Below, piece by piece: positions 1 to 26,732 of a stretch of DNA of 26,732 bases (within the stretch, counting starts at the first letter, position 1; every line of letters begins with the position of its first letter). Location: positions 6,478 to 33,209 of the forward strand of contig CAZUPG010000001.1 in assembly GCA_964622085.1 (NCBI GenBank), in the 5' to 3' direction. The translations under genes and the position numbers were made by a program. Below the pieces are notes generated by a model. The model was not told where the DNA came from. It did not search any database and saw only the letters and a program-made list of their open reading frames with translations. This stretch comes from an uncultured Pirellulales bacterium (lineage in GTDB: Bacteria > Planctomycetota > Phycisphaerae > Sedimentisphaerales > Anaerobacaceae).

Positions 1-2
1 CT

Positions 3-629
3 ATCCTGGTATCGGTCTTTTTTTCGATGATAACACCATTTGCTATTAATTCCAGGCAGGTCTCTGTATTGGAAGCGATATTGTTGATAAGCAATGAAGC
101 CCTCTACGGTTTAGCTTTGGGATTAATTGTTGTTCTTATATTTACTGCAGTCAAATTCAGTGGGCGGATTATCGAACGGCAGATGGGCCTGGCTATGGCC
201 CAGGTTCTGGACCCATTGACAGGTGAAAGATCTCAGCCGCTTGGTATGCTTATGGAGATGATATTTATAATTTTGCTCTTTAGCGCCAATGGCCACCATT
301 TATTTTTGTTAATTATCTCGCGAAGCTACGAGACATTCCCGGCCGGCAGTATCCCAACGATACCGATTTTAGCCGGTGGAATAATTAAAGCCGGTTCAAC
401 ACTATTAATGGCCGGCCTAAGATTAGCCGCACCGATACTGGCAGCTTTTCTGTTGCTGATGGTTGTGTTAGCTGTGTTAGCACGCATAGTTCCGGAAATG
501 AATATTCTATTTATCAGTTTGACATTGCGTGTAGGCCTGGGATTGTTAATGGCAGGGATGTTTTTGCCATTTATTGGCGGGTTTGTGGCTGAATTCGCTG
601 ATTGGATGGGTAAACTTCTGCCTCTGTGA
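3..629 (+). CDS. fliR: Flagellar biosynthesis protein FliR, 5'-truncated by the window edge
   Basis: Hydrophobic multi-TM protein with the FliR motifs 'GRIIERQMGLAMAQVLDP', 'LLFSANGHHLF' and 'VLARIVPEMNILFISLTLRVGLG'. The frame is open back to position 3 (ILVSVFFSM...), so the ATG at 27 is probably internal. Lies directly upstream of flhB. Confidence 0.95.
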   Translation: MLVSVFFSMITPFAINSRQVSVLEAILLISNEALYGLALGLIVVLIFTAVKFSGRIIERQMGLAMAQVLDPLTGERSQPLGMLMEMIFIILLFSANGHHLFLLIISRSYETFPAGSIPTIPILAGGIIKAGSTLLMAGLRLAAPILAAFLLLMVVLAVLARIVPEMNILFISLTLRVGLGLLMAGMFLPFIGGFVAEFADWMGKLLPL

Positions 630-722
630 GAACTAAAAACTTAAAGCGAAAAGTGCAAAATTAAGGAAGTCGTCAGCCAAAGGCTGACTCCACAGTTTTT
701 ACTTTTAACTTTTACATTTCCT
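630..722. repeat. Intergenic imperfect inverted repeat: A-rich ~7-mer array, GC hairpin, T-rich ~7-mer array
   Basis: Hairpin GTCAGCC-AAA-GGCTGAC at 672-688. Left flank TAAAAAC TTAAAGC GAAAAGT GCAAAAT; right flank TTTTTAC TTTTAAC TTTTACA. Confidence 0.6.
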
Positions 723-735
723 TGAAGGACGGATT

Positions 736-1800
736 ATGGCAGATAAGCCGGCCGCCGAAAAGACAGAACAGCCAACACCGAAGAAATTGTCGAAGGCCAA
801 AGAGAAAGGGCAGTCGCCGCAGAGCCAGGAGCTGATGTCGTTTGTGTCAATTCTGGTTCTGGTAACGATGACAGCTTTGATGGCACCGTCTCTAATGCGA
901 TGGTTCACTGTGCTGATAAAGCAGGCAATGGCGTGCGATAATGCTGTTTTTGCCGACAGCAAGGCCTTTATAAATTTCATAAACATGAAAATTGTTGACT
1001 TGATACTCGTTGTCTGCCCTATTTTTGCAGCCCTTTCTGTGGGGTCTGTCCTTGCCGGTGTTGCTGTCAGCGGCCTGAATTTCTCACCAAAAGCTGTAAG
1101 ATTGAAATTCAATTCGATAAATCCGGCGTCAGGATTAGCAAAGCTGGTAAATACCCACTCTATAGTACGCCTTTTAACATCCATATTAAAATTGTTTTTT
1201 GTTTCAATCATCGTCTGGCTGTATCTTCAGAGCAAAATCGATACGCTTGCGACCCTTCGATGGGCATGGTCTGTACAGATACTTGCAGTTATCGCAAAGA
1301 TAATATTAGGATTGATGATACGTGTTTGCATCGCACTGTTGGTTATAGCCCTTGCCGATGTTTTTTACCAAAAATGGCAGTACACCAAGGACCTGAAGAT
1401 GACAAAGCAGGAAGTAAAAGAAGAGCGCAAGCAGACAGAAGGCTCGCCGGAAGTCAAAAGTCGAATCCGAAGAATTCAGTTCGAGATGGCCGCCAGGCGT
1501 ATGCTGCAGGAAGTGCCCAAGGCCAATGTGGTTCTTGTCAACCCAACACATGTAGCTGTTGCACTGCGTTACGAGGCCAAGACGATGGAAGCGCCTGTTA
1601 TGGTGGCTAAAGGAGCAGACCATTTGGCAGAGAAAATCAAAGAAATCGCGCGAGCTTATGGGGTGCCTATCGTAAGAAAGCCGGAATTGGCCAGAACAAT
1701 ATACTCAACGCTGGAGCCCGGCAGTGCTATACCTGATACATTGTACGTGGCTGTAGCAGAGGTGCTGGCTATGATATATCGGCTGCGGTATAGAAAATAA
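736..1800 (+). CDS. flhB: Flagellar export switch protein FlhB
   Basis: N-terminal 'EKTEQPTPKKLSKAKEKGQ', TM region, 'KMTKQEVKEERKQTEGSPEVK' and the autocleavage motif NPTH. AAGGA RBS upstream of the ATG. Confidence 0.98.
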   Translation: MADKPAAEKTEQPTPKKLSKAKEKGQSPQSQELMSFVSILVLVTMTALMAPSLMRWFTVLIKQAMACDNAVFADSKAFINFINMKIVDLILVVCPIFAALSVGSVLAGVAVSGLNFSPKAVRLKFNSINPASGLAKLVNTHSIVRLLTSILKLFFVSIIVWLYLQSKIDTLATLRWAWSVQILAVIAKIILGLMIRVCIALLVIALADVFYQKWQYTKDLKMTKQEVKEERKQTEGSPEVKSRIRRIQFEMAARRMLQEVPKANVVLVNPTHVAVALRYEAKTMEAPVMVAKGADHLAEKIKEIARAYGVPIVRKPELARTIYSTLEPGSAIPDTLYVAVAEVLAMIYRLRYRK

Positions 1801-1812
1801 ATGACTTCGCTT

Positions 1813-4182
1813 TTATGCCGTAGTGCCAAGACCCAAGATATTCATTTGTTGCTGTAGCAAGGCTAAGGTTCTCTCAAGACGAGCAAAGCGAGCCACCAGT
1901 CTGGCTTCTTTTTTAGTCAGGCGGTATTCTTCGAGCTCAATTTTGTCCTGGATTCCTTTTATTTGGTCGTCCACGTGTTCCTGGTCGATCTGGATAGAGC
2001 CGGTTGTTACCTTGAGCATTTTAGCCAAAGCATCTTCAATTGCACCGGTAAAGCCCTGCTTGACCCTGACTGTGGCGTATATGGTGCTGCTCGGCGTCCC
2101 TGTGATAGAAGCGGTAAGCTGGAGAGCATTTTCGGGCTGCTCTGGGTCACCATTGTCATCGAAAGTACTGTCTCCGGTAATGACATTGCCATCAATGGTT
2201 GCCTCGCGATACTGGGAATCATCCTCGCTTGAGAGTCTTATCCACGCTTTGTAGATGTCGCCATTCGCATCATACTCAACCTTAACCTTATAGCTGCCGG
2301 CGGTTGTATAATCGCTGCTGGCACTGTAGAACTCGATGGCATTGCTGTCGCTGCTGCCCGTTTTATCCGCCCCGATTACGGCAAGCACGCCCATATAGTC
2401 TTCGGCTATTGCTTCATCAAAGACGTTCGTGTCCAGATTCAATAACCCGTTCCTGTCAATCTCAAGGCCTATCTGGCCGGGCATCAGGAAGGTGTCGATA
2501 TCCTCTATGAATCCACTGGTCTGGGCGATAAGCGGTGTGCGAAGCCGGTCCCTTATGGTTGAAATAACGTAATCTCCCATTAACACACCGGCAGTCTTTA
2601 AGACATCATTATAGCCGGTCTTTTTCCGAATATAGGTAACGGCGAGATTGTAGGCGTCAATCATAGAGGTTAGTTTGTCTTTGACCGATGCAATATCTCT
2701 GGTTAGAGTTATCTCCTGCCCGTTCGAATCTGTCGTATCGTGCAGGTGCAATGTTACGCCACTTAAACAATCGTCTATCGTGTTGGAGCTTCTGCTGATG
2801 TAACCGTCACTTCCTTTTGTCGTTTCTGAAATACTTGCAGTTAGAGGACTTCCGCCGTTCGTCAAAAGAGAGCCGTCAATCATAATCAGGTCAACATCGC
2901 CTAATGTATTTGCAAAGGTAAAAGTCATTCCATCACTGAGAGGTCCTGACACTGATATGTCATCGGTATTAACAGTTGTCAACGCTTCAAGCGCAGCCTT
3001 AATGGTAGCGGCATCATCATTATAGTTAAGGGCGGTAGTTGTTTCGCCGCGGTAAGTGAGGGTGTATGTACCGTTGTCAGGGTAATTGCTAAGTGATACT
3101 GTTTGGACTTCGGAAACCGCTGACGTTGAAGGAAAGCCATCTACCTTGATTTTCGAGTCCTGAGCTGATTGTGTTTCGGTGAAATCCGCTGCTGCAAAAC
3201 CTGTAAGGTCCGCTGTTACGCTGCCACCCTCTGTTGACTGACTAATAGCAGGGATATCCAGATCTGTTGAGCCTGAGCCGGCATCGTAAGTTAGAGTAAG
3301 TTTCATCTTGCTTGTGCCGCAGGTACTATCTGCGAGGTGTATTTCACCATTGACTAATGTTGCAACAGCCCGGCCGTCAAACGCATCGTTGATTTCTGAG
3401 ATGAGGTGAGTCAGCTTGGTATTGCTTGTAACGCTAAACTGACCGCTTATAACGTTGCCGTTGTGGTCTTCACCACCGATGATTATTTTTTCACCACTGA
3501 CAAGCTCCCCGGTAAATTGGTCAAGCTCGGTAATCCTAGAGCTGAGCGTGGCATTGTCGTTGCTGACGGTAAAAGCTGATTGGGCCTGCAATACCTCGGT
3601 ATTGCTCGCATTGACGGAGATTTCATAATCAGAGCCGGCATCATTGCCGTTCAACACAAGATGATACATACCGTTATAATAAAGCAGGCCTGCGGTAACG
3701 CCGGGATTGTTCGCATCATTATTGATTAAGCCAACCAGGTCTTCCAGCGTTGTTGCATCGGTAGTCGTTATAGCTGTCTCCTGATGGTTATATGAGTAAA
3801 TAAAGGTGCCGGCTTCTACGTAATCCTCGGTGTATTCCTTACCGTTTGTATGGACCCAGCGTTCGGCATTAGCCAACTGGTTGATTACAACTGTGTGATT
3901 TCCTTCAAAAGCGTTATATGATGCTTCAGCGGTCAATATGTCGCTGTCACTTGAAGCGGTTGCAAAAGCACGAAGCTCATCGGCATCGGAAAGGAGTCTA
4001 ACAGCGCTTCGCAACGCATCGAGTTTGGTCTCGAGAGTGCTCAGAGCGTCTTTTCTCTCGTCCCACACACTTTTGCGTTCTTCGTACATATTGAGCGTAC
4101 GGCGCTCGATTGCCATCATTTGAGCGATGAGTGTGGTTGTATCAATACCTGTTAAAAGACCTGGAAAACGTAATTCTGACAC
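1813..4182 (-). CDS. fliD: Flagellar filament cap protein FliD (HAP2), enlarged to 789 aa with inserted domains
   Basis: FliD N-terminus 'GLLTGIDTTTLIAQMMAIERR'; 'AQDSKIKVDG' and 'SRSSNTIDDCLSGVTLHL'; C-terminal coiled coil 'LVARFARLERTLALLQQQ'. GTG start with an AAGGA RBS. Confidence 0.95.
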   Translation of the reverse strand: MSELRFPGLLTGIDTTTLIAQMMAIERRTLNMYEERKSVWDERKDALSTLETKLDALRSAVRLLSDADELRAFATASSDSDILTAEASYNAFEGNHTVVINQLANAERWVHTNGKEYTEDYVEAGTFIYSYNHQETAITTTDATTLEDLVGLINNDANNPGVTAGLLYYNGMYHLVLNGNDAGSDYEISVNASNTEVLQAQSAFTVSNDNATLSSRITELDQFTGELVSGEKIIIGGEDHNGNVISGQFSVTSNTKLTHLISEINDAFDGRAVATLVNGEIHLADSTCGTSKMKLTLTYDAGSGSTDLDIPAISQSTEGGSVTADLTGFAAADFTETQSAQDSKIKVDGFPSTSAVSEVQTVSLSNYPDNGTYTLTYRGETTTALNYNDDAATIKAALEALTTVNTDDISVSGPLSDGMTFTFANTLGDVDLIMIDGSLLTNGGSPLTASISETTKGSDGYISRSSNTIDDCLSGVTLHLHDTTDSNGQEITLTRDIASVKDKLTSMIDAYNLAVTYIRKKTGYNDVLKTAGVLMGDYVISTIRDRLRTPLIAQTSGFIEDIDTFLMPGQIGLEIDRNGLLNLDTNVFDEAIAEDYMGVLAVIGADKTGSSDSNAIEFYSASSDYTTAGSYKVKVEYDANGDIYKAWIRLSSEDDSQYREATIDGNVITGDSTFDDNGDPEQPENALQLTASITGTPSSTIYATVRVKQGFTGAIEDALAKMLKVTTGSIQIDQEHVDDQIKGIQDKIELEEYRLTKKEARLVARFARLERTLALLQQQMNILGLGTTA

Positions 4183-4245
4183 TTTTATTTCCTTGTTGTC
4201 TAAATTTTCACATTCTCACAAAAACCTATAAGCACGGTTAACCTA

Positions 4246-4272
4246 TTATCGTTGAAAAACGCTTTTTGTTTA
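4246..4272 (-). promoter_or_regulatory. Putative sigma-28 (FliA) promoter of fliD
   Basis: The - strand reads TAAA-caaaaagcgtttttc (15 nt)-AACGATAA, against the established consensus TAAA-N15-GCCGATAA. It lies 64 nt upstream of the fliD start; fliD is a typical sigma-28 target. Confidence 0.7.
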
Positions 4273-4273
4273 A

Positions 4274-5221
4274 TCAAAGTATCTCTACGAGCCGGATATC
4301 AAAGGTCAGGTCTTTTCCTGCCAGAGGATGGTTGGCCTCCAATGTTACGCTCGATTCGGAGACATCGGCCACCACGACCTTAATTACTCTGCCGTCCGGC
4401 TGATGGTCTTGTAACTGCTGGCCCACCTCCGGCTTCAAGTGCTTCGGAAACTGGTCTCGACCTATTATCTGTGTCATTTCTTTACGGTGCGGGCCATACG
4501 CATTGTCTGCCGGTATTTTGGCGGTCTTAGATTCACCCACACTCATCCCGACCAAAGCATGTTCGAAGCCCGGGATTACCTGACCCTTACCTATCGTCAA
4601 CTGCAGAGGGGCACGGTTAACGGATGTATCGAATATCGTGCCATCTTCCAGTTTGCCGGTGTAGTGCACCCCAACAGTATCACCATATTTTGCCTGCAAC
4701 ATCGAGGACATTTCTAATAAATAAGCGTTATCAAATTGAAGGACCTCTCCCCATTTGCTCAATGTTTCTTTCGGCCAGGCAGAAATATGTTTTTCGTATT
4801 CGTTATTGTACAATGCCTCTTGCTGCAATACCCTTACCGGGGTTACTATCATAGCGAACCTGGATTTTTCTTTTATTAGATTTAATAAAAAGAGCCCGTC
4901 CTTTTCGCTGAGATGTTCCAATACATCACTGCAAATTATCATATCATAGTCACCCAGCGTGGGCAGGATATCTACTGCATTGCCAATATAAATGTTGTCA
5001 TAAATTTCCCGCTGTAATTGCCCTATATATTTTTCAAAAATTTCTATTCCGTCTATTCTGGTTTCAGGATTGAAATATCTGCCAAGCCGAACATCCGTAT
5101 ATTCTCTTGCAAGGAATCCGAACTTGCCAAACCCAATTCCTATATCAAGAACCGATACAGGATTTTTTTCAATTATCCTGTTACACACAGGGGCTAAAGC
5201 AGATGGTCTTGAGCACGGCAT
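4274..5221 (-). CDS. Class I SAM methyltransferase fused to an FKBP-type peptidyl-prolyl isomerase (SlpA/SlyD-like, insert-in-flap type)
   Basis: N-terminal part: 'VLDIGIGFGKFG' (SAM motif I), 'IDGIEIF', 'DVLEH'. C-terminal 142 aa from the ATG at 4702: 'GDTVGVHYTGKLEDGTIFDTS', 'IPGFEHALVGM', 'AYG', 'NHPLAGKDLTF'. No His-rich tail. RBS AAGGTG upstream of 5221. Confidence 0.9.
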   Translation of the reverse strand: MPCSRPSALAPVCNRIIEKNPVSVLDIGIGFGKFGFLAREYTDVRLGRYFNPETRIDGIEIFEKYIGQLQREIYDNIYIGNAVDILPTLGDYDMIICSDVLEHLSEKDGLFLLNLIKEKSRFAMIVTPVRVLQQEALYNNEYEKHISAWPKETLSKWGEVLQFDNAYLLEMSSMLQAKYGDTVGVHYTGKLEDGTIFDTSVNRAPLQLTIGKGQVIPGFEHALVGMSVGESKTAKIPADNAYGPHRKEMTQIIGRDQFPKHLKPEVGQQLQDHQPDGRVIKVVVADVSESSVTLEANHPLAGKDLTFDIRLVEIL

Positions 5222-5251
5222 ACACTTTCACCTTTCGAATCTTATGCTTAA

Positions 5252-5264
5252 CCGCCTTCGGCGG
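5252..5264. repeat. Small GC hairpin CCGCC-TTC-GGCGG
   Basis: 5-bp stem in the 66-bp gap between the mega-ORF and the MT-FKBP gene. No U-tract follows, so it is not a clear terminator. Confidence 0.35.
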
Positions 5265-5287
5265 AACCCCCAGGATAAACTTGGTGG

Positions 5288-8200
5288 CTAAACGGCTTGC
5301 AGTATTTTCTCATCATATTTTTGCCTGCCAAGCTCGCACTTTTGCAATAGCTGCCGGACCCGCTGGTTATTCGGGTCTATTTCGAGGCAGTCATTTAGCT
5401 CTGAACAGGCCTGCTCGAAAGCCATTTTGGCATAGACAGGCGACAAATTCGATTTTATATGCTCCTGGCCTATTGCAAGATAAGTCAGAGCAATCAAGCA
5501 TTTAGCATGCAATTGCCTCATATCAGGAGGTATCTTATCCCATGCAACGTCTGGAAACAGCTCATCGCAGCTGAAAGTATCCGTAAACCGCTTGAGAACC
5601 TCAAAATGGCTCCTGACTTTATCAGGATTTATAGTCCTCGACAGACTTTCCGGGTGCATTCGCCTCAGATGCAAGGCCTGCCGTAAATGGTGTTCCTTCA
5701 GGCCTGCCTTTACGAAACGTCTCATCATATCATAGTCCATACCCACTATTAGTTTTTCATCGTAAAGGCCTATCTTGTCGTAAACGCTCCTTCTTATGCC
5801 AAGTCTAAACGGTACTATCGGATGCCCGTGTCGGAACAGGTCTCTAATCAGATGCCTTCGGTCCTGATACTCGGGCTTATCCATTACCTTTATCGGCTCA
5901 CCGTCAGCATCAATCAGCAAGACATCGCAATATACAAGGTCGGCCTCGGGATGTTTCTCAAATTCCGCCAGGTGCTTGGCAATAAAGCCCTGTGTCATCA
6001 CATCATCTGCATCGAGAGGCATAATATATTGCCCTTTGGCCCGCCTTACGGCATGGTTTAGGGCATTGGACATGCCGCCGTTTTCCTGGTAGAAATATCC
6101 AATTCTTCCATCGTCATAACATGAAATCACCTTACTGGTATTGTCCGTAGAGCCATCGTCGATGATTATAAGTTCAAATTCTGGATAGTCTTGAATCAGG
6201 ACACTTTTTATTGCCTCGCCGATATACTCAGCGCCATTGTAAACAGGCATTATTATGCTAACCGGCGGGCCGCTCGTGCTGTCCTGATGCAAAGAGAGGA
6301 CAGAAGACAGAGGATGGTGATGGATGAGGGACGAAGGACGAGAGACGAGAGACGAAGTGGCTTCTGACATCTGATTTCCGACATCTGACCCTTCGACTGC
6401 GCTCAGGGCAGGCTTCTGACTTTGTTGGGAGACGGGGTTAACTGCTGAACCCGCAGCAGTAGCACGGCCATCCTGGCCGTGCTTGCACGGGCTGGAAGCC
6501 CGTGCTACGAGAGCATCAATTTCTCCGAGCATCTGAAGTACCTGGGCATCTTCGCCAACATTTGCCAAATAATTTAAGAGAAGTGTTTTGGCTTGCCTGT
6601 ATTTGCCGGATGCTTTCAATATCGCATAGCAATTAGTGATAGTATTCCTGTCCCACGGATTGAATTTGTATGCCTTAGTAAAGTATCTAAAAGCATTTTT
6701 TGTATCTCCGGCCTCCATCGCCATCAGCCCGTAATCATTCAGTGCCTTGACGTGGTTGGGAAATTTTTCCAGCAGCTCTTCGATTTGCGCATTAGCTTTT
6801 AGCACATTTGCCTGCAACAACAGTACATCCGGATGATTCGGGTATTTCTGCAATAACTGTTCGCATTCAAGGTCAGCCTGTCCGGTATCATTATTTTCGA
6901 GCAACTTCTCTATAGTATTAACTTCTCTGGCAATATTGATTCTGTCCCACAGTTTCGAAATATATTCCGGAGCTTTGTCTGTGCTGAAATTTTCTCGTAC
7001 AAAATCAACCGCTCTGTGGCGGATAGACGGGTCGGCGTCGACCATCTTCAAGCCGGCGATTATTGTCTCTGCCAGTTTTTCAGGCGTATTAGGTAAATAT
7101 AACAGGCCTGTCCGCCCATCAGCTAAGGTGGCAGCCGTACCTCCGGCATCATGCGCAGCGGGGATACACCCGCATGCCTGTGATTCCAGGATTACCATCG
7201 GGAAAGTTTCAAGCTTTGAGGGCAGGACAAGCAGGCTGTGCTTTGAATAGATTTCCGGCATATCTTTATTGTTAACATAGCCATGAAAATATGTACCTTC
7301 CGGTTTTGTGCTCTTGAGATTATCTCCATAGGCATCTCCACCGCGCCACATCGAACCATCCCCATAAATGTGCAACTCGGCATCACTTATCTGCCGGCGG
7401 ACTAATCGGAAAGCGTCCATAAGAATGTGAACACATTTATGAGGATGTAATGCACCCGCATACATTATAGAGTGATTGTCCCTTTCGACATCTTTCGGCG
7501 AATACACATCTGTATCAATAGGGTTGGGAATAATCAGGAACTTTTCATTTCCGATGCCGTGATTATGCAGTGAGGCCCTGTGTAACTCCGATAGACAAAC
7601 CACTATGTCGAAGTCGCTCATATGTGACAACGATACGAGGTCGTCAGCCTGCCAACAGTGCTGCCACAGTATCCAAATCTGTCCCTGAGGCTTAGTCAAA
7701 CCTTTGAAGTGGCGAATGTGCGTTGCGAAAAACACCACATCATAATTTGCAAGGAACTGCTCTCTTTCGCTAATCTGCGGTAACGGAACAAAGTGCAAAG
7801 ATTCATACTGCTCCGGATGAGTTACAAGATTGCCGGTTATGTGAGCTTCTATGCCGTGGCTGTCGCGAAGCATTCTTGCGACGTTCAGTACAGCCATTAC
7901 CGTCCCTGCAGGACTGGTTTCACTGATGTTGCCTATTCTGTCATAATAGAACAGTATCTTTTGTTGACCGACACGTGGCGGCAACATATCCGGTACCCGA
8001 TCAAAATCAGGTCTGATGCTTAAGAGCTTCTCCAAACTGCTACGTGCTCCAACAAGGTCACCCTCGCTTTTCTGTAACATCATCAGAGCAAAAAGTCCCT
8101 GCCAGTCATCTTTTTTCGCTTTCTCCACCGCTGCCTTGTAATCCTCAAATGCCTCACTGACCTGACCCCGACGCCTCCGTATTAGTCCACGCCAGAAGTA

Positions 8201-11200
8201 CGGCAGTCCACGTTCAGGGTATTTTTCAATTGCTTTAAGGATTTCTTCATAAATGCTATCCGGACAGTTCGCAATCACCTGCCAGGCCTGAACCAGGCTT
8301 GTAACTGTATATAAATCAGGATGACAGGTAGCTATAAAGGCCCAAGCCAACCTTCGGTTATGCTTGATCGTCTTATGATACATGCTCTGAGGATTTATTC
8401 GATAAAGGAAAAGTTTTTCCTCTATCCGTTTAACAACAGGATTGTGCTTTGAACAACCAATCCAGAAATTCCAGTCTTCCGGCTGAACGATAACGCTTAA
8501 CAGGTTATCATACCCACCAACTTTGCGCCAAAGCTCCTTCCTGTAAAGGGACGCGTAAGGCATGGTGTTCTCAAGCATAACTCTTGACCTTGAGTACTTA
8601 GCAGGTACCCATTCACCATTTGAAGTCCCGAATTCCTGCAGGCTAGCAAAGACGATATCCACCTTTTGTTCCTGCTGGATAATATCCACCGCCTTTTGCA
8701 TAAACGTCGGTTCAAACATATCGTCACTATCCAGCGGTAAAATCCACTCATTCACGGCAGCCAATATTGCCGTATTTCTCGTATCTGCCAATCCAGTATT
8801 TTGTGGTTTGTCGATAAGCCGAATCTTATGATTTGGATACTTTTCTATTAACTGCCTTGTAACCTCAACAGTATTGTCGGTGCTGCAGTCATTGACAATA
8901 ACACATTCCCAATTTTTATACGTTTGATTTATAATAGACTCAACCGCCTCAGGAAGATAACGTGCCTGATTGTAGCACGGGACAATTACTGATATTCCGA
9001 CTGCATTGTCACCAGCTTTTTTGAAATAGAAGTCTACTTCCTGATGAACCGCATTGCTCACAAAGCTGGTATACTTGCTTATGTCAATAATCATTCCCTG
9101 CTGATAAGTTTGCGCCAATCTTTCAGGGCTGTAGTCCTCATTTATGCCTGACCTATTTTGCTCATATACGTTCTGAACCTTATTAGCCGGGTTGCAGAAA
9201 GTTACACTCGTACGGCAGCAAAGCAGCATTGGCCGGCTGTTCTCGAACTGCCTGTTTGAAGCCATTTGTGATTCCAGCTCATTCGGATTTGAAAAATCTC
9301 GTTCGGACAGAAAATCTAACATTTCCTTCGAGCGATAAACCGAGCTTGAGACCTCCAGCGGATAGCCGAAATCCCGCTCGGCCGCAGTCCAGTCGTATTT
9401 CACTATAGAATCTGTGAGTTTTTCGAACGGAGGAAGTTTCTGCAGGGAATTTAACATATAACAATAAGTTGTATTTTCACCCAGCCGAAGCGAAAAACCA
9501 ATCGCATCGGCCTCTCTATCCAAAGCATCAGTTACATCTCCGATGTAAAAGTCGCGGGTATAGATGTCGTCATCCACCATAAACAGAATGTATTTAAACG
9601 CTTCTATGACCTGCAGTGTCTGCTGTCTAAAATCTCGCTCTTCAATAAAGGTAATATCCTCGAAGCATTTTTTTAAATCATCATATTGACCTTTATGTAA
9701 TGGGGTAGTGGCTTTGTAAAGTATTGTCAGATGGACATTGTTGCTGTCTTTACAATGCAATAGGAACGATTCTATCGTTGCTCTAAGCTGCATTGCCCGG
9801 TCCTTACTGAAGATTAGGGCGGCAGAGTCTTTTTGGGTCTGCTCTTTTTTTTGCTTTTGGCTGCTCTGGAACCTTTCGGTGATTAAATCGATGTCATGCT
9901 CGATTATCTTTTTGTTCTCAGCGGTCGCTCTTGTGTGAAAGGATGATATTCTCTTTATAAGAGCTGATGATATTCGCTGCTTGGTGGCTTCATCCAATCT
10001 GTGCTCGATGTATGGTACTGTTTTGAAATAAAAATATAGAATATCCTTGTGACCAAGTTGATTTGCTTCCAACTTTGCAGATAAATTCCCTGACCATTGT
10101 CTGCAGTATGCAAGCATTTGGTCTAAATAGTAAAAATTTTTGCTTTTTAAGATTCTACACCACATATCAATGTCTGCTGCACAGCCGACGGCTGTATCAA
10201 AATCCCCAGCTTTGTTAATATCATCTCTTCGAAAGAGTATTGCTGCTGGCCATCCTACCGGCCTCTTTCCCAAAAGATAATTTTTGATAAATTCTTCACC
10301 ATTCTCTTTTGTGCTTTCATTAAATAGCTTGTATAGATTGTTACTATTTTTTATGTTGCTATCCTCATCAACGATAAAGCAATTACAACAAACAACTCCG
10401 ACGTCAGGATGTTCATTTAGAATCTTTACCTGTTCAGCGACACAATTATTTTCGAGTATGTCATCATCTCCTATTATTTTGATATACTCTCCCGAGGATA
10501 ACGACACAGCCTTATTCCAATTCTTTATGAACCCTATGTTCTCTTCATTTCTGACAAACGTAATACGCTCTATGTCAGAGTAGGCCTTCGAGAGTTTTAT
10601 GGTTTCGTCTGTAGAACAATCATCTAAAACCAGAATTTCTATGTTGGAGTAAGTTTGATTGAGAGCGGAATCTATCGCTATTTTGAGATAATTTACTCTA
10701 TTGAAGGTCGGGATTAGTATAGATACCTTTGGTATTTGTTTTTTAGGACTAACATTTTTACAACTATGGGCAGCACAGATTATGAAGTCTTTTTTGTCAA
10801 TATGGTTTTCAATGTTGTGAGTTTGGTAGTTTTGGTATTTAAAAAACTCAGGCGCAAGACCATTTGCGGATAACCATCGCTTAATTTTTTCCTCATCAAT
10901 ATAAAACGTCGAATGAAAACCCATGTTAATTGCTTCCGGGCTTCTCTCTTGCATATAAGGTGTTGAAAAAATAAGTGTCCCACCAGGTTTAAGTGCACGG
11001 CTAAAAACTCTAAACAATTTAGGGATGTCATCTTCGGTTAGATGTTCAACTGTCTCAAAAGAAACGATATAATCAAATAGAGATTGATACTTTAAATCCA
11101 GTAGATTTGCATGAACAAATTCAATATTCTGGATGTTTTTGTAACGAACTCTTATTTCCTTTATGACTTTTTCGTCAATATCTACGCCAATTACCCGGTT

Positions 11201-12958
11201 AGACTTTTCTGCCAGCATAACGCTGCCGTAACCTGTCCCGCACGCAAAATCTCCGACTACTTTTCCAGGCGAAATGATAGATTTAGCGTACTCATATCTG
11301 CGGCAGTGACTCTTTTGATATATATCCAATTCATCGAATTTGGTATTTCCCTTGTAAAATATATCAACACGCTCGCCATTACCGTCTAAGTTGGTTTTGC
11401 CCGGCAGGGTGACAGAATCGCCTGCCAGCCCAGAGACGCCAATAGACTCAGGGTCATTTGCCTTCGCATAAATATCTCCCCATAGCAACTCGTTATCCAG
11501 GTGCTCTATGTGATGAAACAGCATCTCTGAAGAAACCCATTCTGAGAACACAAATTCCGGTCTTTCCCCCAAGCATAAATTAAAATGCTTGTATCCGAGA
11601 GCCTGTAAATGAAGTAAACACTTCCTGGCATTTTCCAAGAATTCGATTGCGAATTCAAATGCAATATAGGGGACCGGCTGAGAAAGACCTTTTAAGACCG
11701 CAAGCTCAAAACCTTCTACATCAATCTTGCAAAATTTCGGACGTCCATAAACTTCTATCATTTCATCCAATGTCGTGACTTCCACTGGAATGACTCTATC
11801 CCAAGAATAGTCAGTAAATCTGCCGGTTTTCCATTCATCAGAAAATGTCGAAATAGTATTTGCCTTGCTGCATATCGAAAGTTGCATTTGCCCGGCCTCG
11901 CCTGCAAGACCGTTGTCCACGATAGTTACGTTCTGATTATTCTGATACTTTTCGCGCAACACTCTTACACACTCTGGTTGTGGCTCAAAACAAACCACGT
12001 GAGCACCCTTCATAAGATATACATCAGTTTTTGAGCCAACATTTGCACCCACGTCAAATACAATATCCCCCTCACCAATCCAATCATTAACGACGAGACT
12101 TTCGCTTTCGGGTTGCATACATAGTTGCGTATCCAAGTCACCCTGCTCTCGCACCGTGTTAACTTTACCTGGCTTGACCGCCTCCCTCTTGGCTGACGTT
12201 TGAATATTGCCCGGCAGGGGGACAGAATCGCCTGCCAGTGCGGCCCGAAGCTGGTTTTTCCAAGCTTCCCAAGTTGGCCTCTCTTCCTGGGCAACGGTGC
12301 TTTCCAACAACAATTCCTCCGCCACTTTTAGTTGCTCTTGTAAGCAAAAGGGTTTAGATTTCACAGCAACAACCGTCACGTTCGATAAATAAGGTTCTTT
12401 AGACCATGAACTTGACAGCGTTTGGATCTCCCCAAACCCCAATGCTCTGAGCGTGTGCTCGAACCTCTCAGGGAACCAGTGATCAATATGATAGCCCCAA
12501 TTAGCTGCCTGGTCTCCAGCCAAGTGGCGAACAACTCCCATTTTAATCTTCCATGAGGTATCAGAAACCAGCATTCTTGCGCTAGCTATCAGGTCGGGTG
12601 TCTCGATATGAAGCCTACCCCCAATTTTCAACCACTTGTTCCATTTAATCAGCATAGCAAGTGCTGTAACCCGGCTAAAGTGCTCAAAAACGTGATGAAG
12701 CCGTATCTCGTCAACTGACCCAAGAGGGAAATCCAGGCTCTTTATATCAGCGTAAACATCCGCTTTTACCCGCATCAAATTATGTTCGGATTGGGGATAA
12801 TCAATATTTATATAACCGTCAAAATGCCGCTCTCCACAACCAAGATGAAGCCGAAGCGCTATGCCCTCTTGCCACAATCCGAAATCTTTAAGCTGCTGCA
12901 ATACATCAATATCGTTATCGATGATCTTGGCACAGTTGCTTTCTATCTGAGCCATCAA
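5288..12958 (-). CDS. 2556-aa multidomain glycosyltransferase/methyltransferase: MT, FkbM-MT, MT, GT2, GT-A-like, GT2, TPR, GT4, TPR, repeat-derived linker, GT2, helical/TPR-like tail
   Basis: Approximate modules: MT1 12860-12340 ('LHLGCG..GYINID'); FkbM 12090-11460 ('FDVGANVG', 'KIDVEGFE'); MT3 11380-10760 ('GDFACGTGYG', 'FETVEH'); GT2 10735-9900 ('SILIPTFNR', 'DDCSTD', 'GDDD'); GT-A-like 9830-9020 ('IFSKDRAMQL', 'VDDD'); GT2 9000-8350 ('SVIVPCYNQ', 'LDSDD'); TPR 8260-7990; GT4 7965-6940 ('ETFPMVILE', E-x7-E); TPR 6920-6520; GT2 6270-5620 ('SIIMPVYNG', 'LDADD'). Start is TTG at 12958 or ATG at 12955. Confidence 0.9.
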   Translation of the reverse strand: MMAQIESNCAKIIDNDIDVLQQLKDFGLWQEGIALRLHLGCGERHFDGYINIDYPQSEHNLMRVKADVYADIKSLDFPLGSVDEIRLHHVFEHFSRVTALAMLIKWNKWLKIGGRLHIETPDLIASARMLVSDTSWKIKMGVVRHLAGDQAANWGYHIDHWFPERFEHTLRALGFGEIQTLSSSWSKEPYLSNVTVVAVKSKPFCLQEQLKVAEELLLESTVAQEERPTWEAWKNQLRAALAGDSVPLPGNIQTSAKREAVKPGKVNTVREQGDLDTQLCMQPESESLVVNDWIGEGDIVFDVGANVGSKTDVYLMKGAHVVCFEPQPECVRVLREKYQNNQNVTIVDNGLAGEAGQMQLSICSKANTISTFSDEWKTGRFTDYSWDRVIPVEVTTLDEMIEVYGRPKFCKIDVEGFELAVLKGLSQPVPYIAFEFAIEFLENARKCLLHLQALGYKHFNLCLGERPEFVFSEWVSSEMLFHHIEHLDNELLWGDIYAKANDPESIGVSGLAGDSVTLPGKTNLDGNGERVDIFYKGNTKFDELDIYQKSHCRRYEYAKSIISPGKVVGDFACGTGYGSVMLAEKSNRVIGVDIDEKVIKEIRVRYKNIQNIEFVHANLLDLKYQSLFDYIVSFETVEHLTEDDIPKLFRVFSRALKPGGTLIFSTPYMQERSPEAINMGFHSTFYIDEEKIKRWLSANGLAPEFFKYQNYQTHNIENHIDKKDFIICAAHSCKNVSPKKQIPKVSILIPTFNRVNYLKIAIDSALNQTYSNIEILVLDDCSTDETIKLSKAYSDIERITFVRNEENIGFIKNWNKAVSLSSGEYIKIIGDDDILENNCVAEQVKILNEHPDVGVVCCNCFIVDEDSNIKNSNNLYKLFNESTKENGEEFIKNYLLGKRPVGWPAAILFRRDDINKAGDFDTAVGCAADIDMWCRILKSKNFYYLDQMLAYCRQWSGNLSAKLEANQLGHKDILYFYFKTVPYIEHRLDEATKQRISSALIKRISSFHTRATAENKKIIEHDIDLITERFQSSQKQKKEQTQKDSAALIFSKDRAMQLRATIESFLLHCKDSNNVHLTILYKATTPLHKGQYDDLKKCFEDITFIEERDFRQQTLQVIEAFKYILFMVDDDIYTRDFYIGDVTDALDREADAIGFSLRLGENTTYCYMLNSLQKLPPFEKLTDSIVKYDWTAAERDFGYPLEVSSSVYRSKEMLDFLSERDFSNPNELESQMASNRQFENSRPMLLCCRTSVTFCNPANKVQNVYEQNRSGINEDYSPERLAQTYQQGMIIDISKYTSFVSNAVHQEVDFYFKKAGDNAVGISVIVPCYNQARYLPEAVESIINQTYKNWECVIVNDCSTDNTVEVTRQLIEKYPNHKIRLIDKPQNTGLADTRNTAILAAVNEWILPLDSDDMFEPTFMQKAVDIIQQEQKVDIVFASLQEFGTSNGEWVPAKYSRSRVMLENTMPYASLYRKELWRKVGGYDNLLSVIVQPEDWNFWIGCSKHNPVVKRIEEKLFLYRINPQSMYHKTIKHNRRLAWAFIATCHPDLYTVTSLVQAWQVIANCPDSIYEEILKAIEKYPERGLPYFWRGLIRRRRGQVSEAFEDYKAAVEKAKKDDWQGLFALMMLQKSEGDLVGARSSLEKLLSIRPDFDRVPDMLPPRVGQQKILFYYDRIGNISETSPAGTVMAVLNVARMLRDSHGIEAHITGNLVTHPEQYESLHFVPLPQISEREQFLANYDVVFFATHIRHFKGLTKPQGQIWILWQHCWQADDLVSLSHMSDFDIVVCLSELHRASLHNHGIGNEKFLIIPNPIDTDVYSPKDVERDNHSIMYAGALHPHKCVHILMDAFRLVRRQISDAELHIYGDGSMWRGGDAYGDNLKSTKPEGTYFHGYVNNKDMPEIYSKHSLLVLPSKLETFPMVILESQACGCIPAAHDAGGTAATLADGRTGLLYLPNTPEKLAETIIAGLKMVDADPSIRHRAVDFVRENFSTDKAPEYISKLWDRINIAREVNTIEKLLENNDTGQADLECEQLLQKYPNHPDVLLLQANVLKANAQIEELLEKFPNHVKALNDYGLMAMEAGDTKNAFRYFTKAYKFNPWDRNTITNCYAILKASGKYRQAKTLLLNYLANVGEDAQVLQMLGEIDALVARASSPCKHGQDGRATAAGSAVNPVSQQSQKPALSAVEGSDVGNQMSEATSSLVSRPSSLIHHHPLSSVLSLHQDSTSGPPVSIIMPVYNGAEYIGEAIKSVLIQDYPEFELIIIDDGSTDNTSKVISCYDDGRIGYFYQENGGMSNALNHAVRRAKGQYIMPLDADDVMTQGFIAKHLAEFEKHPEADLVYCDVLLIDADGEPIKVMDKPEYQDRRHLIRDLFRHGHPIVPFRLGIRRSVYDKIGLYDEKLIVGMDYDMMRRFVKAGLKEHHLRQALHLRRMHPESLSRTINPDKVRSHFEVLKRFTDTFSCDELFPDVAWDKIPPDMRQLHAKCLIALTYLAIGQEHIKSNLSPVYAKMAFEQACSELNDCLEIDPNNQRVRQLLQKCELGRQKYDEKILQAV
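6294..6420. repeat. Two oppositely oriented 7-mer tandem arrays, in frame within the mega-ORF
   Basis: Purine-rich array GAGAGGA CAGAAGA CAGAGGA ... GGGACGA AGGACGA GAGACGA GAGACGA (6294-6355), then pyrimidine-rich TTCTGAC ATCTGAT TTCCGAC ATCTGAC ... TTCTGAC (6362-6420). A 10-bp direct repeat GGCTTCTGAC occurs at 6359-6368 and 6411-6420. Confidence 0.75.
6390..6414. repeat. 24/25-bp REP-like element (family B), encoding 'PALSAVEG' on the - strand
   Basis: CCTTCGACTGCGCTCAGGGCAGGCT, flanked by TCTGAC on both sides. It matches the nested insert at 21091-21114 at 18/24 positions. Confidence 0.7.
6459..6508. repeat. GTAG-type REP doublet (REPIN-like, family A), in frame within the mega-ORF
   Basis: GTAG-CACGGCCA-TCC-TGGCCGTG on the + strand and GTAG-CACGGGCT-TCC-AGCCCGTG on the - strand: two inverted GTAG-tagged hairpins. 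Translates as VARASSPCKHGQDGRAT. Confidence 0.85.
11397..11428. repeat. 32-bp direct repeat, copy downstream of the FkbM module
   Basis: TTGCCCGGCAGGGTGACAGAATCGCCTGCCAG; 31/32 identical to 12207-12238. Confidence 0.95.
12207..12238. repeat. 32-bp direct repeat, copy upstream of the FkbM module
   Basis: TTGCCCGGCAGGGGGACAGAATCGCCTGCCAG; exactly 810 bp from the other copy. Confidence 0.95.
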
Positions 12959-12991
12959 TAGTTTTCCCCTTGTTAAAACTCGTCTCTTTAA

Positions 12992-13324
12992 TCAAATACT
13001 ACTGCGGTAAGTCTCTATAGTCCTTCTGCCTTTGCGAACCCGGTTTAGCTTTTCGCTGGTTTCGGTTTTCGCAGCGGTGATGGCCAGACATAGACTATCG
13101 TATAATTTCGCTAGACGCTCACGTTGCCCCGCATTAAATGCGGGGTCGGCCAGTTCAAGAATCCCTGTCTGTGCGATTTTTTCCACAAGAAAACCGACCT
13201 GCTCGCCCAAAATCTCAACATCGTTAATGTTACCCTGCCGAGCCATCTCTATCTGCTTTTCTAACAGATAACGCAAGTCCCTTAATTCGGATAAAAATTG
13301 TGATGTCTGTTTATCTGCCCTCAT
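12992..13324 (-). CDS. Small helical protein, putative FliT/FlgN-like flagellar export chaperone
   Basis: 110 aa, predicted helical ('LRYLLEKQIEMARQG...LVEKI...LAKLYDSL'), ending 'RKGRRTIETY' like FlgN/FliT-type chaperones. ATGA overlap with the upstream TPR gene. The family call is by resemblance and context only. Confidence 0.5.
   Translation of the reverse strand: MRADKQTSQFLSELRDLRYLLEKQIEMARQGNINDVEILGEQVGFLVEKIAQTGILELADPAFNAGQRERLAKLYDSLCLAITAAKTETSEKLNRVRKGRRTIETYRSSI
13127..13145. repeat. Palindrome CCCCGCAT-TAA-ATGCGGGG (family D), in frame in the 110-aa gene
   Basis: 8-bp perfect stem of the same design as CCCCGCGT-AAA-ACGCGGGG at 22612-22630. Encodes DPAFNAG. Confidence 0.65.
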
Positions 13325-13959
13325 CTAATCTGAATTCCTGTCTGTTTTTTTTGAGCCAAACTATGCTCAACTTCCTCCAGAAGATTAGCTGCATCTTTAT
13401 GGCTGGCGTCCAAAGTTAAAACGTCCAGGAGCATTTTTTTGGACTGCTCAAACCTGCCATCCTTCATATATAGTGCTGCCAGAGAGAACATGACGGAGGC
13501 GTCACCTGGGTGCATGTCCAGATATACCTCAAGATAGTGGGTGACTTTCTCAAATGAACCCATCTTGCAGGAAGCCTGGAACAGGCCCAAAAGAGCTATC
13601 AGGTTGTCGGTGTCCAGCTCCAGGCATTTTAGATATTTCTCAAAGGCCTGCTTGTAATCGGCTCTTTGCTGTGCGACCATAGCCAGACCGGCATAAGCCT
13701 TGGCACAATCAGGGTCGAGCCGACAAGCTACCCTAAAAGCCGTATCAGCATCGTCTAAGAGATCCTTTTGCAGGGCAACTACTCCAAGGCCAACGTAAGG
13801 ACCTGGCTCGTCGGGCCCCAGTGACGCTGCTTTTTCATAGCACTGTTGTGCCTGTGCGTAGCTGCCAACAGAGGTATAACAATCACCGAGCTCTTGCAAA
13901 ACTTCATAATGCTGGGTCGGCTCATGCTGTTCAGTGATATTATTTTGTGTTATGCCCAT
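13321..13959 (-). CDS. Stand-alone tetratricopeptide-repeat protein
   Basis: Consecutive TPR-like units ('LGDCYTSVGSYAQAQQCYEKAASLGP', 'AYAGLAMVAQQRADYKQAFEKYLKCLELD'). The ATG at 13959, preceded by GAAGGG, is a better start than the ORF-track start at 14034. Confidence 0.85.
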   Translation of the reverse strand: MGITQNNITEQHEPTQHYEVLQELGDCYTSVGSYAQAQQCYEKAASLGPDEPGPYVGLGVVALQKDLLDDADTAFRVACRLDPDCAKAYAGLAMVAQQRADYKQAFEKYLKCLELDTDNLIALLGLFQASCKMGSFEKVTHYLEVYLDMHPGDASVMFSLAALYMKDGRFEQSKKMLLDVLTLDASHKDAANLLEEVEHSLAQKKQTGIQIR

Positions 13960-15616
13960 AGCAATTTTTCCCTTCAAGTATTTGTTCTGCTTTTTCGAGT
14001 AGTTCAATCGCGGGGTTAAAATTCTTTTTTTCACGTTTGACCTTTGCCTCTAACAAAAGCGTCTCTACCGTAGGACGCCGCCGGTTAACTTCGCAGCTGA
14101 TTTCAAGTGCCCTGGTATGATTACCGGCTTTGAAAAAGGCCTTTGCGGCCAATGTCTCCATCCATATTTCGTTTTGGTAATGGTCGGCGATATATTCAAA
14201 TATCTGCGATGCTTCCACCCAGCTTCCATCTTTTCCCGCTGACTGGGCCTGCTGAAGTAATTTATCAAACTGAAACGGGATTTCCTCAGGACGCAGGCGC
14301 CTTATTACAATACCGGCGGCCTTTAGAGACTCGCGAACTGGCAAATTTGGAAAGCTCGCACGAGCATACTGTAAGTCATCTTTTCTGACCACCGCTGCCC
14401 AGAGCTTATCTGTTGAGCCTTCCAGTTCAAATCCCTCGCGGTTAACTGAGGGGTCCCCAGACATTCCTTTTTGCGTTTGTGGGTCCTCTGAACTGTTAAT
14501 CAGAGCATAAAGTGAATCCTCCACCCAAAATTCCCTTATAGGAAATCCGCTTGGTACTAAAATAATATATTCGCCGTCACATCTGGCCAAGGCTGCGTCT
14601 ATGCGCTGGGCCTCAGATACCTGTGGGGCAACCGGCACGTAGATTATGTTGGGCATATCTGTGTTTAGCCTGTTGAAATCAGCTTGCGGCAGCGGCAGAT
14701 AAACCTCGTAGGGATAGAAGGTATGCCGCCAAATAGAACCGAGCGTTTTTCCCGCTTGTTTGTTCAGTCGGTCCGTAGCAAAAATGATAGACATATCCTT
14801 AATCTTTGGCCAGGGCTTGGGTGGCCTTGTGGTTCGTATCGCCAGGACATTCCTGGTGTACTCACTCTTATCTTTGCGCCGCTGCACCGAGATCCTGTCG
14901 GATTCACCAACAGGGCTGTAGAATTCGCCCGTGATTTCGTGGACGTGGTAAAAATCTGAGAAAAAAGCCAACCGCCGGGTTAAGTCCCAGTCAATTAGAA
15001 TGTTAAGGTCCTCATTATAAGGCCCGACCTTTTCAAGTAAATCCCTGCTGTGCATCAGGCTTACATGCAGCGAATGATTGAAGTAGAGCATAAGAAAACG
15101 GTCGAAGTCTCTGCTGACTTCAACAACTTTGCTCAAAATTTGTCGGCTGCCATCCGGCATAATTTTACAATATGCTTTGTACAAGTCACTGTATGCAACC
15201 TGGCAGTCGGTTTCATTTTCGAGGGCATTGACTAATGTTTCAATATGACTGGGATAATACAAATCATCGTCGTCAAGGTAGGCGATATATTTGCCTTCAA
15301 CTCTGCTTATAGCTTGGTTGAGAGAAAAGGCCTTGCCGCGGCTTGCTTTTCTGTTAATAAATGTAAGCCGCGGGTCGTTAAATGAATTAACTACATCGCT
15401 TACGTCCTCACCGCCGTCATTGACTACAATAACCTCCAGATTTCTGTAACTCTGGCGTAAAACACTGTTCAGGGCCTCATATAAATATCGGGGCCGGTTG
15501 AAAGTCGGAATAAGGACACTGACAACTGGCTTGGCCTTTATCTGCGTCCCCAAACACATTTCATTGCATTTGGGGTTCTCCTTATAGTTTTCTGTCATTC
15601 CAAAACTACCTAACAT
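13940..15616 (-). CDS. GT2-family glycosyltransferase with a degenerate second GT-like region and C-terminal TPR-like helices
   Basis: 'VSVLIPTFNRPRYL', 'VNDGG', 'YLDDDD'. The true start may be the ATG at 15598. Confidence 0.88.
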   Translation of the reverse strand: MLGSFGMTENYKENPKCNEMCLGTQIKAKPVVSVLIPTFNRPRYLYEALNSVLRQSYRNLEVIVVNDGGEDVSDVVNSFNDPRLTFINRKASRGKAFSLNQAISRVEGKYIAYLDDDDLYYPSHIETLVNALENETDCQVAYSDLYKAYCKIMPDGSRQILSKVVEVSRDFDRFLMLYFNHSLHVSLMHSRDLLEKVGPYNEDLNILIDWDLTRRLAFFSDFYHVHEITGEFYSPVGESDRISVQRRKDKSEYTRNVLAIRTTRPPKPWPKIKDMSIIFATDRLNKQAGKTLGSIWRHTFYPYEVYLPLPQADFNRLNTDMPNIIYVPVAPQVSEAQRIDAALARCDGEYIILVPSGFPIREFWVEDSLYALINSSEDPQTQKGMSGDPSVNREGFELEGSTDKLWAAVVRKDDLQYARASFPNLPVRESLKAAGIVIRRLRPEEIPFQFDKLLQQAQSAGKDGSWVEASQIFEYIADHYQNEIWMETLAAKAFFKAGNHTRALEISCEVNRRRPTVETLLLEAKVKREKKNFNPAIELLEKAEQILEGKNCYGHNTK

Positions 15617-15634
15617 TCTTTTATTAGCTAAAAA

Positions 15635-17137
15635 TCACACACTCGGGTTCCCATTTTGCGATTTATTGCAAAATTGGGGCTCAGTTTGTTGCGAATCTAC
15701 TTCAGCTCCAAGTTGAGCGAAAATATCATTCACTTTGTTCAACTGATTTTTCAACGCGTAGTTCTCTTCAATAAATTTGCGATACCTTTGGGGTTCGTAT
15801 GTATCAGAGAGAATCTGTTCGCAGAATTCTTCGGAGATGTTAAATAAAAACTCTGATGGGAAAATCTGGCTTGCCCCCGGAAAATTATGGATAACCGGCT
15901 TCAATCCGCAGGCCATACCTTCCAACAGTCCCATACCCTGACTTTCTATAATGCTCGTGGAAACGATGTAATCTTTATCCGCAAGCCAGGAACTCACATC
16001 CTGCTGCCAGCCATCAAAAAACACTACATCGCCGAGGTTAAGAGCATCAACCATATGCCTTACATACTGTTCGAGGGCCTTATCCTGGAAGGAACCAGCA
16101 AAGAACAACCGATAGTCGTGGTCGATGTAGCGCAGCTTTTGCATACACTGCAGAATGAAAGCAGGGTTCTTTACCATTCTCAGATTGGCCAAAAAAGCAA
16201 TATTTTTGCAGCGTCTGCGATTTGTATACGTAAATTTTTGAAGATTTACGCCATTGGGAATAGTAACTATCGACGTTTGGCCTTCGAGATTGGGAACTGC
16301 CTTGATAAGAGCATCTTTAACAAAACTATTGCCGACGATTATAAGGGCGTCGATATTGGCCCAGTCGATTTCGAGCGGCCAGTGAAGATAGGCCTCGTAT
16401 CGGTGCAGTCTAATAATGCTTTTGCAAACTTTAGGCATCTTCGAGGCGGTCACGGCAAGATTGGTGCACCACTCGAACCAGGAGATATCGCTCCACTCCA
16501 TCATTTCATACAGTTGTTCTTCTGTTTGGCCTTTGAAAAGGCGCGTTTCAAAACGCTGCTTTGTGAACTCGGCAATTTCGTTGAGAAAGGTCATACCGTC
16601 GCCGCCGCAGAAGAAGGCGATCTTGGGTCTTTTGCTTCGGATTACTTCAATCATTGGTTTAAGAATCCCCTGCTCGGGCCAGATTGTTAGTGAGTGAAGC
16701 AGCATTTCGATAGCGTCGCCCTTTCTATTCTGCTGCAGCAACACGTTGGCCGTTCTATTAAGTACGTCCACATTCAATATGCCCAACAACTGCATATCGT
16801 CAAAAAGCTGCATTGCTTCTTTTGCTTTGCCGACAGCAAGATAGCTTTCAGCCAAATTCCAAACTATCTCAGCGCTATTGGCCTGTAGGCTCTTTGCTTT
16901 GACAAAATGATTGATGGCTTCGTCCGAGCGGCCCAGGCAATAGAGAATTGCCCCTACATCGTTCAGTACCTGTGCATCGTCGGGCGCCGTGCGAAGATGT
17001 TTTTGAATACAATCGAGAGCTTCCTGATATTTGCCGGCTTCAGCTAATTCCAAACCTCTCTGGTAATAATTGGGGTCTCCAAACACACTATTTTGCGTTT
17101 GGTGCACCTTCGAATCTGTCCCCTGTACCATCTGCAT
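15635..17137 (-). CDS. TPR-containing GT4 (GT-B fold) glycosyltransferase
   Basis: N-terminal TPRs ('AQVLNDVGAILYCLGRSDEAINHFVKA'), 'WSDISWFEWC', 'RLHRYEAY', 'IPNGV', and the GT4 E-x7-E motif 'ESQGMGLLE'. AGGAG spacing favours the ATG at 17131. Confidence 0.88.
   Translation of the reverse strand: MQMVQGTDSKVHQTQNSVFGDPNYYQRGLELAEAGKYQEALDCIQKHLRTAPDDAQVLNDVGAILYCLGRSDEAINHFVKAKSLQANSAEIVWNLAESYLAVGKAKEAMQLFDDMQLLGILNVDVLNRTANVLLQQNRKGDAIEMLLHSLTIWPEQGILKPMIEVIRSKRPKIAFFCGGDGMTFLNEIAEFTKQRFETRLFKGQTEEQLYEMMEWSDISWFEWCTNLAVTASKMPKVCKSIIRLHRYEAYLHWPLEIDWANIDALIIVGNSFVKDALIKAVPNLEGQTSIVTIPNGVNLQKFTYTNRRRCKNIAFLANLRMVKNPAFILQCMQKLRYIDHDYRLFFAGSFQDKALEQYVRHMVDALNLGDVVFFDGWQQDVSSWLADKDYIVSTSIIESQGMGLLEGMACGLKPVIHNFPGASQIFPSEFLFNISEEFCEQILSDTYEPQRYRKFIEENYALKNQLNKVNDIFAQLGAEVDSQQTEPQFCNKSQNGNPSV
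15644..15682. repeat. Palindromic repeat, family C, in frame at the 3' end of the TPR-GT4 gene
   Basis: CGGGTTCCCATTTTGCGATTTATTGCAAAATTGGGGCTC; about 32/40 identical to 20477-20516 by hand alignment. Confidence 0.7.
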
Positions 17138-17192
17138 TACTCCTTGATAACTTCGTTCTCAAACTATTTTGTGTTTGGGGTCCCACTTTACA

Positions 17193-18395
17193 CTATTCAA
17201 GAAAATCCAGCAGCGATATAGACATAAGTTTTCCAGCTACTGATAACGACATTTGGTACAGAACCTCACGACGAGAGAGGTCTATGGCAATCTGGGCAAT
17301 GTCGGCTTCCTGCAAACGGGTGATTTCATCTTCCGCATTGAACTTTATATTCTCAAAGCTGTCTTTGAGATTGTCAAGGAACCCGATTTTTGACCCTATA
17401 GAAACAGATTTCTGTACCAAAAGATTGTGCACCTCTTCCAAAGAACCTATTGAATTTTTTATCGCCTCCATCAATTTAGTGCCAGAGAGCTCCCTTTCAT
17501 TTTTCAATATATCTCGAACACTAATAAGTGTGTCGAATATGTCATAAGTCCCTGGCATGCGCACCATATCGACTCCGGTACCGGTTATTCCGGTGGTATC
17601 AACATACAAAACCTCACCAGTGTCGGCGTGGGTCACCATTGTATTCGCATCACCCGGCGGCACAGTTACCTCCGTATAGCTCGTCGGGTCATCGTCAATT
17701 GACAACCTGTATGGAGTACCTGGTCCACCCGGCTGGGTTATCTCAAGCCAGACATCTCCTCGGACGCTCGATGTGCCGGTGCCGGCTTTAGCTCCGGTAT
17801 CACCAAGGAAAGTCGGGGCGCTGCGGCTGTTCGAACGAAAGATGTCATCGCCTGCGTAAAAAACGCTGGATTGCACCCCGGGAGCCACCTCTATATTTCG
17901 ACTCTCACTACTGCCCTGGTAAGTTACACTGGTAATTTCTCCATTAGTGCGCTCTACAAGATATGGTGCCGAGGATGTATTGCTTCCTCCAAAAAAGTAT
18001 TGGCCCATACGTTTGGTACTAGCCAACGATACTATCTGCTCTAAGGCATCGTCGATTGCTTCTGCGAGCCCGTCTCGCCCCTCTTCCCCATAGGTGCCAC
18101 CGACAATTTGCGTTAGATGTGCTCTCTTCTCAGCAAAAACCGACATCATATCATCAATAACGGTGGAGGAAAGCTCCAGTGTGCTAATGGCCTCTGATAT
18201 ATTATTCGTATAATTTCCCAGAGACTTTTGCTGAGAGTTGAGCCCTAAAACCTGGTGTGCAGCAGAAGGGTCATCAGAAGCTCGGTTTATCCGCGAACCG
18301 GTCGATGCCTGTTCCTGCAAACGAGTCATTGCCTCGCTATGCAGATACAAAGCAAAGCTGATATTATTATAAATACTACTAAGATTTCCACTCAT
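17193..18395 (-). CDS. flgL: Hook-filament junction protein FlgL (HAP3)
   Basis: 'LQEQASTGSRINRASDDP', 'YFFGGSNTSSAPY', C-terminal 'LQEADIAQIAIDLSRREVLYQMSLSVAGKLMSISLLDFL'. Follows flgK. Confidence 0.95.
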   Translation of the reverse strand: MSGNLSSIYNNISFALYLHSEAMTRLQEQASTGSRINRASDDPSAAHQVLGLNSQQKSLGNYTNNISEAISTLELSSTVIDDMMSVFAEKRAHLTQIVGGTYGEEGRDGLAEAIDDALEQIVSLASTKRMGQYFFGGSNTSSAPYLVERTNGEITSVTYQGSSESRNIEVAPGVQSSVFYAGDDIFRSNSRSAPTFLGDTGAKAGTGTSSVRGDVWLEITQPGGPGTPYRLSIDDDPTSYTEVTVPPGDANTMVTHADTGEVLYVDTTGITGTGVDMVRMPGTYDIFDTLISVRDILKNERELSGTKLMEAIKNSIGSLEEVHNLLVQKSVSIGSKIGFLDNLKDSFENIKFNAEDEITRLQEADIAQIAIDLSRREVLYQMSLSVAGKLMSISLLDFLE

Positions 18396-18411
18396 TTATA
18401 CCTCTGCGTAT

Positions 18412-18458
18412 CACGGCCAGGCCTGTCCCGAGCGAAGCCGAGGGGATGGCCGTGTTAC
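18412..18458 (-). repeat. Family A REP half-element carrying a nested 24-bp family B insert, in the flgK-flgL gap
   Basis: The - strand reads GTAA-CACGGCCATCC-[CCTCGGCTTCGCTCGGGACAGGCC]-TGGCCGTG. Confidence 0.8.
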
Positions 18459-18462
18459 CTTT

Positions 18463-20448
18463 TCATATTATTTCCATAATAGCGGATACTGACGACTGAA
18501 CTGTATTCATATATTTGGCCATTGCCTGAAACATCTGTTCGAAAATCAATAGCTTGGCAGCTTCATCGTTGATGTTGACGCCACTCATCTCGCTTTGCTG
18601 ATTGGCGAGGTTTTGAACCATAACCTCGATGCTGTCCTGGCGCATTTGTTTAATGGAGCTCTGTTGGCCAATGTTTGTAACCAGCCGGCGATAAAACTCT
18701 CCAGGTGTCATAGAGCTCAAGCTACTTATGGCCTGGTCTCTCAGACCTGCCAGCCGAAGGGCATTGGTGTTGTCGGTCATATCCGCACCCAGGGCCGTCG
18801 CTATCCGACCAGGCATAGTAGATATATCCGAACAAACCGCAATATCGGCAGCACTACTGCCGGAAAAAAATGTGTTGATTCCGACCGCCGCCAGCAGTCC
18901 CGAAGTGTCAGTGTTGGCAAACGCCTCGATTTCAAAGGTATCATTTACCTTTAAGTCACCCGTGCCAAGAGATATCTTGATTCCATCACCTATATCAATC
19001 TTATCACCTGCCGAATAACCGGAACCGACGTTGACAGTGGTAACAACCTCACCGTCACCATTTTTAACTTCTATCCGCAGGGTGTTGTTGCCTACCGAAC
19101 CGGTATCCTGCACCATGAACGTAAAAGTCTGTTTCTCCGTACCTGTGTAAATACCGGATACGGATACAGTTGGTGGCGATGCTGCGGTAAGATTACTTAT
19201 GTCGGGCTCGGAGAGAACACAGGGAAGGAAGTCAAATTTATAGTTTGTGTCGGCTTGTATGCAAAGTTTAGAGGCAGATACCGAAACAGTCAGGCCGGTA
19301 ACATTGTTGTTAATATAATCTGCAAAGTCAGACAGTGTAGGGTCTGCCGGAAGGTCATTAGCAATATCAACTTCATATCGCTCTATCGTAGTCGTTCCTG
19401 GAACTGTTGTGTCTGTAACTCTGATAACTACCGACTCGCTAGTTATGGGTGGGTTGAAATCGGCCAAATTTTCGCTGGCCATCGGCCATCCGACCAGCTC
19501 GGTAAACGAGCCCTCTGAACCTACCCCCTGAACATGGTATTGATTTACCTGTCGTATTATTGCGCATGCCAGAGCATCCAGCTCATCTCGAATATCAGAT
19601 AAAGCAGCATTTTTTAACGACAATAATCCCCCGAGTCGTCCGCCTTGCACGTCTGTGCTGTAGTTGTACGCGCCGGCGACGGAAATACCCAGACCACCAT
19701 TTTCATCCGAACCCACCTCCAGTTCAGCAACAAAAGTGCCCGCTACCACAGGTATTCCAGCTAAATTGACATCAATTATGCCATGCTCTCTACTCTGAGT
19801 CTGGATGCCAGCTAACTCGGATAGCTCTGCTATGCACTGGTCTCTTTGGTCACGCAAATTGTTGGCCCGTTGCCCCCCTGCTTCCATCCTTTCTATGTTG
19901 CCATTGAGTTCAGCAATCTGGGTTATAAGAGTGTTGATAGATTCAATGACATTTTCAGCTTCCAATTTAATCTGGGCTTGGAGGGTGGTTAGAAATTCTC
20001 CCAAAGTTCTGAACTGACCGGCCATAGCCTCAGCGGCGCTCACGGCTTGATCTTGCCAAATAATCTCCGAGGGATGTGTGCTAAGGTCTTGCAATGCGTT
20101 GAAAAATTTGTCTATTGCCGCATTCAAACCACTGTCCTCTGTGGTAAACTCTCCGAACGCGCTCTCGACGGTGTGCAAAGTGACAAATTCCTGAGAAACC
20201 TGCTCTAATAACGACTGCTGCCGGAGAATCTCCTGCTCCAAAAGACTGTCGATTACTCTGCTGACGCCGGTGACATTAACACCTCCTCCCAACAGAATGT
20301 TGCCGACCTGCGTCGAGTATGCAGGAGTCAACTCTATTCTCTGGCGATGATACCCTTCAGTAGCCGCATTGGCGATATTATTGCCGATTATATCAAGGGC
20401 CTTTTGGGCTGCCCCAAGACCGCTGATACCTATGGAGTAATTCGACAT
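18463..20448 (-). CDS. flgK: Hook-associated protein FlgK (HAP1)
   Basis: 'IGISGLGAAQKALDIIGNNIANAATEGYHRQ', 'NNLRDQRD', C-terminal 'SGVNINDEAAKLLIFEQMFQAMAK'. GGAG RBS. Confidence 0.97.
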   Translation of the reverse strand: MSNYSIGISGLGAAQKALDIIGNNIANAATEGYHRQRIELTPAYSTQVGNILLGGGVNVTGVSRVIDSLLEQEILRQQSLLEQVSQEFVTLHTVESAFGEFTTEDSGLNAAIDKFFNALQDLSTHPSEIIWQDQAVSAAEAMAGQFRTLGEFLTTLQAQIKLEAENVIESINTLITQIAELNGNIERMEAGGQRANNLRDQRDQCIAELSELAGIQTQSREHGIIDVNLAGIPVVAGTFVAELEVGSDENGGLGISVAGAYNYSTDVQGGRLGGLLSLKNAALSDIRDELDALACAIIRQVNQYHVQGVGSEGSFTELVGWPMASENLADFNPPITSESVVIRVTDTTVPGTTTIERYEVDIANDLPADPTLSDFADYINNNVTGLTVSVSASKLCIQADTNYKFDFLPCVLSEPDISNLTAASPPTVSVSGIYTGTEKQTFTFMVQDTGSVGNNTLRIEVKNGDGEVVTTVNVGSGYSAGDKIDIGDGIKISLGTGDLKVNDTFEIEAFANTDTSGLLAAVGINTFFSGSSAADIAVCSDISTMPGRIATALGADMTDNTNALRLAGLRDQAISSLSSMTPGEFYRRLVTNIGQQSSIKQMRQDSIEVMVQNLANQQSEMSGVNINDEAAKLLIFEQMFQAMAKYMNTVQSSVSAIMEII

Positions 20449-20476
20449 TTATTAACTCCGTTTGAGCAGCAGTTTT

Positions 20477-20516
20477 CGGGGTTCTCATTTTGCAATTCAT
20501 TGCAAAATGTGGTCCC
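20477..20516. repeat. Palindromic repeat, family C, in the flgN-flgK gap
   Basis: Perfect inverted repeat CATTTTGCAAT / ATTGCAAAATG (20486-20509) with GGGGTTCT and TGGTCCC flanks; starts immediately after the flgN stop. Confidence 0.75.
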
Positions 20517-21038
20517 TCAAAACTGCAAGTTTACAAAAGCCGTGTCAGTTTGACGTTTGGTAGAACCGTTGGAGTTGTATGTAACCGTTCCTGTCCTGCC
20601 AAAGTCAAAGACGCTCTTCAAAAGCACATTGTTGAATCTGGCACAATCTGATAAAAGCAACATCGTACCTAAATGTGCTTTCTTAAGCTCATCAGTCAAG
20701 GACCTTAATTTTGCTTTTCTCTCGGCTACTTGAGCTTTTTTTACTCCCGACAATTCATATTCGATTCTGGACAGAGTCATTTGCCGGAGATTACAGTCCA
20801 AAGCGGCCGCCAATTCCTTTCGTATCGACTGCCGTTTTAATTCATTTGCCGAATAGCTGTCTGATTCACCTTGAATGCTCTCGAGCAGTTTGCCCAAAGA
20901 GGCATCATCGCGCTTGACCACAAAAGCACGCAGTTTATCCAATCGTGACAAGCTCTGCTGTATATGCCTAGCATCCTCATCGAGACAAAGGAGCAGCTCG
21001 TCGATTTTATCTTCTATTCCAACCACCGTTACTTCCAT
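20517..21038 (-). CDS. flgN: FlgN-like export chaperone for FlgK/FlgL
   Basis: 173-aa helical protein in the canonical flgJ-flgN-flgK position ('KRQSIRKELAAAL...MTLSRI...LRSLTDELKK...FNNVLLKS'). Confidence 0.7.
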   Translation of the reverse strand: MEVTVVGIEDKIDELLLCLDEDARHIQQSLSRLDKLRAFVVKRDDASLGKLLESIQGESDSYSANELKRQSIRKELAAALDCNLRQMTLSRIEYELSGVKKAQVAERKAKLRSLTDELKKAHLGTMLLLSDCARFNNVLLKSVFDFGRTGTVTYNSNGSTKRQTDTAFVNLQF

Positions 21039-21445
21039 ATATTATTCTTATCCAGCGACCTTACCGTTTTATTTGTGGCACGGCCATCCTCTCGACTTCG
21101 CTCGGGACGGGCTTGGCCGTGTTTCCACGGGCTGGAAGCCCGTGCTGCATCGGTTAAAAATTTGTGTATATCCTTCCACATCCCAAAGCCGCCGTTGTCC
21201 GCAATATCCCGGGCCAGATGTAACCAGAATATCCCCTGGACCTGCCTGGAAACTGCATCTTTATCAGAGTCCCAGCTCCCGATAGTATTCTTCATTTCGT
21301 CCAGCAGCTTATTGATAAAAACCGACTCAAAATCTTTGGCTATCTTTTTTTTCCTCTCTTCTGATATGCCGTCGATTTCAGTTAAATTCTCCAAAGGAGC
21401 CGGCGGCAGGGTCGGTTGGGTTAATATCGGTTCGATGCTATCCAC
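21029..21445 (-). CDS. flgJ: Short FlgJ (rod-binding domain only, no muramidase) with a REP-derived C-terminal extension
   Basis: 'KKIAKDFESVFINKLLDEMKNTI' and 'LARDIADNGGFGMWKDI' match the rod-binding pattern. Downstream of flgI; GTG start with AGGAG. Confidence 0.85.
   Translation of the reverse strand: MDSIEPILTQPTLPPAPLENLTEIDGISEERKKKIAKDFESVFINKLLDEMKNTIGSWDSDKDAVSRQVQGIFWLHLARDIADNGGFGMWKDIHKFLTDAARASSPWKHGQARPERSREDGRATNKTVRSLDKNNIWK
21075..21148. repeat. Family A REP doublet with a nested 24-bp family B insert, in frame in flgJ
   Basis: GTGG-CACGGCCATCC-[TCTCGACTTCGCTCGGGACGGGCT]-TGGCCGTG-TTTC-CACGGGCTGGAAGCCCGTG-CTGC. Confidence 0.85.
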
Positions 21446-21456
21446 AAAAATTTCTC

Positions 21457-22563
21457 CTACATTATTTCCAGCCTGGCCTGGAGGGCCCCGGCTTTTTTCA
21501 AGGCATTAAATATCGCTATCAGGTCCCGCGGTGTCGCCCCTATGGCATTGAGGGCTTTAGCCAGCTCTGAAACAGTAATGACTTTCGACACAGGGACCAG
21601 ATACCCGTCTTTTTCCTCAATTGCTATCTCCGTTTCCGGAACTTTTTCTGTTGTTGCACCTTCAGAAAATGACGCTGTCGGCTGGGAAACTCTTGCAGTT
21701 TCTCTGATTTTCACGACCAGACTGCCCTGCGAAATCGCCACTGTAGATATGCCGACATTCTCTCCAACTACGATGGTACCGGTGCGTTCGTTAATAACCA
21801 CCACCGCAGGGACATCAACACTTACTTCAAGCTGTGTAATATCAACTATAAAACCTACTATACCTGCCTGGCTGATTTGGCCGGGAACTTTTGTCTTGAT
21901 AGTGCCGGCATCAACGACTACCGTACTATTTGGGTGATTTTGGTTTATGGCTTTGCTGATTCGCTCGGCGGTTGCAAAATCGTTGTTTCTGAGATTAAGC
22001 GTAACAAATCTCTGCCCCGCAACATATTCAACAAACGTGGCGATTTCTGACTTCTCAACGGTAGCTCCGCTGGGTATTCGGCCAACCGTTTGATGGTTCT
22101 TTGTAATGGAGGCTTGTTTGCCTGATGCTGCCCAGCCGCCAATCGAAACTCCTCCCTGGGCGACAGCATAAACCTGACCATCAAGGCCTTTCAGTGAAGC
22201 CGGCAAAAGCATTCCGCCCTGAAGGCTTTTGGCATCTGCTATGGAAGAAACATCAACATCGATTGCGCTACCCTCACGAGCAAAAGGGCCTAACTGTGCC
22301 GTTATCATAACAATGGCAATATTGCCGCCGGTCAAATCGTCGGGAGAGAGTACCAACCCTGAATCTCTCAGGATATTCGCCAACATTTGTTGCGACGGTA
22401 AAGTGCTGTCGCCGGTGCCGGCCAGCCCTATAACCAATCCGATGCCGCTAAGCGGATTGCTCCGAACACCCTGAATATCCACGATATCCTTTATTCGCTC
22501 ACATTGTCCTGTTTCGGCTGTGTTTAACAGGACTAAAAATAAAATTATTAAACGGATTTTCAT
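21457..22563 (-). CDS. flgI: Flagellar P-ring protein FlgI
   Basis: Signal peptide, then 'RIKDIVDIQGVRSNPLSGIGLVIGLAGTGD', 'SLQGGMLL', 'INERTGTIV', 'LKKAGALQA'. Confidence 0.98.
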   Translation of the reverse strand: MKIRLIILFLVLLNTAETGQCERIKDIVDIQGVRSNPLSGIGLVIGLAGTGDSTLPSQQMLANILRDSGLVLSPDDLTGGNIAIVMITAQLGPFAREGSAIDVDVSSIADAKSLQGGMLLPASLKGLDGQVYAVAQGGVSIGGWAASGKQASITKNHQTVGRIPSGATVEKSEIATFVEYVAGQRFVTLNLRNNDFATAERISKAINQNHPNSTVVVDAGTIKTKVPGQISQAGIVGFIVDITQLEVSVDVPAVVVINERTGTIVVGENVGISTVAISQGSLVVKIRETARVSQPTASFSEGATTEKVPETEIAIEEKDGYLVPVSKVITVSELAKALNAIGATPRDLIAIFNALKKAGALQARLEIM

Positions 22564-22603
22564 GCTGCACTCTCAAAAATAATCGCTCATTGCTCCCGAT
22601 ACG

Positions 22604-22664
22604 TATTTAAACCCCGCGTAAAACGCGGGGCTAAATATTTAGCCGGCGGTTTCACCGCCGGTTT
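22604..22664. repeat. Divergent pair of TTTAG-tagged GC hairpins (family D) between flgH and flgI
   Basis: CCCCGCGT-AAA-ACGCGGGG (22612-22630) and CCGGCGGT-TTC-ACCGCCGG (22643-22661), joined by the perfect 16-bp palindrome GGCTAAATATTTAGCC (22629-22644). Confidence 0.8.
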
Positions 22665-22669
22665 GCGTT

Positions 22670-23287
22670 CTAAAATGGCCAAATAATATCAAATATCGAC
22701 CCTAGCCAGCCCGGCCTGTTATAGGATTCTGAAACACCTCCGAGCCGGGTGACAATACGGAAGTTTGCAACCTTTTTACTTTCGATTGAGTTGTCAAAGG
22801 CGATGTCACTTGGCCGTACTATACCGCTTACTTCAATGATTTGCATATCACCTGCAATGTTACGTTTACGAGTTCCCAAAACCACAAGATTACCATTCGG
22901 CAGGACATCCTCAACAACCACGGTGATGCAATCGACGAAGCTGCGCTCATCTTTGTAATCGGCTTTACCTTTTAATTCGTTACTGGACTCGGCTGACATG
23001 CTAAAGCCGGGCACACTCGGCAGAATGTGGTCAATATTCAGTTCCCCGTTAAAGCTGGTTGACCGATTGGTCTCTTTTTTCAGGTCTCTTTTTGCTTTGT
23101 TATCTACTGTGCTGGCTTCGGTGATTTTGATAGTCAGAATGTCACCTATCTGGTGTGCCACATCGTCGGCATATAACTGCTTCATATTCCTGTCTCGCCT
23201 GGCCCAGATAGAGCCTGCTTGTAAATGGTCGGCCTGGCAAAGTAAAAAAAGCGTTAGAGCCAGCATCGAGACTATTTTATTATTCAT
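22670..23287 (-). CDS. flgH: Flagellar L-ring protein FlgH
   Basis: 'IGDILTIKITE', 'VLPNGNLVVLG', 'SGIVRPSDI..DNSIESKKVAN', 'PGWLGSIFDIIWPF'. The ATG at 23287 with an AAGGA RBS is preferred over the ORF-track start at 23332, which overlaps flgA. Confidence 0.95.
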   Translation of the reverse strand: MNNKIVSMLALTLFLLCQADHLQAGSIWARRDRNMKQLYADDVAHQIGDILTIKITEASTVDNKAKRDLKKETNRSTSFNGELNIDHILPSVPGFSMSAESSNELKGKADYKDERSFVDCITVVVEDVLPNGNLVVLGTRKRNIAGDMQIIEVSGIVRPSDIAFDNSIESKKVANFRIVTRLGGVSESYNRPGWLGSIFDIIWPF

Positions 23288-23300
23288 TGTCTTTCCTTTT

Positions 23301-24335
23301 TTAAAAAACAGGTTCCACCGTTCCATCTTCATTGACTTTAGCCAGAATTATTCGCTGCGAGTCCACATTCCGCACTTTTATATACTCACCGACTTTACCT
23401 TCCTGGATAGTCTTTCCGGTAGCCGTAACAAAAAGCCCCAGCCTGTCAATTCGAATGACAACATTCTGGTTGCGTTTAAGCAAAACCGGCGGCTCAGGAT
23501 ACTCTACCATACCTGGGCGAATCACAGTATTTGGGCGCAACCGACGCTTCGTGATAAGGCCGTAGGGCGGCCTCCAATTGGCAGTATCCGGATAGCTTGA
23601 TATGGTACTTTCTATCTTGACATTCTCAGAGCTAATAACTGCACCGGCAGGAATATCGACCAGCGTTACTGCCGTGCGACAATTGTATTTCAAACGGAAA
23701 GTTACTTCACGCACGTCTATTTCTTCGCCGTCGGCAAGCACCGCAATCCGAACCTTAGCATGGTTTGTTGCGTTGCTTTTGACTAAACGCGGGGATAACT
23801 TGATATTCTTGTGCGTTGTGGGGACAATTAAATCTTTTGGTTTTCGTATCGGGTTCCACTGACAAATCGGAGACTGGGATGGCTTTTTTTTCAAAAATGA
23901 CCTTGCCAGCTCAACGAATTTGTTACCATTGATAATTTGTTGCTGTTGTTTTACTGTTATTTTTTCTGCGCCGGTTAGTGTCACTTTTGAAGCCGGGATT
24001 CCATTGCAGGCCAATCTGCTCAGGACCGTTGGCCTGTCGACGATGATTTCCTGGCCGGGCACTGAAATCCGCCCTAAGGCAATTTTGCCTGCCTTAGCTA
24101 CAAGAGATTCTTTGCCACTGATTATGCTGACCTGGCCCAGACGGATAATATCGTCGCTAATCGCAACTTTTCTCGGCAGGTAAATCTCCAGAGCAGAATG
24201 TTTTTGCAGACTGCTGGTTTTGCGGTTCGACCGTCCTGAGCTCACCGCCGAAGGGCTGTTCGCCGATGCCCGGCAAAATTGAGCTATTGTCACCAGACAA
24301 ACAACTACGACAAGGCTAACTGCTTTATTGCTCAT
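23301..24335 (-). CDS. flgA: P-ring assembly chaperone FlgA, long form
   Basis: SAF-like 'IPAGAVISSENV' and C-terminal 'ATGKTIQEGKVGEYIKVRNVDSQRIILAKV'. Sits between flgG and flgH. Confidence 0.9.
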   Translation of the reverse strand: MSNKAVSLVVVVCLVTIAQFCRASANSPSAVSSGRSNRKTSSLQKHSALEIYLPRKVAISDDIIRLGQVSIISGKESLVAKAGKIALGRISVPGQEIIVDRPTVLSRLACNGIPASKVTLTGAEKITVKQQQQIINGNKFVELARSFLKKKPSQSPICQWNPIRKPKDLIVPTTHKNIKLSPRLVKSNATNHAKVRIAVLADGEEIDVREVTFRLKYNCRTAVTLVDIPAGAVISSENVKIESTISSYPDTANWRPPYGLITKRRLRPNTVIRPGMVEYPEPPVLLKRNQNVVIRIDRLGLFVTATGKTIQEGKVGEYIKVRNVDSQRIILAKVNEDGTVEPVF

Positions 24336-24344
24336 AATAATCTC

Positions 24345-25130
24345 TTATCTAACCATTTGATTTGCCGTTCGGAGCATATCGTCCCCTGCCTTTATTGCAC
24401 GGGAGTTTATCTCGTACGCTCGCTGGGCGGTTATGAGGTTGACCAGCTCGGTTACCATCTGGACATTGGATTTTTCCAGGAATCCCGACTGGATACTTCC
24501 GAAACCGTTTTCTCCTGCTGTGCCGGTCGTAGGCGTACCGCTCGCATCGGTCTCTGCTAACAGATTATCCCCTTCGCTCGAAAGACCCGACGGGTTAGGA
24601 AACCGAACCAGCTGAATAGTACCTACAACCGATACAGTCCCCATAGCGCCGGTAACGCTGACGCTTCCATCCTTGCCGATATCAATGGAAACACAATCTG
24701 TCGGTACGCTGATGGCCGGCTCTATGGAGTATCCGGTGGTGGTGACTAACTGGCCATCGGCATTTATCTGCAGAGAACCGTCACATGTGTATCTTATGTC
24801 GCCGTTTGGCAAAGTCACCTGAAGGAAACCGTCACCTCTAATAGCCATATCGAGCTTTCTGCCGGTATTCTGAAACTCACCGGCAGTAAAAACTTTTATT
24901 GTAGATGCAGCGCGGACGCCACTTCCTATCTCCAGGCCACTTGGAGAAGTTATACCCGAAGCCACTTCTGCGCCGGATTCCCTCATCTTGACATAAAGCA
25001 AATCCTGAAAATCAATCTGGCTTCGCTTGAAACCGGTGGTGTTGATGTTGGCAAGATTATTAGCAATCACGTCCACCATCATTTGTTGGGCAGTCATGCC
25101 CGTAGCCGCTGTTGAAAATGCTCTTAGCAT
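24345..25130 (-). CDS. flgG: Distal rod protein FlgG
   Basis: 'TAATGMTAQQMMVDVIANNLANINTTGFK', 'GFLEKSNVQMVTELVNLITAQRAYEINSRAI'. AAGGAG RBS. Confidence 0.98.
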   Translation of the reverse strand: MLRAFSTAATGMTAQQMMVDVIANNLANINTTGFKRSQIDFQDLLYVKMRESGAEVASGITSPSGLEIGSGVRAASTIKVFTAGEFQNTGRKLDMAIRGDGFLQVTLPNGDIRYTCDGSLQINADGQLVTTTGYSIEPAISVPTDCVSIDIGKDGSVSVTGAMGTVSVVGTIQLVRFPNPSGLSSEGDNLLAETDASGTPTTGTAGENGFGSIQSGFLEKSNVQMVTELVNLITAQRAYEINSRAIKAGDDMLRTANQMVR

Positions 25131-25158
25131 AATATCATTCTCCTTATACGCTATAACT

Positions 25159-25890
25159 TCAGCCCATAGCTACGCCTATAATACTACTGGAAGCATCCTT
25201 TTGGGCTGAGAGTAACTTCATATTCGCCTCGTAGAGCCGGGTCACCATTATCATATCCACTAATTCCTCTATCATCTCAACATTGGATGTCTCCTGGTAG
25301 CCCTGTTTTACGACTATGTGTTCAGCGGCACCCGGTTTTATATCCTCCGATATCCGAAAGCAGCTTGCACCAACGGGCACAAGCTTATTTTCGTTGTCTT
25401 TTAAATCTACAAGTCTGAATTTCCCTATCGGCGTATCGCCGGCGCTGATGCTTCCATCGCTTGAAACATTTATTTGCGAAAGTCCCACATTAGGCGGTAT
25501 CGTAATCGGCCCAGATTCGCCCGCTACAATCCTTCCCGCCGAATCTACTATTTGGCCGTTTTGGTTCGTGAGGAACATCCCGTTGCGGCTGTAAAGCGGC
25601 CCTTCGGATGTCTCTATCACAAAAAAACCTTTACCGTACAAGGCAAAATCCAGCGGTCGGCCTGTCTGGACAATACTGCCCTGGGAAAAATCAAATGCCG
25701 AATTCAAATCAATGCTGCCGGGAGAATGTGTTTCCGGCCCTTGCCCTTGCGCCTCAAGAGATTTTGAAAATGTGTTACATCTGCGCTTGTATCCAACTGT
25801 GCTTACGTTGGATATATTGTGCGTAATGATATTAAATTCCCGCATTAACGCATCGATGCTTGAACTGACCTGGTTTGTAATCTCTGCCAT
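25159..25890 (-). CDS. flgF: Proximal rod protein FlgF (flagellar hook-basal body family)
   Basis: 'ITHNISNVSTVGYK', 'QTGRPLDFALYGKGFFVI', 'QGYQETSNVEMIEELVDMI'. Immediately upstream of flgG. Confidence 0.9.
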   Translation of the reverse strand: MAEITNQVSSSIDALMREFNIITHNISNVSTVGYKRRCNTFSKSLEAQGQGPETHSPGSIDLNSAFDFSQGSIVQTGRPLDFALYGKGFFVIETSEGPLYSRNGMFLTNQNGQIVDSAGRIVAGESGPITIPPNVGLSQINVSSDGSISAGDTPIGKFRLVDLKDNENKLVPVGASCFRISEDIKPGAAEHIVVKQGYQETSNVEMIEELVDMIMVTRLYEANMKLLSAQKDASSSIIGVAMG

Positions 25891-25891
25891 T

Positions 25892-26731
25892 TTATACTCT
25901 CTGCATAACCGCAGCTTTTTGAATGCGTTTTTTCGCTTTCTTCCCGTCGCCGGTCTTTACTGAAGCTTCGTTGGTAGCGCGGATTAGCTCATTAACGTCT
26001 GAGTCGCTCAGTCCCGTCAATTCGACCGCTATTGACAAACCATTACGTATAGCTTTGGTGTGCCTGACCTCACCAATATCTTCTACTATTTTCGATGTTG
26101 GTGTTTTACCGGTCTTCAGCAAACTCGAGCCCCGGCTCTTTTCTTCATCCAAACGAAACATTACCAAAGCTCTCTCACCAACTTTTATCTTTATGGGGGC
26201 TTCTATACGCAAACCAGGCCCTGCCAGTTCAGTGACAACCGCAGGAACAAATTCGGGCGGCCCCCACGCCGGCTCACAACTTTTTGCAAATGGGAAGTGA
26301 GCGATAAAGGCCGGCTTTTTTACCGGAACACGCAGAAAACGCCGGCGGTTAATAAATCGAACATTATCGCTGTGATTCAAAACCAATGTGTCACCATCGT
26401 AACTGACCACGGAAGTGTCGAACTCCACAACCGATGCGCCAAAATAGTAACGCACACACCAGGCCTCGCCGAAAGTGATTTTAACCGGCCTATCCAATTT
26501 AACTGCCAACTCGGTATCACTGTTTCTTATAATAGTCGATTCAACATCACCTTCATCCCGTGCCTTTCGACGTGTCATACGGATTTTTTTACCTACGGGA
26601 ATTTGCCTGCTGCTTAACTTCTTCTGCCTGACAGCAGGGCCTATCGAGTAGACAGGCTGTTCCTTAAACCCGAGTTTTTCACACAGCAGAGACAGCTCTG
26701 TTTTCAACTGCTCGATTTCTTCCTGCGTCCA
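25892..26731 (-). CDS. PilZ-domain (YcgR/flagellar brake-like) protein, 5'-truncated by the window edge
   Basis: RxxxR motif 'NRRRFLRV', then a PilZ-like beta barrel 'VVTELAGPGLRIE...GEVRH...IAVELTGL'. A YcgR-N-like region precedes it. The frame is open to the window end (WTQEEIEQLKTE...). Confidence 0.75.
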   Translation of the reverse strand, partial: WTQEEIEQLKTELSLLCEKLGFKEQPVYSIGPAVRQKKLSSRQIPVGKKIRMTRRKARDEGDVESTIIRNSDTELAVKLDRPVKITFGEAWCVRYYFGASVVEFDTSVVSYDGDTLVLNHSDNVRFINRRRFLRVPVKKPAFIAHFPFAKSCEPAWGPPEFVPAVVTELAGPGLRIEAPIKIKVGERALVMFRLDEEKSRGSSLLKTGKTPTSKIVEDIGEVRHTKAIRNGLSIAVELTGLSDSDVNELIRATNEASVKTGDGKKAKKRIQKAAVMQRV

Positions 26732-26732
26732 G

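Follow-up and report, generated by a model that had tools for sequence, protein, structure and literature searches.

What is a 13-kb block of glycosyltransferase (GT), methyltransferase (MT) and TPR genes doing between the flagellar genes flgL and fliD, in a stretch of DNA that holds no flagellin gene? The window analysed here (the whole stretch of 26,732 nucleotides) comes from an uncultured member of the Sedimentisphaerales (Phycisphaerae), a salt-marsh planctomycete represented by a MAG that is 81% complete. Most of what is known about flagellar glycosylation comes from pathogens and a small number of model bacteria, where it usually involves nonulosonic acids and enzymes of the Maf or FlmG type, and a literature search returned nothing relevant on flagellar glycosylation in Phycisphaerae or Sedimentisphaerales. 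We consider it probable (roughly 0.65) that the block is an island for the O-glycosylation of flagellar proteins in the cytoplasm, with TPRs as the targeting modules; its acceptor and glycan we infer from the features described below.

In agreement with the first-pass annotation, the island consists of six co-oriented, tightly packed genes, all on the minus strand (4274-17137). Together with the two genes that bound it, and in the order flgL to fliD, they are:

17193..18395, minus strand: flgL, which bounds the island upstream (TIGR02550 at 184 bits, above cut-off)
15635..17137, minus strand: TPR-GT4 protein, 500 aa, the first gene past flgL
13940..15616, minus strand: GT2 protein with a TPR-like tail, 558 aa
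13321..14034, minus strand: TPR-only protein, 237 aa
12992..13324, minus strand: FliT/FlgN-like helical protein, 110 aa
5288..12958, minus strand: multidomain protein, 2556 aa, with three MT domains, five GT domains and two TPR blocks
4274..5221, minus strand: MT fused to a SlyD-type FKBP, 315 aa, the final gene ahead of fliD
1813..4182, minus strand: fliD (789 aa), which bounds the island downstream (FliD_N and FliD_C matches)

The six island genes are spaced by -4 to 91 nt, save for one apparent 95-nt overlap that becomes smaller if the 237-aa gene begins at M25 (position 13962), which from the sequence is probably its true start; orthologues of this protein (57-84% identity) align from about residue 26. 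The earlier estimates of about seven GT domains, four MT domains and many TPRs also held: seven GT domains were counted with Pfam and, in one case, from a GT-A fold in a structural model (a GT4 in the 500-aa protein, a GT2 in the 558-aa protein and five in the 2556-aa protein, with the EX7E motif in both GT4 domains), the MT domains are distributed as three in the 2556-aa protein and one in the 315-aa protein, one of the four being weak, and TPRs occur in four of the six proteins. All six are soluble and devoid of TM helices (maximum KD19 of at most 1.3, vs 2.9 for FliR and FlhB).

The window was further scanned with Pfam for all ORFs of at least 100 aa, frames nested inside genes excepted. 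Outside the island these correspond to fliR, flhB, fliD, flgL, flgK, flgN, flgI, flgH and flgA, together with a FlgJ-N-like gene, two rod-protein genes and a PilZ-like gene. Because each ORF of this size is otherwise assigned, the window contains, as had been proposed, no fliC, fliS, fliW, maf or nucleotide-sugar gene, and the gaps between genes are too short to conceal csrA. A scan of positions 1700-21200 for sigma-70 promoters and terminators gave counts at the level of shuffled sequence and thus carries no information on operon structure. A search of sequencing runs of any type for evidence of transcription listed only salt-marsh runs typed "DNA(?)" and kept as assembled contigs, with no RNA run among them.

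The possibility, raised at the outset, that orthologues might sit mostly in LPS or capsule loci was not borne out. The GT2 protein alone retrieved 79 independent loci, in which the gene order flgK-flgL-TPR-GT4-GT2-TPR-FliT-like is conserved, and this core order was found in five families of the order. Of the informative loci (those whose flank reaches far enough), 65/65 carry flgL and 67/67 the TPR-GT4 gene, and the genes for the TPR and FliT-like proteins were found in 68/68 and 66/68, respectively, which supports a flagellar rather than an LPS or capsule locus. The GT2 protein has 406 relatives in genome_contigs, the best 80 of which all belong to Sedimentisphaerales-type MAGs, and 200 Planctomycetota sampled evenly from outside the order lack it; no cultured organism was found to carry the locus. 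Overall, the locus probably represents a flagellar glycosylation system that is lineage-wide and specific to the Sedimentisphaerales, composed of four conserved genes and a fast-changing enzyme cassette.

The first of the conserved proteins, of 500 aa, combines an N-terminal TPR block (~aa 20-160, with Pfam TPR_1/2 matches at aa 24-115) with a C-terminal GT4 domain of the GT-B type (Glycos_transf_1, 62 bits, aa 311-428) whose EX7E motif reads ESQGMGLLE (aa 398-406). Its orthologues (55-71% identity across the family, 44-53% in other families of the order) always adjoin flgL; they are TPR-only in three genomes and split into separate TPR and GT ORFs in one. A PDB sequence search with this protein retrieved TPR proteins only, including the TPR region of OGT, and was uninformative for the GT part. 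The 558-aa protein starts with a GT2 domain (Glycos_transf_2, 98 bits) with an invariant DDDD motif (D116-D118) in a 17-sequence alignment of 56% mean column identity, followed by a conserved middle region without an assigned fold and a weakly TPR-like C-terminus (ANAPC3/TPR_12 at E 0.003-0.01). The 237-aa protein matches multiple Pfam TPR families, and its generic TPR matches, SycD/LcrH included, each fall below the cut-off.

The 110-aa protein, which had been called a chaperone, is indeed FliT/FlgN-like and helical, but its matches are all sub-threshold. The FliT profile is covered in full at E 0.03 (15.5 bits vs a cut-off of 29.5), and among 21 orthologues FliT was matched in 11 (best 6e-5) and FlgN in 12, always below threshold. 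The AF2 model is a three-helix bundle (pLDDT 88), and a PDB fold search with it returned the FliT structure 3h3m (prob 0.98, TM 0.56/0.67, E>0.1), with two further FliT entries, 3nkz and 3a7m (TMq 0.65), plus 5gna within the top 30, likewise at E>0.1 and interspersed among other helical bundles. The resemblance to FliT lies in an all-helical protein of similar size, with recurrent FliT matches, FliT structures among the top fold matches and a gene that, in five cassette-free loci, lies directly upstream of fliD (106-240 bp); against this, the protein stays below every curated threshold, has three long helices in the model and is, by Pfam, equally near FlgN. It is a putative export chaperone, with FliD as the most likely client. 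A PDB sequence profile search with the family gave only weak matches, to ribosomal protein S20 (E 0.005), and none to FliT, which we took as noise from helical composition.

In contrast to this fixed core, what lies between the FliT-like gene and fliD ranges from 0 to 10.5 kb; this hypervariable slot is occupied in relatives by other giant GT/MT proteins or by nucleotide-sugar genes. Giants of 1200-2980 aa fill it in 30/55 loci, and 26 of them, when scanned, showed GT2 domains in 23 cases, class I MT in 14 and GT1/4 in 11. Genes of Leg/Pse-type (legionaminic/pseudaminic acid) NeuB pathways and of deoxysugar pathways are also found there, as in one relative with NeuB, NeuC-like, PglD-like, PseB-like and DegT genes (L050) and another with GMD-like, RmlC-like, transketolase and TPR-MT genes (L035). 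A Pfam tally of 115 slot ORFs included 23 epimerases/dehydratases, 20 GMD-like proteins, 15 MTs, 13 radical SAM and 9 PseB-like proteins, with no transporter family in its top 25; of 254 slot ORFs from about 55 loci, 2 have at least three TM-like segments. Every locus with both a GT2 gene and a visible fliD carries a cassette of 3.9-10.5 kb, and in the five loci without the GT2 gene there is no cassette at all. Minimal loci in three genomes retain two TPR proteins, the 237-aa one among them, and the FliT-like protein in the absence of any GT, which implies that the TPR proteins have a role that does not need glycosylation.

In the present genome the island lacks sugar-nucleotide genes and the slot is dominated by the 2556-aa protein. 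From the N-terminus, its modules (with the corresponding gene segments, where these stand out) are:

aa 1-230: MT-like domain, weak (Methyltransf_11, E 0.006, below the Pfam cut-off)
aa 291-500: FkbM MT (Pfam, match at aa 302-428)
aa 546-720: class I MT (Pfam, match at aa 563-702)
aa 735-1000: first GT2 (Pfam)
aa 1035-1320: GT-A, silent in Pfam and recognized from the fold of the model
aa 1321-1560: second GT2 (Pfam)
aa 1561-1650: TPR block
aa 1651-1985: GT4 (Pfam)
aa 1990-2150: TPR block
aa 2151-2228: low-complexity linker
aa 2229-2460: last GT2 (Pfam)
aa 2461-2556: TPR-like tail
11397..12238, minus strand: FkbM MT module, bracketed by a 32-bp direct repeat
9959..11323, minus strand: low-GC block (36-37% GC) with the class I MT and the first GT2
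6275..6508, minus strand: GC-rich (58%) low-complexity linker that ties the last GT2 to the rest of the giant

The model of aa 1035-1320 matched the GT-A enzymes GnT-I, TarP and SpsA at E 2e-8 (prob 1.0). Different relatives match separate pieces of the giant. The two copies of the 32-bp repeat (11397-11428 and 12207-12238) are 97% identical and spaced by exactly 810 nt, that is, 270 codons. The GC content of the 9959..11323 block compares with 45-48% in the conserved flanking genes, which suggests that the gene is a compositional mosaic.

In the protein encoded by the last gene of the island, a domain resembling class I MTs (aa 1-170; matches to MT families at E 1e-4, short of the Pfam cut-offs) is fused to a SlyD/SlpA-type FKBP prolyl isomerase with a chaperone insert (aa 175-314; FKBP_C, 77 bits, above cut-off); against PDB sequences the latter aligns over ~135 aa with MtFKBP17 (1ix5), SlpA and SlyD, insert included. 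About 70 clusters share the same 315-aa length at 63-84% identity, and the gene lay between a giant GT/MT gene and fliD in 5/5 contigs checked, as well as in locus L135. We also considered a stray housekeeping gene and rejected this option, as the place beside fliD recurs in all contigs examined. The SlyD-like chaperone domain suggests that the enzyme acts on an unfolded polypeptide.

The first-pass annotation had placed flagellin elsewhere in the genome, and the sole flagellin of the assembly (269 aa) is indeed encoded on another contig (C19). In a genome of the same genus (G001) the flagellin gene follows fliD at a distance of about 22 kb, so that both belong to one flagellar supercluster. 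The flagellin gene is adjoined by a second, patchily distributed TPR-GT; this TPR-GT, in one to three tandem copies, and a GT were found beside flagellin in 12/41 relatives (about 30%), and the two could be the real flagellin transferases. In NCBIfam, both they and the island proteins matched generic TPR and GT families only, far below cut-off, and no named flagellar glycosylation family. The first-pass reading is partly supported, in the flagellar setting of the locus and a flagellin encoded at a distance, and a multiply O-methylated glycan built from housekeeping donors is hypothetical. The description of the system as self-contained needs qualifying: the four-gene unit is conserved, but the cassette is swappable and a second TPR-GT sits beside flagellin.

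We propose that the island, set among the late flagellar genes flgN-flgK-flgL ... fliD, would work in three layers. In the conserved core (TPR-GT4, GT2 with its TPR-like tail, TPR-only and FliT-like proteins), the TPR modules would probably, in analogy to FlmG and Maf-1, bind axial export substrates that are still unfolded and in the cytoplasm. Flagellin is the likeliest of these, with FlgK, FlgL or FliD as further candidates. The first sugars would then come from the GT4 and GT2 enzymes, and the FliT-like protein would probably chaperone FliD. The hypervariable cassette forms the second layer: here the soluble 2556-aa protein probably elongates the glycan and methyl-decorates or caps it directly on the protein, a task that in relatives would fall to different giant enzymes or nucleotide-sugar pathways. 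The third would be the semi-conserved MT-FKBP protein just before fliD, with its SlyD-like chaperone domain. The MT domains could methylate either sugar or protein.

A bolder extension, speculative and, taken as a whole, rather unlikely, would have the giants act as protein-docked assembly lines. Their own TPR blocks and the conserved TPR proteins would hold the enzyme on an unfolded flagellar export substrate while a single polypeptide builds and methyl-caps a defined oligosaccharide stepwise; recombination at repeated linkers would swap whole catalytic modules and so alter the chemistry of the flagellar surface, and MT-FKBP, as a protein methyltransferase coupled to a chaperone, would act on FliD or flagellin; to our knowledge, an enzyme of this type is not yet known.

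Other readings have to be weighed against the glycosylation island. The core TPR and FliT-like proteins might mainly be export chaperones or regulators for FlgK, FlgL, FliD and flagellin, with the GTs secondary or regulatory in the manner of GmaR, so that the island would be an assembly-control module and decoration optional. The three genomes that keep flgL, the TPR-only protein, the TPR protein, the FliT-like protein and fliD without any GT speak for this, as do the similarity of the 110-aa protein to FliT/FlgN, the sub-threshold matches of the TPR proteins to SycD/LcrH class II type III chaperones and the precedent of GmaR, a GT-TPR protein with a second, regulatory function. However, the SycD/LcrH matches are no better than those to the generic TPR families PrsT and MamA, the GT4 and GT2 catalytic motifs are invariant across the order, and the GT2 gene strictly co-occurs with the glycan-enzyme cassette. 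We therefore regard this alternative as unlikely; it is in any case compatible with glycosylation and does not exclude it. A related question is whether the acceptor is FlgK, FlgL or the unusually long FliD, flagellin being served by the TPR-GT and GT beside fliC. The island lies exactly between flgKL and fliD, with flagellin ~22 kb away next to its own TPR-GT and GT, and the MT-FKBP and FliT-like genes are position-locked relative to fliD. Yet the flagellin-adjacent TPR-GT occurs in only 12/41 relatives, while the flgL-fliD core is near-universal in the family, and in the bacteria studied no other flagellar protein is glycosylated nearly as often as flagellin, which leaves this acceptor choice decidedly improbable.

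We attach equally little weight to a non-protein glycan (an envelope, sheath or holdfast-type polysaccharide, or a glycolipid) that is co-regulated with late flagellar genes through lifestyle switching. GT2, GT4 and FkbM domains are typical of polysaccharide loci, as are the best NCBIfam matches, TuaG, EpsE, WcaA and PglI (all far below cut-off), and the multidomain GT-MT enzymes WbdA/WbdD (E. coli O9a) and WsaE (Geobacillus) serve O-antigen and S-layer glycan synthesis, with several GT domains and chain-modifying or capping MT domains on one polypeptide. These enzymes, however, act on lipid-linked glycans at the membrane, whereas the giants described here are soluble, carry TPR blocks, belong to a flagellar locus and reach 11 or more modules. 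Unlike a Wzx/Wzy- or ABC-dependent polysaccharide locus, the 13-kb island lacks an initiating phosphoglycosyltransferase, a flippase, a polymerase and an ABC exporter, and encodes no TM protein at all. Membrane proteins are also essentially absent from the slots of relatives, the flagellar position is strict in every informative locus, and the enzymes bear protein-binding TPR modules.

Among known flagellar systems, the 500-aa protein resembles in domain architecture FlmG of Caulobacter and Brevundimonas, likewise cytoplasmic and soluble, with an N-terminal TPR and a C-terminal GT-B. FlmG acts on short flagellins (~270 aa) made of D0/D1 domains only, a length matched by the flagellin here. Its TPR domain binds flagellin, and glycosylation depends on it (PMC7591256). 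In contrast, FlmG transfers pseudaminic or legionaminic acid, and NeuB is absent from our assembly (81% complete); the GT of the 500-aa protein scored as GT4, and its gene adjoins flgL rather than lying in a flm cluster and is accompanied by genes for a GT2, a stand-alone TPR protein and a giant enzyme with several GT domains. In Maf-1 and Maf-2/GlfM (Shewanella and others), acceptor specificity is similarly set either by a TPR module or by a small helical protein that serves as a separate adaptor. For Maf-1, it is the C-terminal TPR that binds flagellin and on which glycosylation depends (bioRxiv 10.1101/2023.12.03.569772). Fused and split versions of Maf interconvert, as do those of TPR-GT4 (mostly fused, split in one genome, TPR-only in three). 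No MAF_flag10/DUF115 domain was found in the six island proteins, however (Pfam, E up to 0.01), and the small helical protein is FliT/FlgN-like and persists without a GT, which makes a GlfM-type adaptor role unlikely. GmaR of Listeria, a GT-plus-TPR flagellin O-GlcNAc transferase (PMC3150276) and anti-repressor, shares with the 558-aa protein an N-terminal GT2-type domain followed by non-catalytic regions with TPR-like repeats; in our protein this part is C-terminal and weak, and a MogR-type partner or regulatory role is not indicated.

Flagellin glycosylation islands (Pseudomonas aeruginosa flgL-fliC, Geobacillus, Enterobacteriaceae) likewise place a cluster of GT, MT and sugar-pathway genes directly after flgL in the late flagellar region, and in 65/65 informative loci the GT and modification genes are embedded among late flagellar genes. 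The content of such islands is described as highly variable among close relatives, with signs of horizontal exchange (PMC5109656). The present island differs in that no flagellin gene lies inside or adjoining it, nucleotide-sugar genes are missing from the window while the slot of relatives has them, a four-gene core is conserved across the order beside the variable part, the latter is often a single multidomain enzyme of 1200-2980 aa, and an MT-FKBP fusion is present.

This organization, which departs from Maf- and FlmG-type systems and is conserved throughout an entire order of uncultured planctomycetes from sediments, joins a fixed four-gene core of TPR, GT and chaperone-like proteins to one hot spot where glycan chemistry is exchanged, often through single proteins with as many as five GT and three MT domains. 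As a hypervariable surface locus, it has likely been shaped by pressure from phages or grazers in the sediment. If our reading is correct, the fused, split and GT-less forms would provide a natural series for how TPR modules select acceptor proteins, the giants a collection of soluble enzymes with multiple GT domains that might serve glyco-engineering, and MT-FKBP a candidate chaperone-coupled methyltransferase.

Finally, mis-assembly of the giant ORF was considered, and no positive evidence for it emerged: no joints were found in four runs, at low coverage and with a linker (6275-6508) that holds an element repeated elsewhere in metagenomes. Contig depth at this linker is 32.6, vs 4-15 in the other bins of run X1, and many loose ends were seen at 6459-6505 in four runs. 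In run X3, two overlapping contigs (6275-6660 and 6646-7032) span the linker region without differences.

The source metagenome-assembled genome (MAG) comprises 1.94 Mb in 349 contigs (81% complete, 45% GC), and the window belongs to one of these, C1. Judging from the names on homologues and related contigs, the MAG belongs to the Sedimentisphaerales (Phycisphaerae, Planctomycetota), and near-identical sequence is contained in several salt-marsh metagenomes. The minus strand carries, in order, flgF, flgG, flgA, flgH, flgI, an FlgJ-N-like gene, flgN, flgK, flgL, six island genes and fliD, and fliR and flhB follow on the plus strand past fliD. The island genes, which are separated by small or negative gaps, are:

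15635-17137, minus strand: 500-aa protein with N-terminal TPRs and a glycosyltransferase (GT) domain of family GT4
13940-15616, minus strand: 558-aa protein with an N-terminal GT2 domain, a conserved middle and a weakly TPR-like C-terminus
13321-14034, minus strand: 237-aa protein, TPR only
12992-13324, minus strand: 110-aa protein without a Pfam match at E up to 0.01
5288-12958, minus strand: 2556-aa multidomain protein with GT, methyltransferase (MT) and TPR domains
4274-5221, minus strand: 315-aa protein with an MT-like domain and an FKBP domain

Since orthologue alignments of the 237-aa protein begin at residue 26, its likely start is M25, at 13962. In the 2556-aa protein, the Pfam scan detected two TPR blocks and the following domains, together with a weak Methyltransf_11 match (E 0.006) in the first 230 aa:

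aa 302-428: FkbM MT
aa 563-702: class I MT
about aa 743-950, 1322-1546 and 2231-2444: three GT2 domains
aa 1828-1971: GT4

The same scan gave no match at aa 1035-1320, and this segment was aligned with seven homologues and then modelled (pLDDT 83, pTM 0.86). The model matches the folds of GnT-I, TarP and SpsA (E 2e-8 to 1e-6, probability 1.0), identifying the segment, at the level of the predicted structure, as a GT-A fold; it also contains an FMVDDD motif. The first-pass annotation had counted about seven GT and four MT domains, and we arrive at the same number, with two of the MTs lying under Pfam cut-offs. Both island GT4 domains retain the EX7E motif, and the DDDD motif is invariant in the GT2 domain of the 558-aa protein. 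All six island proteins are predicted to be soluble: their maximum Kyte-Doolittle 19-residue window is at most 1.3, compared with the 2.9 reached by FliR and FlhB.

Almost every genus of the family has orthologues of the 500-aa protein (55-71% identity), as do three further families of the order (44-71%), and the gene order flgN-flgK-flgL, TPR-GT4, GT2, TPR and 110-aa gene recurs in 29 regions, each at most 20 kb long, from genomes with these orthologues. As an independent sample, we searched species-representative genomes with a profile of the GT2 protein and analysed the best 79 loci among 406 relatives. All 79 come from Sedimentisphaerales-type MAGs and, wherever the flank is long enough, they contain flgL (65/65), the TPR-GT4 gene (67/67), the TPR protein (68/68) and, in 66 of 68, the 110-aa gene; no orthologue of the GT2 protein turned up in 200 evenly sampled Planctomycetota genomes from outside the order. 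This conserved synteny on the flgL side supports the flagellar association proposed from the first reading of the sequence, and the orthologues were never found in LPS or capsule loci. The first protein of the core varies in other families, where it is enlarged to 936 aa or present as two tandem paralogues (L055, 11337-14147; L056 and L057, about 11.4-14.8 kb), with 34% and 45% identity to the protein of the window; the tandem form occurs in two genomes. In one further genome (locus L058, 11263-13547) the TPR and GT4 parts are separate adjoining ORFs, a natural split of the fused protein, and a 203-aa MT gene lies directly after flgL.

Between the 110-aa gene and fliD lies a variable slot, which harbours a cassette of enzymes. 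The slot is empty in five loci (gap of 106-240 bp), the same five that are without the GT2 gene, and in three of them the first protein is reduced to its TPR part, leaving zero GTs. The slot measures 3.9-10.5 kb in all loci that possess the GT2 gene and extend as far as fliD, a constant association suggesting a joint function of the GT2 protein and the cassette. Slot content varies even inside the genus. The largest ORF reaches 1200 aa or more in 30 of 55 readable slots and 2000 aa or more in 8, both counts being lower bounds because many ORFs run past the end of the locus. A domain scan of 26 complete giants (slot proteins comparable to the 2556-aa protein) found GT2 in 23, class I MT in 14, GT1/4 in 11, Methyltransf_24 in 7, and FkbM and GT9 in 4 each. 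In one relative the slot is occupied instead by small genes for NeuB, a NeuC-type 2-epimerase, a PglD-like acetyltransferase, a PseB-like dehydratase and a DegT aminotransferase, a set whose annotation corresponds to a pathway for legionaminic or pseudaminic acid; in a second relative it carries GMD-like, RmlC-like, transketolase and TPR-MT genes. The most frequent entries in a tally of 115 slot ORFs include epimerases/dehydratases (23), GMD-like (20), RmlD-like (16), MT (15) and PseB-like (9) proteins, and no transporter family appears within the top 25 of this Pfam tally. Nearly all slot ORFs (249/254) share the orientation of the flagellar genes, and just 2 of the 254, from a single locus, contain at least three TM-like segments. 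The content, the co-orientation and the near-absence of TM proteins argue for a cytoplasmic protein-glycosylation island, unlike a polysaccharide export locus. Multi-TM proteins, with 4 and 6 TM-like segments, occur solely in the slot of L078 (14397-21206), on the complete MAG chromosome CP070715.1, where their genes may be an unrelated insertion into the hot spot. Six of the 26 giants (alignment A3) and 13 of the 115 smaller slot ORFs (A5) contain radical SAM domains, in many cases together with B12-binding and SPASM domains, a hint that the glycan may undergo unusual C-methylation or some other radical reaction.

The 2556-aa protein is a mosaic, the parts of which match separate relatives: aa 18-256 at 79-82%, aa 521-940 at 79%, aa 1031-1964 at 70% and aa 2213-2542 at 38-60%; this fourth part always sits at the fliD-proximal end of giants. 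GC content is 36-37% across the class I MT and first GT2, 45-48% in conserved genes and 55-58% in two linkers. The FkbM module is exactly bracketed by 32-bp direct repeats (11397-11428 and 12207-12238, 97% identical, 810 nt apart), recombination between which would delete it in frame. In four metagenome runs, a spike in depth and numerous loose contig ends fall on the linker at 6275-6508: contig depth is 32.6 at 6235-6681, compared with 4-15 for the remaining bins of run X1, and the ends of many contigs from the four salt-marsh runs lie at 6459-6505. Together, these features place in frame within the linker a short (REP-like) element that is repeated elsewhere. Just two contigs of one run, barely overlapping, cross this stretch; the giant ORF is credible as a class, with its exact continuity across the linker less secure. 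The contigs of the four runs, at low coverage, contained no rearranged joints across the island.

The 110-aa protein alone gives a FliT match at E 0.03 across the full profile, while among 21 orthologues 12 match FlgN and 11 FliT (best E 6e-5), all below cut-offs. It was modelled as a three-helix bundle (pLDDT 88), whose top 30 fold matches include FliT of three species (3h3m, probability 0.98; 3nkz; and 3a7m, TMq 0.65), at E 0.2-1.4 and with unrelated bundles scoring alongside; 5gna is also among the top matches. A true flgN is already present upstream of flgK, and the 110-aa gene adjoins fliD where the cassette is missing, so that, taken with the FliT matches, our best guess is a putative FliT-like chaperone of FliD. 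The 315-aa protein combines a weakly MT-like N-terminal half with a SlyD/SlpA-type FKBP including the chaperone insert. Its gene is flanked by a giant GT/MT gene and fliD in each of the five contigs inspected and in one more locus, and is missing from many loci. The fusion is well conserved (about 70 clusters, 63-84% identity) and the neighbouring giant is hypervariable, from which we infer that it may act on a conserved protein rather than on the variable glycan.

The suggestion that flagellin is encoded elsewhere proved correct: a Flagellin_N search of the whole assembly returned, besides FlgL, just a single flagellin (269 aa, D0/D1 only), located on contig C19 in the order fliG, fliF, fliE, flgC, flgB, fliK, TPR-GT (546 aa), GT1-like (334 aa, divergent), flagellin and fliS. 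In the same-genus genome G001, a single contig carries the island, fliD, flhB/fliR, the fliG-to-flgB block, fliK, TPR-GT, GT, fliC and fliS, with about 22 kb from fliD to flagellin. The TPR-GT/GT pair beside flagellin is patchy (12 of 41 relatives) and forms a tandem triplicate in one locus (L152). The 546-aa protein preceding flagellin on C19 (L003, 8718-12493) has TPRs and a GT9-like C-terminus, an FlmG-like layout.

By analogy with FlmG, Maf-1 and GmaR, the TPR modules would dock axial substrates while these are still unfolded and in the cytoplasm, ahead of their export. Glycosylation by FlmG requires its TPR, which binds flagellin (PMC7591256). In Maf-1 a C-terminal TPR has this role, in Maf-2 a separate helical adaptor takes the place of the TPR (bioRxiv 10.1101/2023.12.03.569772), and GmaR joins a GT domain to TPRs (PMC3150276). 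The glycan would be started by the conserved GT4 and GT2 proteins and extended and methylated by the cassette enzymes. Flagellin, the usual acceptor, is for that reason the likeliest here; FlgK, FlgL or FliD are also in play, as the island lies between flgKL and fliD and a separate TPR-GT sits beside fliC. The minimal loci devoid of GTs likewise keep in play a role of the TPR proteins as chaperones. We regard the system as a probable flagellin glycosylation island that is new in several respects: unlike known examples, it is conserved across an order, lies apart from the flagellin gene, joins a fixed TPR/GT/chaperone-like core to a cassette of giant soluble enzymes whose modules are swapped, and has a recurrent MT-FKBP gene. 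A literature search on flagellar glycosylation in Phycisphaerae or Sedimentisphaerales found nothing relevant.

Other observations concern the flanks. The fliD product (1813-4182) is long, at 789 aa, and ranges from 677 to 818 aa in relatives, pointing to a variable-size insertion in the cap protein. In one relative, a HEPN/RES-domain, toxin-like gene lies between fliD and flhB (L143, 15717-16943). Upstream of the rod-protein genes, a 271-aa ORF (25892-26707) has a faint PilZ match (E 0.024) and may encode a YcgR-like flagellar brake.

Follow-up and report, generated by a model that had tools for sequence, protein, structure and literature searches.

The flagellar gene cluster of a Pirellulales-like member of the Planctomycetota contains, between flgK-flgL and fliD and with fliR and flhB further out, a single giant gene in which methyltransferase, glycosyltransferase and TPR modules are joined, which raises the question of what such an enzyme makes and on which acceptor. 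In the window analyzed here (the whole 26.7-kb stretch of DNA), this position corresponds to the usual place of flagellin glycosylation islands, and we therefore consider it likely that the gene product belongs to a flagellar glycosylation island and acts as a soluble multi-enzyme in the cytoplasm. In particular, it is best read as a strain-variable multi-enzyme that would build and methylate the O-glycan of flagellar filament proteins.

The open reading frame (5288..12958, minus strand) comprises 2,556 codons from a TTG with zero internal stops, and the chance probability of a stop-free run of this length is ~1e-53. The likely start of the gene is the ATG at codon 2 (12955), which has AAGGGG 10 nt upstream, and the resulting protein is represented in the protein collection by an entry of 2,555 aa with 100% identity and coverage (P0001). 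Looking up this exact protein led to no recorded contig. The protein has no transmembrane segment (maximum KD19 1.19). A sequence motif check found all of its catalytic motifs intact, and dN/dS values of 0.12-0.31 show purifying selection on each module. An unbroken 7.67-kb frame and core motifs retained in each module had been reported in a preliminary description of this locus, and both were confirmed; the motifs give no sign of the dead domains that it had considered as a possible flaw. A scan for phase-variable homopolymer tracts and tandem repeats found none except one candidate, an A8 on the coding strand (9845-9852) at the GT2a/X junction, and both the promoter scan (29 sites vs 30.4 expected) and the terminator scan (22 sites vs 18.2 expected) remained at the shuffle level.

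Family matches and predicted folds indicate that the giant protein is composed of three SAM methyltransferase domains, four GT-A domains and one GT4 domain along with two TPR blocks. The three methyltransferases, five glycosyltransferases and TPRs counted in the preliminary description are thus recovered, although one methyltransferase and one glycosyltransferase are assigned by fold and have no family model. The gene and its modules, with amino acids numbered on the 2,555-aa product (ATG 12955), are as follows:

5288..12955, minus strand: giant multi-domain gene, 2,555 aa, ATG 12955 to TAG 5288-5290
12311..12955, minus strand: MT0, aa 1-215, predicted class I SAM methyltransferase fold, LHLGCG as motif I
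11441..12085, minus strand: FkbM-type methyltransferase, aa 291-505 (PF05050, E=7e-17; domain aa 300-435; motif DVGANVG)
10742..11368, minus strand: MT25, class I methyltransferase, aa 530-738 (PF13649 and PF08241; domain aa 560-700; DFACGTG; GC 0.36)
9836..10741, minus strand: GT2a, aa 739-1040 (PF00535, E=3.5e-31; domain aa 745-950; DDCSTD, DDD; GC 0.37)
9008..9835, minus strand: X, predicted divergent GT-A fold, aa 1041-1316 (VDDD)
8216..9007, minus strand: GT2b, aa 1317-1580 (PF00535, E=6e-36; domain aa 1322-1546; DSDD)
7961..8215, minus strand: TPR1 block, aa 1581-1665 (weak TPR_2 match, aa 1587-1650), kept in relatives
6932..7960, minus strand: GT4 (GT-B), aa 1666-2008 (PF00534 and PF13692; domain ~aa 1680-2000)
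6491..6931, minus strand: TPR2 block, aa 2009-2155 (TPR_19, TPR_14, TPR_16; repeats aa 2010-2150)
6272..6490, minus strand: Ser/Ala/Gln low-complexity linker, aa 2156-2228, found in this copy only when set against the relatives compared
5291..6271, minus strand: GT2c, aa 2229-2480 (PF00535, E=7e-36; domain aa 2233-2450; DADD), and TPR-like C-terminal tail, aa 2481-2555, kept in relatives

Scores above the respective cut-offs were obtained for the FkbM module (PF05050, 62.4 bits vs 22.7; TIGR01444, 89.2 vs 37.7), for three stretches matching PF00535 (108.8, 124.2 and 124.2 bits vs the Pfam gathering cut-off of 23.3, with DDD, DSDD and DADD motifs) and for the GT4 module (PF00534, 90 bits vs 26.4), in which the E-x7-E motif reads ETFPMVILE (aa 1916-1924). 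Maf (PF01973) was absent among the Pfam matches of the giant protein and all of its neighbors.

The folds of MT0 and X were obtained solely via structure prediction followed by Foldseek, and searching PDB by sequence with either module, be it with single sequences or with profiles, yielded no usable match. MT0 matched Methyltransf_11 under the Pfam cut-off (E=0.005; 17.9 bits vs 21.2), and its AF2 model (pLDDT 90.2) retrieved methyltransferases in 49 of the 50 listed matches, led by 2p8j (E=3e-8); LHLGCG, at aa 36-41, is invariant in the alignment, and MT0 is predicted from its model to be a class I SAM methyltransferase. For X, there were zero Pfam or NCBIfam matches and no CAZy family could be assigned, and its AF2 model (pLDDT 92.6) was placed closest to 1foa (GnT-I; E=5e-9, TM 0.57), followed by SpsA and TarP. 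Residues V87, D88 and D89 are invariant across 21 sequences, and the model predicts X to be a glycosyltransferase of the GT-A fold with an invariant DxD. X also bears an HQE motif. NCBIfam has no family for MT0 or X, nor for the 110-aa and 271-aa ORFs. The X family comprises ~4,400 clusters at 50% identity. Among the best 120 homologs listed, MT0 is present in 101, and 69 of the 86 X occurrences are directly followed by a GT2 module, which is GT2b-like in 38. As a functional unit, the MT0...X-GT2 core is conserved. Both MT0 and X also exist as stand-alone genes in Desulforamulus reducens, in the company of genes for ManC, phosphomannomutase and a GDP-mannose dehydratase-like protein, and these neighbors weakly suggest a GDP-linked hexose or 6-deoxyhexose as the donor of X.

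The genes around the giant gene in the flagellar slot are the following:

17193..20448, minus strand: genes of the hook-associated proteins, flgK and flgL, at the upstream border of the slot (TIGR02550, 183.9 vs a cut-off of 127.2)
15635..17137, minus strand: 500-aa protein with N-terminal TPR (aa 24-115) and C-terminal GT4 domain (GT1 match, aa 311-442), conserved neighbor
13940..15616, minus strand: 558-aa GT2 protein, conserved neighbor
13321..14034, minus strand: TPR protein, conserved neighbor, 237 aa as listed, with the true start probably more downstream
12992..13324, minus strand: 110-aa protein
4274..5221, minus strand: 315-aa protein joining a methyltransferase-like half to an FKBP-type prolyl isomerase, just 3' of the giant gene, present only in the window and in L010
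1813..4182, minus strand: filament cap gene fliD (789 aa), at the downstream border of the slot

The 110-aa protein is a candidate export chaperone, since its syntenic counterparts show a weak FliT (PF05400) match. A tblastn search with the termini of E. coli FliC, a weak test because it missed flgL as well, detected an adjacent flagellin gene neither in the window nor in the loci of Pirellulales. Nucleotide-sugar biosynthesis genes were not found within the window, and none of its ORFs was an initiating phosphoglycosyltransferase, flippase, ABC transporter (Wzm/Wzt), ligase or oligosaccharyltransferase. As the giant enzyme has no transmembrane segment and the window holds no lipid-pathway or export partners, direct cytoplasmic glycosylation of a protein would fit this gene content.

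Synteny extends this setting to other genomes. The same slot in relatives holds a giant gene whose product ranges from 1,338 to 4,240 aa, and those of the planctomycete loci compared that extend across the slot (L001-L012, L014, L017 and L018, several being partial) share the order flgL, TPR-GT4, GT2, TPR, FliT-like, giant gene, fliD. Where the preliminary description had invoked both kinds of locus, the flanking genes and synteny point to a flagellar glycosylation slot and not to an O-antigen or capsule locus. In other lineages, giant genes with MT0 directly adjoin flgL or fliC in GCA_044224905 and in two MAGs, one gammaproteobacterial and one acidobacterial, the giant gene of a Methylomirabilota MAG lies ~9 kb from fliC, and fliC is adjacent or within ~10 kb in the non-planctomycete loci L019, L020, L021 and L023. 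The enzyme core is nevertheless not exclusively flagellar, because the 19.6 kb seen of the locus with an MT0-X giant in a 'Bacteroidota' MAG is free of flagellar genes and the stand-alone genes of D. reducens are not beside flagellar genes. Microcoleus (cyanobacterial) giants among the matches were set aside, as they have the FkbM domain alone in common and their loci are not flagellar. Databases already hold hundreds of similar giants, unnamed, and flagellin islands and fused methyltransferase-glycosyltransferase enzymes are known (PMC4875605); the earlier notion of an undescribed system was therefore overstated.

Comparison with these relatives revealed that the giant gene is a mosaic, whose modules have been exchanged between lineages as cassettes. 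Relative to L006, the FkbM module has 93.6% nucleotide identity and a dS of 0.14, and GT2a 89.7% and 0.27, whereas flgG, flgI, flgK, flgL and fliD show dS values of 1.15-2.1. MT25 is unmatched in L006, where a stretch of other length stands, and has 80% nucleotide identity to L012; GC is uneven between modules (0.36-0.57). Because modules are exchanged in this way, the slot is a strain-variable determinant, and the flagellar surface glycan would by inference vary between strains. Module exchange had been anticipated in the preliminary description, and the range of sizes in the same slot and the module dS far under that of the flanking genes bear it out. The joints themselves are shared: the MT0-FkbM junction recurs in L006, P0011 and P0019, the FkbM-MT25-GT2a-X junctions in P0008 and P0009, and the arrangement from X to the C-terminus in eight loci, so that each module junction recurs independently in other contigs, as expected of the real modular fusion proposed earlier.

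These recurrent junctions also bear on whether the ORF might be a chimera assembled from related strains, or a fusion in decay with most domains inactive. The metagenomic origin of the contig, the resemblance of modules to different relatives and their uneven GC would be in keeping with such an origin, but we regard it as highly improbable and rejected an assembly artefact: relatives carry the giant gene in the same slot, every junction is reproduced in independent contigs, the frame is held over its full length with all motifs intact and each module under selection, and identity to L006 is 90-94% and not ~100%. We also consider it unlikely that the enzyme is the polymerase and terminator of a lipid-linked surface polysaccharide (O-antigen, capsule, EPS or S-layer glycan) that lies inside a flagellar cluster by chance. 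Several glycosyltransferase modules and methyltransferases in one soluble chain do match WbdA/WbdD, Klebsiella O7 ORF6 and WsaE (PMC2943079, PMC11231755, PMC3482155), the best partial NCBIfam matches of the giant protein, each far under its cut-off, are to GT2 enzymes for exopolysaccharide and teichuronic acid, and some MT0-X genes are located in non-flagellar sugar loci. However, the window is devoid of the transporter, initiating, ligase and oligosaccharyltransferase genes that such a pathway uses, the flgL-fliD position is kept in all slot-spanning planctomycete loci, giants of four other lineages lie beside or near flgL or fliC, and no long coiled-coil ruler was evident in the giant protein on informal inspection.

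The identity of the acceptor is a related question, and FliD or another exported protein is possible. The slot of the Pirellulales is flanked by flgK, flgL, a FliT-like gene and fliD, FliT serves FliD as its chaperone, and the tblastn search, weak as a test, found no fliC nearby, all of which might favor the FliD cap, which at 789 aa is unusually long, or the hook-associated proteins over flagellin. Yet the giant gene of other phyla adjoins fliC, and all characterized flagellar islands act on flagellin (PMC12645811), and a target besides flagellin thus appears improbable to us.

For the preferred reading, a flagellar glycosylation island, we propose that flagellar filament proteins, most likely flagellin, would be O-glycosylated in the cytoplasm ahead of type III export. 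The acceptor might be primed by the conserved small island enzymes (the FlmG-like TPR-GT4 protein, the 558-aa GT2 protein and the TPR protein) and gripped by the two TPR blocks of the giant protein, with the glycan extended by GT2a, X, GT2b, GT4 and GT2c; the three SAM methyltransferases would O-methylate particular sugars and possibly cap the chain. Acceptor docking by TPRs, capping by methyltransferases and one linkage per glycosyltransferase may be supposed by analogy to FlmG (PMC7591256) and WsaE (PMC2943079). A bolder version, which we hold to be possible but rather doubtful, is that the giants are true glycan assembly lines, that is, soluble megasynthases that would assemble a methylated hetero-oligosaccharide of defined structure directly on flagellin, with glycan order following the order of modules, cassette recombination like that of NRPS/PKS and the MT0...X-GT2 core as a widespread unrecognized flagellar family in at least five bacterial lineages. 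If module order did equal glycan order, flagellar glycans would be predictable from sequence and the modules would provide parts for glycoengineering. Eight catalytic domains per chain, cassette-rearranged in a fixed slot, would in addition be a natural experiment on the encoding and diversification of glycan structure, and MT0 and GT-A family X represent two large enzyme families without a Pfam or NCBIfam model that are open to definition and assay.

Flagellin glycosylation islands and fused methyltransferase-glycosyltransferase enzymes are known already, and what is new here is the scale, the exchange of cassettes and the conserved uncharacterized core. The enzymology behind glycosylated flagellin has been termed poorly defined (PMC12645811), and our literature searches on planctomycete flagellin glycosylation and on multidomain flagellar glycosyltransferases found nothing relevant. 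Known islands are genetically linked to flagellin (PMC12645811, PMC4875605). Those of enterobacteria resemble the present locus in that glycosyltransferase and methyltransferase genes are set in the flagellar cluster near hook-associated or filament genes (here between flgK-flgL and fliD, as in the planctomycete loci), with strong strain variation, soluble enzymes and methyltransferase-glycosyltransferase fusions (PMC4875605, PMC12645811). They differ in having few enzymes, with one to three separate glycosyltransferases of ordinary size, whereas five glycosyltransferase and three methyltransferase domains are united here in one chain; moreover, this slot has two further glycosyltransferase proteins, no adjacent fliC and no Maf or nonulosonic-acid genes.

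Among individual enzymes, FlmG of Caulobacter crescentus has a TPR region that binds flagellin followed by a GT-B domain (PMC7591256), and the TPR1-GT4 unit of the giant protein and the neighboring 500-aa protein show this order of domains. FlmG, however, is 596 aa with one glycosyltransferase and transfers pseudaminic acid (PMC7591256), and no window ORF matched Pse or Leg pathway families. WsaE of Geobacillus stearothermophilus is likewise soluble, and its fused N-terminal O-methyltransferase and two glycosyltransferase domains build and methyl-cap a protein-linked glycan, the cap stopping chain growth (PMC2943079); with three catalytic domains, it depends on a lipid carrier, Wzm/Wzt export and an oligosaccharyltransferase, partners that are absent from this window. 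Similarly, WbdA/WbdD, Klebsiella O7 ORF6 and Bcs3 (PMC3482155, PMC11231755, PMC10299916) combine glycosyltransferase and methyltransferase-terminator modules per chain in an organization that varies, there by serotype, but they have up to ~4 catalytic modules, coiled-coil rulers, lipid-linked acceptors and dedicated exporters. The giant protein shares with WsaE and the WbdA/WbdD type the soluble fusion of glycosyltransferase and methyltransferase modules, and is set apart from them by its eight catalytic modules, its TPR blocks and its flagellar setting.

On the minus strand, 5288..12958 is a genuine ORF without internal stops, as the preliminary description had it; if codons are taken as uniform, so long a stretch free of stops would arise with a probability of ~1e-53. 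Counted from a TTG it spans 2,556 codons; the ATG at 12955 is codon 2, is preceded by AAGGGG and gives a product of 2,555 aa ending at a TAG. The protein collection holds one copy of this product (P0001, 2,555 aa, 100% identity and coverage). No hydrophobic segment of the giant protein reaches transmembrane strength. Pfam was run on the full-length protein and on nine segments of it; with fold prediction for MT0 and X added, the architecture is as follows.

Modules of the giant protein, from N- to C-terminus (encoded on the minus strand)
aa 1-215: MT0, predicted methyltransferase
aa 300-435: FkbM methyltransferase
aa 560-700: class I methyltransferase (in module MT25)
aa 745-950: GT2 (GT2a)
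aa 1041-1316: X, predicted glycosyltransferase
aa 1322-1546: GT2 (GT2b)
aa 1587-1650: TPR block
~aa 1680-2000: GT4
aa 2010-2150: TPR block
aa 2233-2450: GT2 (GT2c)
C-terminal to the last GT2: TPR-like tail

MT0 scored under the Pfam cut-off, X had no match in Pfam or NCBIfam, and sequence and profile searches of the PDB with either were empty. Structures predicted from alignments of the homologous domains were compared with the PDB. The top matches of the X model (pLDDT 92.6) were GnT-I (E=5e-9), SpsA, POMGnT1 and TarP, which assigns X a predicted GT-A glycosyltransferase fold; its VDD and HQE motifs are invariant in the 21 sequences compared. The matches of the MT0 model (pLDDT 90.2) were essentially all class I SAM methyltransferases, the fold predicted for MT0, and its motif I (LHLGCG) is invariant. 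Three methyltransferases, five glycosyltransferases and TPRs had thus been counted correctly from the sequence, and the core motifs, already reported as intact, are complete in 8/8 catalytic modules. The GT-A modules share just 24-28% identity with one another and are therefore not recent internal duplicates. Exactly at the GT2a/X junction, the coding strand has eight consecutive A residues (A8, 9845-9852), the sole homopolymer of at least eight bases in the gene, which gave no sign of phase variation. A Ser/Ala/Gln-rich, low-complexity linker with an HHH run (aa 2156-2228; 6272-6490, GC 0.57) is missing from all relatives, which have ~24 aa there.

The window is a flagellar cluster, arranged as follows.

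Gene order in the window
Plus strand: fliR, flhB
Minus strand, in order: fliD (1813-4182), methyltransferase-FKBP fusion (4274-5221), giant gene (5288..12958)
Minus strand, after the giant: 110-aa gene, TPR protein (13321-14034), 558-aa GT2 protein (13940-15616), 500-aa TPR-GT4 protein
Minus strand, next: flgL, flgK, flgN, rod-binding-like ORF (21029-21445), flgI, flgH, flgA, flgG, flgF

The flgL product scores over the TIGR02550 cut-off, and counterparts of the 110-aa gene at other loci show a weak FliT match. The window showed no flagellin gene; as no fliC was found in the Pirellulales clusters, the filament gene or genes should lie elsewhere in the genome. FliD is long (789 aa). The 315-aa fusion between the giant and fliD, which combines a weakly class I methyltransferase-like N-terminal half with an FKBP/SlyD-type prolyl isomerase, is known only from the window and one related locus, L010 (76% identity). 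The 138-aa ORF between flgI and flgN matches only the FlgJ rod-binding N-terminus, and weakly, and a 271-aa ORF upstream of flgF (25892-26707, minus strand) has no family match. With its listed GTG start, the TPR ORF shares 95 nt with the end of the 558-aa GT2 gene; translation probably begins further downstream, because homologs align over ~210-230 aa.

When one genome of each species was scanned, the nearest relatives were found only in Planctomycetota MAGs, for the most part Pirellulales. Once the genes and modules of the window had been located in their loci, a conserved frame emerged, running from flgF through flgL, TPR-GT4, GT2, TPR and FliT-like genes to a variable gene and fliD and continuing with flhB and fliR, which are encoded on the other strand. 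The variable slot holds a single open frame of 1,338, 2,090, 2,195, 3,178, 3,993 or 4,240 aa, or 2-3 frames, and blocks of module order recur. The C-terminal block X-GT2b-TPR-GT4-TPR-GT2c-tail is present at at least eight loci (55-84% identity), the order FkbM-MT25-GT2a-X in P0008 and P0009, and MT0-FkbM in L006, P0011 and P0019. Some slots contain enzymes of further kinds, among them GT9, radical-SAM/SPASM and deacetylase fusions, and sugar-nucleotide enzymes. The Pirellulales slot L005:1556-8836 contains two further fusions, one of 1,422 aa (radical-SAM/SPASM, methyltransferase and FkbM) and one of 1,003 aa (methyltransferase and polysaccharide-deacetylase). At L008, the 3,178-aa giant carries a GT9 module, and the genes upstream of this giant (L008:1423-9188), encoding a transketolase-like protein, an aldo-keto reductase, two epimerase/dehydratases, a TPR-methyltransferase and a GHMP kinase, resemble a dedicated pathway for a sugar, one that has no counterpart in the window.

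At the DNA level the giant gene is a patchwork.

Nearest matches by nucleotide identity
FkbM: L006, 93.6%
MT25, between FkbM and GT2a: L012, 80%; L014, 77%
GT2a: L006, 89.7%
X to TPR2 (second TPR block): L002, L003, L004 and L007, ~80%
MT0: L010, 85%
Flanking flagellar genes: all relatives, 66-81%, mostly 67-76%

MT25 is unmatched in L006, which has a stretch of different length at that place. Measured against L006, FkbM shows a dS of 0.14 and GT2a one of 0.27, in contrast to 1.15-2.1 for flgG, flgI, flgK, flgL, the TPR-GT4 gene and fliD. MT25 and GT2a (9836-11368) have a GC of 0.36-0.37 and a GC3 of 0.33-0.38, compared with a GC of 0.45-0.48 in the neighbours and of 0.45-0.50 in the flanking flagellar genes, consistent with recent import of both cassettes. 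Together with a dN/dS of 0.12-0.31 per module, the dS contrast and base composition indicate modules that are functional and have moved as cassettes, which bears out the module exchange proposed in the preliminary description.

The combination of MT0 with X and a GT2 extends beyond these loci. The 120 best full-length matches are all multi-GT/MT proteins of 1,400-4,000 aa; 101 of them contain MT0 and 87 contain X, MT0 lies N-terminal to X in all 84 proteins having both, and for 69 of 86 X occurrences the very next domain is a GT2. The X family comprises ~4,400 clusters at 50% identity, and stand-alone MT0 and X proteins, with generic annotation only, also exist. MT0-bearing giants lie between flgL and fliC in a Gammaproteobacteria MAG, immediately after flgL-fliW-csrA-fliC in GCA_044224905, after flgL-fliW-csrA with fliS, fliD and fliC close by in an acidobacterial MAG, and ~9 kb from fliC in a Methylomirabilota MAG; at a 'Bacteroidota' MAG locus no flagellar gene was seen within 19.6 kb. 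In GCA_044224905, the giant glycosyltransferase gene faces a convergent gene of 2,607 aa that has PATR repeats of the autotransporter type (L020:18119-25942). Cyanobacterial giants were rejected as relatives, having only the FkbM domain in common and an unrelated context. The cultured Desulforamulus reducens MI-1 (CP000612, 1498632-1519501) carries MT0 (64% identity) and X (50%) as stand-alone genes beside a GDP-mannose dehydratase-like gene, an epimerase, ManC, phosphomannomutase and three TPR-glycosyltransferase genes, and Collibacillus has a similar arrangement; these GDP-mannose-type neighbours hint that X might use a GDP-sugar.

The best-supported reading makes the giant a soluble multi-enzyme belonging to a flagellar glycosylation island. 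Flagellin O-glycosylation is cytoplasmic, precedes export and has its genes in linkage with those of the flagellum (PMC12645811); FlmG binds flagellin through its TPR region and transfers the sugar with a GT-B domain (PMC7591256). WsaE, one soluble chain with an N-terminal methyltransferase and two GT domains, builds and methyl-caps a glycan (PMC2943079), and O-antigens are built by multimodule enzymes whose terminators carry methyltransferases (PMC11231755, PMC3482155). By analogy, priming of the acceptor would fall to the small conserved enzymes of the island, and the giant would dock through its TPR blocks and extend and methylate the glycan. The analysis itself demonstrates the domain anatomy, the intactness of the motifs, selection on every module, the genomic setting and the exchange of cassettes; we infer which acceptor and donors are used, in what order the domains act and whether the giant caps the chain.

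Rival readings are that the giant is the polymerase of a lipid-linked polysaccharide, that it acts on a different flagellar acceptor such as FliD, or that its ORF is an artefact. Among the window ORFs, a transporter, an initiating phosphoglycosyltransferase, a flippase and an oligosaccharyltransferase are all absent. The artefact reading, including chimeric assembly, is opposed by the independent occurrence of every junction of the giant in other loci or proteins.

On the best-supported reading, the giant would belong to an island of a known kind, that of flagellin glycosylation islands in which MT and GT enzymes are fused (PMC4875605); no paper on these giant proteins was found in the open-access literature. 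The enterobacterial island has 1-3 separate glycosyltransferases, whereas here eight catalytic domains are joined in one chain, with relatives of up to 4,240 aa. The giants further differ from the known flagellin islands (PMC4875605) in their conserved MT0...X-GT2 core, which lacks a family model, in clear cassette-level recombination inside a fixed slot, and in their recurrence in several phyla.

Follow-up and report, generated by a model that had tools for sequence, protein, structure and literature searches.

In a Pirellulales genome recovered by assembly of sediment metagenomes, the FkbM methyltransferase module of a giant multidomain gene was found to lie between two nearly identical 32-nt copies of one coding sequence. 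These copies probably represent a duplicated inter-domain linker that has been kept alike by short-tract intragenic gene conversion, and judging from sequence comparison the pair would be a by-product, and possibly also a substrate, of domain reshuffling, not a recognition site.

Genomic context of the giant gene

The giant gene (5288..12958, minus strand) is placed between fliD and flgL in the window (the whole stretch of 26,732 nt that was analyzed). Its flanking genes are fliR, flhB and fliD on one side and flgL, flgK, flgN, flgI, flgH, flgA and rod genes on the other, and this embedding of glycosyltransferase (GT) and methyltransferase (MT) genes among flagellar structural genes is the arrangement of a putative flagellin glycosylation island. 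The giant gene was absent from seven of the eight genomes of the same genus. Based on the open reading frame list, its translation and Pfam, it encodes a protein of 2556 amino acid residues (2555 in the database copy, P0002), and the start codon is likely the ATG at 12955. The order of its domains is an N-terminal class I MT-like module, an FkbM MT, a Methyltransf_25 MT (MT25), a GT2, an unassigned domain, a GT2, a TPR region, a GT1, a second TPR region, a repeat-rich linker and a last GT2.

The N-terminal methyltransferase-like module (12239..12955, minus strand; aa 2-240) showed a weak Pfam match (PF08241, 18 bits, under its cut-off) and is a widely shuffled homology unit, with dozens of homologous proteins aligning to it only as far as aa 241-260; it shared 87% nucleotide identity with G011 over 12219-12858. 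The FkbM module (11429..12206, minus strand; aa 251-510) consists of a variable lead, a PF05050 core (aa 302-428, 11675-12055) that Pfam places between both repeat copies, and a tail ending in ...LLWGDIYAKANDPESIGVSG. It is a predicted FkbM methyltransferase, given PF05050 scores of 57.8 bits (whole protein) and 62.3 bits (excised module), both above the gathering cut-off of 22.7. The class I MT25 module (10680..11396, minus strand; aa 521-760; PF13649) opens a low-GC MT25-GT2 cassette, in which the GC content is 34-37% over ~9950-11300, compared with 42-51% elsewhere, the drop starting at repeat copy 2. Over 10140-11392, the MT25-GT2 region was 82% identical at the nucleotide level to a gene of G013 that stands alone and encodes 570 aa, and the native MT25 lead of relatives (...SISANxNFxLxxxxFxLxKxNLDG) is missing here.

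Position, identity and copy number of the repeat

Direct reading and a repeat finder (family D2) both returned the two 32-nt copies, TTGCCCGGCAGGGTGACAGAATCGCCTGCCAG at 11397-11428 and TTGCCCGGCAGGGGGACAGAATCGCCTGCCAG at 12207-12238, which are identical at 31 of 32 nt and lie in frame with a start-to-start distance of 810 nt, so that the direct repeat around FkbM reported by the first-pass annotation was reproduced. Its figure of 2286 residues for the protein left after loss of FkbM between the copies is also arithmetically right (2556-270). The spacing of exactly 270 codons that it stressed is correct but has no special meaning, because in-frame copies within one open reading frame are necessarily a multiple of 3 apart. 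Copy 1 (12207..12238, minus strand) encodes LAGDSVPLPG (aa 241-250) and copy 2 (11397..11428, minus strand) encodes LAGDSVTLPG (aa 511-520), with the FkbM tail on one side of it and the truncated MT25 head on the other; every synonymous position agrees between them.

At up to three mismatches the window contained two copies, with an expectation of 0 from 100 dinucleotide shuffles. The search for additional copies that the first-pass annotation had proposed gave the same two in the whole 1.94-Mb genome assembly and none beyond them. The exact 32-mer, with one N allowed, had no match in the public metagenome and genome contig collections, and a regular expression of the motif run over 120 database homologues matched the window's own protein only.

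Origin of the repeat peptide

Homology identifies the repeat peptide as the C-terminal tail that is native to the N-terminal methyltransferase module; copy 2 is a duplicate of this tail, joined to the truncated low-GC MT25-GT2 cassette. Copy 1 is orthologous to the family linker LAGDFVASPSNTQTPDVSS..., and homology to the tails of relatives extends into the sequence on either side of it (QLRAA... and ...NIQTS); at this place the relatives carry QLRAVLAGDFVASPSNTQTPD, LAGDYVPQLS, LKGDTIPLPSNT and similar sequences. The tails matched the 32-mer at 17-22 of 32 nt in the seven closest relatives and at 7-12 in the three most distant. The family tail is conserved, with both synonymous and non-synonymous divergence, and its LxGD core is widely conserved across the family; what follows it in most relatives is a different methyltransferase module.

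A mosaic orthologue that likewise adjoins fliD was found in G079, an uncultured Pirellulales MAG of another genus, and there too the tail flanks FkbM on both sides (MAGDFVPAPGDIQTS before FkbM and LAGDFVASPSNTQTPDVSS after it). The two G079 copies match at 19 of 32 nt, a significant similarity (0 of 200 shuffles). Both the match to the family tail and this diverged pair at equivalent places indicate that the two copies of the window derive from one ancestral sequence. Similarity between the linkers flanking FkbM was significant only in the window gene and G079, and not in P0003 (27 of 200 shuffles). Protein-seeded locus searches returned G079, one cyanobacterial FkbM and one fragment, and nothing else. 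Since the tail stands on both sides of FkbM in this genome and in G079, the duplication would be older than the split of the two genera. Each copy of the window matched either copy of G079 at 21-22 of 32 nt, so the copies within the genome are more alike than the orthologous ones, and vertical descent alone is insufficient to account for their identity.

Exchange of modules within the gene

The synonymous divergence (dS) from G079 was 0.52 for the N-terminal MT, 0.14 for FkbM and 0.36 for GT2, the adjacent modules of one gene thereby differing nearly four-fold, and FkbM was 93.6% identical to G079 at the nucleotide level over aa 290-517. These module-specific values indicate that each module was exchanged on its own, the breakpoints lying in the linkers. 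DNA homology ends inside copy 1 for G011, 4 nt from copy 2 for G013 and inside copy 2 for G079. The recently exchanged FkbM block begins ~115 nt downstream of copy 1 in gene orientation; thus, the left crossover of this exchange did not fall at the repeat.

Both the GC drop and the break of homology coincide exactly with the right edge of copy 2, and the native MT25 lead is absent; these features would also fit an arrival of copy 2 along with MT25-GT2 from a related gene that carried the tail directly before MT25. With the crossover at the tail start, the identity of 31/32 would then reflect recent allelism. Natural fusions of the N-terminal module to MT25 that lack FkbM do occur (P0030 directly, P0006 via a linker of ~50 aa). 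However, a donor of this kind was seen neither among 276 family genomes nor in the public collections, and the FkbM-tail|LAGD junction is common to the window gene and G079, from which it follows that a tail copy was already there. The matching substitutions in both copies among strains, described below, further point to exchange after the joint. We regard this origin of copy 2 as unlikely, and it can be reconciled with later conversion.

Shared changes in the two copies among strains

In related strains (~96-98% identical), both copies were observed to carry the same changes, one of them synonymous. At repeat positions 8, 12, 14 and 19, the two copies read GGGG/GGTG in the window, GGTG/GGTA in X3, GAGT/CAGG in X7 and GAGG/GAGG in X9. 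The synonymous change at position 12 (CCC to CCT) occurs twice in the X7/X9 lineage, once per copy, and position 14 is alike in both copies of X3 and of X7/X9. Derived substitutions, one of them silent, are therefore common to both copies of a lineage, at two informative sites. The identity between copies was 31/32 in the window and in X3, 30/32 in X7 and 30/30 in X9, compared with 19/32 within G079. The X9 contigs end at the repeat edges, which is expected if the X9 copies are identical. In a secondary piece of X7, 0 other letters were listed where 2 were expected, and we have no explanation for this.

We infer from these patterns that gene conversion is the homogenising mechanism, on the basis of two informative positions within the 32 nt and of four strains represented only by assembled contigs; parallel mutation is an unlikely source of the common changes. 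Purifying selection on LAGDSVxLPG, as a functional docking or hinge motif needed on both sides of FkbM, appears improbable. The LxGD core is indeed as widely conserved as such a role would predict, but the synonymous positions are all identical between the copies, the silent change of X7/X9 is found in both, and the peptide is not constant, given the replacements among strains (S to F or Y, P to T, P to A) and the differences in G079.

In the history that we consider to fit these observations, the lineage that includes this genome and G079 would have come to hold the FkbM module inside the linker, flanked left and right by the first part of the tail. Later, in this species, the right-hand copy would have been cut after ten codons and the low-GC MT25-GT2 cassette joined there, and since then short-tract intragenic gene conversion would have kept both copies near identical. 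The order of these events is only inferred, because no donor of the MT25 junction was found. Linkers would be places that tolerate recombination joints, which is probably the route of domain reshuffling in this protein family.

Readings as a recombination site, a switch or a mobile element

The inverted arms GGCAGG/CCTGCC are present in each copy, as the first-pass annotation had described, but their likeness to a recombinase site was not upheld. The fold was not significant (z -0.8 to -1.8; 8 to 43 of 200 shuffles folded equally well), and it is not conserved among strains, given that the stem is broken without compensation by G>A at position 12 (both copies, X7/X9) and by G>C at position 8 (X7). 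A recombinase-site hairpin was therefore rejected. As had also been noted, no recombinase was seen in the window: a Pfam search for a cognate enzyme near the repeat, covering window ORFs of at least 150 aa other than opposite-strand ORFs that overlap the genes, found none, and the matched ORFs were all flagellar, GT, MT, TPR or FKBP. A 271-aa ORF at 25892-26707 had no Pfam match.

Inverted repeats were not found at the insert ends (11429 and 12206). A transposon or MITE with target-site duplication was rejected in view of this, of the in-frame FkbM insert and of the 32-bp repeat. Copy 2 also has a perfect inverted match of 10 nt at 12137-12146, but by our own estimate ~0.4 such matches would be expected in 881 nt, which puts it at chance level.

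Neither a deletion joint, a circle joint nor an empty allele was observed in the contigs of ten metagenome runs, contigs being prone to drop rare variants. Every contig that spans a junction carried the full form (copy 1 in X1, X2, X3, X4, X7, X8 and X12; copy 2 in X1, X3, X7 and X10). X8 and X12 had been candidates for an empty allele, with the N-terminal module and MT25 and no FkbM, and were dropped when their contigs proved to cross copy 1 into the FkbM flank; the X11 and X42 contigs stop before reaching copy 2. Of the integration of a circular module proposed by the first-pass annotation, a module with its own history bracketed by the repeat was borne out by the low dS of FkbM relative to the N-terminal module and by the G079 tail on both sides, but not the 810-bp circle. 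That annotation held that its reading would fall if the peptide were a conserved linker with synonymous divergence and if empty or alternative alleles were nowhere to be seen. The former was observed, and the latter among near relatives only, other modules coming after the same tail in more distant homologues.

The built-in switch that it also proposed, in which recombinase targets or engineered direct repeats excise and re-insert the 810-bp FkbM and toggle one methylation, is highly improbable. In its favour, the direct repeats enclose an entire domain in frame, natural architectures such as that of P0030 are similar to what a deletion would leave, and 31/32 bp is close to the minimum length for RecA-dependent recombination. 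On the other hand, the genome holds only two copies and the window no recombinase, the hairpin is neither significant nor conserved, terminal inverted repeats are lacking and the junction-spanning contigs are all of the full form. Moreover, a deletion would be one-way, and hence not a toggle. Rare in-frame deletion mediated by RecA or slippage is possible. That the homogenised pair serves as a selected cassette boundary, for loss of FkbM by RecA or slippage and homologous re-acquisition from relatives, is a long shot; if true, populations would vary one flagellar-glycan methylation by domain, an analogue of phase variation without a dedicated recombinase.

Discussion

A linker duplicated around FkbM and homogenised by conversion would have a close parallel in PKS and NRPS megaenzymes, whose repeated segments evolve in concert through gene conversion and which recombine at inter-domain linkers. 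As in those enzymes, modules are swapped whole with breakpoints in linkers, repeats inside one gene are homogenised, and paralogous copies in one genome resemble each other more than orthologues from different genomes do. In contrast to them, the homogenised tract here is a linker of 32 nt and not a catalytic domain, and the protein, which is encoded in a flagellar locus, fuses methyltransferase, glycosyltransferase and TPR parts. As in site-specific recombination sites or target-site duplications, a direct repeat brackets an insert and each copy has short inverted arms. However, 32 bp is far longer than the usual duplication of a mobile element, and the insert has neither terminal inverted repeats nor a recombinase or transposase. 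The arms lack both significance and conservation, and the repeat is an ancestral coding linker. No new recombination system is revealed here.

TPR-bearing flagellin glycosyltransferases exist, for example FlmG. Flagellin glycosylation islands hold variable sets of glycosyltransferase and methyltransferase genes among flagellar genes (PMC5109656, PMC7874193). The present locus resembles them in having GT, MT and TPR regions between fliD and flgL and a content that is highly variable between relatives. It differs in that the predicted activities are fused in one 2556-aa polypeptide, with variation at the level of domains.

The locus would thus provide a small, clear example of how a giant sugar-modifying enzyme is rebuilt, with domains exchanged as units and joints placed in linkers, after which a duplicated linker can be homogenised by conversion. 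It may aid the reading of the many shuffled MT/GT/TPR megaproteins in metagenomes, and it marks linker positions that would tolerate the insertion or removal of a domain.

Repeat and Gene Context

A 32-bp direct repeat was confirmed in the giant gene (5288..12958, minus strand), with both copies in frame in this one ORF of 2556 aa. Copy 2, at 11397-11428, reads TTGCCCGGCAGGGTGACAGAATCGCCTGCCAG on the plus strand and encodes LAGDSVTLPG (aa 511-520); copy 1, at 12207-12238, is the same except for G at the 14th base and encodes LAGDSVPLPG (aa 241-250). The 270-codon distance pointed out in the first-pass annotation is exact but uninformative, since any two copies sharing a reading frame within a single ORF lie a whole number of codons apart. 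At ≤3 mismatches, two matches were found in the window (0 expected in shuffles), the whole assembly (1.94 Mb, 349 contigs) contained the same two copies and no others, and the exact 32-mer was not found in public genome or metagenome contig collections.

Pfam searches placed an FkbM methyltransferase at aa 302-428, a Methyltransf_25-type methyltransferase (MT25) at aa 570-660, and three GT2 domains, one GT1 domain and TPR blocks in the giant protein, and a class I methyltransferase-like unit scored below the cut-off in the first 240 aa. The gene is accompanied by one MT-FKBP, one TPR, one GT2 and one TPR-GT1 gene, with fliR, flhB and fliD on one side and flgL, flgK, flgN, flgI, flgH, flgA and rod genes on the other. 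The locus is a predicted glycosylation island within the flagellar gene cluster. A ~300-aa segment at 9050-10000 (aa ~987-1303), starting ALIFSKDRAMQL, had no Pfam match; many homologues carry it too, placed behind the tail of the N-terminal module (GLIFSKDRAMQL), and it probably represents a catalytic module of the family that is yet to be characterised. A ~75-aa low-complexity stretch at 6290-6510 (aa ~2150-2225; SPCKHGQDGRATAAGSAVNPVSQQSQKPALSAVEGSDVGNQMSEATSS, HHHPLSS) lies after the final TPR block and before the final GT2; it has a local GC peak of 55% and looks like repetitive DNA translated in frame. A second, partial FkbM gene of the genome (G000:C107:6-461, short contig) is 48% identical in amino acids and reaches 79% nt identity to 11676-11776 over a patch of 101 nt; contigs of runs X1, X3 and X5 from this paralogue match 11701-11737.

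Copy 1 as a Native Module Tail

Across 120 homologues from the database, the three N-terminal units are not tied to one another and stand in many different orders. Homologue alignments to the first unit stop at aa 241-260, where sequences such as QLRAVLAGDFVASPSNTQTPDVSS, QLRAILAGDGLANPGNLPAQD and QLRSVLDGQILPAPANIELPDIS are found, and the family tail continues to LPLDEIHDFNQ, with which the methyltransferase normally found next begins. Of the 32 nt of copy 1, 17-22 are matched by the tails of the seven closest relatives and 7-12 by those of the three most distant. Their homology at the same place indicates that copy 1 is the N-terminal module's own, native tail, differing among orthologues by ordinary synonymous and non-synonymous changes. 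A conserved linker peptide with synonymous divergence thus occupies the position previously proposed as a recombinase site or switch. Nor is the arm-spacer-arm layout supported as a recombinase site: folds of the 6-bp arms were equalled by 8 to 43 of 200 shuffles, and strain variants at positions 12 and 8 disrupt stem pairing with no compensatory change. No terminal inverted repeats were found at the ends of the FkbM insert, and the ORFs of at least 150 aa with a Pfam match in the window are glycosylation and flagellar genes, with neither a recombinase, as first noted, nor a transposase among them.

Copy 2 and Separate Module Histories

In relatives, the MT25 module has a conserved lead (SISANxNFxLxxxxFxLxKxNLDGxGERVDIF). 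The giant gene is without it, and copy 2, which directly adjoins KTNLDGNGERVDIF, is evidently foreign to the module after it. From copy 2 on, GC drops from 42-51% to 34-37% over the MT25-GT2 block (9950-11396), which looks like a cassette gained as one unit. DNA homologous to a free-standing MT25-GT2 gene of 570 aa in genome G013 (L010 6427..8139; 82% nt) stops 4 nt from copy 2, and homology to DNA of genome G011 (87%) stops within copy 1; G013 belongs to another genus than the window's.

The orthologue in G079, an uncultured Pirellulales MAG of another genus, is a 2085-aa gene adjoining fliD that matches the giant gene block by block, with a different methyltransferase in place of MT25. Nucleotide identity was 84.7% over aa 1-258, 93.6% over aa 290-517 and 89.7% over aa 739-1071, and synonymous divergence came to 0.52 in the N-terminal module, 0.14 in FkbM and 0.36 in the first of the GT2 domains. 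Module-specific divergence, homology ends and the GC step at the linkers together indicate that the linkers are recombination breakpoints. In gene orientation, the FkbM block of recent exchange starts ~115 nt downstream of copy 1, so the repeat was not the left crossover point of the FkbM exchange. In G079 (L043, C1 704-9479) the orthologue directly adjoins fliD, whereas in the window the MT-FKBP fusion gene (4274-5221) intervenes.

The tail flanks FkbM on both sides in G079 too (MAGDFVPAPGDIQTS before, LAGDFVASPSNTQTPDVSSVSAA after), which implies that the linker duplication predates the split of the two genera. Similarity between the linkers before and after FkbM was significant in the giant gene and the G079 orthologue only (0/200 shuffles each). 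The G079 copies match each other at 19/32 nt and each window copy matches either of them at 21-22/32, whereas the window copies match each other at 31/32, a pattern that could not arise under vertical descent.

Strain Variation and Probable Conversion

Strains were compared using assembled Logan contigs from other runs; the runs with this sequence are salt-marsh and marine-sediment metagenomes. Identity over the locus was 100% in X2, X4, X8 and X12, ~98% in X3 (46x depth) and ~96% in X7, X9 and X10. Both copies with the intervening FkbM lay on single contigs of X1, X3 and X7, copy 1 with both flanks on short contigs of X2, X4, X8 and X12, and copy 2 was spanned in X10; no deletion joint was found in any of these contigs. 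In-frame loss of FkbM by recombination between the 31/32-bp repeats, as earlier envisaged, could occur and would leave an architecture like that of the homologues P0030 and P0006, but it would be one-way and no instance was seen in the contigs examined.

At repeat positions 8/12/14/19 (plus strand), copies 1 and 2 read GGGG and GGTG in the window, GGTG and GGTA in X3, GAGT and CAGG in X7, and both GAGG in X9. Both copies in X7 and X9 carry a silent change (CCC to CCT) at position 12; at position 14 the two copies are alike in X3, and likewise in X7 and X9. X9 contigs stop at the repeat edges, as expected with two copies identical at the assembler's word length. These parallel states, at two informative sites in assembled contigs, bear the signature of concerted evolution by gene conversion. 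For a secondary piece of X7 the strain table lists 0 other letters against 2 expected, a discrepancy without explanation. In the X3 strain (~97-98%), 148 other letters take the place of 157 nt in the intergenic region 13050-13208, which precedes the giant gene.

Origin of the Repeat

In the most likely account, a linker was duplicated as architectures joining the N-terminal module, FkbM and a further methyltransferase were assembled, and the repeat is the result. Illegitimate or homeologous recombination between genes with the same tail would have produced this architecture together with the duplicated linker; later, in the window's lineage, the linker would have been truncated where the MT25-GT2 cassette joined, and its copies would then have been homogenised by short-tract conversion. 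Alternatively, copy 2 may have come with the cassette from a closely related gene carrying the tail ahead of MT25, an arrangement present in P0030 and P0006; both accounts could hold together.

This locus is consistent with the variability for which flagellin glycosylation islands are well known (PMC5109656, PMC7874193). Modular megaenzymes are alike in recombination at linkers and in concerted evolution of repeated segments, and the linker repeat of the giant gene is a fresh instance of this already known behaviour.
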